This document shows, one piece after another, positions 1 through 64,000 of a DNA stretch of 64,000 nucleotides. The notes beneath the pieces were generated by a model, which saw only the letters and a program-made list of their open reading frames with translations, was not told the origin of the DNA and made no database searches. This DNA is from Alphaproteobacteria bacterium (GTDB lineage Bacteria > Pseudomonadota > Alphaproteobacteria > Bin95), in contig OZ219785.1 in assembly GCA_964291285.2 (NCBI GenBank), forward strand, positions 384,001 through 448,000, in the 5' to 3' direction. Each line of letters starts with the position of its first letter. Positions within the stretch are counted from its first letter, which is position 1. A program made the position numbers and the translations under genes.

Positions 1-429
1 GCCGAGTTCCTCGCAGTCGGCGGCGAACGTCTCCTGCCATTCTCCCCGGCAGAGCACCGGCTCGGCCACCGCGCGCCAGCGCAGGCCCGTCGTAATGGTC
101 TCGATGGCGCGCCTCGTGCCGGTGCCGTCATGGCCCGCGCGGATGTAGAAACCGAAGGGGCGGCCCTGGGTTTCCTCCAGGCAGGGATAGTAGATGCGGT
201 CGAAGAAGTCCTTCAGCGCACCGCTCATATAGCCGAGATTCTCCGTCGTCCCGAGCAGCAGCGCATCGGCGGCGAGCACATGGTCCGGCGTCGCGTCGAA
301 GGGGCTCAGCACCTCCGTTTCGACGCCCTCGATATCGGGATGGCGCGCGCCGGCCGCCGCGGCGTCCCGCAGCCGGAGCGTATTCGGCGAGGGCGCGTGG
401 GCGACGATCAGCAGGCGGCGGCCGGACAT
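1..429 (-). CDS. Flavodoxin-like (WrbA-family) NAD(P)H-dependent oxidoreductase, runs off window start
   Basis: Hand translation from ATG at 429: MSGRRLLIVAHAPSPNT...LLLGTTENLGYMSGALKDFFDR...GHDGTGT; start overlaps the end of the upstream Ldh gene. Not in the ORF track because its stop lies outside the window. Confidence 0.8.
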   Translation of the reverse strand, partial: MSGRRLLIVAHAPSPNTLRLRDAAAAGARHPDIEGVETEVLSPFDATPDHVLAADALLLGTTENLGYMSGALKDFFDRIYYPCLEETQGRPFGFYIRAGHDGTGTRRAIETITTGLRWRAVAEPVLCRGEWQETFAADCEELG

Positions 430-1499
430 GCCTGCTCCAGCAGGAATGGCGCGCCCGAGCCGGCGGCGACGGCGCGGATCTCTTCGAACAGGGTCCCGGT
501 CATCGGGATGCCGGTCGTGAGCCGTTCGTGGCGCGCGTCATGCTCGGGGTCGCCCGGCACCAGCACCGGCCGGGCCGGGTCGGCCGGCGGCGTCGCCCGC
601 AGCGCCGCCATCAGCGAGCCCAGATCGCCGGCGAAACGCTCATTGAAGAAGGCGGGGTCGAGCGCGAGGAAGAAATGGCCGACCTCAATGAACCGGCCGG
701 GCGCGCCCGTAGCCAGGTCGATGCCGCCCACATTCGCGCCGCCGAGCACGCTGGCGAGTATCTCCACCATCATCGCAAGGCCGTAGCCCTTGTGGCTGCC
801 GAGCGTGCGGCTGCCGCCGAGCGGCGTCAGGCGCTTCGGCTTCGCATTGAAGGCGGCGGCCGCATCGGTCTCGGGCAGGCCGTCCGGGCGCACGGCCCAG
901 CCTTCCGGCAGCGGCTTGCCGGCCCGGCGCGCGATGTTGACCTTGCCGACCGCGACGGTGCTGGTCGCCATGTCGAGCGAGAACGGGTCGCCCTCGGCCG
1001 GGCTCGCGGCAAACGCGATGGGATTGGTGGAGAAGCGCGGCTCGCGGGCGCCGGTCGGCACCACGGAACGCTGGGTCGTGCCGGTGCAGGCGAAGCCGAT
1101 GAGGCCGCGCCCGGCGGCGATGGTGGAATAGACGCCGGCCGCGCCGAAATGGTTGGAATGGACCACGACCGAAACGCCGAGCCCCGTCGCCGCCGCCTTG
1201 TCGCAGGCCCGTTCCATGGCGAAGCGCGCGGGCGGATGGCCGATGCCGTGGCCCGCATCGACCAGGGTCAGCACCGGCCCCTCGCGCAGCGTGCGGACCT
1301 CTGCCAGCGGGTCGATCCTGCCGTCGCGTCGGCGCTGGTCGTAGGTCGGCAGCATGCCGACGCCGTGGCTGTCTATGCCGCGCAGATCGGCCTCGACCAT
1401 GAGCGCCACGGCGGTCTCGACAGGCTCCGGCCGCATGCCCCAGGCGAGGAACACCGCCCGTATCTGCGCCGCCAGCACGCTGTGCGGAACGGTAATCAT
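408..1499 (-). CDS. Ldh_2 family (malate/L-lactate/sulfolactate dehydrogenase-like) oxidoreductase, copy B
   Basis: MITVPHSV... with GIDSHG, SNHFGAAG, TNPIAFA, LDMATS and GSHKGYGL motifs; ATG overlaps the stop of copy A (ATGA). Confidence 0.9.
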   Translation of the reverse strand: MITVPHSVLAAQIRAVFLAWGMRPEPVETAVALMVEADLRGIDSHGVGMLPTYDQRRRDGRIDPLAEVRTLREGPVLTLVDAGHGIGHPPARFAMERACDKAAATGLGVSVVVHSNHFGAAGVYSTIAAGRGLIGFACTGTTQRSVVPTGAREPRFSTNPIAFAASPAEGDPFSLDMATSTVAVGKVNIARRAGKPLPEGWAVRPDGLPETDAAAAFNAKPKRLTPLGGSRTLGSHKGYGLAMMVEILASVLGGANVGGIDLATGAPGRFIEVGHFFLALDPAFFNERFAGDLGSLMAALRATPPADPARPVLVPGDPEHDARHERLTTGIPMTGTLFEEIRAVAAGSGAPFLLEQACPAAAC

Positions 1500-2530
1500 G
1501 CATGCTCCAGCAGGAAGGGCGCGCCGGAACGCGTGCAGACGTCGCGCAACTCCTCGAAGAGCGTGCCGGTCATCGGGATGCCGTTGGCCTTGCGCTCGGC
1601 ATGGGCTGCATATTCCGGGTCGCCGGCGACCATGACGGGCTGCGCGGGGTCGGCGGGCGGCGTCGCGCGCAGCATGTCGAGCAGCCGGTCCATGTCGGCC
1701 TCGAAATCCCCCTCCCCGCGCAGGTGCGAGGGATCGACGGCGAAGAAGAAATGCCCGGTCTCGTGGCCGAGGCAGCCGGAGAGCGTCGCGCAGAGGATCT
1801 CCACCATGGCGCCGAGGCCGTAGCCCTTGTGGCCGCCCAGCTCGCGCGTGCCGCCGAGCGGCGTCAACCGCCCGACATCGTGCCCGTGCGGCGCATCCGT
1901 GATCGGCGCGCCGGAACGGTCCACCATCCAGCCTTCCGGCAGCGGCTTGCCGGCGCGGCGCGCGATCGAGACCTTGCCGAACGCGACCGTGCTGGTCGCC
2001 ATGTCCAGCGCGAAGGGCCGGTTCGCCGCGGCCGGGGCGGCGAAGCCGATGGGGTTGGTGCCGAGCGCGGCATCGGCGCCGAACGTCGGGGCCACCTGCT
2101 TGGTCGGCGCATTGGTGAGCGAGAGGCCGACCAGCCCCTCTTCCGCCGCCATGCCGGAATAGTAGCCGGCAGCGCCGTAATGGTTGGAGTTGCGCACCGC
2201 GACCGCCGCCGCGCCCACCTGCCGCGCCTTGTCCATGGCGGTCCGCATGGCGAGCATAGCGGGCGGGTGGCCGAGGCTCCGCCCGGCGTCGATGAGCGCC
2301 AGCGCGCCCGTCTCGCGCTCGATGCGGATGTCGGGCCTCGGCTCGATGCGGCCCTCCTCCTTCGCCTTCTGGTACCAGGGCAGCATGCCGACGCCGTGGC
2401 TGTCGATGCCGGCGAGGTCGGTCTCGACCATGACATGCACGGTCGTCTCGATATGGTCGCGCGCCATGCCCCAGGTCTCGAAGACCGCGGCGATCTGGCG
2501 GCGAAGCAAGGTGTCGTCGATGGTATGCAT
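1496..2530 (-). CDS. Ldh_2 family oxidoreductase, copy A
   Basis: MHTIDDTLL... with GIDSHG, SNHYGAAG, TNPIGFA, LDMATS and GHKGYGL motifs. Confidence 0.9.
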   Translation of the reverse strand: MHTIDDTLLRRQIAAVFETWGMARDHIETTVHVMVETDLAGIDSHGVGMLPWYQKAKEEGRIEPRPDIRIERETGALALIDAGRSLGHPPAMLAMRTAMDKARQVGAAAVAVRNSNHYGAAGYYSGMAAEEGLVGLSLTNAPTKQVAPTFGADAALGTNPIGFAAPAAANRPFALDMATSTVAFGKVSIARRAGKPLPEGWMVDRSGAPITDAPHGHDVGRLTPLGGTRELGGHKGYGLGAMVEILCATLSGCLGHETGHFFFAVDPSHLRGEGDFEADMDRLLDMLRATPPADPAQPVMVAGDPEYAAHAERKANGIPMTGTLFEELRDVCTRSGAPFLLEHA

Positions 2531-2582
2531 GGCCTCTCCCCCCGCTCCGGCGCATGATAAGCCCGCTTGAGGAGGAAGCGCG

Positions 2583-3032
2583 ATGGCCGAATTCGACACC
2601 CCCGCCGAGGACGCAGACGCGATCCGGGCCTGGTTCGACGAGTGGGGCGCGGAGGTGGCGCGGCGGGATTTCGCCTCCGCGCGCCGGCGCTTCGACCCGG
2701 ATGTGCTCGGCTTCGGCACCTGGATGGACCATGTCGAGGGCCTGGATGCGCTGGAGGCGCGGCAATGGCGCAGCATCTGGCCCGGTATCGAGGATTTCGA
2801 GCACCTGACCGAGGGCCTGCGCTGCATGGTGTCGCCGGACCGGCTGATGGCCTTCGGGATGACGGTGTGGACCTCCACCGGCTTCCACGAGGACGGAACC
2901 GCATACGAACGGCCCGGCCGGACGACGGCGGTCTTCACGCGGGAGAAGCCCGGCGACCCGTGGCGCTGCGTGCACACCCATGTTTCGCTGTTCCGGGATG
3001 TGCCGCAGCGCTCCTGGGGCCGCGGGGCCTGA
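2583..3032 (+). CDS. NTF2/SnoaL-like (YybH-type) protein
   Basis: GAGGAGG RBS; GRTTAVF...WRCVHTHVS C-terminal motif. Confidence 0.8.
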   Translation: MAEFDTPAEDADAIRAWFDEWGAEVARRDFASARRRFDPDVLGFGTWMDHVEGLDALEARQWRSIWPGIEDFEHLTEGLRCMVSPDRLMAFGMTVWTSTGFHEDGTAYERPGRTTAVFTREKPGDPWRCVHTHVSLFRDVPQRSWGRGA

Positions 3033-3045
3033 CGACGGCTGCGGC

Positions 3046-3219
3046 TCAGGCGGGCCGGCCGCGATAAGAGGGGTTCGAGGTCTGCCCGGCGAAACGGGCG
3101 GCGAGGAAGGCCCTGAGCCGGGCGAAGGCGGCGGCGAAGGCCTGGGCCCGCAACTGCCGGCCGCGGGCGACCGCCCGGTCGATTTCGGCTTGGGTGAGGG
3201 TGTAGGGTCTCTGGATCAT
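3046..3219 (-). CDS. 57-aa small protein, RSP_7527-like, divergent from LysR
   Basis: MIQRPYTLTQAEIDRAVARGRQLRAQAFAAAFARLRAFLAARFAGQTSNPSYRGRPA; GGAGACAGGACAG-ATG RBS; below the ORF-track size cutoff. Family resemblance is from memory. Confidence 0.65.
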   Translation of the reverse strand: MIQRPYTLTQAEIDRAVARGRQLRAQAFAAAFARLRAFLAARFAGQTSNPSYRGRPA

Positions 3220-3272
3220 CTGTCCTGTCTCCGGGTTCGGATTTCCGTTGACGCCCCATTTATTGCCGCTTT

Positions 3273-3319
3273 CTTCATTTACAATGAGACGAAAAATGAT
3301 ATGATATTTGCAAATGAAG
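3273..3319. promoter_or_regulatory. Probable LysR binding region
   Basis: AT-rich inverted repeat CTTCATTTACA...TGCAAATGAAG containing a T-N11-A box (TCATTTACAATGA) between divergent genes. Confidence 0.55.
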
Positions 3320-3335
3320 CAAAGATGAGCGCGCC

Positions 3336-4292
3336 ATGAATTCCCTGAACGCCATTCGCCTGTTCACCGCCTCCGTCGATGCCGGCAGCTTCTCCGAGGT
3401 AGGGCGCCGGCTCGGCATGGCGCCTTCCTCGGTGTCGCGGCAGGTCGCGGCGCTGGAGGACAGCGTGGGCGCCCAGCTCATTCACCGCACCACCCGCAAG
3501 CTCAGCCTGACGGAGGCCGGGCGGCTCTATTTCGAGCGCGTCTCGCGCATCCTGGCGGCGCTCGACGAGGCGTCCGCCGCCGTCTCGCATCTGGAGGAGT
3601 CGCCGCGCGGCGTGCTGCATGTCAACGGACCCACGGCCTTCGGCGTCCGCCATGTCGCCCCGGCGCTCCCGGACTTCCTTGCGCGTTATCCGGAAGTGCG
3701 GATCGAGCTCACGCTCACCGACAATTTCGTGGACCTTCTGGAAGTGGGCGCCGATGTCGCCGTGCGCGTGGGCGAGCTCGAGGACTCGAGCCTGATCGCG
3801 CGCCGGCTCGCGCCCAACCGGCGCGTCCTCTGCGCCAGCCCCGGCTATCTGGCCAAGGCCGGATCGCCGGATCGCCCGCAGGACCTCGCGGACCACAATT
3901 GCCTCGTCTATACGCGCCACCACGGCAGTGTGAACTGGAACCTCGGCGGCCCGGACGGGCTCGCGGAAGTGCGCGTCGGCGGCAATCTGCGCACCAACAA
4001 CACCGAGGCGGTCCATGCCGCGGCGCTCGGCGGGCTCGGCATCGCGCTCCTGCCCTCCTGGCTGGTGGGGCAGGAGGTGCAGTCCGGCCGGCTCGTCGAA
4101 GTGCTGCCCGGCTACCGGGCCGCGCCCGGCGCGCTCGACACCGGCATCCACGCCCTCTACCCCGCCGACCGCCACCTCTCCACCAAGGTCCGCGCCTTCG
4201 TGGATTTCATGGTGGAACGTTTCGGCCCCCGCCCCTACTGGGAGGAGACGCCGGAGGGCAGCGCCGGACCGGATCCCCGGATGGCGCGCTGA
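3336..4292 (+). CDS. LysR-family transcriptional regulator (CrgA/DmlR-like)
   Basis: N-terminal HTH GSFSEVGRRLGMAPSSVSRQV...RTTRKLSLTEAG; substrate-binding domain ending KVRAFVDF. Confidence 0.95.
   Translation: MNSLNAIRLFTASVDAGSFSEVGRRLGMAPSSVSRQVAALEDSVGAQLIHRTTRKLSLTEAGRLYFERVSRILAALDEASAAVSHLEESPRGVLHVNGPTAFGVRHVAPALPDFLARYPEVRIELTLTDNFVDLLEVGADVAVRVGELEDSSLIARRLAPNRRVLCASPGYLAKAGSPDRPQDLADHNCLVYTRHHGSVNWNLGGPDGLAEVRVGGNLRTNNTEAVHAAALGGLGIALLPSWLVGQEVQSGRLVEVLPGYRAAPGALDTGIHALYPADRHLSTKVRAFVDFMVERFGPRPYWEETPEGSAGPDPRMAR
4161..4270 (+). repeat. LysR 3' end, copy 1 of a degenerate direct repeat
   Basis: Aligns codon for codon with 5738-5845 (CGCCACCTCTCCACC.AGGTCCG.GC.TTCGT.GAT...). Confidence 0.85.
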
Positions 4293-4390
4293 AAACCGCG
4301 CGCCCGCGTCCGGAATCCCGGCCTGGCGAGGGCGGCCCAAGGCCGGCCGCCGCCGCAGGCAGCGCGGCGCGGCCGCGGACACCTGCGGAA

Positions 4391-4417
4391 TGTCATGAAG
4401 TGTCATGTTTTGTCATG
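4391..4417. repeat. Three TGTCATG heptamers with 10-bp period
   Basis: tgtcatgaag tgtcatgttt tgtcatg, spanning the stop codon of the terminase-like gene. Confidence 0.8.
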
Positions 4418-5392
4418 GTCGGGGGCGGAACCGGCGTCCTCCGGGCCGGTCCTCCGCTTCTTCCCCTTCTTCTTTTTCTGCTTCTTCCTCCTCGCCGCCG
4501 GTCCGCTCCAATCGTCGTCTTCGTCGCCGCCCCGCTCTTCCCGTTCGAGGCGGCTCTGCCTGCGTTCCTCGACCTCCTCCGGGGCCCAGGGGTCGTAGAT
4601 GTCGTCGTAGCCGTTGCGGCGCTGGTATAGCCAGTCATGTTCGGCGCCGTCGGCCCGGTCGTCGTCGGTGCTGTCCTCGTGGCCGGGCGTGTCGGCGGCG
4701 GCCCACGGGCAGTCTTCGTAGGTCTCCTCCGGCGGGTCGTCGGCCGGCGGCAGGTCGTTTGCCGGCGCGGGCGGGGGGCCGAAGCCGACGGGCAGGCGGG
4801 AGCGCTCCTCGACGGCCGCGGCGAGCCTGCGGGCGGCCTCCTCATGCGCGGCCCCGTCGAAGCCCTCCTGCGCCTCCATCTCCTCGCGCCGCTCGCGGTG
4901 GCGGGCGAGCGCCCTCTCGGCCCGGTCCCGCCCCCGGCGCACGGCGTCTGCGAGCGGTCCGGGTTCGGTGCCGGTCTCCTGCGCCTCGCCCGCCTCGATC
5001 TCGCCGAACTCGTCCTCGTGCGGCAGCGGCCAGAGCCGGGCGCGGTTCGCGCCGGCCGGACTGACAAGCCCGGCGACCTCGGCCTGGAAGCGCAGTACCC
5101 GAAGCATCATGTAAGCCGAGCCGCTGGCGACGGCGGCGTCCCAGGCCTGCTCCGAGCGGGCGAGCAGGATGCGGGCCTCGTCGCGTTCGGTGCGCTTCCA
5201 GGACAGGCGGATGCGGCGCACGCGCTCAACGATGTAGGGCCGCTCCAGCAGGGCGCATCCGGTCTGCCTTGCGGAGCGCTCGGCATAGCCGGCCTGCCTT
5301 GCGGCGTCTGCGGCATTGCCGGAGGCGGTGTAGTGGCGGCAGAAGGCCTCCTGGCGGGTGGAAAGCGCGACGGCGGGGTCGATGACGGGCAT
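4403..5392 (-). CDS. Orphan terminase small subunit-like protein (N-terminal HTH) with long low-complexity C-terminus
   Basis: LSTRQEAFCRHYTASGNAADAARQAGYAERSARQTGCALL matches the Terminase_2-type HTH; AAGGAG upstream of ATG 5392. Confidence 0.75.
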   Translation of the reverse strand: MPVIDPAVALSTRQEAFCRHYTASGNAADAARQAGYAERSARQTGCALLERPYIVERVRRIRLSWKRTERDEARILLARSEQAWDAAVASGSAYMMLRVLRFQAEVAGLVSPAGANRARLWPLPHEDEFGEIEAGEAQETGTEPGPLADAVRRGRDRAERALARHRERREEMEAQEGFDGAAHEEAARRLAAAVEERSRLPVGFGPPPAPANDLPPADDPPEETYEDCPWAAADTPGHEDSTDDDRADGAEHDWLYQRRNGYDDIYDPWAPEEVEERRQSRLEREERGGDEDDDWSGPAARRKKQKKKKGKKRRTGPEDAGSAPDHDKT

Positions 5393-5737
5393 GGTGTGCG
5401 GCTCCTTTGGTTCCGCTTCGGTTCGACGGCCATGCCGCCCCGGCATCGGAGCGACCCTTATCCGCGCGTATCCTGCGCGCGCCTGTGCCGGCGCGGGCGG
5501 GTGTCGGCGCCGGCGCGGTTCGCGCGCCTGATTGCGCGGGCGCGAGGCAGGCACAGGACGCACCTCGCCTGTCGGCTGAATCGGGGTCGTTCCGCACCGG
5601 GCCGGCGCGGGCGGGAAGCGGTCCGCGCGGACTTCGCTCACCTCGGACCCATTGTAGCACATTTTCCTAAAATGCAAGTCATGTTCTAGAATTTTTTCAA
5701 AATATGCGAACAAACAGTCGGCAAGCCCTCCCGTCTC

Positions 5738-5845
5738 CCCACCGGCCGCCACCTCTCCACCGAGGTCCGGGCTTTCGTCGATCTGCCGGTCGAACGCTGC
5801 GGTCCCGTCCCTACCGGGAAGACCCGCCGAAGGGCGCCGCAGACG
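5738..5845 (+). repeat. Decayed second copy of the LysR 3' end
   Basis: Translates PTGRHLSTEVRAFVDLPVERCGP (1-bp deletion follows) versus LysR PADRHLSTKVRAFVDFMVERFGP. Confidence 0.85.
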
Positions 5846-6380
5846 CATCCCCGGTGCGTTGAAAGTCGGCCGCCTGCATCCCGTATCTCAGCACTTCCAG
5901 TCCGAAGGCGCGGACGAGGCCGGGGCCGCGTCTCATGCCGAGGCGCTCCAGCACCGCGATGGAGGAGGCGTTTTCCGGCAGGACGAAGGCCGCAATCTCC
6001 GGCAGCGCCAGCCTGTCGAACCCGTATGCCAGCGCGGCGCGCCCGCCTTCGGTCGCATAGCCCCGTCCCTGGACCGCGGGGTCGATCAGGAAGAGGAGCT
6101 CGGTCTCGCCGAACTCCGGCAGGCGCCTAAGGCCCAGATGCCCGACAAGGCGGCCCGAGGCGCGTTCGACGACCGCCCAGGGGCCGTAGCCATCCTGGTT
6201 CCACGCCTCGCGGAACGCCGCAAGCGTCGCATCGGACCGGCGCGCGGCTTCGGCCGCGTCCTCCGTATGGCTCGGCAGGAAGCGCGTCACGCCGGGCTTG
6301 CCCCGTATCGCCCGGTAGGCCGGCCCGTCGCCCTCCTCGAAGGGCCGCAGCAGCAGGCGGCCGGTATCCATCCGGGTCAT
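5811..6380 (-). CDS. GNAT N-acetyltransferase (RimJ/RimL type)
   Basis: TGRLLLRPF, QGRGYATE and PENASSIAVLERLG motifs. Confidence 0.9.
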   Translation of the reverse strand: MTRMDTGRLLLRPFEEGDGPAYRAIRGKPGVTRFLPSHTEDAAEAARRSDATLAAFREAWNQDGYGPWAVVERASGRLVGHLGLRRLPEFGETELLFLIDPAVQGRGYATEGGRAALAYGFDRLALPEIAAFVLPENASSIAVLERLGMRRGPGLVRAFGLEVLRYGMQAADFQRTGDASAAPFGGSSR

Positions 6381-6399
6381 GCCGCCGTCCTGCCGGCGC

Positions 6400-6927
6400 T
6401 CAGGTCCGCCGCTTGGGCTTGCCGTGGACGTGGGGCGGCAACGGTTCCGGCGGACCGCCGGGGCGGAGCGGGCGGGGGGCGAAGCGGCCGAGGGTCAGCG
6501 CCCGGTCGTACATCACGATGGCGCCCGCCATGGCGACATTGACGCAGAAGGATGTGGGAATTTGCACGACATGGCTGCAGCGCTCCAGCACCGGCCCGGA
6601 GAGCGAGTCGCGCTCGGGACCCAGCACATAGGCCGCGCGGGCCGGATGGCGGAAGCTCGGCAGCGCCACAGCCTCGTCCAGCAGTTCCACGCCCACCAGC
6701 GCGCAGCCGCGCGGCAGCACCATGGCGTCCGCATCGGGAAAGGCATAGAGCGGCACCCGGCCCGGCGCACGGGACGTGTCGCCGCCGCCGCGCCCGGCCC
6801 CCTCGGCATAGCTCGCGCCCACGGTGAACAGGAAACTCGCGCCGAAGGCCTGCGCCGAGCGGAACAGGTTTCCGGCGTTGAGCGGCTTGCTCAGCCCCTC
6901 GACGCCGATGCCGAAATAGCCTTTCAT
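6400..6927 (-). CDS. SpoU/TrmH family RNA methyltransferase
   Basis: MKGYFGIGVE...NAGNLFRSA...YVLGPE...CVNVAMAG SPOUT motifs. Confidence 0.9.
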   Translation of the reverse strand: MKGYFGIGVEGLSKPLNAGNLFRSAQAFGASFLFTVGASYAEGAGRGGGDTSRAPGRVPLYAFPDADAMVLPRGCALVGVELLDEAVALPSFRHPARAAYVLGPERDSLSGPVLERCSHVVQIPTSFCVNVAMAGAIVMYDRALTLGRFAPRPLRPGGPPEPLPPHVHGKPKRRT

Positions 6928-6965
6928 GACGCGGCCGATTCTGGACATGGGAGGCGGGGCTGTCC

Positions 6966-7976
6966 ATGCGCGCGGTGGTCGTGGATGACTGGAAGCCGTT
7001 CGACGAACTCGAAATCCGGGAGATGCCGCCGCCCGAACTCGGGCCGCGGCATGTGCGCATCAGCGGACGCGCCTGCGGCGTCTCCTTCGCCATGTCGCTG
7101 GTGGTGCAGGGCCGTTACCAGCGCCGGCCGCCGCGCCCCTTCGTTCCGGGCAGCGAATATGCGGGCGTCGTCACCGAGGTCGGTGCCGAGGTCACGCGCT
7201 TCCGGCCGGGCGACCGGGTGCTGGCGGTGCTCGACTGGGGGGCGCTGGCGGAGGAGGCCGTCGCGCTGGAGGTGAACACCTTCGCGATCCCGGAAGCCAT
7301 GGAATTCCGCCACGCCATCGCCTTCACCAACTCCTACCACACCTCATATGCCGCGCTTTGCTGGCCGAACATGCTGCGGCTCGCCAAGGGCGAAACGCTG
7401 CTCGTGCACGGCGCGGCGGGCGGCGTCGGCATCGCGGCCGTCGAGATCGGCAAGATCGTCGGTGCGCGCGTCATCGGCACGGCCGGCTCGGAGGAGAAGC
7501 TGGCGGCCGCGCGCCGGCATGGCGCGGACCATGTCATCAACTACCGCGAGGCCGATTTCCGCGAGGAGGTGCTGGCGCTGACCGACGGGCGCGGCGCCGA
7601 TGTCATCTACGACCCGGTCGGCGGCGAGGTGTTCGAGCGCTCGCTGCGCTGCATCGCCTTCGAGGGGCGCATCATGCCGGTCGGCTTCGCCGGCGGCGCG
7701 ATCCAGCAGATCCCGGCCAATATCCTGCTGGTGAAGACGGTGAGCGTGATCGGGCTGAATTTCGGCACCTATGTCGGCTGGAGCCCGAACGACATCCGCT
7801 ACGAGGTCGAGGACCGGATGCGGGCCGGCATGACGCAGCTGTTCGCCTGGTTCGAGGAAGGCCGCCTCAAGCCGCATGTCGAGCAGACCTTCCCGCTGGA
7901 CGGGTTCCGGGACGCGATGGCGGCCGTGCTCGGACGCCGCGCGATCGGCCGGGTCGCCATCGTCATGGGGGCATAG
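6966..7976 (+). CDS. NADPH:quinone oxidoreductase (MDR family)
   Basis: PFVPGSEYAG and LVHGAAGGVG motifs; GGAGG RBS. Confidence 0.9.
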   Translation: MRAVVVDDWKPFDELEIREMPPPELGPRHVRISGRACGVSFAMSLVVQGRYQRRPPRPFVPGSEYAGVVTEVGAEVTRFRPGDRVLAVLDWGALAEEAVALEVNTFAIPEAMEFRHAIAFTNSYHTSYAALCWPNMLRLAKGETLLVHGAAGGVGIAAVEIGKIVGARVIGTAGSEEKLAAARRHGADHVINYREADFREEVLALTDGRGADVIYDPVGGEVFERSLRCIAFEGRIMPVGFAGGAIQQIPANILLVKTVSVIGLNFGTYVGWSPNDIRYEVEDRMRAGMTQLFAWFEEGRLKPHVEQTFPLDGFRDAMAAVLGRRAIGRVAIVMGA

Positions 7977-7978
7977 CG

Positions 7979-9052
7979 GTGGCGCGGACCGGCGTCGTTC
8001 CGGCCGGGCTTCTGGCGCTCCTTCTCGCCGCCTGCTCCGGCGTGGACCGCCCGGGCGTGCCCGCAACCGGGGCCGAGAGGCAGGAGGCGCGCCGCCTGTT
8101 GCAGGCGAGCGCCATTCCCCGGAACAGGCAGCTCGACGAAGCGGGCCAGCACGCCTCGCTCGCGCGCGTCGTCCGCCATATCCGCCCGGCGGCGCATCGC
8201 GTCTGCCAGCGCATGCGGGGCGCGAATTGCAGCGCGATCCTGACACGCAGCCCCATCCGCTCGAGAAGCCGGGAGATCAACGCCCATGTCGATGGCAGCC
8301 ACCGGGTGACGATGAATGCGGGCCTGCTGAGCGCCGCCGGGTCGGACGAGGAAATTGCGGCGGTGCTGGCGCACGAATACGGCCATGTCATCGCCGACCA
8401 TATCGACAAGCGCATGGAGGATGCCGGCGTCGGCGCGCTGGGCGGGCTTCTCGCGGGCACGCTCGTCGGGGCTGCGATCTGCGACCGGTCGGACGGGGAC
8501 TGCCTCGGACGGTCGGCGGAAACTTTCGGGAATCTTGGCATGGGCGTCGGTGCGCTCGCTTATTCGCAGCAGCACGAGCTGGAGGCGGACTACTATTCGG
8601 CGCTCATTCTGGCGGAAGCCGGCGTGCCGCTGGAGGCGGGCGAAAAGATGCTGCTGCGGCTCGCGCGCACCAGGGAGGGCCGGGAAGGCGGCTACGGCCC
8701 GCTCGGCATGGCGATGGCGCGCACGCATCCCGCGAATGACGAGCGCATCGCCCGCTGGATCGCAAACCGGCGCGCGCTCGAATACGCTCTTGCAAAGGGG
8801 CTTTTCACGGATGCCGAACTGGCCGCAGAAGCCAGACGCCTTGCAGCCGACACCGGCATCGACACGCGGTGGGCGAACCCCCGCACCGGACATAGCGGGA
8901 TCGTATCCGTGAAGAAATGGTGGCGCCGGCATGGCGGCGGTGGTGACTGTATTCACTATCATTGGAAGAGCTGGCAGGCAGCGGGACGCGCGGAAACACA
9001 AGGCGAGGAAACGGCCTGCAGACGGGACGGCGGACCGTGGCGGACGGGATAG
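7979..9052 (+). CDS. M48 family metallopeptidase lipoprotein with C-terminal 17-kDa surface-antigen-like domain
   Basis: GTG start; lipobox LLAAC; HEYGH zinc motif; ELEAD; THP; C-terminal WANPRTGHSG...C...ACR. Confidence 0.8.
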   Translation: MARTGVVPAGLLALLLAACSGVDRPGVPATGAERQEARRLLQASAIPRNRQLDEAGQHASLARVVRHIRPAAHRVCQRMRGANCSAILTRSPIRSRSREINAHVDGSHRVTMNAGLLSAAGSDEEIAAVLAHEYGHVIADHIDKRMEDAGVGALGGLLAGTLVGAAICDRSDGDCLGRSAETFGNLGMGVGALAYSQQHELEADYYSALILAEAGVPLEAGEKMLLRLARTREGREGGYGPLGMAMARTHPANDERIARWIANRRALEYALAKGLFTDAELAAEARRLAADTGIDTRWANPRTGHSGIVSVKKWWRRHGGGGDCIHYHWKSWQAAGRAETQGEETACRRDGGPWRTG

Positions 9053-11964
9053 CCGCAGAGCGCAGAGCCGGCGCCCGGATCGGTGATCCCCGGCTGGCGG
9101 CGCGGCTTCGCGCGGAGATCGAAGGCGAGGTGCTGTTCGATCCGTTCGAGCGCGGGCGCTATGCCACGGACGCCTCGATCTACCAGATAGAGCCTGTCGG
9201 GGTCGTGCGGCCGCGCTCGGCCGCCGATGTCGAGGCGGCCATGGCGATCGCGCGCGAGGAGGGCGTGCCGGTGCTGCCGCGCGGCGGCGGCACCTCGCAG
9301 GCGGGCCAGACCGTCGGCGAGGCGCTGGTGCTCGACTGTTCGGCGCATCTGGACCGCATCCTGGAGGTCGATGCCGGGAGCCGGCGGGCGCGGGTCGAGC
9401 CGGGCGTCGTGCTCGGCCGGCTGAATGCGCGGCTCCGCCGGGACGGCCTCATGTTCCCGATCGATATCTCCACCGCCAGCAGGGCCACACTCGGCGGCAT
9501 GGCGGCGAACAATTCCTGCGGTTCGCGCTCGATCCGCTACGGCAACATGGTCCACAACACCCACGCCGTCGAGGCGATCCTGGCGGACGGCAGCCGCCAC
9601 CGCTTCGCCAATGTACCGGGCAATCTCGGCTCCGGCGGCGGCACGCCCGGCTATATCGACCTCGTGCGCCGGGTGCGCGCCATCGCCGAGCGCGAGCGGG
9701 ACGCCATCGCGCGGGGCTTCCCGGACGTGCTGCGCAAGGTCGGCGGCTACAATCTCGAAAGCGTCGATGCCGCCGGACACAATATGGCCCACCTGCTGGT
9801 GGGCTCAGAGGGCACGCTCGGCTTCTTCACCGCCATAGAGGTCGATCTCCAGCCCGTGCCGCCGCACAGGGTGCTGGGCGTGTGCCACTTTCCGCGCTTC
9901 CGCGACGCCATGGACGCCGTGCCCCGGCTGGTGGCGCTCGGCCCCGATGCGGTCGAGCTGGTGGACCGCACCATCATCGAGCTCGGGCGCGGCATCCAGA
10001 TGTTCCGCGAGACCGTGCATGAGGTCGTGCAGGGACGGCCGGACGCGCTGCTGCTGGTCGAGTTCGCCGGCGAAGACAGTGCGGCGCTGCTCTCCCGGCT
10101 GGAGGCGCTCGACGACGCGATGAGCGACCTCGGCCACCCGGGCGCCGTGGTCCGGGCCGTCGATCCGGCGCTCCAGGCCCGCATCTGGGGCGTGCGCGAG
10201 GCGGGGCTCAACATCGTCATGTCGATGAAGACCGAGGGCAAGCCGGTCTCCTTCATCGAGGACTGCGCCGTGCCGCTGGAGGACCTGGGCGACTTCACCG
10301 ACCGGCTGACGCGCGTCTTCGAGAAACACGGCACGACCGGCACCTGGTACGCCCACGCCTCGGTCGGCCTGCTGCATGTGCGCCCGGTGCTGAACCTGAA
10401 GCAGCCGCAGGGGGCGGCGGCCATGCGCGCCATCGCGGAGGAAGCCTTCGCCATGGTGCGCGAATACAAGGGCAGCCATTCCGGCGAGCATGGCGACGGC
10501 ATCATCCGCTCGGAGTTCCACGAGCGCATGTTCGGGCCGGCACTGGTGCGCGCCTTCGAGGAGGTGAAGGACGCCTTCGACCCCGGAGGCCTCTTCAACC
10601 CCGGCAAGATCGTCCGCCCGCCCCGGATGGACGACCGCGCGCTCTTCCGCTTCAAGCCGGGCTATGCGGCCGCCCCGCTCGCGCCGGCGCTCGACTGGTC
10701 CGAGTGGCCGGGCGGCTTCCTCGGCGCAGCCGAGATGTGCAACAACAACGGCGCCTGCCGGAAGGCCGATCCCGGCGTGATGTGCCCCTCCTTCCGGGCG
10801 ACCGGGCGGGAGCGGGACCTGACGCGCGGGCGCGCCAACACGCTGCGCCTGGCGCTTTCCGGCCAGCTCGGCGCGGATGCGCTCGTCTCCGACGACATGG
10901 CGCGGACCATGGAGCTCTGCGTCGGCTGCAAGGGCTGCCGGCGCGAATGCCCGACCGGGGTGGACATGGCGCGGATGAAGGTCGAGTTCCTGCACCAGTA
11001 CAAGGCCCGGCGGGGCCTGACGCTGAGGGACCGGCTGGTGTCCTCCCTGCCCCATTACGCGCCGTGGCTGGCGCCGCTCGCCCCGCTGCTCAACGCCGCC
11101 GAGCGGGCCCTGCCGCTGCGCGCGCTGCGCGAACGCGCCACCGGCTTCTCCCGGCATCGCCGGCTGCCGGCCTGGCGGCGGGACCGCTTCGACCCGGTCG
11201 AGAGCGGGGAGCCGGCGAACGGGCAGCCGGAGGCCGTGCTGTTCGCCGATTGCTTCAACACCGCCTTCGAGCCGGAGAATGCGCGCGCGGCCGTGGCCGT
11301 GCTGGAGGCGGCAGGCTTCCGCGTGCGCCATCCGCGCGGGGCCGGCGGCGGCCGCCCTCCCTGTTGCGGGCGGAGCTGGCTCGCTGCGGGCCGGGTCGAC
11401 CGGGCGCGGGCCGAGATGCGCCGCTCCGTCGCCATGCTGCTGCCCCATGCCGAGGCCGGCACGCCCATCGTCGGGCTCGAACCGTCCTGCCTGTTCACCT
11501 TCCGCGACGAGCTCCAGGCCGTGCTGCCGGGGCCGGAGAGCGCCCGCGTCGGGGAAAGCGCCGTCATGCTGGAGAGCCTGGTTTCGGAAGGAGAGGCGGC
11601 GGACCGGCTGGCCTCCCGGCTCAAGGCCCTGCCGGAAGGCCGCGCGCTCGTCCATGCCCATTGCCACCGCAAGAGCTTCGACGGGCCGGATGCCGTGCTG
11701 GCCGCGCTCTCGCTGGTGCCGGGGCTGGAGCCGGAGCTGGTCGAGAACTCCTGCTGCGGCATGGCCGGCAGCTTCGGCTATGAGGCCGAGCATTACGAGG
11801 TTTCGATGAAGATGGCCGAGGCGGCGCTGCTGCCGGCCGTGCGGGCCGAGGGGCGGGACACGCTCATCGCCGCCGACGGCACAAGCTGCCGCCACCAGAT
11901 CGCCGACGGCGCCGGCAGGGCGGCCGAACATCCCGCACGCATTCTCGAAAGGGCGCTTGCATGA
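9037..11964 (+). CDS. FAD-binding, Fe-S-containing oxidoreductase (D-lactate/glycolate dehydrogenase GlcD-GlcF fusion type)
   Basis: PRGGGTSQAGQ, SGEHGDG, CNNNGAC, CVGCKGCRREC and CCGMAG motifs; GTG start at 9037 assumed. Confidence 0.9.
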   Translation: MADGIAAERRAGARIGDPRLAARLRAEIEGEVLFDPFERGRYATDASIYQIEPVGVVRPRSAADVEAAMAIAREEGVPVLPRGGGTSQAGQTVGEALVLDCSAHLDRILEVDAGSRRARVEPGVVLGRLNARLRRDGLMFPIDISTASRATLGGMAANNSCGSRSIRYGNMVHNTHAVEAILADGSRHRFANVPGNLGSGGGTPGYIDLVRRVRAIAERERDAIARGFPDVLRKVGGYNLESVDAAGHNMAHLLVGSEGTLGFFTAIEVDLQPVPPHRVLGVCHFPRFRDAMDAVPRLVALGPDAVELVDRTIIELGRGIQMFRETVHEVVQGRPDALLLVEFAGEDSAALLSRLEALDDAMSDLGHPGAVVRAVDPALQARIWGVREAGLNIVMSMKTEGKPVSFIEDCAVPLEDLGDFTDRLTRVFEKHGTTGTWYAHASVGLLHVRPVLNLKQPQGAAAMRAIAEEAFAMVREYKGSHSGEHGDGIIRSEFHERMFGPALVRAFEEVKDAFDPGGLFNPGKIVRPPRMDDRALFRFKPGYAAAPLAPALDWSEWPGGFLGAAEMCNNNGACRKADPGVMCPSFRATGRERDLTRGRANTLRLALSGQLGADALVSDDMARTMELCVGCKGCRRECPTGVDMARMKVEFLHQYKARRGLTLRDRLVSSLPHYAPWLAPLAPLLNAAERALPLRALRERATGFSRHRRLPAWRRDRFDPVESGEPANGQPEAVLFADCFNTAFEPENARAAVAVLEAAGFRVRHPRGAGGGRPPCCGRSWLAAGRVDRARAEMRRSVAMLLPHAEAGTPIVGLEPSCLFTFRDELQAVLPGPESARVGESAVMLESLVSEGEAADRLASRLKALPEGRALVHAHCHRKSFDGPDAVLAALSLVPGLEPELVENSCCGMAGSFGYEAEHYEVSMKMAEAALLPAVRAEGRDTLIAADGTSCRHQIADGAGRAAEHPARILERALA

Positions 11965-12605
11965 CCGCAATCCATGTCTGGGGCATCGTCTCCACCCGCG
12001 CGCTCCGCGTCCACTGGACCCTGCAGGAACTCGGCCTGACATACGGGACGACGCCGATCCGCACCCGCACGCCGGAGCAGACGGCGCCCGCCTACCGCGC
12101 CGTCAATCTGCTGCACAAGATCCCGACAATGGAGATCGACGGCGTGCGCTACACCGAGTCCGGCGCCATCGCGCTGGAGCTTGCGGCGCGTTTCCGCGAC
12201 CGGGCGGACCTCTGGCCGGAAGCCGAGCGCGCCCGGGTGCTGGAATGGTGCTTCTACGTGGCGATGGAGCTGGACGCGACCTCGCTCTACGTCATCCGCC
12301 GCCACGGCGACCTTTCGGAAATCTACGGCGAGGCGCCGGTCGCGGTGTCGGGCGCGCGCGAATACTGGCTGAAGCAGGCGGCCAAGGCCGAAGCGGCGCT
12401 CGCCGACGGCCGGCCGTGGCTGCTGGGCGAGGCCTTCTCGGTCGCCGACATCATGCTGGGGTCCTGCCTCGGCTGGGCCGGCCGCCGCGACGTCGCCGTG
12501 CCGCAAGCCCTCCGGGACTACGACGCCCGCCTCCACGCCCGCCCCGGCCGCCAGCGCGCCGAGGAAGCAAACGAAGGCCGGATGGATACGACGGCGGGCG
12601 GGTAG
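11961..12605 (+). CDS. Glutathione S-transferase family protein
   Basis: KIPTM, TESGAI and FSVADI motifs; ATGA coupling to the upstream gene. Confidence 0.85.
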   Translation: MTAIHVWGIVSTRALRVHWTLQELGLTYGTTPIRTRTPEQTAPAYRAVNLLHKIPTMEIDGVRYTESGAIALELAARFRDRADLWPEAERARVLEWCFYVAMELDATSLYVIRRHGDLSEIYGEAPVAVSGAREYWLKQAAKAEAALADGRPWLLGEAFSVADIMLGSCLGWAGRRDVAVPQALRDYDARLHARPGRQRAEEANEGRMDTTAGG

Positions 12606-12645
12606 CGCGCGACAACGGCAACCGGGCTCGCACCGCCCTGCCGCC

Positions 12646-13785
12646 TCACTCCGTCAGGTCGTCCCAGAGTTCGCGGACGCGGGAGAAGAAGCCTTCGGTC
12701 TCGGGGGTCCGGTTCTGGCCGCCGCCTTCCTTCTCGAATTCGCGCAGCAGCTCGGCCTGGCGGCGCGTGAGGTTGACCGGCGTCTCGACCCGGACCGTCA
12801 CCAGCATGTCGCCGCGCTGGCGGGTGTTCAGCACGGTCATGCCCTTGCCGCGCAGCCGGAAGCGGTTGCCGGACTGGGTGCCCGGCGGCAGGTCGATGCG
12901 CGCGCGCCGGCCTTCCACGGTCGGCACTTCGGCCATCCCGCCGAGCGCCGCCGCCGTCATCGATACCGGGACCTCGCAATGGATATGCGGTCCCTCCCGG
13001 TCGAACACCGGATGGTCCTCGACATCGAGGAAGATATAGAGGTCGCCGGGCGGGCCGCCACGCTCGCCGGCTTCACCCTCGCCGGCAAGGCGGATGCGGT
13101 TGCCGGCCTCGACGCCGGCGGGGATGGTGACCGTCAGCGTGCGCGTCCGATGCACCCAGCCCCGGCCCGAGCAGGTCCGGCAAGGGTCGCGCACCGTCTC
13201 TCCCGTGCCCTGGCAGGCCGGGCAGGTGCGCTCCACGGTGAAGAAGCCCTGGCTCGCCCTGATCCGGCCGGTGCCGTTGCAGGTCGAACAGGTGATAGGC
13301 GGCGCACCGCCGGCGGAACCGGTGCCGAAACAGGCCTCGCAGGACACCGTGCCCGGCACCTCGATGGTCGCCTGCTTGCCCTGGAAGGCTTCCTCTAGGG
13401 TGATGCGCATGTTGTAGCGCATGTCTGCGCCCTGGCGCCGCCCGCCGCGTCCCCGCCGCCTTCCGGCGAGGTCGCCGAACATCTCGTCGAAAATGTCGCC
13501 GAAACTGGAGCCGAAGCCGAAATCGAACCCGGGACTGGCGCCGCCGCCCTGCGCACGCTGCGTGAAGGCCTCATGGCCCAGCCGGTCATAGACCTGGCGC
13601 TGCTCCGGGTCCTTCAGGACATCGTAGGCTTCGTTGATCTCCTTGAAGCGCGCCTCGGCGGCACTGTCGTCCGGGTTCCGGTCCGGGTGGTATTCCTTCG
13701 CCAGCCTGCGATAGGCGCGTTTCAGGTCGTCCGCGCTCGCCGTCGGGGACGCGCCCAGGACTTCGTAGAAGTCTCGCCCGGCCAT
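12646..13785 (-). CDS. dnaJ: Chaperone DnaJ
   Basis: J-domain HPD, G/F region, four CxxCxGxG repeats. Confidence 0.98.
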
Positions 13786-13806
13786 CGGAGCCGCCGCCCG
13801 GCCGGG

Positions 13807-15735
13807 TCAGGCGGAGCGTTTCTGGGCGTCGTCGGTGTCGTCCACTTCCTCGAAATCGGCATCGACCACGCCGTCGTCGCCGCCGCCCGCGCCGGCGTCC
13901 GGGCCGTCCGGCCCGCCGCCCGCCTCTTCCTGCTGCGCGGCATACATGGCCTCGCCGAGCTTCATGGCGGCTGCGGCAAGCGCGGCGGTCTTCTCCTGGA
14001 TCCCGGCGGCGTCCTCGCCGTCCTTGACATCCTTCACCGCCTGGAGCGCCTCCTCGATCGCCGCCTTGTCGTCGGCGCCGATCTTGTCGCCATGCTCCTC
14101 GAGCTGCCGCTCGGTGGTGTGGATCAGGCCCTCGGCCTGGTTGCGCGCCTCGGCGAGCTCGCGGCGGTTGCGGTCCTCTTCCGCATTGGCCTCGGCCTCC
14201 TGCACCATCCGGTCGATCTCGGCATCGGAAAGCCCGCCGGACGCCTCGATGCGGATCGCCTGCTCCTTGCCGGTCGCCTTGTCCTTGGCGGACACATTGA
14301 CGATGCCGTTGGCGTCGATGTCGAACGTCACCTCGACCTGCGGCACGCCGCGCGGCGCGGGCGGGATGCCCACGAGGTCGAACTGGCCGAGCAGCTTGTT
14401 GTCGGCCGCCATTTCGCGTTCGCCCTGCGAGACGCGGATCGTCACCGCATTCTGGTTGTCCTCGGCCGTCGAGAAGGTCTGGCTCTTCTTGGTCGGGATC
14501 GTGGTGTTGCGGTCGATCAGCCGGGTGAACACGCCGCCCAGCGTCTCGATGCCGAGCGACAGCGGCGTCACGTCGAGCAGCAGCACGTCCTTTACGTCGC
14601 CCCTCAGCACACCGGCCTGGATCGCGGCGCCCAGCGCCACCACCTCGTCCGGATTGACGCCGCGATGCGGCTCCCGGCCGAAGAAGGTCTTCACCGTCTC
14701 GATCACCTTGGGCATCCGCGTCATGCCGCCCACCAGCACGACCTCGGAAATGTCGGCGGCGCGCAGGCCCGCATCCTCCAGCGCCTTCCGGCAGGGCCCG
14801 ACGGTGCGCTGGACCAGGTCCTCCACCAACGCCTCCAGCTTGGCGCGCGAAAGCTTGATGTTGAGGTGCTTCGGCCCGGACTGGTCAGCCGTGATGAAGG
14901 GCAGGTTGATCTCGGTCTGCGTGGTGGAACTCAGCTCGATCTTGGCCTTCTCCGCCGCCTCCTTGAGGCGCTGCAGGGCGAGCTTGTCGCCGCGCAGATC
15001 GATTCCCTGTTCCTTGCGGAACTCTTCGGCCAGATATTCGATGATGCGGTTGTCGAAGTCCTCGCCGCCGAGATGGGTGTCGCCATTGGTGGACTTGACC
15101 TCGAAAACGCCGTCGCCGATCTCCAGCACGGAAACGTCGAAGGTGCCGCCGCCGAGGTCATAGACGGCGATGACGCCGCCTTCCTTCTTGTCGAGGCCGT
15201 AGGCGAGCGCGGCCGCGGTCGGCTCGTTGACGATGCGCAGCACCTCCAGGCCGGCGATACGGCCGGCGTCCTTGGTCGCCTGGCGCTGGGAATCGTTGAA
15301 ATAGGCCGGCACGGTAATGACCGCGTCGGTCACCGTCTCGCCGAGAAACGCCTCCGCCGTTTCCTTCATCTTCTGGAGGATGAAGGCGCTGATCTGGCTG
15401 GGCGCGAAGTTCTCCTCGCCGGCCTTCACCCAGGCGTCGCCATTGTCCGCCCTGACCAGCGCGAAGGGCAGGACGCCCTTTTCCTCCTGGATCACCGGGT
15501 CCTGGTAGGTGCGGCCGATCAGGCGCTTGATGCCGAACAGGGTGTTGGCCGGGTTGGTCACCGCCTGGCGCTTGGCGGGCTGGCCGACAAGGCGTTCGCC
15601 GTCCCCGGTCACGGCCACCATGGAAGGCGTGGTCCTCGCGCCCTCGGTGTTCTCGATGACCCTGGGTTCGCTGCCGTCCATCACGGCGACGCAGGAATTG
15701 GTCGTGCCGAGATCGATTCCGATAACCTTGCTCAT
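13807..15735 (-). CDS. dnaK: Chaperone DnaK (Hsp70)
   Basis: [17 protein letters not shown] and DLGGGTFD signatures. Confidence 0.99.
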
Positions 15736-15851
15736 GAAGCCCGTCCCTACCCGTGAGGCGAACCCGGACCGCCTGGCGGTGCAGCGCCTGTCCCGGCTCC
15801 CTTCGATGACACTGAAAAATCGGGCCCGCGCCCGACCTCCCGTTGCGCGGG

Positions 15852-15881
15852 TATATATGGACGCCCCTTTTGCCCTACAAG
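15852..15881 (-). promoter_or_regulatory. RpoH (sigma32) promoter of dnaK
   Basis: Minus strand CTTG-N17-CCATATATA, matching the alphaproteobacterial heat-shock consensus, about 120 bp upstream of dnaK. Confidence 0.8.
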
Positions 15882-15933
15882 ACCCGGGCGCCTCGCTCGA
15901 GGTGCGGCAAAAAATGCCAATTCAGGCGAAAAA

Positions 15934-16758
15934 ATGACAAAGACCGTCATTTCCGCAAGCTATCGCACGGACATTCCGGCCTTTTACGGCGAATGGTTCG
16001 CCCGCCGCCGCGCCGCCGGTCATGCGCTGGTCCGGAACCCGTGGTCCGGCAGTGTCTACCGGGTGGACCTCCGGCCCGAAGCCGTCGCCGGCTATGTCTT
16101 CTGGACCCGCAATCCCGCCCCCTTCATGCCCGTGCTGGCGGGGCTGGAGCGGCCCTTCGCCGTCCAGTTCACGATCACCGGCTACGGACGCCGGCTCGAG
16201 CCCTCGGTGCCCCGGCCCGAACACGCCGTCGAGGCCGCCCATGCGCTCGCCGCGCTTTACGGCCCCCGATGCGTCGTCTGGCGCTACGACCCGATCCTGT
16301 CGCCCACCCAGGACCATGTCGAGGCCGCCGGACGGCTGGCCGAATCGCTGCGGGGCGCGACCGACGAATGCGTGGTCTCCTTCGCATCCTTCTACCGCAA
16401 GACAACCCGCAACCTGGCGGCGGCCGGCTTCGCCTGGGAGGAACCGGCGCCCGACCGCCGCCTTCCGTTGATCGAAGCGCTGGCGGACGCGGTTTCGCCG
16501 CTCCGCCTCACCGTCTGCGCACAGCCGGAGCTGACCGTAGGCGCGGCCGAGCCGGCGCGCTGCATCGATCCGGCCCGGCTCGGCCTCGGCCCGCTTCCGG
16601 AAAAGGGCAACCGGCCCGGCTGCGCCTGCGCCGCCAGCCGGGACATCGGCGCCTACGACACCTGCCCGCACGGCTGCCTTTACTGCTACGCCAATGCCTC
16701 GCCCCGCGCCGCCCGGCGCCGCTTCAGGGCGCACGACCCCGAAGCGGAGATGCTCTGA
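15934..16758 (+). CDS. DUF1848 domain protein
   Basis: ISASYRTDIPAFY, FWTRNP, WRYDPI and DIGAYDTCPHGCLYCYAN motifs. Confidence 0.9.
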   Translation: MTKTVISASYRTDIPAFYGEWFARRRAAGHALVRNPWSGSVYRVDLRPEAVAGYVFWTRNPAPFMPVLAGLERPFAVQFTITGYGRRLEPSVPRPEHAVEAAHALAALYGPRCVVWRYDPILSPTQDHVEAAGRLAESLRGATDECVVSFASFYRKTTRNLAAAGFAWEEPAPDRRLPLIEALADAVSPLRLTVCAQPELTVGAAEPARCIDPARLGLGPLPEKGNRPGCACAASRDIGAYDTCPHGCLYCYANASPRAARRRFRAHDPEAEML

Positions 16759-16768
16759 ACGGCCGTCT

Positions 16769-17401
16769 TCACCCCTTCGCGACGGCTTCCAGCATGCCCC
16801 CGACGGCCGTTTCGAACATGGCCGCGGTCAGCCGTCCGGTATTGGTGTTGTAGCGCGAGCAATGGTAGCTGTCGGCGAGCAGCCGGCCGCAGCCGAGCCG
16901 GTGCAGCGCCCCGTGGGCGAACGGCCGGGCGGCGCGCCGCTCGCCGAGCGCGGCAAGCACCGCGTCATGGGCGACGCGCCCGAGCGCCAGCACCGCGCCC
17001 CCGCCGGGCAGAGCTTCGAGTTCGCCCGCAAGGAAGGGACGGCAAGCGGCCACCTCCGCGCCGACGGGCCTGTTCTGCGGCGGGACGCAGCGCACCGCAT
17101 TGACGATGCGGCAGCCGGTGAGCGTGAAGCCGTCTTCGGCATGGCCGCCATAGTTTCCCCGCGCCAGGCCGAACTTCAGCAGCGTCGCGAACAGCAGGTC
17201 GCCGGCATAGTCGCCGGTGAAGGGCCTGCCGGTCCGGTTCGCGCCGCGCAGGCCGGGCGCAAGGCCGACGATCAGCACCTTCACCCCGCGCGGCCCGAAG
17301 CCCGGCACGGGAGCATTGAACCAGCCGGGCTCCGCTTGCCGCCAGTGATGGCGGAACGCCCGGAGGCGTGGACAGAAGGGACAGTCCGGATCAGGCTCCA
17401 T
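16769..17401 (-). CDS. Uracil-DNA glycosylase (family 5, UdgB-like)
   Basis: CPFCPRL, GLAPGLRGANRTGRPFTGD and SYHCSRYNTNT motifs. Confidence 0.92.
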   Translation of the reverse strand: MEPDPDCPFCPRLRAFRHHWRQAEPGWFNAPVPGFGPRGVKVLIVGLAPGLRGANRTGRPFTGDYAGDLLFATLLKFGLARGNYGGHAEDGFTLTGCRIVNAVRCVPPQNRPVGAEVAACRPFLAGELEALPGGGAVLALGRVAHDAVLAALGERRAARPFAHGALHRLGCGRLLADSYHCSRYNTNTGRLTAAMFETAVGGMLEAVAKG

Positions 17402-18014
17402 ACTGTTCTTCGACGTCGTCCTGAGCCCCCTCGAAACGCAGGCTCTCCCGCTGGGCGCGGCGCATCTGGGCTGCTTCCCGTTCGTCCTCGTCGCGCATGA
17501 TCGACGGCGCCAGATCGAGCAGATCCATGAAGAAATCGGCCTGCCGGCGCAGGTCGTCGGAGACCATGGGCGGCTGGCTCTTCATCGTGCTGACCACGGT
17601 CACGCGCACGCCGCGCCGCTGCAGCGCCTCCACGAGGCGGCGGAAATCGCCGTCGCCGGAGAACAGCACGATATGCTCCAGATGGTCGGCCATCTCCATG
17701 GCATCGACGGCGAGCTCTATATCCATGTTTCCCTTGATTTTCCGGCGGCCCATGGCGTCGGTGAACTCGCGCGCCGGCTTGGTGACCATGGTGAAGCCGT
17801 TATAATCGAGCCAGTCCACCAGCGGGCGGATCGGCGAATAGTCCTGGTCCTCGATCAGCGCGGTGTAATAGAAGGCGCGGATGAGCCGCCCGCGCTTCGA
17901 GAAGTAGTCGAGCATCCGCTTGTAATCGATATTGATGTTCAGGCCGCGCGCGGCCGCGTAAAGATTCGCGCCGTCGATGAACAGCGCGGTGCGTTCTTCC
18001 ATATAGGTCCGCAT
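17391..18014 (-). CDS. NYN/LabA domain protein
   Basis: FIDGANL, KGNMDIELAVD and FSGDGDF motifs. Confidence 0.92.
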   Translation of the reverse strand: MRTYMEERTALFIDGANLYAAARGLNINIDYKRMLDYFSKRGRLIRAFYYTALIEDQDYSPIRPLVDWLDYNGFTMVTKPAREFTDAMGRRKIKGNMDIELAVDAMEMADHLEHIVLFSGDGDFRRLVEALQRRGVRVTVVSTMKSQPPMVSDDLRRQADFFMDLLDLAPSIMRDEDEREAAQMRRAQRESLRFEGAQDDVEEQYGA

Positions 18015-18119
18015 GGAAAGGCTCCGAAAAAGAGGCGGCCGCCCGAACAGTCGGCGGCCCGACGACATGGTAGGTTCAGCCTAGGGGAGACGCAGCCGCG
18101 CGACAAGGGGCCGCCGGGC

Positions 18120-18614
18120 ATGATTCTCATCGGATTGGGGGCAAACCTGCCGTCGCGGGAGCATGGGCCGCCGCAGGCGACGCTCGCCGCGGCGCTGGAC
18201 GCGCTCGCGGCGCGGGGCGCCAGGACCCTGCGCCGTTCGCCCTGGTACGAGAGCGCGCCCGTGCCGCCGAGCGGCCAGCCCTGGTATGTCAATGCCGTGG
18301 CGGAGGTGGAGAGCCGGCTCTCGCCGGAGGCGCTGCTGGCGGCGCTGCTCGATGTCGAGGCGGGTTTCGGCAGGACCCGGGGCGCCCGCAACGCGCCGCG
18401 CACGGTCGATCTCGACCTCCTGGATCATGGCGGCCTGGTGACGGGGCCGGACGAGAAGCCCGAGCTGCCCCATCCCCGCCTGCACGAGCGCGCCTTCGTG
18501 CTGCTGCCACTGCGCGACATCGCGCCCGGCTGGCGCCATCCGGCCTCGGGCCGGACGGTGGAGGCGCTGATCGGGGCCCTCGGTCCGCCCGGTCCGGTCC
18601 GGCGGCTGCCATGA
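18120..18614 (+). CDS. folK: 2-amino-4-hydroxy-6-hydroxymethyldihydropteridine diphosphokinase
   Basis: IGLGANL, PRTVDLDLL and PHPRLHERAFVLLPL motifs. Confidence 0.95.
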   Translation: MILIGLGANLPSREHGPPQATLAAALDALAARGARTLRRSPWYESAPVPPSGQPWYVNAVAEVESRLSPEALLAALLDVEAGFGRTRGARNAPRTVDLDLLDHGGLVTGPDEKPELPHPRLHERAFVLLPLRDIAPGWRHPASGRTVEALIGALGPPGPVRRLP

Positions 18615-18653
18615 CGACCGGCCGCGACCCGGCGGCGCGGCCGACGAAAGGCG

Positions 18654-18682
18654 TTGCCGCGCCTCCGGCATTGGGTTAGAAT
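18654..18682 (+). promoter_or_regulatory. Sigma70-like promoter upstream of rho
   Basis: TTGCCG-N17-TAGAAT, followed by a C-rich leader. Confidence 0.55.
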
Positions 18683-18805
18683 CGCAGCCTCTTCAGCCCT
18701 CGCCCGCCGCCCGGCGGGAGTTTCGGCCCCTTCCCCTCGCGTTCGAATCTTCCGCCTTTGCGGGCGAGCCGGCTTTCAACATCAACGGATGGACGGTCCG
18801 AGGTC

Positions 18806-20107
<1,302 letters not shown>

Positions 20108-20123
20108 GCGCCGGGAGGCCGCG

Positions 20124-20468
20124 ATGGAGCCCGGACCGGCCGCAATCCGGGGAGAAGACGAACGCCGGGCGGAGCGCGCCCTGCTCCGTCTCGCCGGCCG
20201 CTATATCTGGTGGAAGACGCCGGAAGACGCGGCCCGCTACCCCGACCGCGTGCTGGCCCAGGTGATGGACATCGGCACCTTCGAGGACTGCCGCGCCATG
20301 AGGGCGGCCTTCGGCGACGAGCGGCTCCGCAGCGTCATGCGGTGCGCCGAGCCCGGCTGGTTCCGCGCCCGGAGCTGGGCCTTCTGGCAGGCGGCGCTCG
20401 GCATCGACGCCGGCCCCCGCCCCGTCCGCCGCAAACTCCCGCCCGCCCCCTGGGAACGCAGGGCATGA
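20124..20468 (+). CDS. Small protein of the YIWW...QVM.IGT type, putative type IV TA antitoxin partner
   Basis: YIWWKTPEDA...VLAQVMDIGTFED...RSWAFW; ATGA-coupled to an AbiEii-like start. Confidence 0.6.
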   Translation: MEPGPAAIRGEDERRAERALLRLAGRYIWWKTPEDAARYPDRVLAQVMDIGTFEDCRAMRAAFGDERLRSVMRCAEPGWFRARSWAFWQAALGIDAGPRPVRRKLPPAPWERRA

Positions 20469-20512
20469 CCGCCTTCGCGCCGCGCACGGATATCCTGCCC
20501 CCGGCGCATCGG
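20465..20512 (+). pseudogene. 5' stub of an AbiEii/AbiGii-like nucleotidyltransferase toxin
   Basis: MTAFAPRTDILPPAHR resembles the F.PRLDILP.AQ N-terminus of this family, then switches abruptly to AT-rich non-coding sequence. Confidence 0.55.
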
Positions 20513-20545
20513 TTCTCATTTTCAGGATTTATTTCCATAAAAAGC

Positions 20546-20574
20546 TTGCAAACGGCCCGAAGCCGCCCTATATT
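20546..20574 (+). promoter_or_regulatory. Orphan sigma70-like promoter at the island left edge
   Basis: TTGCAA-N17-TATATT with an AT-rich UP-like tract upstream. Confidence 0.5.
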
Positions 20575-20774
20575 CGGCAGCGTGGCAGGAGCCGAACGCG
20601 AGAGCATGACCTGGACCTGAGACCGGCGGCGGACCGTCCGCCCCGCGCGATGATCGGAACCCGCAAGGGAGACAACCGCACCCGGGGAGTGGACGGGACG
20701 GGTGCGCCCGTCCGCACGAGTCCGGCAAAAAATATCGGGCAGATTGGATACGCCGGCGCGGCAGGCAGCAGGTA

Positions 20775-21194
20775 TCAGCCGCCCTGCGCGCCGGATTTGC
20801 AGTAGCCGCGCCCATCCGGCGGCTGGGGCGCCGTCCGGGGGCGGCGGCCCCGTTTCCGTCTGAAGCCGTGGCGCTTGAGGAAACTCTGCACCGTGCCGTA
20901 GCTGAAGACCAGCCCCCGCTCGCCGAGAGCCGCCCGCAGCGCCTCGATGGGAATGTCCGGGTTCTCCTCCAGCAGGCCGAGGACGGTGTCGCGCTCCTCT
21001 TCTATATACACGGGGCGGCGGTTTCCGCCCGGCCTTTTCGGCCGCGGATGGCCCTGCTCGCGTTCCAGGCGGCGCCAGCGCACGATGCTGGCCAGGCCGA
21101 CATCGAATGTCTCCGCCGCCGCCCTGTAGGTCATGCCTCCCGCCAGGGCTGCAAGCACGCGGGTCCGCAGTTCGACGGGAAGCGCTCTCGCCAT
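20775..21194 (-). pseudogene. IS630-family transposase N-terminal HTH part only
   Basis: MARALPVELRTRVLAA...AAETFDVGLASIVRW...FLKRHGFRRKR; no DDE domain follows. Confidence 0.75.
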
Positions 21195-21532
21195 ATCCGC
21201 CGGACCTCCCCGGCCGGCAGGTGGAGAATAGAACAAAAAGAGGATATTGTAAATACGACTCTGGCCGGCCGAAACGACCGGCCCCGCAAGAGCTGCCGGA
21301 CGCGGGCGCGTACCCCGTTTCACCGGCTGTCTTGACAACCATCTTGTTGCCAACAAATTCGTTGGGAGTTGTACGATGCTGCGACTCGCGTCAGACATAG
21401 GACCATGCCCCGTCTTTCTCTGCTTCGTCCCCTTGACCAGCCTCCTGGTGCGCGTCGGCTTCTGCAGGACCTGAAGAACGCCTTGGGCGATGATCGGCTC
21501 TCCAGTTTCAAACTTGTCGTCGCGTACGCTAA

Positions 21533-22463
21533 GAGCCTGACCCAAAAAGAGTTGAGCGGTTTCAAGGGATTGTGATTCAGTTCGGTTATGCATCTGAACG
21601 GAGCCACGAATGCCCTGGACCGAAACCGCTCGCCGGGAGTATCGGCGGGACTGCCCACGATATGCAAGCGATCTGACCGACGCTGAGTGGTCTCTGATCG
21701 AGCCCTTCATGCCGTTGCCCTGCCGTATCGGTCGCCCGCGCCAGACCGATCTGCGCGAGGTCGTAAATGCGGTGCTGTATATGGCCACGACCGGTTGTCA
21801 GTGGCGCCAGCTGCCGAAGGACTTTCCGCCGGTCTCGACGGTGCAGCGCTATTTCTACGAGTGGCGCGACAACAGGCTGTGGCAGACGATCCGGTTCCAC
21901 CTGGCCGTGCAGGCGCGCGAACGCGAGGGGCGCGAGGCCCAGCCGAGCGCGGGCGTGATCGACAGCCAGACGGTGAAAACCACGGAGGCAGGCGGGGTTA
22001 GCGGCTATGACGCCGGCAAGAAGGTCAAAGGGCGCAAGCGCCACGCTGTCGTCGACACCATCGGCATGCTCTTCGGCCTCGTCGTACATGCCGCCGACGT
22101 TCAGGACCGCGACGGCGCCCCGGCCGTGCTGAAATCCATCCGCCACGCCTGCCCCTGGCTGCGTCATCTGTTCGCCGATGGCGGATATGCCGGGCCGAAA
22201 CTGCGCGGCGCCCTCGACAGGATCGGCAAGTGGACGCTCGAAATCGTCAAACGCTCCGACACCGCCAACGGCTTCGAAGTCCTCCCCGGACGATGGGTCG
22301 TCGAACGCACCTTCGCATGGCTCGGGCGCTGCCGCAGGCTGGCAAAAGACTGGGAAAAATCCATCGCCTCAAGCGAAGCATGGATCAACATCGCCCATAT
22401 CCGGCTCACAACACGCCGACTCGCAAGGCCTTGAAAAACTTCAGCGAGTTTCGAGTCAGGCTC
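21533..22463 (+). mobile_element. IS5 family (IS1031-like group) insertion sequence
   Basis: Terminal IRs GAGCCTGAC/GTCAGGCTC; TAA target duplication at 21530-21532 and 22464-22466. Confidence 0.92.
21610..22434 (+). CDS. IS5 family transposase
   Basis: YASDLTDAEW, IDSQTVK, GYDAGKKVKGRKRH, ADGGY and RWVVERTFAW motifs. Confidence 0.95.
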   Translation: MPWTETARREYRRDCPRYASDLTDAEWSLIEPFMPLPCRIGRPRQTDLREVVNAVLYMATTGCQWRQLPKDFPPVSTVQRYFYEWRDNRLWQTIRFHLAVQAREREGREAQPSAGVIDSQTVKTTEAGGVSGYDAGKKVKGRKRHAVVDTIGMLFGLVVHAADVQDRDGAPAVLKSIRHACPWLRHLFADGGYAGPKLRGALDRIGKWTLEIVKRSDTANGFEVLPGRWVVERTFAWLGRCRRLAKDWEKSIASSEAWINIAHIRLTTRRLARP

Positions 22464-23340
22464 TAAGAGCGGGCCATTGCATCGCCTGCGGGAGCAACTC
22501 GTCTTGTGGCGCGGCCTCGGGAAGCGGGCCGAGGCTATACTCGGCATCGATCAACAAGGAACGAGCAGAGAAGCCTTATCGCTCGCGCTGGCTTTGTTCG
22601 ATTCGGTATACGTCACGCAAGCACCCGGCGTCACCTTCCATCCAAAGCTTTACCTGTTCAGGGGCGACTATTTCGCACGTGCGCTAGTTGGCTCTAACAA
22701 CCTTACCGTTGGTGGGACCGAGAAGAACTTCGAAGCCGCTATCGACATCGAACTAGATTTACCGGAAGATGCCGACACTCTCGCCACGTTAGAATCCAGT
22801 TGGACGGAATTGCTTCCATCGTCGTGCCCGGCCACTCGGCTCTTGACTCCCGAGCTTCTCGAAAGGCTTGTCCACGATGGCCTCGTGATTCCCGAGAAGT
22901 CCATGCAGGCAAATGCCGGACAGGATGCGCGGCTGGGGCGAAGTCGGTTAGCGACCCCCACCGGGTTCCACATTCTACCGGAGAGTCCACTGCCCAAAGA
23001 GTTGCTTCCCGCAGAGCTACTGCCAATCAGTGGTACACTCGGGACCGGAACGAGCGTCCGCGGATTCGCTATTCAAATCAAACCACATCGCAACGGCGAG
23101 ATATTCCTCAGCCGCACAGCCGTGTTGCAGAACCCCGACTTCTTCGGATGGCCGTTCACAGGTCAGACCACTCCGAAGAAGCCGGGAAACCCATCCTATC
23201 CCCAACTCGAACCCGATCCCATCGTCAACATCGCCGTGTTCGGCGGCAATCCGACACCCATCCTCATACTCGACTCCTACCCGCTGAACACTGTCCACTA
23301 CGCCCCGAGGAGCGAAATTCGTGTTACAGCATCGCAGTTA

Positions 23341-23472
23341 TACCAACGGTCGTTGATTGGAACCTATAGCAGAGCCTCCCTCCGCAGCTCGCCCCCTGAG
23401 CCGAGGCCTCCTACTGCAAGAGGTAATCTCCGCCGAGAGAGGCTAATCGGTTCTTATCTGTGGCCGGTGGTA
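23341..23472. mobile_element. 132-bp MITE inserted in frame in the nuclease gene
   Basis: TTA duplication at 23338-23340 and 23473-23475; imperfect 24-bp IRs TACCAACGGTCGTTGATTGGAACC versus (rc) TACCACCGGCCACAGATAAGAACC; adds 45 codons with no stop. Confidence 0.8.
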
Positions 23473-23648
23473 TTAGTCGGGCTGGTGCCCGACTACTCCG
23501 TCATGATCATGGAGCCATCCGTAACGCCCGGCGTGGCCTACGAGATTACCGTGCATACGCCTACAAGCCCTGAGTACGCTGGATGGGTTGATGCCTGCAA
23601 TCAAACGATGCCGAGCGGCGGCAAAACACCTCGGAAATTCGGTTGGTT

Positions 23649-26600
23649 CTAGCCTTTCTCGAACACGATGATCTGGTTTTTCGTGATCGCATTCCTTATG
23701 TGCTTGAGGTTATCCTTCGTCACGTCAACATCGATTCTCTGTGTATCGCGCAAGCCTACCTGCTCGCCGATACGCCCGATGCTCTCGGTCGTCTCGATAG
23801 AGACCCAACTCCCGCCGGCTTTCGTTCGGCTGTTCCCGACGACATAGAACGCCTTGCCGCCGGGGCGAAGCACCCGCGCGATCTGCTCGAGGTTTCGCTT
23901 CATGTCGACGAAGTAGCGCCAGAGGAGCGCCGCCATGTTCGCGCGACGAAAGCCTACTTCCGACGATAGGTTCGCATGGTAGATGTCCCGTATAGAGGTC
24001 ACCACCTCTGACGGAAGAAGTTCCGTCGCTGCATCTTCCAAAAGAAGGGCTTCGGCTTCTTCCTTGGACCCGCGCCTGATTTCCCGGGAGCCGGTGAGGT
24101 TTTCCTCAATGCCAGCCCGCATCGCCGCAGGCATACCCAATATCGCCAACAACGATAGGCGGTCCGTGTCTATGTACGGCAGGGCAGTCGCATACGGTGG
24201 GCTTGTGATCACGCAGTCTATGCTAGCTGCGCCCAGTCCTAGGCCCTGTGGACGGATTTGATCAAGATGAAGGCAGCGGCGAGTGCGACGAAGGAGCTGA
24301 AGTTTGTGGCGGTCTTTTCGCAGCGCAGGGCGATGCGTTTGAAGCGTTTGAGCTTGCCGACGGCCTGTTCGATGCGCGCCCGTCCTCTGTAGAGCGCGCT
24401 TGCGAAGCGCTTTGGCCTGTTTTTGATGTTCTTCCGGTAGGGAATGACGGTCAGGGCGCCTCTTTTCCGGGCGAGTTGGCGGTTTCCGGCGCTGTCGTAG
24501 CCCTTGTCGGCGACGATGGCGCGGGGCCGGACATCGGGGCCGATGTCCATCAGGGTCTCGAAATGCGGACTGTCGGCAGCCTCGCCGCCGGTCAGGTCGA
24601 AGGCGATCGGCAGGCCGTCGAAATCCGTCTTCAGGTGGATTTTGGTGCTGAAACCGCCCCGCGAGCGTCCAAGCGCCTGACCCTGCTGCCCCCTTTTGCG
24701 CCGGCCGCCGATACATGCGCGCGGGTCACGGTCGAATCGAACATCTGAACCAGGTGCGCCGTGCTGCTCAAATCCGCCAGCGTGGCGAAAAAGTCCTCGA
24801 ACACCCCTGAACGGCTCAGACGGTGAAAACGCCGCCATACCGTATTCCAGTGCCCGAACCGCTCCGGCAGCGCCCGCCAGGTGATGTTGTGAACCGCAAA
24901 GAAGTGCAGCGCCTCCAGAAACAGACGGTCGTCCTTCGCCTTCGCACCCCGCCTCGGAAGGCAAAGCCGGAAAACCTCCAGCGCAACCTCCCAGTCTCCA
25001 TTCGTCATCTTCGTCGACATCAAAGAAACCCCCGAATCGCCGACGCCTCATGATTCAGACAAATCCTCGCACGGGAATCCCTGAACACGCTCCTGAGTCA
25101 ATACGTCCACAGGGCCTAGTGAATCCATCGACTCAGCTGTTCGGGAGTCGCCCTGCATGACCGTCGGCGCCGTCAGACGACCGGGCTGACGGCCAGCGAT
25201 GGACCAATATTTTTGAAGGCGAATATGCTGCTGCTCCAGTCGTTCCTCGAACATTTCCAGAATAGGCGCGTCTGCCAATGGTGACTTCCGTCTACGAATC
25301 CGAAGATCAGTCGGATCTTGATGGGAAACGTCACGGATCAAGCTGCTGACGATTACCTCAAAGAAGTCCACCAATGTCTGCGTTCCCAAGAGGCGAGCTT
25401 GGGCCAGAAGCCAATTCAGCTTGTACAGCACAGGCGGCGGGAACCATCGAAGTAGTTCTTCATGGGTCGCGACTTCGAATTGGTCGAGCGCCTCCGGAAG
25501 AACGCCGCGCCGGTGCGATACGCGATCCATTACCGCCCTTATGGCAAGGTCGACAACGTCTTTGGGTACCGTGAGCACGGCCGTCTTCGCATGTGCAATC
25601 TTGGCGGCCAAGGGGTTGAAGTCACAGCCATAGGCTGTGTATCCGTTCAGCATCCCCTCAAGAAGCGTCGTGCCCGAGCCGCAGTAGGGGTCCAGAACCG
25701 AGCCCCCAACCGGAACGCCGGAGCAGTTCAACAGCGACTTCACCAGCTGTGGATAGAACTTCCCCTTGAACGCATGAATTCCGTGCGTCGCGTACTTCGG
25801 GTCCTTGCGTCTTGCAGGGTCTCCATCGCCGTTCTCTAGCGCTCGCTGCCAAGTCGCTTGAGGGTTGCCGTTGCCATCACCGAGAATATAGTCACGGGTG
25901 AACGTAAGCCGCCGTAGTTGCCACAATGCCGGTTGCCTGAGCGGCAAAACGATGGGCCTTCCGGTTCCGCTCTCGTCGATCGATTGTCCTGTAAGGCTCT
26001 CTATCTCTTGGACCCTTAATTTGTTTTCGTAAGGCCACATCCGATAGGTTGGAGGGTTGAGATACGCTGCAATAGGCTTGTTCGGCTTCCGCATTACCAC
26101 GATCTGCTCGGACCTCGCGCGCCTCGCTGGCTTGGCGAATGACCGCTTTGTGCGATGGATTGGTCGGTCTATAACCCCGATCATATCGAGACCGGCCTCT
26201 TGACCAGCTTCGGCGATCGCGTCCGACGTTGAGAAACTTTCTCCTTTGAAGATTGCATCCCCAACAACAAACACCGCATAGCGCCCTGGCACCAGCACCT
26301 TGGCGCATCCATCCATAGCATGCGCCATGTCATCCCTATACTCATCGAACCCGGTCGCGTTTCTCTGGTGCCGCAAGTGCGATCCGATCTCGATCTTTCC
26401 CAGCGCCTTCGGATCGAAACCAAGCCAGAACAGACGAAATCGGTGATAGAGGTGGTAGTCGGTCGCGTTAGGATACGGCGGTGACGTCACGACCAAATCA
26501 ACACTGTTTTCTCCAACGTCCTTCGGCAGATCGTATCTGCTGTCACCCACCAAATAGTGTGCGTCTGCGAACTGTAGATCTAACGCGGCCTTCTCTAAAC

Positions 26601-27456
26601 GGCGGGAAACAGCCTTGAGTGACTCCAGATATGCCCGCAGTGCGATCGTCGGCGTGAGTGACTTAACAACCGATACGTAACGGGTCTCAGACTCTTGGTT
26701 AGAGATTCGAATAATAACCCGCGACAGCGCAAGGTATGCCGCATCTCGGGCTAAGCCGGCTGTTGTCTGTTCGATCAGGTGTCTGATGAGGCAGAGTTCA
26801 CCGATCACGTAGTCATTGAACCATTTGACTATGTTAGGTATGTCGGGCAAGTACTTGGCATACTGGGACATCAGATGCGTTACCCAATGCCCGCGGTGAG
26901 TGCTAAAATTTATGATGTGTCCGTCTATTGCGGCGCAGAGTTGGTCGATATCCGTACGTACGCTGGTCGCCATGAAGCCAGTCTTCACCCGGCCGATCAA
27001 CGCGGACAGGGGGTTTGCATCGAACGAAATTGCCCTACGCCCCAACCGAACGGCCTCCACGGCCGTTGTTCCGCTCCCGCCGAAAGGATCTAAAACGACA
27101 TCACCTGGCATGGATAGGCGCGCAATGAGGTGAGCAGGAATCTGCGGGATAAATTTGGCCGGATACGGATGAAGGTTGTGCGTCAGGTAACGTGTGTCGT
27201 CCTCCGTGAACGACCAGTCGCGAGACGACAGAGAGCCGAAAACTCTCTCCGGCTCCTGTAGGTCATCGGCATTCTCGATCTCGTGCGGCCTTTGCGGCCC
27301 ATCTTGCGCTTCGCGCGGAAACGCTGTGACCACCTGTTCCTCGAACCAGTCGGTCAGCGTAGTGCCTTGAAGCGACGCCGCCTCTATGATTGCTGACTTC
27401 CTCTCGTCAGAGGTCTCCAGCACGATGCGCGCTCTGCTCATATGCTTCTGATCCAA
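23649..27456 (-). pseudogene. Fused double amino-methyltransferase (two SPPY, N4-C type domains), interrupted by IS5
   Basis: Domain 1 HPYPAKF/LDPFGGSGTT/VVTSPPY; domain 2 HAFKGKF/LDPYCGSGTT/VITSPPY; removing the IS and one TA restores MDSLGLGAASIDCVITSPPY, 976 aa. Confidence 0.9.
24242..25116 (-). mobile_element. IS5 family (IS427-like group) element with a two-ORF frameshifted transposase
   Basis: IRs GGCCCTGTGGACG/CGTCCACAGGGCC; TA duplication in a CTAG target; ORF A 24631-25023 and ORF B (LGRSRGG, ADKGYDS) overlap at AAAAGGGGG. Confidence 0.92.
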
Positions 27457-27849
27457 TGTACAATTCTAAAGTAAGATTACTTGCTTTCTACAGTCTGCGC
27501 AAGAATCGGTGCCAAAACACACACGCGGTCCTGTAGCTCCTGCCTGTCTAGCCCTGAGGACTGCCCGACTACGGGGCCTTCGGAGCGGAGCTTGATCCGT
27601 CCTGCAGCCCCGCTTTCCGCTTTTCTCCGGCGGCGCAACATGCTACGGGCTGCGCGAGGCGCGGGGCCGACTTCCCCGGGATCGCGCCGGGGAGCCGTTA
27701 CCGTCTCGGCTGCGGTCCCTCCGTCCCGGCCCGCCGGCCTTGCCATCGCCTCGCGGCGGCTGTAGGGTCCGCCGCCATGAGCCCACGGACCCGTATCTGC
27801 GTTTCACGACGCCGCGCCTGCATGTAGGCGGTCGCGGGCTCATTCACTA

Positions 27850-28421
27850 GGTCCTGTGGACGGATTTGATCAAGATGAAGGCAGCGGCGAGTGCGACGAA
27901 GGAGCTGAAGTTTGTGGCGGTCTTTTCGCAGCGCAGGGCGATGCGTTTGAAGCGTTTGAGCTTGCCGACGGCCTGTTCGATGCGCGCCCGTCCTCTGTAG
28001 AGCGCGCTTGCGAAGCGCTTTGGCCTGTTTTTGATGTTCTTCCGGTAGGGAATGACGGTCAGGGCGCCTCTTTTCCGGGCGAGTTGGCGGTTTCCGGCGC
28101 TGTCATAGCCCTTGTCGGCGACGATGGCGCGGGGCCGGACATCGGGGCCGATGTCCATCAGGGTCTCGAAATGCGGACTGTCGGCTGCCTCGCCGCCGGT
28201 CAGGTCGAAGGCGATCGGCAGGCCGTCGAAATCGGTCTTCAGGTGGATTTTGGTGCTGAAACCGCCCCGCGAGCGTCCAAGCGCCTGACCCTGCTGCCCC
28301 CTTTTGCGCCGGCCGCCGATACATGCGCGCGGGTCACGGTCGAATCGAACATCTGAACCAGGTGCGCCGTGCTGCTCAAATCCGCCAGCGTGGCGAAAAA
28401 GTCCTCGAACACCCCTGAACG
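27850..28421 (-). mobile_element. Truncated second copy of the IS427-like element
   Basis: Near-identical to 24242-24813; begins at a CTAG site; identity stops abruptly at 28421, removing the transposase 5' part and that IR. Confidence 0.9.
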
Positions 28422-28538
28422 CACCGGTGGGTGCTAACTATCTGACGCAGCGTTGTTTTTTCTCCGGAAATGCAGCGGTCGGGGAAGCGGGTCGCAAGGG
28501 CCCGTTCCCCGCCTGCAATCGGAGCCGGGAGAAACGCA

Positions 28539-29663
28539 ATGGCGAAGACTACCCTCACCGAGGCGCGCGTGAAGGCGCTCAAGCCCCGCAGGTCGGTCCG
28601 CGAGGTCCGCGACGGCAGGCTCAGGGGGTTCGGCGTCCGTGTGTTGCCCTCGGGCCGCAAGCAGTTCTTCATCCACTGCCAGCATCGCGGCGAGCGTATC
28701 TGGAAGATCGTCGGCGACGCCGGGTCGATGAGCGTCACGGACGCGCGGGCGGCGGCTGCGGAGATGCTCACCGCCATCAGGCGCGGCGGGGAGGCGCCGC
28801 CTGCGCCGGACGAAACGGTCTTCGAGGCCGTCGCCGAAACCGTGTTCGAGCGCCATGAGCGCCTCTGGAAAGCCGGAACGCTCGCTGTCAACCGCAGCTA
28901 TCTTCGCTGCCGGATCCTGCCGCATTTCGCCGGGCGTCCGGTTGCCGCCATCGACCGGCAGGAGGTAAGGAACTGGTTCGCCCGCCTGCGCGCGGTGCCG
29001 GTGGCGGCCGACCGGTCGATGCCGGTGCTGTCCGTCATCATGAGGGAGGCGGAGGCCATGGGCCTGCGCCCGGAGGGGTCCAACCCCTGCCGGGGCATCC
29101 GCCGCTACCGCCGCAAGGGCCGTGAGCGGTTCCTCCCGGACGAGGAAATCCGCCGCCTGTCCGGGAGGCTCAAGGCGCACGAGGCCCGCTGGCCGCAGCA
29201 TGTCGCCGCCATCCGCCTGCTGCTGCTGACCGGCTGCCGCAAGGGCGAGATCCTCACCCTGCAATGGTCCGACTACCGCGAAGGCCGCCTGTTCCTGCGC
29301 GATTCCAAAACGGGGCCGAGGACCGTCTGGTTGTCGGAGCCGGCCCGGACGGTGCTTGATGGTCTCGAGCGGAAGGGGCGGTGGATATTCCCGGCATCCC
29401 GGGGCGACCGGCCCCGGAGCGGGTGCTGGCTGGACTACTTCTGGCGCAGGGTCCGCGCCGAGGCGCACCTGGAGGACGCCCGCCTTCACGACCTGCGTCA
29501 TACGCATGCGAGCCTTGCCCTCAGGCAGGGCGAGACGGTGCTCGCCATCGGCCGGCTGCTGGGCCACCGCAGGCCGGAAACCACGCTGAAATACACCCAT
29601 GTCGCCGACGCCATGGTGCAGGACGCAGCCGAGACCGTCGGTGCCGCGCTGGAGGCAGGCTGA
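28539..29663 (+). CDS. Tyrosine recombinase/integrase with arm-binding (DUF4102-like) N-terminus, copy 1
   Basis: GFGVRV.PSGRK; TGCRKGE, HDLRH, LLGH and KYTH catalytic residues intact. Confidence 0.93.
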   Translation: MAKTTLTEARVKALKPRRSVREVRDGRLRGFGVRVLPSGRKQFFIHCQHRGERIWKIVGDAGSMSVTDARAAAAEMLTAIRRGGEAPPAPDETVFEAVAETVFERHERLWKAGTLAVNRSYLRCRILPHFAGRPVAAIDRQEVRNWFARLRAVPVAADRSMPVLSVIMREAEAMGLRPEGSNPCRGIRRYRRKGRERFLPDEEIRRLSGRLKAHEARWPQHVAAIRLLLLTGCRKGEILTLQWSDYREGRLFLRDSKTGPRTVWLSEPARTVLDGLERKGRWIFPASRGDRPRSGCWLDYFWRRVRAEAHLEDARLHDLRHTHASLALRQGETVLAIGRLLGHRRPETTLKYTHVADAMVQDAAETVGAALEAG

Positions 29664-30826
29664 TGGCGGGCCGGGAACGGATGAAACTCACCGACGCCGC
29701 CGTCGCCCGTTTCCGCCCCCGCGAGCGGGAATATACGGTCTGGGACACGCGCATCGCCGGCCTTGGCGTCCGGGTGCGGCCCACCGGCGGGCGCAGCTGG
29801 GTGCTGCTGCTCGACAGCGGCGGGCGCACGAAGCGCGTCTCGCTCGGCCCGGTCGGGGTGAAGAGCCTGGAAGAGGTTCGCAGGGAATGCCATGCCCGCA
29901 AGGCGAACCCCGAGCCCGAGGGAAAGACCGTGCGCACGGGGCCGGTCCCGCTGTTCCGGGATTTCGTCGCCGGTCCATGGAAGGAGGCCCATTTCAATGG
30001 CTGCAAGCCCTCGACGCAGAGGACCACCCGGTATCAGCTTGCGGGCCAGCTCCTGCCGGCCTTCGGGGCGAAACCGCTGAACCGCATCGGCGAGGCCGCC
30101 ATCCGGCGCTGGTTCGAGCGATACAGCCGCACCGCGCCGGGCAACGCCAATCTCTGCCTTGCCCGTCTGCGGCAGATTCTCAACTTCGCCCTCGCCTGCG
30201 GCTATATCGAACGCAATCCCGTCGGGCGCATCGCCCCGAACCGCCGCCCCGCATTGACGCGGTTCCTGTCCCGGGAGGAACTCGCACGCCTCCATGCCGC
30301 CCTGGACGCGCAGACCCGGAAGAGCGCGCGGCAGCAGGCCGACATCGTCCGCCTCCTGCTGCTGACCGGCTGCCGCAGAAGCGAGATCACGGGCCTCGGC
30401 TGGTCGGAAGTCCGCGAGGACGGGCTGGCGCTCACCGATGCCAAGACCGGACCGAGGAAGGTCCCGCTCGGCAGCCGGGCCCGGGCCATTCTCGACCGGC
30501 AGCCGCGCGCGGGCAGCGCGTTCGTGTTTCCCTCGCCGTGCGACCCCGCCCGCCCGCGCAGCCCCGACCTGCCGCTCTGGTACCGCGTCAGACGCGAAGC
30601 CGGCATCGGGGATGTCCGCCTTCATGATCTCCGGCATACCATGGCCAGCCATGCGGTGATGAACGGCGTGCCGGTCCCGGTGGTCTCCCGCCTGCTCGGG
30701 CATTCCAGTGCGAGGATGACGCTGCGCTACGCCCATCTCGCCGACCGCGACATCGAAGCCGCCGCGGAACGCGTCGGGCAGGCGATGGCGCGGGCCATGG
30801 CGGACGAACCGGACCAGCGCCGGTGA
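29663..30826 (+). CDS. Tyrosine recombinase/integrase, copy 2
   Basis: GLGVRVRPTGGRSW; TGCRRSE, HDLRH, LLGH and RYAH; TGATG coupling to copy 1. Confidence 0.93.
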   Translation: MAGRERMKLTDAAVARFRPREREYTVWDTRIAGLGVRVRPTGGRSWVLLLDSGGRTKRVSLGPVGVKSLEEVRRECHARKANPEPEGKTVRTGPVPLFRDFVAGPWKEAHFNGCKPSTQRTTRYQLAGQLLPAFGAKPLNRIGEAAIRRWFERYSRTAPGNANLCLARLRQILNFALACGYIERNPVGRIAPNRRPALTRFLSREELARLHAALDAQTRKSARQQADIVRLLLLTGCRRSEITGLGWSEVREDGLALTDAKTGPRKVPLGSRARAILDRQPRAGSAFVFPSPCDPARPRSPDLPLWYRVRREAGIGDVRLHDLRHTMASHAVMNGVPVPVVSRLLGHSSARMTLRYAHLADRDIEAAAERVGQAMARAMADEPDQRR

Positions 30827-30839
30827 CGGGCAAGTTGGC

Positions 30840-32291
30840 TCAGGCGGTCAGGAAGTCCCTGTATTCTTCCATCGTCAGCACGCTGAAATTGTCGGCCGAC
30901 AGCATGTCGAAAGTCACGCCCTCGAGGATGATCTCGCTGCCCTCAAGCATCTTCGACGTGATCCTGACGCCGCCCGCCTCGTAGTCGTCGATGACCTTCA
31001 GGTCGGAGATCTGGAGGAACAGCTGTCCGGGGTTCTCCGGGTCCATCGCCTGCGCCCTGGTCTGGGCCAGGAAGAGGATGGTGTCCTCCTCGACCGAGAA
31101 GTCGGTGATCACATCGGCGCCATCGCCCTGGCGGAATAGGAACCGGTCGGCGCCCCTGCCGCCTTCCAACCGGTCGTCGCCTGTGCCGCCCACGAATTTA
31201 TCGGCGCCGGCGCCACCGGAGAGATAGTCGTCACCCGCTCCGCTGTAGAGCCTGTCATTGCCAGCGCCGCCGTAGAGTTCGTCGGCGCCAGCGCCGCCGA
31301 GGATCGTGTCGTTGCCCTCGCCGCCGTAGAGTTCGTCGTCGCCATCCTGGCCGTAGAGCCTGTCGGCGCCATCGCCGCCGTAGAGTTCGTCGTCGCCTGC
31401 ACCGCCTTCGATCCTGTCGTTGCCCTCCCCGCCGTAGAGTTCGTCGTCGCCCTCTTCGCCGTAGAGCTCGTCGGCGCCATCCTGGCCCCGGAGCAAGTCG
31501 TCGCCATCGCCGCCGAAGAGCCTGTCGGCGCCACTGCCGCCGTAGAGCCTGTCGTTGTGGTCATCGCCGCCGAGGATCGTGTCGTCGCCATCGCCGCCGG
31601 AGAGGTGGTTGGCGCCATCGCCGCCTTCGAGATAGTCGTCGCCTTCGCCGCCGGAGAGCTTGTCGGCGCCCTCGCCGCCGTAGAGCTTGTCGTCGCCATC
31701 GCCGCCGGAGAGCCTGTCGGCGCCCTCTTCGCCGTAGAGCTTGTCGTCGCCCTCCCCGCCGTGGAGCCAGTCGTTGCCCTCGCCGCCTTCGAGATAGTCG
31801 TCGCCTGCGATGCCCTCGATCCTGTCGTTGCCATTCCCGCCGTAGAGCCAGTCGTGACCCCCGCCGCCGTGGAGCTTGTCGTTGCCGTCCCGGCCCCAGA
31901 GCCTGTCGTCGCCATCGCCGCCGAAAAGCCTGTCGTTGCCGTCGTCGCCATACAGCATGTCGTCGCCATCGCCGCCGGAGAGCCTGTCGTCGCCATTCCC
32001 GCCGTAGAGCCGGTCGTGACCCCCGCCGCCGTAGAGCCTGTCGGCGCCATCGCCGCCTTCGAGATAGTCAGCGCCTGCGAAGCCTTCGAGCTTGTCGTTG
32101 CCATCGCCGCCGTAGAGCCTGTCGGCGCCCGGGCCGCCGTAGAGCTCGTCGTTGCCCTCTTCGCCGTAGAGCCAGTTGTTGCCGCCGAGGCCGTAGAGTT
32201 CGTCGTTGCCGCCGCGGCCGAAGAGCCTGTCGGCGCCCGGGCCGCCGAACAGGCGGTCCTTGCCGTCGCCACCGGTAATGTCTTGCGTCAT
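30840..32291 (-). CDS. RTX/hemolysin-type Ca2+-binding repeat protein (483 aa)
   Basis: About 40 contiguous GGxGxDxLx nonapeptides; C-terminal D.ITDF type I secretion-type tail. Confidence 0.92.
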   Translation of the reverse strand: MTQDITGGDGKDRLFGGPGADRLFGRGGNDELYGLGGNNWLYGEEGNDELYGGPGADRLYGGDGNDKLEGFAGADYLEGGDGADRLYGGGGHDRLYGGNGDDRLSGGDGDDMLYGDDGNDRLFGGDGDDRLWGRDGNDKLHGGGGHDWLYGGNGNDRIEGIAGDDYLEGGEGNDWLHGGEGDDKLYGEEGADRLSGGDGDDKLYGGEGADKLSGGEGDDYLEGGDGANHLSGGDGDDTILGGDDHNDRLYGGSGADRLFGGDGDDLLRGQDGADELYGEEGDDELYGGEGNDRIEGGAGDDELYGGDGADRLYGQDGDDELYGGEGNDTILGGAGADELYGGAGNDRLYSGAGDDYLSGGAGADKFVGGTGDDRLEGGRGADRFLFRQGDGADVITDFSVEEDTILFLAQTRAQAMDPENPGQLFLQISDLKVIDDYEAGGVRITSKMLEGSEIILEGVTFDMLSADNFSVLTMEEYRDFLTA

Positions 32292-32420
32292 GATGGTCCC
32301 TTCCTTTCAACGATTGTTCCCGAACGCATCCTGCCGCTCCTGGTTGAATCGAGCTGGCCTGATTTCGGGGTATCGGTTTTCGGTTCCGCCTTGCGGTATC
32401 CCGGGACAGCCGGAAGCGGC

Positions 32421-34634
32421 TCAGCCGATGTCGAGGTGTTCGTTGTACTGATCGACCGTCAGGAAGCCGAAGTCGTCGGCCGTCAGCATCTCGGACGTCA
32501 CGCCCCTGACGACGATCTCGTTGCCTGCGAGCTTGGCCGAGGTGATGACCACGCCGCCCGCCTCCTCGCTGTCGGTCAGCACCAGGTCGGAGAACGAAAG
32601 GAACTTCTTCTCGGTCCCGGCATTCGCCCCGGTCTGGGCCAGGAAGACGATCGTGTCGGTCCCGTCCTCGAAGTCGGTGATGACGTCCACACCGTCGCCC
32701 CGGCGGAACAGGAACTCGTCGGCGCCCTCGCCGCCACGCAGACGGTCGGCATCCCTGCCGCCCTCCAGACGGTCGTTGCCGCCGTTGCCGAACAGCCGGT
32801 CTTCGCCCGCGCCGCCGGCCAGCACATCGAGACCGCCCTCGCCGCCTTCCAGCCGGTCATTGCCGTCCCCGCCGTCCAGTTCGTCGCTGCCGGCGCCGCC
32901 ATACAGCATGTCGTCGCCATTGGCACCGTTGAGCGTGTCATCGCCGTCTTCGCCATACAGACGGTCGGCGCTCTTCCCGCCGTTCAGCGTGTCGCCGCCG
33001 GCGCCGCCGTGGAGGATGTCGTTGTTGTCATCCCCGAACAGGAAGTCGTCGCCGCTGCCGCCATACAGCGTGTCCTTGCCATTGCCGCCGAAGAGCCTGT
33101 CGTCGCCGCCGCGCCCGTAGAGCACGTCCGCCGCGCCCTTGCCGTCAATGGTGTCGTCGTTGTTCCCGCCGACGAGCATGTCCTTCCTGTTCGTGCCCTT
33201 GAGCGTCTTCCCGGCCTGCGGGTCCGGATACTCCTCGTTCGGGTCGAAGTCCCAGATGAAGTCGACCTTGTTCCTGAGCTCCTGCAACTGCCGGGCAGTG
33301 AGATCCTCGAAGCCCTGGAACCGGGCCAGCACCTTCTGCGAGTCGCCCGTGCCGGTGACAAGGTGCGTGGTCACATCGTTCGGGTCCGTGATGCTCCGGA
33401 CAAACCGGACATCGTCCCACGAGATGCTGAACGGCAACCGGATGTAGTCCTCCTCGACCTTGAAGTCCCCGATGATGTCAGCGGCCCCGTCGCTGCTCCG
33501 GCCCTCGCTGATCACGAAGATGTCCCGGCCGGCATTGCCATAGAGCACATCCCTGCCGTCGCCGCCGTCGAGCCGGTCGTGGCCGTCGCCGCCGTAGAGC
33601 CCGTCGTCGCCGCCGCCGCCGTAGAGCAGGTCGTTGCCGCCGTCGCCGTCGAGCGAGTCCATGCCCGCGCCGCCCCAAAGCGTGTCGTTGCCGTTGCCGC
33701 CTTGCAGCCGGTCGTCGCCGTCCCCGCCGCGGAGGGTATCGTTGCCGTTGCCGCCGACGAGAGCGTCGTCCCCCGCGCCGCCCTTGAGCGTGTCTTCGCC
33801 GCCATGGCCGTAGATATGGTCGGAATGCGCGGTGCCCTGAATGGTGTTGCCATTGTGGTCGCCGTTGATCCAGTCCCCGCTCGCGGTCTCCAGGAACTCG
33901 TCAATCTTCCCTTTCGCCACCCTCACGGCTTCGGCGTCATCGGGATCGACATCCTCCTCGAACTTGAGCTCGGCGAGCACCTTGTTGCCGAGCATGATCC
34001 GGAAGTGGGCATTCCCGTAATGGCCGTCGGGGTGGTGGACAATGGTGAGCTCCGCCCCGTCCCGGATACCGGTCACGTAGATGTAGTCGTACCAATTCCG
34101 GAAGTCCTCGATATAGACATAGCTGTCGGGGTTGAGGATGAAGTGGTCGCCGCCATGGCCGCCATGGAGGAGGCTTCCCTGCGGATCACCGGCCTGGTTG
34201 GAGATCGGCCCCCGGCCAAGCGTCGCGTCGGTCAGCGCGCCGGTGCCGTCGTCCTGCCGGTTGCTCGCCTTGAGCTTGCCCGCGATCAGGAAGTCGTTGT
34301 GGGAGCCGCCGTAGAGGCGGTCGGCGATCTGGTCCTTCTGGTTCCCGACCAGGATGTCGTTGCCCCAGCCGCCGCGCAGGGTGTTCGGTCCGTTGCCGCC
34401 TTCGAGATAGTCGCGCCCGCCACCGCCGTGTGCATCGCTGCCGCCGCCGGAATCCTTGAACCAGTCATTGCCCTTCTGTCCGATGAAGGTGTCCTGGCCT
34501 GCCCCTCCGACGACGTTCATCGGGCCTTCGTAGGGACTTCCACCGTCCCCGCGCCTGGCCTCGTATCGGTTAGCCCCGGTATCCCGGGATCGATCCACCG
34601 TCTCTTCGCTGTCGATGAAATGCTGGGTCGTCAT
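32421..34634 (-). CDS. RTX/hemolysin-type Ca2+-binding repeat protein (737 aa)
   Basis: Three blocks of GGxGxD repeats, each followed by a DF-containing cap; C-terminus paralogous to the downstream RTX gene; GAGGAG RBS. Confidence 0.92.
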   Translation of the reverse strand: MTTQHFIDSEETVDRSRDTGANRYEARRGDGGSPYEGPMNVVGGAGQDTFIGQKGNDWFKDSGGGSDAHGGGGRDYLEGGNGPNTLRGGWGNDILVGNQKDQIADRLYGGSHNDFLIAGKLKASNRQDDGTGALTDATLGRGPISNQAGDPQGSLLHGGHGGDHFILNPDSYVYIEDFRNWYDYIYVTGIRDGAELTIVHHPDGHYGNAHFRIMLGNKVLAELKFEEDVDPDDAEAVRVAKGKIDEFLETASGDWINGDHNGNTIQGTAHSDHIYGHGGEDTLKGGAGDDALVGGNGNDTLRGGDGDDRLQGGNGNDTLWGGAGMDSLDGDGGNDLLYGGGGDDGLYGGDGHDRLDGGDGRDVLYGNAGRDIFVISEGRSSDGAADIIGDFKVEEDYIRLPFSISWDDVRFVRSITDPNDVTTHLVTGTGDSQKVLARFQGFEDLTARQLQELRNKVDFIWDFDPNEEYPDPQAGKTLKGTNRKDMLVGGNNDDTIDGKGAADVLYGRGGDDRLFGGNGKDTLYGGSGDDFLFGDDNNDILHGGAGGDTLNGGKSADRLYGEDGDDTLNGANGDDMLYGGAGSDELDGGDGNDRLEGGEGGLDVLAGGAGEDRLFGNGGNDRLEGGRDADRLRGGEGADEFLFRRGDGVDVITDFEDGTDTIVFLAQTGANAGTEKKFLSFSDLVLTDSEEAGGVVITSAKLAGNEIVVRGVTSEMLTADDFGFLTVDQYNEHLDIG

Positions 34635-34672
34635 GGCGATCTCTCCTCAAGGTCAGGTGAACAATGTCCTTG

Positions 34673-34701
34673 CCAATACCGGGGGGGGGGGGTGAAGTCA
34701 A
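34673..34701 (-). promoter_or_regulatory. Putative phase-variable promoter with C12 in the spacer
   Basis: Minus strand TTGACT-tca-C12-gg-TATTGG gives an exact 17-bp spacer about 40 bp upstream of the RTX ATG. Confidence 0.65.
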
Positions 34702-34920
34702 CACATGGAATGAGAAATTTGCGCTGTGGGGTTTTTCCGGTCGGATGGGACGTTGGGTCCGGGTGTTGATGTTGTTTGTTCCGGCGTTCGAGGCGGTCGC
34801 CGCGGTTGCTTTTCGAACTTGAGCGGCCCAGCCCGGCAGCATCGCCGGCCTTCGGTCGCGTTTGTCCGTATGCCGGGGTCCGGCGGGTTGGGTCAGCGTT
34901 GTCGGCAGTCGGCTGAGGGG

Positions 34921-36399
34921 TCAGCCGGTATCGAGGTATGGCGCCGGGCCGACCAGGGAGCGCATGCGTGCGACGCGTCCGGCGCGGGCCTGTGCAAGCG
35001 CCATGGCCATCATGACCGCCAGGGCCAGCCCGATGCGGGTCTTCATCTTCGCGCGTCCGCGGATGTAATGGGTCTCGAAGTTGAAGCTGCGGTCGAGGCG
35101 GGCGTTGATCCGCTCCATGGCGGTGCGCCGGTTGTATCCGCGCCGCCATGACGGGCTGCCCCAGGGCGTGGGCGTGAAGATACGCCGGTCATGGCTGTCG
35201 AGGTCGACGCGCAGGATGCGGCCGTATTCGCCGGACTTCACCCCACCCGCCCGATGGCAGGCCCGGCGTCCCTTGCACTCGAAGCCGAAGGCGGCTGCGG
35301 GGCAGCGGTATTTGAGCGTGCCGCAGACGCCGCGCCCGGCCTCGAACCCCTGGAAGGCCATGGCGCGGACCTCGCCGGTCTGCGGGCACACGCAGGACAC
35401 CCGGCCGCGTTCGTCATGAACGATGACGTCGGCGCGCCCGGGGAACAGCGGTCGCGTGATCGGCCGGGCCGGGTCATGGCCCGGCTCCTTCTTCTCCGCC
35501 CGCCACATCAGGCGCGTGTCGATCAGCGGGCGGATATGCCACCTGTCCCACAGCCGCGCCTTCAGGCGGGCGTTGTCGAGACCGCGGTCGGCGCTGAAAT
35601 CGGCGCAGCGACCGGCCATCTCCGGCGCCCCGGCGAACAACTCCTCCAGCATCCCGGACAGCACCCCGGGTTCCGATGCCGACGCCCGCGTCACCTCGAA
35701 GGCCACAGGAACCTCGTGGTCCGTGTCGGCGATCAGGTGCAGCCCGTAGCCGAACCACGACTTCACCTTCTTCCACACCGCGCCGGTCTTCGCGTTCACC
35801 CCGCCCGTCTCGTGCTTGCCCCAATCCGCATCGGGGTCCGAGGTCTTCCCCCTGTCACCGGCAATCCGGCCCGTCGAATGGCTCCCGACCGCCTTGCCGT
35901 CGTAGCCGAGATGGCGGCCGAAGTCCGGCAGTTCCTCGAACAACGACGCGCGCAGGCGCCCGATCATCCCCGACACAAGGCCGCGCTCGTCCTCAAGGCG
36001 CACCACGCGCCCCAGGAACCGCGAGAAGTTCCAGGCGCCCGGCACCGTCGAGCGCAACGGCGCCGGATACCTCACCACCCGCCCCGCGCAAAGCGCCACC
36101 ACCGGCGCGCCCTGCAAGGGCAGCGCCTCGAAACCGCAAATCTCAAGCAATGCCGGGTTGCGGCCCAGCTCCCGCAGAAGCGACTGCATCGAGGCGTGCT
36201 GGAACACGATCCCCGCGATCAACGCACGCCACATCGCCCGCACCGGATAGTCGTTCCGCCCGCGACCGCGACCCGCCTCAAGCGCTGCCACAACCTCCTC
36301 GTCCGGAAGCACCTCCAGCATCACACGCAACCGCGCAAGATCCGGAAGACCTTCGACAGACCGCCACGAAAACGGTAACTTCTCCGCTGTCGCCATCAC
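34921..36399 (-). CDS. DDE transposase (IS1182/IS5-like, DUF772-type N-terminus); element ends not resolved
   Basis: RGRGRNDYPV, YDGKAV, SDPDADWG, WFGYGLH, ADRGLD and YNRRTAMERIN motifs. Confidence 0.85.
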   Translation of the reverse strand: MMATAEKLPFSWRSVEGLPDLARLRVMLEVLPDEEVVAALEAGRGRGRNDYPVRAMWRALIAGIVFQHASMQSLLRELGRNPALLEICGFEALPLQGAPVVALCAGRVVRYPAPLRSTVPGAWNFSRFLGRVVRLEDERGLVSGMIGRLRASLFEELPDFGRHLGYDGKAVGSHSTGRIAGDRGKTSDPDADWGKHETGGVNAKTGAVWKKVKSWFGYGLHLIADTDHEVPVAFEVTRASASEPGVLSGMLEELFAGAPEMAGRCADFSADRGLDNARLKARLWDRWHIRPLIDTRLMWRAEKKEPGHDPARPITRPLFPGRADVIVHDERGRVSCVCPQTGEVRAMAFQGFEAGRGVCGTLKYRCPAAAFGFECKGRRACHRAGGVKSGEYGRILRVDLDSHDRRIFTPTPWGSPSWRRGYNRRTAMERINARLDRSFNFETHYIRGRAKMKTRIGLALAVMMAMALAQARAGRVARMRSLVGPAPYLDTG

Positions 36400-36756
36400 G
36401 TTCTCCCAACCAGCACCGGTGGATGGAACAAGGGCCGCAGGCCCGATGGCGACACCTTCTACTCAGTCCCGCGCCTCAACGCGACGCGCCCGAAAACCAG
36501 CCCGCGCACGGCCATGGGGTGGAAATCCACAAAACCTTTCCCTCCAAACCGCAAAAACCCCGGAAATCAGCCATCCTGACGGGGTAAGAAAAATCCAGAC
36601 CCTCCGCAATACCTTGCTCAGAAAGAACTTCCAAACAGCGCACACGCCTCTGGAATACGGCGCGGCCTCCTGCGGACTGTCATGGCCGGGGCGGCGGCCC
36701 CTGTCCTGCGCCGGCCGCCATCGGCAGGATCGGCACACGCGGCGCCCGGCATTCTC

Positions 36757-39700
36757 CTACCATCGCAGCGCGCCGCGCAGCATGAGGCTGTCTTCGGGGG
36801 CCGGGCCCGGCCGGTGCGCGCCCTCGAGGCCGAGGGAGAGCCCCGCGCCGAGGCGGTAGCGCGCGCCGAGGCGCAGCGTGCGCCCGCCCGTCTCCGCCAG
36901 GCTCAAGCCCGCCCAGGGGGTGAGCACCGCCAGCGGCCCCGGACCGGCAAGGCCGAAGCCGTGGCCCACCTCCGCCTCCAGGCGGCTCTCCGCCCCTTCC
37001 GGCGCCGTGCCGGATGCCGCCGCGGGCAGGCCGTGGTCGAACAGCCGGTCCAGGCCGCTCTCCGTGCGCCCGTGCGCGGGGCCGAAGGCGAGGAACGTCC
37101 CGCGCCCGTCGGCCCCGGGGTCGAGGCGCACCAGCGCGCTCACCCCCCACTCGTCGCGGTCCGCCTCGTGCGCCGCCAGAAGCCGCGCGCGCAGCTCCGC
37201 CGTCAGACCCGCCGCCGGGTCATGCCAGGTCACGCCCGCCCCGGCCTCGAGGCCCGCCCCCTCGGCAACGTCGCCGCCGTCATGGCGCACCCCCGCCTCC
37301 AGAGCCGGCGTCAGCGTCGCACCGCCCGCCAGCGCGTGCTCGTACGAGCCCTCCAGCAGCAGCCGCAGACGGGTCGTCCTCGCCGTCAGCCCCGCCAGGC
37401 CGTCATCGGACCCCGTGCGCAGGCGCGACGCCGAACCCTCGCCCTTCACCGCAAGGCGCGTCATCCCGCCCCCGATGAGCTCCGCATCCTCGACCAGGAC
37501 GCTGCGCCCGCCCGCAGACGCGCTCCACTGCGTCAGGTCCGCACTGCGCGAAGGCGCGCCTTCCTCGGCAATCCGCACCTCGCCGGTCCCGTAGCCGAGG
37601 CTCGCCCAAAGGGTCGAGCCGTCCGGCAGCAGCCACGCCGCATAGGGGTGCACCGACGTGATCGTGGTCTCGTGCACGCCCTTCACCCGGCCGCCGGCAG
37701 CGCCGGTCGTCCGCGTGTCCAGCTCGCCCCGCGCATGGGAGAGCGCCGCCCCGGCCAGAAGGTCCGGGCGCACCCGCAGGTCCGCTCCCAGCTGCGCCGA
37801 CCACAGGCCGCCGTCCCAGGTGACATCCTTCTCCGAACCCGACAGCGACAGCCACTCGCCCCGGCCCCATACCGCCAACGGCGGCGCCTCGTCCTCTCCG
37901 GCGCCCGCCGCCAGCGTGAAGGATGCCCCGTCCAGTATCTCGCTCAGGGTCGGGCCGTGCTCCTCCGGGCGCGGCGGCGCGGACCGGGCGGCCCGGGCAT
38001 GACCGACCGGCGACGACGGCAGGGCGCCGAACCGCAGCGAACTGCCCGGCCTGCCGGACGCCGCCGCCTCGATGCGGTCCGTCACCGCCCCCAGCGTCCG
38101 CGACATCGCCGCCGCCGCCACATGCGGCAGCACCGCCGCATTCACCCGGTTCGCCCGTGACACGGACCCCGGCGCACGGTCGCGCAGCACGCCCGCAGCC
38201 GTCGCGTCGCTCCCCACCGCGTAGCCCGCACCGTCGTTCAGCGTGATGCGGTAGGCTTCCGCCCCCTCCGTATCCGCATCGGCCGCCGTCGGGATCGTCA
38301 CCACCCCCGTGGTGCGCCCCGCGGCGCCGAATACCGCATCGAACGAACGCGGCCCCAAACCGCCCGGAACGTCACCGGCATCGAAGCCGCTGGCATTGCG
38401 CGCCGCCAGCGTCAGGTTCACCGACAGACTGCCCGTCAATGCCCGGTCGGCGGTCACCGTGAGGCGGATGTCGTCGCCCTCGGTCACCGCCGCCGGGTCC
38501 TGCGCCAGCGTCAGCACCGGCAACAGCGTCGTGTCCGTCACTGTCACCGCCACCGGATCGATGGTCACCGAACCGTAGCCGCCACCGCTCGCACCATGGG
38601 TCAGCGTCGCCGTGTCGTCCACCGTGTCCTCGTCACGGGCCGCGCGCACCGTCACCGTCTGCGCCGTGTCCCAGTTGGTGGTCGTGAAGGTCAGGCTCGC
38701 CGGTTCCACCGTCACGTCCCCCGACGCGCCGCCCACCGTCACCGTGACATCGCCCGAGGGTTCCGTATCCAGCACCACCGTGTAGGCCGCACTGCTGCCC
38801 TCCGACACCCTCAGCGCGGTCGGCGTCACCGTCACGCTTCCGTCTGCGGCGGGGGTCGTGCCGCCGCCTCCGCCGCCGCCTCCGCCGGACGGCGGCGCGG
38901 GAGCCGCCGGCGCCACAGGCGTCGCCGTTACCGGCGCATCCGGGCCGGCGCCGTTGCCGGCCCCGTTCACCGCGCGCACCTCGAACTGGTAGGCGGTGCC
39001 GTTGGTCAGACCGCTCACCTCGTGGCTGGTGGTGCCCGCACCGGAGCCGGCAATGTCCTCCCACTCGCCCCACTCGCCGCTGCCGGCCTTCTGCCGCACC
39101 TGCCACTTCGTGATGGTCGGGTTGTCCGGGTCGGTCCAGCTCAGCGTCACCGAACCGTTGCCCGCCGCGCCGGCAAGGCCGGCCGGCTTCAACGGCGCCG
39201 CATCCTTCTCCGCCACGCTCACCACCACATCGGCGATGGTCACCGAGTCGTAGCCGCCGCCAGACGCGCCGTGGGTCAGCGTCACGGCGGGGTCCGTGTT
39301 CGTGTCCGTGTCCGTGCCTGCGTTCACCGTCACCGTCTGCGGCTGGTTCCAGTCGGTCCGGGTGAAGGTCAGCGGCGAGCCCGTCACCGTCACGTCCCCC
39401 GACGCGCCGCCCACCGTTATCGTCACATCCGATGTCGGCGGCGTGTTCAGCCGCATCGTGTACGTCCTGCTGCCGCCTTCCGCCACCGTCAACGCCGCCG
39501 TCGACACCGTCACCCCCGGCGTATCGGCCACCGTCACGTCCACCGTGCCCGCATCCGGGATCGCATCCGCCGTGGCTCCCGTCAGCCGGAAGGCGTGGTT
39601 GATCACCGCCGTGCCGTTCGCGACCCCGGTCACCGTCACCGTCCGCGCCGTGCTGTAGTTGCTCGTCGTGAAGGTCAGGCTCGCCGGACTTACCCGCGCC

Positions 39701-42669
39701 GCCGCCGTGGCGTCGCTCGTGATCCGCAGCGTCCCCGCATACGCCTTCGTCAGCGCCACCGTGTAGGTCGCCGTGGAACCGGGCGCCACCGTCACCGGCG
39801 TCCCGGTCAGCGTGAGCGCCGCCGTGGTGTCGTCCTTGAAGGTCACCGTACGGATGTTCGACCAGGGACCCTGAAGGTTGCCCGTTCCCCCGGCGACACC
39901 CGCCATGCGATAGCCCGTTGCCCGAACCCGGACCTCGACCGATGCCCCGTCAGGATAGTTCAGCAGAAGCCGATTGCTGCGAGAGCCCGGGTTCTGTCTG
40001 GCACTGGCCTGGTTGAGACTGCGATCCGTCCAGGCGGTTTCGCCCTTCAGCCGGGTCTGCGCTCTCCACCAATGGAACTTGGCCGCGTCTTTCACATAGT
40101 CGTCCGCATCCGACAACTCGTTCGAGCCGCCGGCATGGGTCCAGGTCAGGTCGATCTGCCCGTTCGTCGTCGAGGTCGCCGCCGTCAGCACCGGGGCCGC
40201 CGGATCGGTCTTCGCCGTCACCTCGTCCGACCACACCGACTGCACCCCGGGACTGACCGCCGCAAACAGGCGGAACGTGTAGTCCGTCCCCTTCGTCAGC
40301 CCCGTCACCCGGACGCTCGTCCTGCTTCTGCCCGTGACCGTCGTGGTCGTGTTCCAGCCCCCCGTGCTCTTGTACTGGTAGCCCCAGCTCGTTATCGGAA
40401 TGCCCGACAGGCCGCTCCAGCTCAGGGTGACCGAGGCATCGCCTCCTGCCGCCGTCAGGACCGGCTTGGGAACCGTGTTCGTCGGCGTCGCCTTCACCTG
40501 GTCCGACCACACCGACTGCACACCGGGACCGACCGCGGCGAACAGCCGGAACGTGTATTCCGTGCCGATCGTCAGTCCCGTCACCGTGGTGCTCGTCGTG
40601 CTGCCGCCCGTGACCGTCCGGGTCCTGATCCAGCTGCCGCCCGCGGGCTTGTACTGATAACCCCAGCTCGCAACCGTCACACCCGACAAGGCGCTCCAGC
40701 TCAGGGTGACCCTGGCGTAACCCGGTTCGGCGCTCAGCACCGGCTTGGGAACCGCCGCCGACGCCGACGGCGTCGCCTCCACCACCGCCGACGCGGCGCC
40801 GTTGCCGCCGCTGTTCCGCGCCCGGATGCGGAAGCGGTACTCGCTGTCGTTGTTCAGACCCGTCACCGTGTGGGTCGTGGTGTCCGCGTCCGAACCGGAA
40901 ATCGCGGCCCAGCTGCCCCAGGCGGCGCTGCCCTTCCTCTGCTGCACCCGATACCTCGTGATCGAATCGTCGTCCGGATCGGTCCACGTCAGCTTCACCT
41001 GACGGTTGCCCGCCTCCGCCGACAACCCCGTCGGCGCCGCGGGGACGGCGACGGTGGGGGGATCGTCGTCGTCGGTGATGGTCAGAGTGAGTTTGCCGGC
41101 GGTCCAGCCGGACTTGTAACCAAGCAGCTTGATGGTCTCGTTCGGCTCGTCCCGGGTGTCGCCGAGAATGCGAAGGGTCCTCGTGCCCTCGGTCTCGCCT
41201 GCGGCGATGGAGACCGAAGCGTCACTGTTCGGCCAGCACCAGTCGGTATCCGCCGGGTTCAGGGGCGCGGTGCACTGGTCGCTCCCCTTGTTGGAGCCTT
41301 GGGCCGTGCCGGTGGTGATGTCAGAACCAAGTGTGATCGAAAAGTCCGCCGGCGCCGCCTCGCCGAGCGTGGCGGTCACCGTCACGTCCGTCGAACCGGA
41401 GTTGCCCTCGGTGATCGAGGTCGAGGTAGCCGACAAGGTGATCGTCTTCGTGGAAGCGGCCGCGAGGGTTGTGCCGGTGGCTTTTACGATGACGCCCGGA
41501 GGGCAGACCGCAGAAGGATTATAAGTAGAATGGGTCGCTGTAAGACTGATCTCATATTCGGTGTTGGCGTCCAGACCGGTCAGCGTGCGGCTGGTCGCGG
41601 CGGCATTCGAGATGGTGACAGAGGTCGAACTTTCCCCGGTCTTGCCGTAAGAAAACGTCCAGCCGTTGCGGAATACATCGGTCGGCGCCGTCCAGGTGAC
41701 GACAAACCCGTCCGAACGCGGCGCGAGGCTCAGGTTCGTCGGGCTGAGCACGGAAGGGCAGCTGTCCATAGGCGTCGCCGTCACCCAGCCCGTGGCGGCG
41801 CCGTCGCCGGAGGCGTTCACGGCGCGGATCATGAAACTGTATTCGGCGTCGTCTTCCAGCCCCGTTACCATGTGCCTCACGGTGTTCGCGCCCGAACCCG
41901 CCATGGCGGCCCAGGTGGCGCTGCCCTTTGCCGGTGTCTTGGCGTAGCGCAGCTTGTAGCCGGTGATCGTGCCGGCCGGCTTGGTCCACGTCAGCAACAC
42001 CTGTGTGGTGCCGGCCCCCGTCGCCGTCAGACCCGTCGGCGCCGCGGGGACAGAAGCGGTGGTGCCGTCGTTGTCAGTGATGGTGAGAATGAGCGTGTTG
42101 CTGTTCTGCGTCCAGCCATCCGAACGTGCCAGACTGTTGGGCACAAGCCTCAGGGCGACGGTTTCCCCGGTTCCCTCATCGACCGTGTCGCCCAGTATGC
42201 CGATTCCGAAACTTCCATTCGTCCCGACGTTAACATTTACAAATGCGTTGTCGCTGAATACACCGGGATAACAGATATCCGCGCCGCTGGACGGAGCACT
42301 GCAAGATGTGGTGCCAACATTGGTGTTGTCGCTTGCCGTGCTGCTGGCGGCAACAAACTCAACGTCAAATCCCACTCTAGTTGGCGTGCCCTCCCCGAGC
42401 TTGACGTTGATCGTCACATCCTTCTTGCCGGAATCGCCCTCGGTGATCGTGGTTGACGCGGTCGATATGGTGACGGTCTTGGCGGCGCGCGCGTTTTCGG
42501 GTGCGGTGAGCACCACCAGCGCGAAGAAGACAAAGACGAATCCCGCCTTCAGGCGGCGGGCGGTTCTCCCGAGGGCGCCCACCGGCTCAGCCCCGCGCCC
42601 TGACTCTTGAGGGGGGGGGGGGGTACAACGAGTTCGGGTTCGCGCGCGCGTGAGGCGCTCACATCCCAC
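36757..42669 (-). CDS. Giant autotransporter adhesin with Calx-beta and fibronectin type III repeats and a C-terminal beta-barrel
   Basis: Signal-like hydrophobic segment ending ARA; TITEGDSG Calx-beta and PAAPTGL...F.IRA.N FN3 repeats; barrel ending LRGALRW. True start uncertain (see findings). Confidence 0.9.
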   Translation of the reverse strand: MGCERLTRARTRTRCTPPPPQESGRGAEPVGALGRTARRLKAGFVFVFFALVVLTAPENARAAKTVTISTASTTITEGDSGKKDVTINVKLGEGTPTRVGFDVEFVAASSTASDNTNVGTTSCSAPSSGADICYPGVFSDNAFVNVNVGTNGSFGIGILGDTVDEGTGETVALRLVPNSLARSDGWTQNSNTLILTITDNDGTTASVPAAPTGLTATGAGTTQVLLTWTKPAGTITGYKLRYAKTPAKGSATWAAMAGSGANTVRHMVTGLEDDAEYSFMIRAVNASGDGAATGWVTATPMDSCPSVLSPTNLSLAPRSDGFVVTWTAPTDVFRNGWTFSYGKTGESSTSVTISNAAATSRTLTGLDANTEYEISLTATHSTYNPSAVCPPGVIVKATGTTLAAASTKTITLSATSTSITEGNSGSTDVTVTATLGEAAPADFSITLGSDITTGTAQGSNKGSDQCTAPLNPADTDWCWPNSDASVSIAAGETEGTRTLRILGDTRDEPNETIKLLGYKSGWTAGKLTLTITDDDDPPTVAVPAAPTGLSAEAGNRQVKLTWTDPDDDSITRYRVQQRKGSAAWGSWAAISGSDADTTTHTVTGLNNDSEYRFRIRARNSGGNGAASAVVEATPSASAAVPKPVLSAEPGYARVTLSWSALSGVTVASWGYQYKPAGGSWIRTRTVTGGSTTSTTVTGLTIGTEYTFRLFAAVGPGVQSVWSDQVKATPTNTVPKPVLTAAGGDASVTLSWSGLSGIPITSWGYQYKSTGGWNTTTTVTGRSRTSVRVTGLTKGTDYTFRLFAAVSPGVQSVWSDEVTAKTDPAAPVLTAATSTTNGQIDLTWTHAGGSNELSDADDYVKDAAKFHWWRAQTRLKGETAWTDRSLNQASARQNPGSRSNRLLLNYPDGASVEVRVRATGYRMAGVAGGTGNLQGPWSNIRTVTFKDDTTAALTLTGTPVTVAPGSTATYTVALTKAYAGTLRITSDATAAARVSPASLTFTTSNYSTARTVTVTGVANGTAVINHAFRLTGATADAIPDAGTVDVTVADTPGVTVSTAALTVAEGGSRTYTMRLNTPPTSDVTITVGGASGDVTVTGSPLTFTRTDWNQPQTVTVNAGTDTDTNTDPAVTLTHGASGGGYDSVTIADVVVSVAEKDAAPLKPAGLAGAAGNGSVTLSWTDPDNPTITKWQVRQKAGSGEWGEWEDIAGSGAGTTSHEVSGLTNGTAYQFEVRAVNGAGNGAGPDAPVTATPVAPAAPAPPSGGGGGGGGGTTPAADGSVTVTPTALRVSEGSSAAYTVVLDTEPSGDVTVTVGGASGDVTVEPASLTFTTTNWDTAQTVTVRAARDEDTVDDTATLTHGASGGGYGSVTIDPVAVTVTDTTLLPVLTLAQDPAAVTEGDDIRLTVTADRALTGSLSVNLTLAARNASGFDAGDVPGGLGPRSFDAVFGAAGRTTGVVTIPTAADADTEGAEAYRITLNDGAGYAVGSDATAAGVLRDRAPGSVSRANRVNAAVLPHVAAAAMSRTLGAVTDRIEAAASGRPGSSLRFGALPSSPVGHARAARSAPPRPEEHGPTLSEILDGASFTLAAGAGEDEAPPLAVWGRGEWLSLSGSEKDVTWDGGLWSAQLGADLRVRPDLLAGAALSHARGELDTRTTGAAGGRVKGVHETTITSVHPYAAWLLPDGSTLWASLGYGTGEVRIAEEGAPSRSADLTQWSASAGGRSVLVEDAELIGGGMTRLAVKGEGSASRLRTGSDDGLAGLTARTTRLRLLLEGSYEHALAGGATLTPALEAGVRHDGGDVAEGAGLEAGAGVTWHDPAAGLTAELRARLLAAHEADRDEWGVSALVRLDPGADGRGTFLAFGPAHGRTESGLDRLFDHGLPAAASGTAPEGAESRLEAEVGHGFGLAGPGPLAVLTPWAGLSLAETGGRTLRLGARYRLGAGLSLGLEGAHRPGPAPEDSLMLRGALRW
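42611..42623 (-). repeat. C13 homopolymer in the 5' coding region of the autotransporter
   Basis: G13 on the + strand, upstream of the signal peptide core. Confidence 0.9.
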
Positions 42670-42899
42670 CCGAAGAGCCGCAGGTCATGCATCCCGATAT
42701 CGCCCGGCATCCGCGTCATGACCTCATCCTCCCGTCCCGAATTCCAAGCATGCGCCGCGCCCGCAGGACCGCAGCGAACCCGCCGGTGCAACCCATAACC
42801 CGTTCGCAGGCCGGTTTCAATGCGCGCTGTGCCCGATAGCCCGCCATCGGCAAGATGGCGGGCGTGGCCCAGCGGTACCAGTGTGGATGGCATTGCACG

Positions 42900-43004
42900 A
42901 CGCCCATCTCGCCGACCGTGATATCGAAGCCGCCGCGGAATACATCGGGCAGGTGTAGGTGATCGCGCGGGCCATGGCGGGTCAACCGCGAAAGCGTCGG
43001 TGAC
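42900..43004 (+). repeat. Decayed copy of the integrase-2 3' end (direct repeat of 30729-30828)
   Basis: ACGCCCATCTCGCCGACCG.GA.ATCGAAGCCGCCGCGGAA...GCGCGGGCCATGGCGG...CGGTGAC present at both sites. Confidence 0.85.
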
Positions 43005-43113
43005 AGCAGGGTATGGGCTGCGGGTTCCGGGGGCAGGGAGCCTGAGGCCGGCATGGAGGTTACATGCCATGGTTCCTGCAAAGACGGGCCACGACAATAT
43101 CGTTTCAGGCCGG

Positions 43114-44001
43114 CTATATGGGCGCCGAGGTCAGCGCATCATTGAGTCTGGCGAGGTCATCGCGGTTCTCCTTCGGGGAGCGCAACTCGATGGCCCGCCA
43201 GGCGCTCTGGGCGGCAAGCGCGTCGATGACTCGCGGAAGGTCGCCGGCCGGCAACGACTCCTCTTCCCGTAGAAACAGGATCAGGCCGCCGAAAACATTC
43301 TCGGGACTGAGATAGCTGCGCCCGGAATGCATTTTTTCGGCGATAATCGCGTATCGGGGACCGGTCAGTATTTGCAGGATGTCGTCCCGTCCAATACCCA
43401 GCAATTCGGCCATCCGTTCGGCCCAGTGCAAGCGCCACCACGACTTCCCGAGCGGAAAATCGTCGAATACGACACGAGCACCCCGAGGCTCAGGATTGCA
43501 GAGTGAACGCAGTATACGCCGGACGCAACGGTCCCTTGCTTTCGCCGATGCGTCATCCTCCGCACTCAAGGCGTCCTCGATATTGGACAAGCCGGCTTCG
43601 TCATGCGTGTCGCTGGCATTCGCGGCCAACCACGACGCCTGGACAAGGCCACGCTCGACCATTTCCCGCATGACAACGCCCCAGAAGCAGACATCCGCAT
43701 ACAATTCCTCGTTCCCGCCTCCGTCAGCAAGCGCAAATCCCTCCCGGATCTCCTTTTGTGTCGTAGGCGGCGGCTCGATGAATTCGTGTTCGGAAAACCG
43801 ATAATCGAAATCCCCAAGCGCACTGCAACCTTCAATGCTGTCAACAGGCAGATAGTCGTCCATATATTCGAGAAATTCCTCCTTGGAGCAACAAGCTTCA
43901 AGAAATTCCCTTTGAGCCTGTTCGGTTCCTCCCTTGCTCAGCAGGACTCGTTTTCCGAAATCATGCCATTCTTGCTTCGGATAGCGCTTCCGCTGGCCCA
44001 C
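43114..44001 (-). CDS. Hypothetical protein (295 aa), gene 4 of the PAPS/GHKL operon
   Basis: Long lower-GC ORF starting 3 bp after the previous stop; helical, with CFWG and KSWWRLHW motifs; GTG start. Confidence 0.75.
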   Translation of the reverse strand: MGQRKRYPKQEWHDFGKRVLLSKGGTEQAQREFLEACCSKEEFLEYMDDYLPVDSIEGCSALGDFDYRFSEHEFIEPPPTTQKEIREGFALADGGGNEELYADVCFWGVVMREMVERGLVQASWLAANASDTHDEAGLSNIEDALSAEDDASAKARDRCVRRILRSLCNPEPRGARVVFDDFPLGKSWWRLHWAERMAELLGIGRDDILQILTGPRYAIIAEKMHSGRSYLSPENVFGGLILFLREEESLPAGDLPRVIDALAAQSAWRAIELRSPKENRDDLARLNDALTSAPI

Positions 44002-44004
44002 GGA

Positions 44005-44913
44005 TCAATCCTCGTCTTCGGTATCGTCGGTTTTCAAAATAGCGTATGGCCGCATTTTCGTTGCCGCCAGACTCGGGTTGAAGTCGTCCTCGTCCCAGAA
44101 CATGTCGGTCTTTTCCTTCAGATGCCTTCCGTGTGCGAGCAATATCCGATTGATTGCACCTTCCTCATCATCATCGTGCCCGTCGCCATTGTTACATGAC
44201 ATCTGCATATAGCTATAGATGGCGCAAAGTGCCTGGGTCAGAATTGCCGACCGCATGGCGTCCCGGCTTGTCGATGGCGTCGTCTCTGTGAACGCCCGTA
44301 ATTCATCATAAACATCGCTGGCGCAGTAAAGGATCACGGGTTTCTCGTCTTCCCTGGCGTGTTCGCGTACGACAGTTTTCATTTCCCCTTTCCCGAGTTC
44401 CGTGTCTGGAAACACATGGATAAGGCTGATGAGCGAATCGTCGTCGAAACTCAGCTTCGCATGACGACCGATGCGGGCATGGCGCGGAATGTCGATCCGC
44501 TCTCCCTCCTGCCAAAGGTCCGTCAGGCCGGATCCGGGATGGTTGACGATCAGTTGCCTGTCGTTTGTCGTAACGATGCCAGGGAACACTTCCGGGGTTT
44601 CAAGATATCGGATCGGGATGCCCTGCTTCGCCGACAACGTGTCGGGAGACTCATCCCATGAGCCATCGAATAGCCACGCTTCGCGGCGGGCGCCGTTGCG
44701 GAACAGCAGCCGCGTCGAAAAGCGCGCGTCGCCCGAGACTATCCAGTCCCGAACGAAGGATACGCCGGTCAGGCGGTGCTCGACCGTCAGCATCCTCGGC
44801 TGGCCGCACCGCGCACCGCTTATCGTCGCCGCCACCTCGTAACGAATACCGTCAGCGAAACCCGCCCCATCCTCGTCGAGGACGGGGAAATCGAGAGCGA
44901 CAATCTCCGTCAT
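44005..44913 (-). CDS. Hypothetical protein (302 aa), gene 3 of the PAPS/GHKL operon
   Basis: ATGA overlap with the ATPase stop; N-terminal DFPVL motif. Confidence 0.8.
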   Translation of the reverse strand: MTEIVALDFPVLDEDGAGFADGIRYEVAATISGARCGQPRMLTVEHRLTGVSFVRDWIVSGDARFSTRLLFRNGARREAWLFDGSWDESPDTLSAKQGIPIRYLETPEVFPGIVTTNDRQLIVNHPGSGLTDLWQEGERIDIPRHARIGRHAKLSFDDDSLISLIHVFPDTELGKGEMKTVVREHAREDEKPVILYCASDVYDELRAFTETTPSTSRDAMRSAILTQALCAIYSYMQMSCNNGDGHDDDEEGAINRILLAHGRHLKEKTDMFWDEDDFNPSLAATKMRPYAILKTDDTEDED

Positions 44914-46763
44914 TCCGCGTCCTCCGGTTTCGCAGCATCGCCTTCCGTCTCCGACGGTCGCTCCCGTTTCAGCGAAACCAGAGGAAGGACGCCGACCGTC
45001 ATGCCTTGCGCGCTGCCGGGCGGCAAAGCCAGCACCGCCTCTACAACCACCCGCGCGTGCTTGGCCAGCCTGCCCAACGGGACGGTCTGGTCGTTCAAGA
45101 TTTCCGTGCTTCCATTTACCAGAACACTCTCCGGAGTGAACCGGTCTCCGGCGATGCTGTCGTCCCTGTCTTCGGCGACGCAGAACGAAAGCATGGCGCT
45201 GTCCCTGGGGTGCGTGTCCTCAAGTGGCGTGATTCTCACACGAACCCGCAGCCTGTCCTCTCTCCGCTCCGCCCTGGCCTCGACCCTCGCCTCGGCCGGG
45301 CGTCCGAACATCGGCGGGCGCGGGCTGTTGCCACCTCCACCGCCGCCCCTTTTTCTTTGTCCCTTTCCGGGAGGGCTGATTCCGAACCTTTCCACGCGCT
45401 TGGCCCTGCGGTTTCCGCCGACTGCCGCATCCACAGAGTCAAAAATGGGCAACTCGAACCCCTCCCGTTCGATTTTCGGCAGGCGCTCCCGAACTTTACC
45501 AGCCAGCTCTGCGAGCAACTCCCGAAGCCGGCGTTCGTCCCCATTGTTGAGTTGTCCTCTGTTAAGGCTGTTATGGTATGGGCCTTCCGCAGCCTTGACC
45601 AAGCCGAACAGCTCCTTGCCTGCCTGCGCTTGATTGACATCTATCACCAAGGAAAAACGAGCCACATCCTCCGACTTGCGCAGAGTATCGAACTCCGACA
45701 CCAGCATGGAATCGTGTCGGGCGATGAGCATATCGCTGCGAATCAGGGCAACCGACGACGCCGAAATGTCCTCGGTGTGGATATAGATATTCACTCGATC
45801 ATCATTGCTCAATTGAATCTCGGTGGCACTCGAGTCCCGAACAGCCAGATATGACTGCCATGTATGGCTCCCGGAGAGAATTTCTCCTCTTCTTCTCTTT
45901 CTCCTTTGCCTGTCTCTACCCTCCATCAACACTTTCTCGATTATACCTTGGTCCAGAATGACATTATCCTTACGATTCTTCCTGTGAATACATACCGATA
46001 ATCTTTCGTGTAAAATGGCACTGAAGAAGTGATTTGCAATTGCTGTTTCAAAATCATCACCCCACTTATCCGACAAACCGAGAATTCCGATGATACTACC
46101 ATGTCCTCTATCTCCCATGGCACGCGCCATAAATTGTGGCATATCGTTCGGGTAATCAAAACAAGGGTTGGCCTCATCTTCGGGCTTTGAATTCAATATT
46201 CTCCCGACATTACCGCGTTTGGCATCGGTGTCCTGAAAACCGGCAAGAATGGGAACGCCGGTAAATAGTGTTGTTTCTTCTCTTCGGGAAGCATAAAGAA
46301 CATACCTTAGCGAAGACAGATCATACGCTTTGAGGTGACCGACCCCGAATGATCCGCCGCTGCCTTCCCGCTTGCTGCTGCGGTGTTCTATCAGGGAATC
46401 GAGTATTTTGCTGTCCATCCCATTGCCATTGTCGGTAAACAAGAGGACAGGAATTTTCTTTTTGTTCAGCTCCGACTCAATGTTCTCAACAATCATTTCC
46501 TGCTGACGTTTGTAAGCATTTAGTTCTTTTTGAGTTTCAACCGCTTTATGCAAATACTGTCTGTAACTGTCAATATGAGGAATATCGCCAATTGAAATTT
46601 CATCAATGGTAATTTCTACACGGCACTCCGTGCCATCTGTAGTTGCATCGAGAGAATTCTGCATCAGTTCCCGTATCGGGATATCCAGACCTTCCTGCCT
46701 GTCCGCAGTCGTACTGGAGGTAAAGCCGTCCATACTGCCGTAGGGGAAATAAAGTTCGGTCAT
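44910..46763 (-). CDS. GHKL (HATPase/MORC-like) ATPase-domain protein (617 aa)
   Basis: Bergerat-fold boxes IRELMQNSLDA, FTDNGNGM, GGSFGVG and HGSIIGI. Confidence 0.85.
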   Translation of the reverse strand: MTELYFPYGSMDGFTSSTTADRQEGLDIPIRELMQNSLDATTDGTECRVEITIDEISIGDIPHIDSYRQYLHKAVETQKELNAYKRQQEMIVENIESELNKKKIPVLLFTDNGNGMDSKILDSLIEHRSSKREGSGGSFGVGHLKAYDLSSLRYVLYASRREETTLFTGVPILAGFQDTDAKRGNVGRILNSKPEDEANPCFDYPNDMPQFMARAMGDRGHGSIIGILGLSDKWGDDFETAIANHFFSAILHERLSVCIHRKNRKDNVILDQGIIEKVLMEGRDRQRRKRRRGEILSGSHTWQSYLAVRDSSATEIQLSNDDRVNIYIHTEDISASSVALIRSDMLIARHDSMLVSEFDTLRKSEDVARFSLVIDVNQAQAGKELFGLVKAAEGPYHNSLNRGQLNNGDERRLRELLAELAGKVRERLPKIEREGFELPIFDSVDAAVGGNRRAKRVERFGISPPGKGQRKRGGGGGGNSPRPPMFGRPAEARVEARAERREDRLRVRVRITPLEDTHPRDSAMLSFCVAEDRDDSIAGDRFTPESVLVNGSTEILNDQTVPLGRLAKHARVVVEAVLALPPGSAQGMTVGVLPLVSLKRERPSETEGDAAKPEDAE

Positions 46764-46775
46764 CGGCGTCAGGCG

Positions 46776-48020
46776 TCAATCCGTGCAATTGCAATCATCG
46801 TAGGATTCGTCCACCAGAAATTCGGCTTCCGGCATGGCTGGCGAGCAACCCGCAGCCTCTTTGGCGGCGTCCCGGATTGCCCCATAGACCGGCCCGCCGG
46901 CCGGCCCGAAGAAGCCGAAATGCGTGACGCTCTCGTGTGTCCTGTTGCGCTTCTCTTCAATGAGGTTACGGCCGTATCGTCCTTCCATCGCCGCCCACCA
47001 GTCAATCGATTCCGGGTTCGAGGCGTCCGAGGGGCACTCCCGAGCCAGCGTCATCAGGCTGGATCGGCCTTTCATCATGCAGAACACACAATTGCCGTAA
47101 CGCCCGTCGGGGGGCAGTCCGAGATCAAACTGCTGCAACTTCCAGAACGCCGTCACGGCTTCCCTGTCAATATCGCCTTCCACCAAGGGCGCACTGACGG
47201 CCTCGCCCGGCGGCTGGTCCCCCCAAGCCCGGCCCTTCCGCCTCTGGGCGCTGGCGATACGGGCCTTCATCTTGGCGAGCCTGTGCGCTTCATCGGCCCG
47301 GATGCCGAGACAGGATTCGAATCGTATCGCCTTCGGACCGAAAAGCCTTGCAGGCGGCGTCGCCCGCCACAAGTCAGGGACGGATGAGAAATCGGCGAAA
47401 CGCTGCGCGGGCCGGGTCAGCGGACAACTCCTCACATAGCATTTCTTGTCGAGTAGAATCGCTGGCGGCGTTCGACCGCGATTCCGTCTGTGCCCGGCGA
47501 GCAGGCTTTCGTCGGTGATGCGGGAGCCTGATCCGGAATGGCCCAGCCGCTTCGGACCGTCGCCGCGACCGAACCAGTCCGACAGGAACGCATTGGACGG
47601 GGCGACCTTCATCATTCGGGTGCAGAACCGGGCCTGTATCGAAGGCGTTGCGCACTCGTAGGACAGCATTTCCTCGAACACTTCGCCCCGGTGGCGATAC
47701 CCGGCCGGATTATCCGGCCCGAAGGGGCGTTCGTTCACCAGACGGTAGGCCGGGCGGCGCGCCCAGTCGCCGCGAACCGCATCTTCATAAGTGCAGAATT
47801 CGAGCCAGAAAAAGGGCAGGCCGCGGTTTTCCGCCAGAACCTTCAGGTGCCCCAGATAGTCGTAAGTCGCCGGATGCTCGGCAGAGGTGTTCGTGAAGAT
47901 GGCGACGTCGCCGCGCGATGGATCCAGGGCGCGCGCATCCAGCAGGCGCAGCAGCATCATGCCCGACGAACGCCCGCCTGAGACTTTCACGATCCTGGGT
48001 ACGTCCGGGCCTGTTTCCAT
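46776..48020 (-). CDS. PAPS-reductase/adenine nucleotide alpha-hydrolase family protein with Cys motifs (414 aa)
   Basis: PP-loop VSGGRSS, NTSAEHPATY, RFCTRMMK, LGIRADE, GNCVFCMMK and terminal CNC; GGAGG upstream of ATG 48020. Confidence 0.85.
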   Translation of the reverse strand: METGPDVPRIVKVSGGRSSGMMLLRLLDARALDPSRGDVAIFTNTSAEHPATYDYLGHLKVLAENRGLPFFWLEFCTYEDAVRGDWARRPAYRLVNERPFGPDNPAGYRHRGEVFEEMLSYECATPSIQARFCTRMMKVAPSNAFLSDWFGRGDGPKRLGHSGSGSRITDESLLAGHRRNRGRTPPAILLDKKCYVRSCPLTRPAQRFADFSSVPDLWRATPPARLFGPKAIRFESCLGIRADEAHRLAKMKARIASAQRRKGRAWGDQPPGEAVSAPLVEGDIDREAVTAFWKLQQFDLGLPPDGRYGNCVFCMMKGRSSLMTLARECPSDASNPESIDWWAAMEGRYGRNLIEEKRNRTHESVTHFGFFGPAGGPVYGAIRDAAKEAAGCSPAMPEAEFLVDESYDDCNCTD

Positions 48021-48236
48021 GCGTCCAGTGCCTCCCATCGGAGACAGAACAATATGGTTCGACGATGAGCAACACAAATCGGGACTGACAGAACCATCTT
48101 TGGATTTCTGTTCGAGGCGGCCATCGCTCCTGAAGACCCGCGCGCGGCGCAGAACGACCGCCCCGCGGGCTGCCGTGACAAGACTGTCCTTGCGGACGAC
48201 TATGGGCGGACGGCCCATCCGGTCTAGGATGCGCGC

Positions 48237-48872
48237 ATGGTGGCGACGGTGACGAGCCTTTCGTCGGCGAGTTCGACGGTCCACTATTTCGAGCAGGACG
48301 GCTACTACGCGAAGAACGATCCGGAGCACCGCAAGGCGAGCTTCTGGCATGAGGAGCTGGCGCGGGCTGCCGGGTCTCGGGCGGCATGTTTCGCCGACGC
48401 TCTTCAACGCGATTCTTCAGGGTCATGTACCCGGCACGGATATCCGGCTGGGCCGGGTGCGCGACGGCGGGCGCCAGCACCGTCCGGGGGTGGACGTCAC
48501 GCTTTCGGCGCCGAAGTCGGTCTCGCTGGCGGCGCTGCTGCACGGTGACCGTCGGGTGATCCGCGCGCATGACGAGGCGGTGCGGGAGACGCTGGACCGG
48601 CTGGAGGCGGAGCTGCTGCAGACGCGGGGCTGGGACCCGGCGACGCGGCGGCGCTCGCGTGTGAAGGCGCACGGCATGATCGCGGCGACGTTCCGGCATC
48701 TTGCGAGCCGCAATCTGGACCCGCAGCTGCACACGCACTGCGTGGTGGCGAACATGTCCCGGAACGGTGCCGGGGAGTGGCGGAGCATCGAGGCGACGGC
48801 GATCCGCCGCAACAGGAAGCTGATCGGGGCGCATTACCGCAACGGGCTGGCGCGGCGTCTGGAGGCGTTCGG
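48237..48872 (+). pseudogene. Truncated, frameshifted MobF (TrwC-type) relaxase
   Basis: YFEQDGYY, +1 frameshift near 48350-48385, HLASRNLDPQLHTH; homology to the 50168 gene ends near 48870. Confidence 0.85.
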
Positions 48873-49004
48873 TCACGTTCGGGATTGCCGGATTCCCGGC
48901 GCTCGTCATGTCGTCCGTCGCAGCCTGCCACGGCAGATGAATTTTCCCCCCGCCTCGTCCATGCTGTCCGTTTACGGACGCATCGGCGAGGGGGAGCGGC
49001 GAAG

Positions 49005-50114
49005 ATGACCTCGAAGAAGAAGGGAGGCAACGGCGCACCGCCGCCGGACGGTGCCGGCGAGGACATGAACCTGCTGATCGGCTGGCGCGCCGGCAGGGCG
49101 GATGGGGCGGGCGAGCCGACGCCGGACAGGAGTGCCGAGCCAGCCGCCGGACCCGGCGCGGAGACCGCCCCCGCTCCTGCCGCGGTGCTGGCGGAACTCG
49201 CCGCCGGCCAGCGGCGCATCCTTGCCCTGCTGGAGGAGCTGACCGCGAAGCCGGGCGCCACGGCGGGCGAAGACGGGGCGGACCTCGGGGAGGCGGCGCG
49301 TTCGATCGCGGCGGCGACGGAGTGGGCGAACGACATCCGGGCGGCGATGGACAGCCTGCTGGTGACGGCGGGCACGTCGATCCGGGACCTCGGGAAGGCG
49401 GAGCGGGGCCTCGCTGGCGAGGTGGCGGCGCTGAAGGCCCGGGAGGAGGGGTTCGACCGTCAGATCGAGACCCTTTCCGGCAATGCCGGGACGCTCGGCG
49501 CGCGCCTGCGGCAGCTGGACGAGGCGCGGCAGAAGCTGGACGCGCGTTCGGCCGAGCTCCAGGCGGTGAAGCAGGATATCGTCGGATACTACGATGAGTG
49601 GAGCACCGCCGCGCTGGCCTGCCGGCAGGAGATGGCCGTGCTGACCGACCGCCTCGCCGAGGGCGAGAACCTCGTTTCGCGGGTGGAGCAGGCGATCGGC
49701 CCCTGGACGGCGCGGATCGAGAAGAGTCTGGATGAGAACGCGGAGGTGCAGGAGCTGGCAGTGGCGCGGACCTCCGGCAATGTGCAAAGGCTGACCGAGA
49801 GCGGAGACGCATTCCTCAAGAGGTTCGGCTCGGTCTGGCAGGGGGCGCTGGAGGATTTCCGGAAGGAGTGGCGGAACACGCGGCGCTGGACCGTGCCGGT
49901 GCTGGCGGCGGTGCTGGTCGTGATGGTGCCGACCCTGACCGTGGTGGGGGCGGTCGGCCAGAGCAAGGTGGGCGTCTTCGCGCCCTACGACGACACGGGC
50001 AACTGGAAACGGATCGTCTGGGAGCAGCAGGGCGAGCAGGTAAAGCAGTGCCTGAAGGAATCCCTGAGGTCCGGCGAGCCCGTCATATGCACCCTCGAGG
50101 TCCAGTGGAAATGA
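49005..50114 (+). CDS. Coiled-coil protein with C-terminal TM segment (mobilisation-associated hypothetical)
   Basis: GGGAG RBS; long heptad pattern; hydrophobic VPVLAAVLVVMVPTLTVVGAVG; directly upstream of the relaxase. Confidence 0.7.
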   Translation: MTSKKKGGNGAPPPDGAGEDMNLLIGWRAGRADGAGEPTPDRSAEPAAGPGAETAPAPAAVLAELAAGQRRILALLEELTAKPGATAGEDGADLGEAARSIAAATEWANDIRAAMDSLLVTAGTSIRDLGKAERGLAGEVAALKAREEGFDRQIETLSGNAGTLGARLRQLDEARQKLDARSAELQAVKQDIVGYYDEWSTAALACRQEMAVLTDRLAEGENLVSRVEQAIGPWTARIEKSLDENAEVQELAVARTSGNVQRLTESGDAFLKRFGSVWQGALEDFRKEWRNTRRWTVPVLAAVLVVMVPTLTVVGAVGQSKVGVFAPYDDTGNWKRIVWEQQGEQVKQCLKESLRSGEPVICTLEVQWK

Positions 50115-50167
50115 GTGCCGTGGCTGCGAGCGGTGCGATTGCGGCCGGGCAAGGCTGATCGAGGCGC

Positions 50168-53100
50168 ATGGTTGCGGGCCTGACGGACCTCACCTCGACC
50201 ACGATGACGGTCGGGTATTTCTCCAGGGAGGGTTACTACGCGAAGAACGACCCGCGCCAGCGCCGGGCGAGCTTCTGGCACGGGGCCGGAGCGGCGGCGC
50301 TCGGCATGGCCAGGCATGTCTCGCCGCGGGCGTTCGGGCGCATCCTGTCGGGCCATGTGCCCGGCACGGACATCCGGCTCGGGCGGGTGCGGGACGGGGA
50401 GCACCAGCACCGGCCGGGCTTCGACCTGACGCTGTCGGCGCCGAAGACGGTCTCGCTGGAGGCGCTGCTCCATGGGGACCGGCGGGTGCTGGGCGCGCAC
50501 GACGCGGCCGTGAAGGCGACCCTGGACTGGCTGGAGAGGGAGCTGCTGCAGACGCGGTCGTACGATCCCGTGACCCGGCAGCGTCCGCGCGTGGCGGCGA
50601 ACGGACTGGTGGCGGCCGGGTTCCGTCACCTGACGAGCCGGGACCAGGACCCGCAGCTTCACACGCACTGCATCATCGCCAACATGACGCGCGACCGGTC
50701 GGGCGCGTGGCGGAGCGTCGAGCCGACGGAAATCCGGCGCAACGTGCGGCTGATCGGGGCGGTCTACCGCCAGGAACTGGCGCGGCGGCTGCTGGCGCTC
50801 GGGTTCGCGATCGAGGCGACGATGATCGGCGGCGTGCCGGGGTTCGAGATCGCGGGCTACGGGCGGGAGTTCGTGGACGCGTTCTCGTCGCGGCGCCGGG
50901 AGATTCTGGCGTGGCTGGACAAGCACGGCCTGCCCTGGAGCGCGGCGCTGACGCAGCAGGCGGCGCTGATCACCCGGAAGAAGAAGGCGGACAGGGACGT
51001 CGACGAGCTGCGGGCGGAGTGGAAGACGCGCGCCGAGGAGCTCGGGCTCTCCCGCGACCGCAGCATCGCCAGGCCCGGGCTCCGGCGGACGACGACCGCG
51101 TCGCGGAAGACGGCGCGCAAGGCGGGCCGGCCCTATGTGCGGACAGCGGAGGAGCTGCAGCCCGAGCCGCCGGGGCTGAGCGCGCGGGAGGTGACCTGGC
51201 GCGCGGTGGAGCATCTGGCGGAGCGGGCCCCGGTGATCCGGGAGCGCGAGATCAGGGCGATCGCGCTCGGCCATGCGCCGGGCCGGCACGGGCTGGGAGA
51301 CATCGACGCGGCGTTGGCGGGGCTGATCGGGGACGGCCACCTCGTGGAAGCGCAGCTCCGGGGCGGGCGCTCGTTCGTGACCTCGGAGGCGCTCGGCCTG
51401 GAGCGCGGGATCATGGCCATGAAGCGCCGGGCGCTGGGCGCCTCGCAACCGCTGGCGGAGGAGACGGCCGTCTCGTGCCGATTGGCCGAAACGGCGCTGA
51501 CCGAAGGGCAGCAGGAGGCGGTGCGCACCATCCTGCTGTCGCAAGACGGCATCGTGGCGGTGCAGGGCGCGGCCGGCACCGGCAAGACGACGATGCTGAA
51601 GGAGGCGCTGGGGCTGCTGGGCGGACGCAGGGCGGTCCTGCTGGCGCCCTCGGCAGCCGCCGCGCGGGTTCTGCGGGAGGAGACCGGCGTCCGGTCCCGG
51701 CCGCTGCAATGGTTCCTCACCCGCCACGGCGATCTGGGCAATGCCGCGCGCGTGGCCCGGGACCGGCAGGACCACGAGGGCGCGGTGCTGGTGGTGGACG
51801 AGGCCTCGATGGTCTCGACCGCGGAGATGGAGTTGCTGATGCGGATCGCGGCGCGGTTCCGCGTCGCGCGGCTGGTGCTGGTGGGCGACCGGCGGCAGCT
51901 GCGGGCCGTGCGGGCGGGCGAGCCGTTCCGGGCGCTGCAGGAGGCGGGCGTGGCGACGGCGGAGATGGAGGAGGTCCTGCGCCAGCGCGACCCGGCCTTG
52001 AAGGCTGCGGTCGAGCATCTGAAGGAGGGCCGTCCCCGCGAGGCGCTTCGGGAGCTCGAACATGTCCACGAGGCGCCGCAGCAGGAGTTGGGCGCGGAGG
52101 CGGCCCGGCTCTGGCTGGCGCTCGACCCGGAGGACCGGGCGCGGACGGCGATCCTGGCGCCGACGCATTTCATCCGGGCGGAGATCCACCGGGTCGTGCG
52201 GGACGGGCTTGCGCGCGAGGGCGTGCTGCACGGGCGCGAGCTGGAACTCGAACGCTATGCGAACCGCCACCTGACGGCGGCGCAGCGCGCGGACCTGCGC
52301 AACCACGAGCCGGGCGACATCGTGCTGTTCCACTCGCGCGTGGCGCCGCTGCGGGTGGAGAAGGGCGACGCCTGCCGGGTGATGCGCGCGGAGGGAGAGT
52401 TCGTCTTCCTGGAGCACCCGACGGGGCGGACGGTGCGCATCCGCCCCGGCGACAGCTGGGTGCGCTACCGGTTCGGGCTCTACGAGACGGCGCGCATCCG
52501 CATCCGGGCGGGCGACCGCATCCGCTGGACGATGAACGACGAGCGGCGCGGGCTTGTGAACGGCGGCGGTGCGGTGGTGCGGGAGATCGGGTCGCGCCGG
52601 GTGAGGTTCGATCTGGGAGACGGCAGGACCCTGTCGCTGGCGCGCACCGACCCGCAACTCCGCCATATCGACCATGCCTGGAGCACGACCCTGCATGCGG
52701 CGCAGGGCATGACAAGCGACGGCGCGATCGGCGTGCTCGACACGGGGCACGGGGCGCTGACCGGCCAGGCGGGCCTCCATGTGGAGGCGAGCCGGGCCCG
52801 GGACCGGTTCGTGCTGGTGACGAACGATCGCGAGCGGCTGGAGGAGGTGCTGGAGGCGAATGACGGCTCGCGCATGACGGCGCTGGAGGCGGTGGGCGAG
52901 AACGGGGACCCGCCGCCCGCCGCGGCGCTTGCCATGTTGCGCGGGCTGGAGGCGGACTGGCGGGAACTCGTTGCCCGGGCTGAAACGCAGGGCAGCGACC
53001 TTGTCCGCACGGAGGGCTATGCCCGTATCGTGACCGGCACGGCGATGCTGGCGGAGGACATGGCGCTTCCGGCGGACCTGCGGGCGTTCGTGGAGGAGGT

Positions 53101-55348
53101 CCGCAGCAGGGACGCGCAGGCCATTGCGGAGCGCCGGCAGGGGTTCGCGTTCCTGCGCCGGGCGGAGAGGCACGGCCGCGACTGGCCGCTGCTGAAACGG
53201 GCGGCGGCGAAGCGCGGGCGGTCGATGGGCGAACTTCCCGAACATGCGGCCTGGCTGGCGGAGGGCAGGACGCTCGCCGATACGGGACAGGAACTCCGGG
53301 AGGGCGGCGGCCAGGGCATCGCCGCCAGGATCGGCGCCGCGCTCCGGCGCCTGGTGCGGGGCCGGGAGCTCGACGAGGCGGAACGGTTCCGCGAGGCTGC
53401 GGCGCGGCACGAGGCCGGCGCGCGGGCGGCGGGCGTCGATCCCCGAGAAACGGCCGGCGCCGAAGCGCTGGCGGAATGGGCGGGGCGGCTCCGGGGCCGG
53501 GAGGTACCGCAGGCGGCGCGTCCGGCGGTCGAGGCCTGGTGCGCGGCACACACGGAACGCGGGCCCGCTTCCGGAACGCCGCCGACGCCCCGGGACAGGA
53601 AGGCCGTGCTCGGCATCGAGACGTTCCTGCTGGACTGCGACGGTCTTCTGTTCGATGCCGGCCCCGGAGGTGCTGCGGAACCGGATTCCTGGGACGAGCG
53701 GGCGGCGAGGCTTCGCCAACAGGGCCTCGGAATGCTCGGCGAGGGACCGGGCGCGAAGCTCGGCGATCCGCTCCGCATCCGCCTTGCGCGCGTCGGGGCC
53801 GAGCGCGCGCGGGTTCGCGAGGCGGTCGACAGGCTTGCGGCGGCGGCGCTGCGACGCCGCTCGGCAAGGTTCGCGGCGCTTGTCAGGACGGTGGGCCGGC
53901 AACGCCGCGGGTCCGGCTCCGACCCCGTCGACCTGCCGTCCTGGGCCGGGCTCCGCGACCGGGCGGAGGAACTCAGGGGCGAGGCGTCTCTTGAGCCCGA
54001 GGTGCGGCGCGCCGTGGACCGGGTGTTCGACCTCGATGCCCGCGCAAAGGCGGAGACCGAACCGGTCATGTCGTTCCTGAAGGCAGGCGAAGGACATCTG
54101 CGCCAAAGGGAGGGTCTGGAGGAGAAAGCCGGCGAGGCCGGGATCGCGCCCTTCGTGCTCGGGGACATGAAGGCATGGCGGGAGGGCTCCCGGGAACTCC
54201 GGGCCGTCGGCCGGCGTCTGCTGGGCGAGGCGGAGGCCGGCGCGGCCGAGGCCAGGGCCGCCTCCCGCCTGAAGGTCATGCCCCGCCTCCGGGACCGGGT
54301 GCGGGAGGTGCTGGCCGGGCTCGAGGCCGTGCGGCTGCGAGACGCGGGCGACGCCTTCATGTCGCTCGCGGACCGGGTCGAGCGGCTCGCCGTCCGGGAC
54401 GACACGCTGGCGCTCCATGCGGAAGGTTATGCGCGGGTCACCATGTACGCGAAGGAGCTGGAGGCGCTGCCGGAGCCGGCCCGCCGGAGGGCCGGGGAGT
54501 GGCTTGCCCGCGACCGCCGGTGGACCGAGGACCTGGCGTCGGTCGCCGGGCTCGCCGGCGGGTTCGGACAATCGGCCGATCCGGCCGCGCAGCGTGAGGC
54601 GGCCGGCCGGCCCGCCGTGGCGGAGGCCATCCGCCGCGAGAGGGAGCGGCTTGCGCGCGTGCCGGAACCCGCACACTGGCTTCGCTGGACCGGGGAGGAA
54701 CCGCTCGTTCCGGGCGACCGGGTCCGCGTCGGCGACGACATCATGGAAATCATCGTCGTCTCCGCAGGAGCGGCCGGCGGCATGCACGAGGACGACCTGC
54801 TGCAGGTGCGGATGCTGGATGTCGCGGGTCCGGACGAACCGCCCGGGCTTGGGGCGGTCATCCCCCGAACGGCCGAATCCCTCGTCAGCATCGGCTGCGC
54901 CCGCGCCGCCTGGTCCGACGAGAGGCTCCGGGAACTGGAACTGGCCCGGCACCGGTCGGTGCCGTCATGGCTCTGCCGGCTGGCCTGCGGCGAACCGGTG
55001 CCGGGCGACCGCATCGCCTGGACCGAGGACGCCGGCGAAGGCCGGGTCCTCACGGTCGAGGCGAAGGTGACGGCGCGCATGGACGATATCCGCTTCGGCA
55101 GCCCGAGGCTCCGGCTCGAAACCGTCGAGGCCTCGGGCCCGGACGCGCCCGAGCCGGGCAGCGATATCGAGAGGACGGTCGCCGCGGTCACCGCGCGCGG
55201 ATGCTTCCGCGCCGAATGGAGCGACGAGACCCGCCGCGCACGTATCCTGAACCCGCCGAAGCCGGTTCAGACGCCCCGGCAGGTGCAAGAAACGACCCAG
55301 GAGCAGCGCGTCGACCGCTCCGAAGGCGGCGGGCTCAGCGCGGGCTGA
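50168..55348 (+). CDS. MobF relaxase-helicase (TrwC/TraA-like) with long C-terminal extension
   Basis: YFSREGYY, FDLTLSAPK, HLTSRDQDPQLHTH; RecD-like helicase QGAAGTGKT, VVDEASM, LVGDRRQL, HAAQG. Confidence 0.95.
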   Translation: MVAGLTDLTSTTMTVGYFSREGYYAKNDPRQRRASFWHGAGAAALGMARHVSPRAFGRILSGHVPGTDIRLGRVRDGEHQHRPGFDLTLSAPKTVSLEALLHGDRRVLGAHDAAVKATLDWLERELLQTRSYDPVTRQRPRVAANGLVAAGFRHLTSRDQDPQLHTHCIIANMTRDRSGAWRSVEPTEIRRNVRLIGAVYRQELARRLLALGFAIEATMIGGVPGFEIAGYGREFVDAFSSRRREILAWLDKHGLPWSAALTQQAALITRKKKADRDVDELRAEWKTRAEELGLSRDRSIARPGLRRTTTASRKTARKAGRPYVRTAEELQPEPPGLSAREVTWRAVEHLAERAPVIREREIRAIALGHAPGRHGLGDIDAALAGLIGDGHLVEAQLRGGRSFVTSEALGLERGIMAMKRRALGASQPLAEETAVSCRLAETALTEGQQEAVRTILLSQDGIVAVQGAAGTGKTTMLKEALGLLGGRRAVLLAPSAAAARVLREETGVRSRPLQWFLTRHGDLGNAARVARDRQDHEGAVLVVDEASMVSTAEMELLMRIAARFRVARLVLVGDRRQLRAVRAGEPFRALQEAGVATAEMEEVLRQRDPALKAAVEHLKEGRPREALRELEHVHEAPQQELGAEAARLWLALDPEDRARTAILAPTHFIRAEIHRVVRDGLAREGVLHGRELELERYANRHLTAAQRADLRNHEPGDIVLFHSRVAPLRVEKGDACRVMRAEGEFVFLEHPTGRTVRIRPGDSWVRYRFGLYETARIRIRAGDRIRWTMNDERRGLVNGGGAVVREIGSRRVRFDLGDGRTLSLARTDPQLRHIDHAWSTTLHAAQGMTSDGAIGVLDTGHGALTGQAGLHVEASRARDRFVLVTNDRERLEEVLEANDGSRMTALEAVGENGDPPPAAALAMLRGLEADWRELVARAETQGSDLVRTEGYARIVTGTAMLAEDMALPADLRAFVEEVRSRDAQAIAERRQGFAFLRRAERHGRDWPLLKRAAAKRGRSMGELPEHAAWLAEGRTLADTGQELREGGGQGIAARIGAALRRLVRGRELDEAERFREAAARHEAGARAAGVDPRETAGAEALAEWAGRLRGREVPQAARPAVEAWCAAHTERGPASGTPPTPRDRKAVLGIETFLLDCDGLLFDAGPGGAAEPDSWDERAARLRQQGLGMLGEGPGAKLGDPLRIRLARVGAERARVREAVDRLAAAALRRRSARFAALVRTVGRQRRGSGSDPVDLPSWAGLRDRAEELRGEASLEPEVRRAVDRVFDLDARAKAETEPVMSFLKAGEGHLRQREGLEEKAGEAGIAPFVLGDMKAWREGSRELRAVGRRLLGEAEAGAAEARAASRLKVMPRLRDRVREVLAGLEAVRLRDAGDAFMSLADRVERLAVRDDTLALHAEGYARVTMYAKELEALPEPARRRAGEWLARDRRWTEDLASVAGLAGGFGQSADPAAQREAAGRPAVAEAIRRERERLARVPEPAHWLRWTGEEPLVPGDRVRVGDDIMEIIVVSAGAAGGMHEDDLLQVRMLDVAGPDEPPGLGAVIPRTAESLVSIGCARAAWSDERLRELELARHRSVPSWLCRLACGEPVPGDRIAWTEDAGEGRVLTVEAKVTARMDDIRFGSPRLRLETVEASGPDAPEPGSDIERTVAAVTARGCFRAEWSDETRRARILNPPKPVQTPRQVQETTQEQRVDRSEGGGLSAG

Positions 55349-55736
55349 TCGTTAGCGATACAAGCTACTGCGGAGCTGGTGCGTAGCTGGACAGGGCAGG
55401 CAAATCGCCCGAATGCAACGTCCAACGTCTTCATGAATTGGCCATGGAAGATTCCCAGTCGTTCTCCTGAGAGGCGGATGCCCGCTTCATCCCAAATGCC
55501 ACCGGGATATCAGGGCAAGAGAAATCCCGAGCCTCCCGGGGCTCCGGTCCGACAAGCCGCCCCGAACGGCGCACCTCTCTCATTGCTTGGCACGCCGTTG
55601 CAAATTGCGGTCCGTTTGCGACCGTGCGGACAGTAGAACGTCGCCCGGGTTCTCCCGTGCCGCCGTCATGCTCTCAACCTCCGAACTGGCCATGGAACGA
55701 GGCCTCTGGCCGGGCGACGAGACTTTCCGTCTCATT

Positions 55737-55776
55737 TCGGAACAATAGGGGCAGGGTCGGAACAATAGGGGCAGGG
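55737..55776. repeat. Perfect 20-bp tandem duplication
   Basis: TCGGAACAATAGGGGCAGGG twice in the intergenic region after the relaxase. Confidence 0.9.
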
Positions 55777-57411
55777 CATGGCCAACGCAGGGCGGGAAGC
55801 GCCTGATCGCCCCTGCGCTCACCCGAAATTTCCCGAAATCCGATATTCGCAGGAGCAGGAAAGGTTTCGGGCCTCCCAGGACCATGGCCCGACAGGCGTC
55901 ACCGACAGCGCGCCTCTCCCAAGTTGGGCGAAGCTCTCCATTCCAGCCGTCGGGGCCCTCAGAAATCATTCACGACAATGATCGCGCCGCGTATCGGGAA
56001 AGGTGCTGGCGACGGTCAAGACGTATGCACATTCGTTGATGTCCGCCGGGCCGCCAGCCGTTCGGCGCAGGCCTCCATCGACACGCGCCCCGTCCTGATC
56101 CCGTCTACCCGGCGCCGCCAGCGTTCGGGGATTGCCGCGAGGCCGAACCGCGCCCCGAGCACCGCGCCGACAATGGCGCCGTTGGTGTCCGTATCGCCAC
56201 CCGCCTCGACGGCCTTGCGCAAACCGGACTCGAAGTCTTCCGCCTGCCAGTACGAGAGCAGCGCCGCCTGGAGGGACAGAAGCGTGAAGCCCATGTCGTC
56301 GCCGTCGAACCCCAGATCGTCCATCGTGGACCGCGACGCCAGGGTCACCGCTTCCGATACCGATGACGGAATTTCGGCGCGGTAGCCGTAATCGCGGAGC
56401 GCAGGCAGGGATGCCGCCATACCGTCCCGCGCCGACCGCAACAGGGCTTCCGCAGACAGTGTTTCGCCATGCAGCGCGGCGGCGCAGGCCAGGTTCGCAA
56501 GCGCGCAGGACCAGCCACAGCGCCAGTCCCAGTGCGTTGGCACGGCCGAGAGCACGCTCTCCCGCACCAGCCGATGCGGATCGTCATGCCACCGGATCGC
56601 GAGCGGCGCACACCGCATCAGCGCGCCGTTGCCGGCCCGGCCTCCTTCCCACGCCTGCCGCGACGCCTCGACGATCGGAACACCTTCCGGCGTCCGTGCG
56701 GTCCCTGTATCGCGGTTGCGGGCAAGCCGCCGGGGATAGCTGCCGCCGTACAATGCCAGCACGTCCCCGGTCAGGCCGCCCATGCCCGCGCCGTTCGTTT
56801 CGGCCCACGCCCAGAAGCGCCTGCCCAGGTCGTCTACATCCAGTCCCCCGTCGGCCGTTGCCGCGTCGGCGATTTCGATGGCCTGCGCCAGATCGTCGTC
56901 GTCGGGATATCCCGGTTTCGCGGCGATCTCCCGAACACCTGCCGGGTACTCCCGGGCGATGCGCTGCCGCGGCCACCCTTCCATTGCGATTCCCAGCAGG
57001 TTTCCCACCGCGATCCCGGCCTGTAGGTGACGGTCGTAAAAGGCGCTTATTTGCTGGCGTTGCGCGTTTTTGCGGGGCGTGATGATCGCAGTGATTGTGG
57101 TGCGGCGGTGTTTGTGACGGGGGCCGGGGACGGAAGGAGGGCGTAGCCCGACTGGAGTCGCCGGCCCCCGTCGCGTTGATATTTTCGCCTGCCGAGGGGA
57201 GGGTGTCCTGGCGCTGTCGGCGGGGGTCGCCGGGCTGCGCGAGGGGGTAGACTGGGGCTGCTGAGAACGATGCGGCGCCGGCCCCGTTTGCTAGGTGGCA
57301 ACGACCGGCGCCGCACCCCCCGAGCCATGCAAGCCATGCAAGGCACGGCCCGTATGCGCAGTATCGTAGGCGTTCGGGCGTGGGTCCACCCCGTTCTCAT
57401 CGGTCATTGCG

Positions 57412-57846
57412 ATGAGGAACGCCGCCCGCCTGTTCACCTGCGCTTCGTGCCATCGCCAGGTTGTGCTGTGCCGGCGGTGCGACCACGGCAACATCTACTG
57501 CTCGCGTCCGTGCAGCGGCCGGGCGCGGCGGCGCTCGCTGCGCCTTGCCGGGCGTCGCTACCAGAACAGCCGGCGGGGCCGTCACAAGCATGCCGAACGC
57601 CAGCGGCGCTACCGCGAGCGCCGTCGCGTCCGTGCGCCTGAGGAGGGGCGCCGTGCGCAGAAAGTGACGCATCACCCTTTGACCCGTTCACCGCGCCGTC
57701 CTGTTGTGGCGGGCATGCCGGCGGGGCGCTCGGGAAGGAGGCCCTTCGGACCCGACCGTCCCGCCGGAGTGTTCCGCTGCGATCACTGCGGGCGGTTCTG
57801 CGCCCGGGCGGTCTATCCGGGCCTGCGCCCGGCGCGAAGGGAGTGA
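57412..57846 (+). CDS. Cys-rich zinc-finger-like protein upstream of istA
   Basis: CASC...CRRCDHGNIYCSRPC...CDHC; stop 1 bp before the istA ATG. Confidence 0.75.
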   Translation: MRNAARLFTCASCHRQVVLCRRCDHGNIYCSRPCSGRARRRSLRLAGRRYQNSRRGRHKHAERQRRYRERRRVRAPEEGRRAQKVTHHPLTRSPRRPVVAGMPAGRSGRRPFGPDRPAGVFRCDHCGRFCARAVYPGLRPARRE

Positions 57847-57847
57847 G

Positions 57848-59353
57848 ATGGCGATCGACCAGCAGACCCGGGCCGAGATCCTGCGGCTGTATTTTGCCGA
57901 GAAGTGGCGGATCGGCACGATCGCGCGCCAGCTCGGCGTCCACCACGGCACGGTCGAGCGCGCGGTGGCGGCCGCCGGGGCGCCCACGCCTGAGAAGCGG
58001 CGCAGATCTTCGATGATCGATCCGTTCCTGCCCTTCGTCCGCCAGACCCTGGCGGTCTGGCCGAAGTTGCCCTCCAGCCGGCTCTACCGGATGGCGGTCG
58101 AGCGCGGTTACCGGGGGTGCGAGAGCCACTTCCGGCGCATGATCGCGCCCGAGCGTCCGCGGCCGGTGGCCGAGGCCTATCTGCGCCTCAAGGCCCTGCC
58201 CGGCGAGCAGGCCCAGGTCGACTGGGCCCACTTCGGCAAGGTGAGGATCGGGCGTGCGGAGCGCCCGCTGATGGCCTTCGTGATGGTGCTCGGCCACTCG
58301 CGCCGCCTCTTCCTGCGCTTCTACCTCAACGCCGGGATGGACAACTTCCTGCGCGGCCATGTCGAGGCCTTCGAGGCTTGGCAGGGCGTGCCCCGCGAGC
58401 TCTGGTACGACAATCTGAAGAGCGTCGTGCTGGAGCGGCGCGGCGACGCCATCCGCTTCAATCCCCGGCTTCTCGACTTCGCAGGCGCCTACCGCTTCCT
58501 GCCGAAGCCGGTCGCGGTCGCCCGAGGCAACGAGAAGGGCCGCGTCGAGCGGGCCATACGCTATGTGCGCGACAGCTTCTTCGCCGCCCGCGCCTGGCGT
58601 GACCTCGACGATCTCAACGCCCAGGCCCGGGAGTGGTGCGAGGGCGTCGCCGCCGACCGCCCCTGGCCGGACGACCGCTCCCTCACCGTGAGCGAGGCCT
58701 TCGAGCGCGAGCGCGGCTCCCTGATGGCGCTGCCCGACGACCGTCCCCCCGTCGACGAGAGGGTCGAGGTCAGGATCGCCAAGACCCCCTATGCCAGGTT
58801 CGACCTCAATGACTACAGCGTCCCGCATACCCATGTCCGGCGCACCCTCACCGTGGCCGCGACGCTGGAAGAGGTGCGCATCCTCGACGGCATGGAGGTC
58901 ATCGCCCGCCATCCGCGCAGCTTCGACAAGGCGGCCCGCATCGAGAACCCCGAACACATTGAGGAGCTGGTCAGGCGCAAGCGTCACGCCCGCAGCCTGC
59001 GCGGGCAGAGCCGGCTGCTCCAGGCCGCGCCCAACAGCGAGCGCCTGATCGCCGAGGCCGCCCCCCGCGGCGCTTATATCGGCGCCACCGTCGCCGCCCT
59101 GCTGCGCCTGCTCGACCAATACGGCGCCGCCGAGCTCGAAGCCGCCATCGACGAGGCCCTCGAACGCGGCGTCCCCCATCCCAATGCCGTGCGCCTCAGC
59201 CTCACACGGCGGCGCGAACTGCAGGACAGGCCGCCGCCGATCCCCATCGACCTGCCCAGGGACCCGCGCGTGCGCGACATCGCCGTGCGCGATCACGATC
59301 TCGGCGGATACGACGGGCTGGCCGGCTACCATGAAAAGGACAGCGAAGAATGA
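57848..59353 (+). CDS. istA: IS21 transposase
   Basis: PGEQAQVDW, YDNLKS and KGRVERAIRY motifs. Confidence 0.95.
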   Translation: MAIDQQTRAEILRLYFAEKWRIGTIARQLGVHHGTVERAVAAAGAPTPEKRRRSSMIDPFLPFVRQTLAVWPKLPSSRLYRMAVERGYRGCESHFRRMIAPERPRPVAEAYLRLKALPGEQAQVDWAHFGKVRIGRAERPLMAFVMVLGHSRRLFLRFYLNAGMDNFLRGHVEAFEAWQGVPRELWYDNLKSVVLERRGDAIRFNPRLLDFAGAYRFLPKPVAVARGNEKGRVERAIRYVRDSFFAARAWRDLDDLNAQAREWCEGVAADRPWPDDRSLTVSEAFERERGSLMALPDDRPPVDERVEVRIAKTPYARFDLNDYSVPHTHVRRTLTVAATLEEVRILDGMEVIARHPRSFDKAARIENPEHIEELVRRKRHARSLRGQSRLLQAAPNSERLIAEAAPRGAYIGATVAALLRLLDQYGAAELEAAIDEALERGVPHPNAVRLSLTRRRELQDRPPPIPIDLPRDPRVRDIAVRDHDLGGYDGLAGYHEKDSEE

Positions 59354-60144
59354 CCGACACCCTCATGAACCGCGCCCGCGCGCTGGGCCTGCACGGCCTC
59401 CTCGCCCATTGGGGCGAAGTCGCGGAGCGCGACTGGCTCGCCTCCCTGATCGCGTGGGAAGAAGATGAGAAGCGCGCCCGAAGCCTCAAACGCCGCCTCG
59501 CCGACGCCCGCCTCGGACAGTTCAAGCCGCTCGCAGACTTCGACTGGGACTGGCCAAGGCGCTGCGACCGCATGGCCGTCGAGGACCTCATGACCCTCGA
59601 CTTCCTCAAGGAGGCCGCAAACCTCGTACTGGTCGGACCCAACGGCGTCGGAAAGTCCACCATCGCCGCCAATATCGCCCACCGCGCCGTCCTCGAAGGC
59701 CACATCGTGCGCTTCGCAACCGCCGCCAGCCTGCTCGGCGAACTCGCCGCCATCGACTCCGACACCCTGCTCCAGCGCAGGCTGCGCTTCTACGCCCGAC
59801 AGCACCTGCTGGTCATCGACGAAGTCGGATATCTCTCCTACTCCAACCGCCACGCCGACCTGCTGTTCAACATCGTCTCAAGCCGCAGCCAGCAGAACTC
59901 AACCATAATCACCACGAACCGCCCCTTCGCCGAGTGGAGCGAGGCCTTCCCAAACGCCGCCTGCCTGGTCGCCCTCGTCGACCGGCTCGTCCACAACGCC
60001 GAGATCGTCGCCATCGACGGCGACTCCTGGCGCCGCAAGGAAGCCGAGGAACGTCAGAAGCAGCGCAGCGCCGAACGCCGCCGCCGGCGCGGACCGAAAG
60101 CCGGGCAAAGCACTGGAAAGGCGAACCCGGTCCCGTCGCCATAG
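59350..60144 (+). CDS. istB: IS21 helper ATPase
   Basis: GPNGVGKS, LLVIDEVGY, TTNRPF and DRLVH motifs. Confidence 0.95.
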   Translation: MTDTLMNRARALGLHGLLAHWGEVAERDWLASLIAWEEDEKRARSLKRRLADARLGQFKPLADFDWDWPRRCDRMAVEDLMTLDFLKEAANLVLVGPNGVGKSTIAANIAHRAVLEGHIVRFATAASLLGELAAIDSDTLLQRRLRFYARQHLLVIDEVGYLSYSNRHADLLFNIVSSRSQQNSTIITTNRPFAEWSEAFPNAACLVALVDRLVHNAEIVAIDGDSWRRKEAEERQKQRSAERRRRRGPKAGQSTGKANPVPSP

Positions 60145-60146
60145 CC

Positions 60147-61019
60147 ATGCATCCCTCCCGCCCCCGCGAGCGGCGGGTGCGGGCCGAGAGCCTGCGGGGC
60201 TATCCCCTCGAACCCGTCGCCCGAGCCCTCGGCTACCGCAGCGATCCCGACAATGCCGTGCGCTGGAGACGGCCAGGATCGGTCCTCTCCATCAACCGCT
60301 TCATGTTCTACGACCATCTGCGCGCAGAGGAGGGAGCCGGGGCTATCGAACTGGCGGTCCATGCGCTCGGATGCACCCCGCCGGACGCCATCGACTTCCT
60401 CGCCGAACTGTCCGACCTCTCAATGCCCCCAGGCGGCCGCCGGCAGGCGCCGGCCAAGGACCCCCGCTGGCCCAACCTCCGGCGATACCTCGTCGAGCGG
60501 CGCGGCCTCGCGGACGCGCTCGTCACCCTGTGCCGCGACCTCGGCCTGGTCCATGCCGACCCTCACGGCAACCCCGTGTTCGTCCGCCGAAACGCCGCCG
60601 GCGAGGCTACCGGCATCGAAACCGTCACCGCTGACCGCAAAACGACCGCGGGCGGCGGCTTCTGGATGTCCTGGGAGACCGAATGGCCACACGCCGTCAT
60701 CCTGGACGGCAACGCCCTCGACGCACTCTCCATCCTCTCCCTCCACCTCGGCCCGGTAAAACGCACCGAATGCGCCACCGTCTCCACCGGCGCCGTCGCC
60801 ACCAAAGTCCCCAAATGGATCGAGGCATGGAACCCGCGCCTCATCTTCTGTGCATACGACGCCACCACAAACGGCGATCACGCCGCAAGGCGCCTCGCCC
60901 GCAACGACACCAGAATCGTCCGGCTGCGACCCGCACTCGACAACCGGGACTGGAACGACATGCTCATCCGCGACCGAGCCGGCGAACCAATCGAAACCGA
61001 TGACCAACAGATCAACTGA
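60147..61019 (+). CDS. DUF3991/TOPRIM primase-like passenger protein
   Basis: GAIELAVH N-domain, RYLVERRGL, DGNALDAL, CAYDA...G and DWNDML TOPRIM-like motifs; lies inside the IS21 ends. Confidence 0.7.
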   Translation: MHPSRPRERRVRAESLRGYPLEPVARALGYRSDPDNAVRWRRPGSVLSINRFMFYDHLRAEEGAGAIELAVHALGCTPPDAIDFLAELSDLSMPPGGRRQAPAKDPRWPNLRRYLVERRGLADALVTLCRDLGLVHADPHGNPVFVRRNAAGEATGIETVTADRKTTAGGGFWMSWETEWPHAVILDGNALDALSILSLHLGPVKRTECATVSTGAVATKVPKWIEAWNPRLIFCAYDATTNGDHAARRLARNDTRIVRLRPALDNRDWNDMLIRDRAGEPIETDDQQIN

Positions 61020-61108
61020 AAAACCGCAACCGGCCGAAAAATGTCAGCGAATAGGCGCGCTCTGTAACCGTCGCTAACACGGCCATCAGCCCTCGCGCGC
61101 GATTCGTG

Positions 61109-62068
61109 TCAACCATGACAGCAACCATGACAGTTCCTTCCCTTTCGACCATGATCGGTTTGTTCTTTGCGAGCGTCCCGCGAGAAGGCCGCATGGACCA
61201 CCGCACCGTACAGCGCCAGCACCTGCCCGGCCAGCCTGCCGGCGTGGATGCGATATTCGACGCCAAGGCCCACGCCCGGCATTTCCCGCGCAGGTGCCCG
61301 TCCGAAACGCCGGATGAGCGACAGGACACGGTCCAGGGACGGCCGCCCTCCCACCAGCGCCGGTTCGACATAATGCGAGCGCACCAGCCGCCCCCAGTGG
61401 GCCGAGAGCAGGTGCGGCGCGCCGAACAGGTCCATCCCCGTCACCCGGCCGCCGTGGGCAACGACGATTCCGCACTGGCCCGGCAGCGGACCGCCTGCGA
61501 CGAGTTCCTCGACGGCTTCCGCGCGAGACGATTCCCGCCGGTATGCCCGCTTCAGGTCCGATGCCGCCACCGTGTTTGATACGACACCTTCCTCCTCCAG
61601 CATCGCATCGACTTCCTGCCAGACGCCGCCCTGGTCGCCCTCGCGCGAACCGTCCCGCCGCAGGGACCGGACGACACCCGCGTGCTGTGCCGCCCGAATG
61701 CGGGGCGGCGCAAACTCCTCGGCGCGCCGCCATGCCTGGCGGCGTCCCCAGCGTCCCTGCTCCACGCACGATACCGGGATTTCCACTTTCGACATGGCGG
61801 CCACCAGCACGGTGGCGTTGACCGCGCGGTTCTGCAGGCCGCCCAGAAAGTGCTCCCCCTCGACGACCAGCGCCGGCTTGTCAGTGGGATTGGTCGCCCG
61901 CAACGCTTCCACCGACGCGGTGTCGAGTTCGTCCACCAGCAGCCCGGAGGATTCGCCGGTGGCGATCGCCGGCAGCCGGTTGCCCGGCGCGTAGACCGGG
62001 AAGAACGATATGCCGAGCCGCGTGATCGGCGCGCCCACGGCGGCGGCGTCCAGGTTCAGGACTGTCAT
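61109..62068 (-). CDS. ARPP-1 (DUF6569)-like protein
   Basis: EGEHFLGGLQNRAVN...IPVSCVEQGRW...DQGGVW...GMDLF motifs; stop overlaps the ARH start. Confidence 0.8.
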   Translation of the reverse strand: MTVLNLDAAAVGAPITRLGISFFPVYAPGNRLPAIATGESSGLLVDELDTASVEALRATNPTDKPALVVEGEHFLGGLQNRAVNATVLVAAMSKVEIPVSCVEQGRWGRRQAWRRAEEFAPPRIRAAQHAGVVRSLRRDGSREGDQGGVWQEVDAMLEEEGVVSNTVAASDLKRAYRRESSRAEAVEELVAGGPLPGQCGIVVAHGGRVTGMDLFGAPHLLSAHWGRLVRSHYVEPALVGGRPSLDRVLSLIRRFGRAPAREMPGVGLGVEYRIHAGRLAGQVLALYGAVVHAAFSRDARKEQTDHGRKGRNCHGCCHG

Positions 62069-62187
62069 GCATGTCTCCATCACAGGCTCGCCAGAACGAC
62101 GTAGAGGAGGAACGCTCCGGAGAGCGCAAAGGAAAGGAAGTTGAGAACGAGCACGATTTCATTCATCGAAGCCGGGCCACCGCTTTT

Positions 62188-62237
62188 AATTGTTGTTCAG
62201 ACAATATATGGTGCTTGATATTGTCAAATCAACAATT
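62188..62237. promoter_or_regulatory. Two NrtR-type operator palindromes
   Basis: aattGT-tgttcag-ACaata and tattGT-caaatca-ACaatt, both GT-N7-AC with AT-rich arms, 31 bp apart in the divergent intergenic region. Confidence 0.75.
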
Positions 62238-62249
62238 TATTTTGGAGAG

Positions 62250-63050
62250 ATGGTTTCCGAAGCTTCATCCCGATACGACGCAAGGTCATTCCCGCCGTTC
62301 GCTGTCACGGCGGACATCGCGTTGTTCACCGTCAGGGACGACGCGCTCCAGGTGCTGCTGATCGAGCGGGGCGGAGAGCCCTATTCCGGGGCCTGGGCCT
62401 TGCCCGGCGGCTTCGTGCGCCCGGACGAGGATCTGGAGGAAGCCGCCGCCCGGGAACTTGCGGAGGAGACCGGACTCATCGAAGGAGCCTGGCGCCTGGA
62501 GCAGCTGGCCGCCTACGGCGCCCCGGACCGGGACCCGCGCATGCGGGTCGTTACCGTCGCCTATTGGGCGGTTTGCGCCCGCCTGCCGGCCCCGCGCGGT
62601 GGCGGGGACGCTGCTGCGGCCCGTCTTGTGCCTGTGGAGCGCATCGAGAGCGGTGCCATCCGCCTCGCCTTCGACCATGAGCGGATTGTCAGGGATGCCC
62701 TGGGGCGGATTCGTTCCGGGCTGGAGCACACGGCGCTTGCCGCAGGGTTCTGTCCGCCGGAGTTTACGATCCGGCAACTCAGACGGGTTTATGAGGTCGT
62801 CTGGAACGCTTCGCTCGATCCCGGCAATTTCCAGCGCCATGTGCGCGAGAGCGGGGCCTTCGAGCAACGAGCCCCGCAGCCCCCGCCGAAGGCCGGGCAA
62901 GGCGCGCGGCCGGAGCGCGGCCGGCCCGCATCGCTGTGGGCGGCGAGACGGACGCAAACCGGGCGCCCGGCGATGGCGGCCCGAACGCTCGCGAGGCCGG
63001 GACATTCGTCGCAGGCCGGCGCTTCGCTTTCAGCCGGAACCCAACGATAA
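62250..63050 (+). CDS. nrtR: NrtR-family Nudix-wHTH regulator
   Basis: WALPGGFV...AARELAEETG Nudix box, RDPRMRVVTVAY, LAFDH, FTIRQL, NFQR and GRPA motifs; GGAGA RBS. Confidence 0.88.
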   Translation: MVSEASSRYDARSFPPFAVTADIALFTVRDDALQVLLIERGGEPYSGAWALPGGFVRPDEDLEEAAARELAEETGLIEGAWRLEQLAAYGAPDRDPRMRVVTVAYWAVCARLPAPRGGGDAAAARLVPVERIESGAIRLAFDHERIVRDALGRIRSGLEHTALAAGFCPPEFTIRQLRRVYEVVWNASLDPGNFQRHVRESGAFEQRAPQPPPKAGQGARPERGRPASLWAARRTQTGRPAMAARTLARPGHSSQAGASLSAGTQR

Positions 63051-63206
63051 GCGGTCCTGCCCCTTACCGGAAGCGACCCCGACAGAAGCGGCGCCGCTGC
63101 GGAGGCCGGCGCCGATGAGTGAGCGCTCTGGCTGGCCGAAAACGCCGGCGCTTCCGAAACAACCCGATCGAGCAGCATCGGCACGCCGCAGGGACAATAC
63201 TGCCGC

Positions 63207-63656
63207 TCAGCCCAACAGCGGCGTCCCGTTCTCCATCCATTTGCGGAACTGCCGTTCGATCTCCGGGGCGTGGTCGGCGCCGAACGTCTCCGCCAGCAGC
63301 GGCCCGAGTTCGTCCTCCCGGCCCTGCCGGACCATGTCGCGCAGCACCGTCATGAGCAGCAGCTCCACCGATTGCCGGAGCCGTTCGATGGAACTCCCGC
63401 CCGGGCCCGCCGCCGCCAGGGTGCTGTCCGCCATGCGCGCGACCCGGTCGAACAGAAGCCGCTGCTCCGCCCCGGACAGGACGAGCGAAGGACCGGACAA
63501 CGCCTCCGGGTCGAGCTCGACGCTCAGCCCGGCGGAAATCATGTGCCCGTTGATCGAAATGCCCCGCCGGTCCGCGATCTCCCGGCTTCGCTCCCAGTCC
63601 AGGTCGGAGCACGAGATGGTCAGCCGCACCCGCGCGCCGGAACCGCGCGCCGTCAT
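63207..63656 (-). CDS. RHH-like protein, paralog of the upstream gene
   Basis: RLTISCSDLDWERSREIADRRGISIN; shares LVLS..EQR.L..RVARM with 63653-63982; ATGA coupled. Confidence 0.6.
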   Translation of the reverse strand: MTARGSGARVRLTISCSDLDWERSREIADRRGISINGHMISAGLSVELDPEALSGPSLVLSGAEQRLLFDRVARMADSTLAAAGPGGSSIERLRQSVELLLMTVLRDMVRQGREDELGPLLAETFGADHAPEIERQFRKWMENGTPLLG

Positions 63657-63982
63657 CGATCCGCCCATCCCGAAGGGCGCTCCCGAAGCGCGCGCTGGAT
63701 GAACGCGATCGCGCCGAACAGCGACAGGTCCGTGCCGGGAAGCGCCTCGTGCAAGGCACGATGGACGGCGTCCATCCGCGCCACCCGCTCATGCAATGTC
63801 CGCTGTTCCTCCTCCGAGAGCACGAGCCGGGGCTCCTCGCGGGGCGCCCCGCCCGCATCCTCGTGCAGCGCGCAGGCTATCAGGAAGCGCGAGACCGGCA
63901 TGCCCGCCGCCTCGGCCCTCTCCCTGATCGCCGCCTTTTCGACCACCGTGCAGCGCAGGGTGCGGCGAACCACCTTTGCCAT
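63653..63982 (-). CDS. MobC/NikA-like ribbon-helix-helix protein
   Basis: RTLRCTVVEKAAIRERAEAAGMPVSRFL pattern. Confidence 0.65.
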   Translation of the reverse strand: MAKVVRRTLRCTVVEKAAIRERAEAAGMPVSRFLIACALHEDAGGAPREEPRLVLSEEEQRTLHERVARMDAVHRALHEALPGTDLSLFGAIAFIQRALRERPSGWADR

Positions 63983-64000
63983 GACCGCCTCAGGGCTGCG

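Follow-up and report, generated by a model that had tools for sequence, protein, structure and literature searches.

An operon that joins a PP-loop enzyme of the PAPS reductase superfamily to a GHKL ATPase and two further proteins raises the question of what the enzyme modifies and which part its three partners play. Such an operon lies in the window, a stretch of 64,000 nucleotides (nt). The cassette, which is carried on a mobile element, looks like an undescribed variant of PDC-M33, a candidate antivirus system, with probable DNA marking of the sulfur type.

Architecture and surroundings of the cassette

The four genes are all encoded on the minus strand, are intact and tightly spaced, and make up a cassette rich in AT that adjoins a TrwC relaxase gene. 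Gene 1 (46776..48020, 414 amino acids [aa]) encodes the PP-loop enzyme and is followed, after a gap of 12 nt (46764-46775), by gene 2 (44910..46763, 617 aa), which overlaps gene 3 (44005..44913, 302 aa) by 4 nt (44910-44913); gene 4 (43114..44001, 295 aa) comes after a further gap of 3 nt (44002-44004). Genes 2 to 4 stand with exactly these limits in the ORF list for the minus strand, and the longest ORF for gene 1 starts with TTG (46776-48407, 543 aa, minus strand). The true gene 1 is the 414-aa form with its ATG at 48020, since it agrees at 100% with a database entry that is likewise exactly 414 aa long and since the homologues share the start point and GGGAGG stands 10 nt 5′ of the ATG. This Shine-Dalgarno-like motif (48031-48036) was found by inspection of the upstream noncoding leader of the operon (48021..48236, minus strand), in which a scan for consensus promoters gave nothing above chance.

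The GC content is 0.46 to 0.55 at 43.5 to 44.5 kb and 45.5 to 47.0 kb, compared to 0.70 to 0.78 in the flanks. A TrwC-like relaxase gene is represented by an N-terminal fragment at 48212..48377 (plus strand), which is repeated at 50164-50304. In a blastn and tblastx comparison with the related locus L001, only the four-gene block (69.5% at the nucleotide level) and the relaxase fragment were common to both, and the fragment marks an old boundary between the cassette and a conjugative element. An intact TrwC/MobF relaxase-helicase gene (50168..55348, plus strand; Pfam TrwC [PF08751], 8.6e-77; AAA_30, 3.2e-47) belongs to the context outside the system, and an IS transposase is encoded at 34921-36399. 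A previous sequence-only reading of this DNA had described four co-oriented intact ORFs with these spacings, in part more AT-rich than the host and adjoined by a MobF relaxase, all of which holds; the integrase relic that it placed at the flank of the operon could not be confirmed, as the Phage_integrase matches within the window lie only at approximately 29130-29609 and 30263-30745.

The neighboring relaxase brings up the possibility that the cassette serves a mobile element, as an anti-restriction or addiction module that marks the DNA of a conjugative element and punishes its loss. A TrwC relaxase adjoins the cassette here and in L001, the GC content of the cassette is foreign, and elsewhere a solo gene 1 and a Dcm-gene 1 fusion are found beside TopB and DUF2857 genes in an ICE-like setting. 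However, most of the 80 loci of the census described below are chromosomal, and defense and addiction are not mutually exclusive; we consider service to the element highly improbable as the explanation of the cassette.

Gene 1 and its three partners

Gene 1 is a member of a large unnamed PP-loop family, with relatives in 208 representative clusters at E ≤1e-30 and in 1150 at E ≤1e-10, and is cysteine-rich and probably an Fe-S enzyme. Its translation contains SGGRSS, RFCT, GIRADE, CVFC, and a terminal CNC, i.e., every motif that had been read from the sequence beforehand (the last two as CxxC and CxC), and the residues S14, G15, G16, S19, C133, D243, E244, C311, C314, C410, and C412 are the same in all 69 aligned homologues. 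In hhalign, gene 1 aligned with SspD over 184 columns (probability, 98.9%; E, 3.4e-17), and both have the same layout of five cysteines, made up of RxCT, CxxC, and a C-terminal Cys pair. Gene 1 exceeds SspD by approximately 140 aa, carries two large insertions, and has a C-terminal WW...CxCTD region of its own. PADLOC returned partial matches to SspD (1.7e-9, residues 118-154 only), BrxP (5.9e-4), and DndC (0.069, over 24 residues; hhalign probability, 31.6%), and as these are partial or weak, gene 1 is not counted as a member of the DndC or BrxP HMM family. Judged by these profiles, gene 1 is an SspD homologue that falls outside the SspD family as modeled by PADLOC. A profile search found no real relative among PDB sequences. 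PF01507 is matched, weakly, by 10 of 17 family members, and the protein of the window stays below its threshold.

A fusion of a C5 DNA methylase to gene 1, as seen at locus L067, occurs in 3 of the best 150 representative clusters (P0136, P0139, and P0137), and at another locus (L029) gene 1 adjoins PbeA and a PbeC/DndD-like gene. The Dcm fusions, the PbeA/PbeC/DndD-like neighbors, and the BrxU/GmrSD-like neighbors described below argue for DNA as the likely substrate, and gene 1 is predicted to be a DNA sulfur-modification enzyme.

Genes 2 to 4 are, by homology, best described as diverged homologues of PDC-M33 A, B, and C. PDC-M33 is a PADLOC candidate that stems from a "guilt by embedding" prediction and is presented as untested in the consulted part of its description (Payne et al., bioRxiv 10.1101/2024.01.29.577857). 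Gene 2 is a GHKL ATPase in which the N-terminal ATPase is followed by a middle region, a linker rich in Gly and Arg, and a small domain at the C terminus; it matches the PDC-M33A model (PDLC04582) with 9.2e-25 over residues 31-434 and stays below the cutoff of Pfam HATPase_c. As the sequence-only reading had stated, all GHKL boxes (N, G1, and G2) can be recognized; E32 and N36 are conserved in at least 90%, D111, G115, G137, G140, and G142 are invariant, and E393 and H397 of a downstream ExxxH motif are invariant in 68 sequences. GHKL motifs together with an ExxxH that is conserved in the C-terminal portion of the S5 domain characterize paraMORC2, according to the sections consulted of Iyer, Abhiman and Aravind (2008, PMC2292703), and gene 2 has both at the level of sequence.

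Genes 3 and 4 are recognizable at the family level. The gene 3 protein of the window has no direct family match and none to PDC-M33B (PDLC04583) at E up to 0.1, but 44 of 63 aligned homologues match PDC-M33B (best, 3.3e-13), and the family profile detects the B gene directly after A in 56 of the 80 loci of our canonical comparison set (those metagenome loci that lie closest to canonical PDC-M33A). By transitive homology, gene 3 thus belongs to PDC-M33B at the family level. In its AF2 model (pLDDT, 91.0), an Ig/FN3-like beta-sandwich at the N terminus precedes a helical C-terminal part, and structure searches gave only generic FN3 matches (Z ≤9.0). Gene 4, an all-helical protein, likewise lacks a direct match to DUF6339 (PF19866) and the PDC-M33C models (PDLC04584-7); DUF6339 is matched by 27 of 59 homologues (best, 7.6e-9), and the family profile detects C in 18 of the 80 canonical loci, a transitive homology to PDC-M33C/DUF6339 that is weaker than that of gene 3. 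The AF2 model of gene 4 (pLDDT, 92.3; pTM, 0.90) had a best Foldseek E of 1.2 against the PDB and a best VIA Z of 6.1. At one locus (L041), B and C are fused in a single ORF, which suggests that genes 3 and 4 act together. Neither Pfam and PADLOC profiles nor structure searches and alignments revealed a nuclease or other effector domain in genes 2 to 4.

These matches alter the earlier picture of an uncharacterized operon without recognizable companions from known systems. The trio is already listed as a PADLOC candidate, with gene 2 recognized directly as PDC-M33A, gene 1 matched partially, and genes 3 and 4 not matched directly; what looks undescribed is the pairing with a PP-loop enzyme.

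Conserved linkage and the methylase-for-PP-loop exchange

The census of gene 1 relatives covered 80 genomic loci from at least 14 phyla, in which gene 2 was found in 74, gene 3 in 70, and gene 4 in 68, with the gene order conserved. Most of these loci are chromosomal stretches of MAGs, and the taxon names of many MAGs carrying the family are sponge-associated. Six loci have gene 1 without the trio, four of them with ample flanks, and therefore the trio is not obligatory for gene 1; the solo loci include L024, L025, and L048. A cysteine desulfurase of the class-V aminotransferase type, matching SspA (2.2e-140) and DndA (2.5e-140), is encoded between genes 1 and 2 or nearby in 37 loci. BrxU/GmrSD-like (DUF262) nuclease genes are embedded in or adjoin 24 loci and are missing from 56, and their products resemble BrxU/HEC-05 (4e-19) far more than SspE (0.0036). 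The 80 loci yielded no conserved ORF clusters other than those of the trio, the desulfurase, and DUF262.

An assimilatory PAPS/APS reductase (CysH) was considered for gene 1 and rejected, since PF01507 is not reached by the window's protein and the conserved neighborhood consists of the trio, the desulfurase, and DUF262 genes instead of cys genes. More generally, gene 1 might belong to ordinary sulfur metabolism or tRNA thiolation (CysH/TtcA-like) and stand beside an unrelated trio by chance, as the PF01507 matches of its family could suggest. Against this, the trio accompanies gene 1 in 74 of the 80 loci, which come from at least 14 phyla, fusions to DNA methylases occur, and the ORF clusters of these loci include no conserved sulfate-assimilation neighbor; the probability of a chance neighborhood appears close to negligible.

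Among the canonical loci, gene 1 occurs in none of the 80 and a C5-methylase in 54, whereas a screen for C5-cytosine methylases found Dcm in only 1 of the 80 gene 1 loci, where it is fused to gene 1. The operon of the window contains no DNA methyltransferase gene. In a GHKL tree of 131 rows, a single split with an SH-like support of 100 separates the two flavors, which were sampled from separate seeds, so that intermediates may be missed. The genome of the window carries both flavors, the canonical one as a Dcm gene with PDC-M33A/B/C, its PDC-M33A copy matching PDLC04582 at 5.7e-98. As a pattern, it is confirmed that the usual C5-cytosine methylase of PDC-M33 is replaced here by an SspD-like PP-loop enzyme. 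The sequence-only reading had likened genes 2 to 4 to a trio of a GHKL ATPase, a "PVL" protein, and a DUF6339-like protein that usually lies near cytosine methylases and had supposed that the PAPS-like enzyme may take the place of the methylase; both ideas are borne out by these counts, as is the co-occurrence of gene 1 and the trio on which that reading depends. Its suggestion of DNA sulfur chemistry for gene 1 has gained from the linked desulfurases, the likeness to SspD, and the Dcm fusions, with the chemistry itself still a prediction.

Sulfur chemistry is less certain for the clade of the window than for the family, since most of its members lack a desulfurase of their own: the operon desulfurase is absent in 17 of the 18 rows of this clade. 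The window encodes none; host desulfurases are encoded in its genome. PP-loop enzymes can also thiolate bases or transfer nitrogen, and for this reason phosphorothioate in particular can only be named as the probable mark. The mark of gene 1 may instead be a thiolated base, made in the manner of TtcA or ThiI, or, in the desulfurase-less clade, a nitrogen-containing adduct, with the rest of the model unchanged. Consistent with this, gene 1 is a distinct family, set off from SspD by its insertions and C-terminal region, and it replaces, and is at times fused to, an enzyme that modifies the cytosine base. On the other hand, the closest relatives of gene 1 that could be detected, SspD and after it BrxP and DndC, are phosphorothioation enzymes, its cysteine layout copies that of SspD, and it has Pbe/Dnd-type neighbors in L029, and we regard a mark other than phosphorothioate as decidedly unlikely.

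Proposed working and comparison with known systems

We consider it moderately probable that the cassette encodes a system of the PDC-M33 type that couples modification to discrimination, with sulfur marking of DNA, probably as phosphorothioate, on the one side and ATP-driven discrimination on the other. Gene 1 would take persulfide sulfur from a cysteine desulfurase, here presumably host IscS or a DndA-type enzyme because the operon encodes none, and with ATP would insert it into the DNA of the host or the element, most probably as backbone phosphorothioate. Gene 2 and its partners may form an ATP-driven DNA-clamping complex that tells marked from unmarked DNA and excludes unmarked phage or plasmid DNA. 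Recruitment of the marking enzyme may be a further task of the complex, in analogy to BREX, in which marking and exclusion both require one chassis. Because no nuclease was found in genes 2 to 4, the role of the trio as reader/effector is one that we infer.

This lack of a recognizable nuclease would also fit a trio that is the DNA-scanning or targeting machine of gene 1, equivalent to DndD/DndE or SspB/SspC, with the cassette only marking and restriction coming from separate genes (e.g., BrxU/GmrSD-like) or not at all. The characterized phosphorothioation enzymes treated in the consulted parts of PMC12839542 and PMC10853773 all act alongside an ATPase and a partner that binds DNA, some genomes fuse gene 1 to a DNA methylase as if a DNA-recognizing partner were needed, L041 has three trios for one gene 1, and a separate BrxU-like nuclease is added in 24 of 80 loci. 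However, the usual partner of the trio is a C5-methylase (54 of 80 loci), an autonomous enzyme, gene 1 occurs solo in L024, L025, and L048, and a BrxU-like gene is missing from 56 of the 80 loci. A pure targeting role is, in our judgment, rather unlikely, and we retain discrimination by the trio as the preferred model.

More tentatively, and with slightly more doubt than confidence, we propose an undescribed immunity family based on DNA sulfur modification of the phosphorothioate type, in which the partners of an SspD-like enzyme would be a paraMORC GHKL clamp and two proteins that match no solved structure, where other systems have SspB/SspC or DndD/DndE. Its chassis would take either 5-methylcytosine or a sulfur mark, and the family would have reached at least 14 phyla through horizontal transfer. 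If true, self/non-self discrimination by this chassis would be independent of the chemistry of the mark, and a widespread further family of the phosphorothioation type would exist on a completely different ATPase chassis. Each described phosphorothioation machinery is informative on how bacteria mark their own DNA. Apart from the machineries compared below, Tdp is a further one that has been described. They are few, and the literature consulted names Dnd, Ssp, and BREX type 4. PDC-M33 is common, and the same three-protein core paired with two chemically unrelated marks, both versions in one genome, is a natural experiment that can help to tell a core that reads the mark from one that recruits the marker or does both. 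"PAPS reductase" genes of this kind in marine and symbiont metagenomes should not be labeled sulfur metabolism, a caution that is relevant to virome annotation.

Among known systems, SspABCD-SspE shares with the cassette the homology of gene 1 and SspD over the PP-loop, RxCT, (I)RADE, and CxxC, as well as the C-terminal Cys pair, and relatives of the cassette have an SspA/DndA-like desulfurase and in some cases a DUF262-type nuclease. Unlike Ssp, the cassette has no SspB (DUF4007) or SspC (BrxC-like ATPase), neither of which was matched in genes 2 to 4 by PADLOC at E up to 0.1, and its PP-loop enzyme is the longer one with two insertions. In BREX type 4, as far as the consulted sections of PMC12839542 go, the methylase of a multiprotein ATPase chassis is likewise replaced by a phosphorothioation apparatus of the PAPS reductase type, with a sporadic desulfurase; however, the chassis of the cassette is unrelated, without PglZ, BrxL, or BrxC, and BrxP matches only the PP-loop of gene 1. 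The PADLOC scan, which covered the four operon genes, gave no BREX match in genes 2 to 4. DndABCDE and the CxC/DndDE-centered scanning cores also exchange phosphorothioation enzymes for cytosine methylases on one ATPase-centered core (PMC10853773, consulted sections), but gene 1 is not DndC, PADLOC matched neither DndD nor DndE in genes 2 to 4, and the core of the cassette is GHKL based rather than an ABC-ATPase with RHH. The paraMORC2 ATPases of restriction-modification-like operons resemble gene 2 in the GHKL domain with a downstream ExxxH, in their association with DNA methylases, and in lateral spread; in contrast, the consulted text of PMC2292703 holds no occurrence of a PP-loop/PAPS reductase partner, and the SF-II helicase and Vsr partners that it describes are absent from the cassette. 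PDC-M33 is closest, with the same three-gene core, order, and tight coupling and a modification gene immediately upstream. The cassette differs from it in core proteins that form a separate, deeply split clade, with genes 3 and 4 outside the direct reach of the B and C models, and in an upstream modifier that is an SspD-like PP-loop enzyme, accompanied by a desulfurase in 37 of 80 loci, and not a C5-cytosine methylase.

Linkage and mobility of the four-gene cassette

Our data show that a family of SspD-like PP-loop enzymes is genetically linked to a core of three proteins, a paraMORC2-type ATPase with two partners, and that this core is homologous to one that otherwise accompanies cytosine methylases. 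All four genes of the window are on the reverse strand: gene 1 (46776-48020, 414 aa), the PP-loop enzyme, gene 2 (44910-46763, 617 aa), the ATPase, and the partners gene 3 (44005-44913, 302 aa) and gene 4 (43114-44001, 295 aa). Genes 1 and 2 are 12 nt apart, genes 2 and 3 overlap by 4 nt, and genes 3 and 4 are 3 nt apart; the ORF coordinates bear out the co-oriented block, with these lengths and spacings, of the sequence-only reading. A longer gene 1 starting from a TTG (to 48407) is unlikely, since an identical 414-aa protein exists in the database, homologues start at the same methionine, and GGGAGG lies 10 nt before the ATG. A promoter and terminator scan of the operon gave counts no higher than in shuffled sequences.

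To find out how widely gene 1 occurs, the genomes of species representatives were scanned. A gene-1 relative is encoded by 356 stretches; the best 80 loci were kept and come from at least 14 phyla. In these 80 loci, homologues of gene 2 (74 loci), gene 3 (70), and gene 4 (68) are the regular neighbors, and the association of gene 1 with the trio is therefore conserved across genomes. With A, B, and C for genes 2, 3, and 4, the order 1-A-B-C of the window is found in 18 of the best 80 loci, and in 17 a cysteine desulfurase gene follows gene 1 (1-desulfurase-A-B-C). A DUF262 (BrxU/GmrSD-like) gene is present in 24 of the 80; it follows C in the order 1-desulfurase-A-B-C in 9 loci and is embedded after gene 1 in 6 and after the desulfurase in 5. 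The order A-B-C-1 occurs in seven. Gene 2 is absent from six of the 80, of which two (L042 and L043) have at most 300 nt of sequence before gene 1 and four (L024, L025, L048, and L067) have real flanks. Many carriers are marine metagenome-assembled genomes; going by their names alone, they would be symbionts of sponges (Poriferihabitaceae, Spongiihabitans, Porisulfidus, Porifericomitales).

The block is AT-rich, as had been described, with a GC content of 0.46 to 0.55 versus 0.70 to 0.78 around it. In the closest relative, locus L001 (78% protein identity for gene 1), the four-gene block and a relaxase fragment are all that is shared with the window, and hence the block moves as a cassette. 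The relaxase neighbor was found as a TrwC relaxase-helicase at 50168-55348, and the N-terminal part of a TrwC-like relaxase gene is present twice, at 48212-48377 and 50164-50304, about 1.8 kb apart. The nearer fragment, some 200 nt away from gene 1, is 85% identical to L001 at the nucleotide level, more similar than the other copy. This duplication suggests an insertion or rearrangement between cassette and relaxase. An integrase relic adjoining the operon, as given in the sequence-only reading, could not be recovered: Phage_integrase matches in the window are confined to the region near 29.1 to 30.7 kb (29130-29609 and 30263-30745). The whole genome (G000, 6.1 Mb) has 115 such matches, many of them in neighboring pairs or triplets that recur across contigs, a pattern suggestive of a heavy load of recombinase-bearing mobile elements. 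Downstream of gene 4 are a 182-aa ORF without a family (42549-43097), a gene (36757-42669, reverse strand) just downstream of the cassette whose 1970-aa product contains six or more fibronectin type III repeats, and, farther along, one for a 737-aa RTX calcium-binding repeat protein (32421-34634, reverse strand).

An SspD-like enzyme in a DNA and sulfur context

Gene 1 belongs to a large, unnamed family. A word-index search yielded 555 proteins, and a search of 1.84 billion representatives with the gene-1 HMM gave 208 clusters at E ≤ 1e-30, 1150 at ≤ 1e-10, and 2101 at ≤ 0.001. Invariant in 69 aligned members are the PP-loop residues S14, G15, G16, and S19, R131-x-C133-T134, G239-x-R241-x-D243-E244, N310-C311-x-x-C314, and the terminal C410-x-C412. 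The protein of the window reaches no Pfam family, and PF01507 is weakly matched by 10 of 17 relatives; PADLOC models gave partial matches only (SspD, 1.7e-9 over 37 residues; BrxP, 5.9e-4; DndC, 0.069). Against nine SspD proteins from other genomes, the gene-1 profile scored a probability of 98.9% (E = 3.4e-17, 184 columns) in an alignment that pairs the PP-loop, RxCT-x-x-MK, (I)RADE, and CxxC motifs, compared to only 31.6% against nine DndC proteins. A layout of five invariant cysteines, with a pair at the C terminus, is common to gene 1 and SspD. Judged by the SspD match, the cysteine layout, the weak DndC score, and the partial PADLOC matches, gene 1 is predicted to encode a distant, enlarged SspD-like enzyme that is neither DndC nor a member of any modeled family. 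The only match in a PDB sequence search with the profile, a 14-3-3 protein (E = 0.014), is spurious. In the ESM Atlas, gene 1 matched clusters without a name and viral ones labeled "PAPS reductase", and a viral contig collection held short, distant relatives (best E = 6e-16) and no close family member. A role in sulfate assimilation or tRNA thiolation was rejected on the basis of gene context.

That context is one of DNA and sulfur. The desulfurase, of the class V aminotransferase type, is present in 37 of the best 80 loci, typically between genes 1 and 2, and scores about 1e-140 against both the SspA and the DndA model. An 823-aa ORF (P0136; L067:6804-9275), also recorded as an identical protein, joins a complete C5 DNA methylase (3.9e-70) to a gene-1 domain, and two more representative clusters (P0139 and P0137; 852 and 610 aa) combine Dcm sequence with this domain. 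Such fusions make up 3 of the best 150 gene-1 representatives in the full HMM search; the word-index search did not find longer fused forms. In L067 and the related L024, the fusion or gene-1 gene adjoins topoisomerase III-like and DUF2857 genes in an ICE-like setting without the trio. At L029:9299-16086, gene 1 is followed by genes for a sigma-70 region 4/MzaA-like protein, PbeA (5.6e-151), a PbeC/DndD-like ABC ATPase (3.7e-45), and a GHKL protein; a similar sigma-4-containing protein of 713 aa precedes the trio in L130. The DUF262 proteins resemble BrxU/HEC-05 (4e-19), described as a type IV restriction family by Payne et al. (10.1101/2024.01.29.577857).

The window has no desulfurase of its own. 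G000 encodes IscS/SufS-type enzymes and has two DndC-type loci (1.0e-110 and 2.1e-120; C1:901770-902837 with C1:902942-904030, and C3:1526816-1527874), one of which adjoins a cysteine desulfurase. A sulfur donor is therefore available, and the host, by its gene content, probably already has Dnd-type phosphorothioation. Taken together, modification of DNA with sulfur by the cassette is fairly likely, and we see an even chance that the mark is specifically a phosphorothioate.

The ATPase trio and the exchange of the methylase

The assignment of gene 2 as a GHKL ATPase holds, with the N, G1, and G2 boxes conserved. It also has an invariant E393-x-x-x-H397, and this ExxxH motif is given as the signature of the paraMORC2 family by Iyer et al. 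(PMC2292703). Past residue ~440, a Gly/Arg-rich linker leads to a small, weakly conserved C-terminal domain. PADLOC recognized gene 2 as PDC-M33A (9.2e-25) and nothing in genes 3 and 4, which also gave no match in direct Pfam and NCBIfam scans. Among their homologues, PDC-M33B is matched by 44 of 63 for gene 3, and DUF6339 (= PDC-M33C) by 27 of 59 for gene 4. The AF2 model of gene 3 is an Ig/FN3-like sandwich with helices (pLDDT 91.0), for which fold searches found generic Ig/FN3 sandwiches only (Foldseek best E = 2.3e-3; VIA Z ≤ 9.0). Gene 4 is modeled as all-helical (pLDDT 92.3), with no convincing fold match (Foldseek best E = 1.2; VIA best Z = 6.1) and no usable match in the ESM Atlas. Such uninformative matches do not make the folds new. 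The two proteins show no similarity in BLASTP, and their placement in a single ORF cluster is due solely to L041, where B and C are fused in one ORF (6034-7857); this locus has three tandem GHKL-B-C trios around a single gene-1 homologue (1752-17118). A complex prediction of genes 3 and 4 with gene 1 as the scored partner gave 0.77, 0.74, and 0.78, and a control in which an unrelated protein took the place of gene 3 still reached 0.70, so that the prediction speaks neither for nor against a complex. No nuclease was recognized in the trio.

That such trios usually lie near cytosine methylases, and that the PP-loop enzyme may stand in for the methylase, was proposed in the sequence-only reading; both points found support. 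On another of its five contigs, G000 has a canonical locus (C3:1175146-1179797 = L083 8146-12798) with a C5-cytosine methylase, PDC-M33A (5.7e-98), PDC-M33B (4.9e-39), and PDC-M33C/DUF6339 (1.3e-38). The B gene of this locus falls short of its model (207 aa versus 289 positions), and a DDE transposase follows directly (L083 13175-14974). In the 80 metagenome loci closest to the canonical A protein of G000, a C5-methylase is present in 54, mostly directly upstream and co-oriented, and a gene-1 relative in none; conversely, Dcm is found in 1 of the best 80 gene-1 loci. Profiles made solely from window-type genes 3 and 4 pick out the genes that follow A in 56 and 18, respectively, of the canonical loci.

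In a FastTree phylogeny of 131 full-length A proteins (the window, 65 of 76 gene-1-linked and 63 of 80 metagenome ORFs, and two canonical genomic ones, with ORFs outside 580 to 720 aa dropped), the flavors fall on opposite sides of one branch with an SH-like support of 100. Because the loci of each flavor were collected around a separate seed, intermediates could have been missed. The window is in an 18-member subclade, 17 of which lack a desulfurase in the locus. We consider it highly probable that the cassette functions as a unit, homologous to PDC-M33 and with the modifier exchanged. Two canonical-type loci without Dcm (L132:3154-5630 and L134:2834-5310) carry two genes immediately upstream of the GHKL gene, one of the radical-SAM type (anSME/SPASM-like) and one of 347 aa, which could represent a third type of modifier; L142, L143, and L156 carry instead an 845-aa gene without a PDB sequence match.

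Proposed working and relation to known systems

In our model, gene 1 would put a sulfur mark on DNA, most probably a phosphorothioate because the only relatives that could be detected make such marks. The ATPase trio would clamp DNA and tell marked from unmarked, and genes 3 and 4 may work as a pair, in view of their fusion in L041. The trio may restrict DNA, bring in the marking enzyme, or, as in BREX, serve both ends. The loci in which gene 1 stands without the trio speak for an enzyme that can act alone, and the fusions to a DNA-recognizing methylase speak for one that depends on a DNA-binding partner. As a whole, a role in defense included, we narrowly favor this model as the best explanation.

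The trio itself is already cataloged as PDC-M33, one of 145 candidates in Payne et al. (10.1101/2024.01.29.577857); its composition, and whether a methylase belongs to it, is taken here from the PADLOC model names alone. Our literature search found no publication naming PDC-M33 or DUF6339 and none in which phosphorothioation goes together with a partner of the GHKL, MORC, or HATPase type, nor was the name PptA found, and therefore the PP-loop flavor appears to be undescribed. The exchange of the modifier has published precedents: one is described for BREX type 4 (PMC12839542), and another is provided by Dnd cores that carry methylases (PMC10853773).
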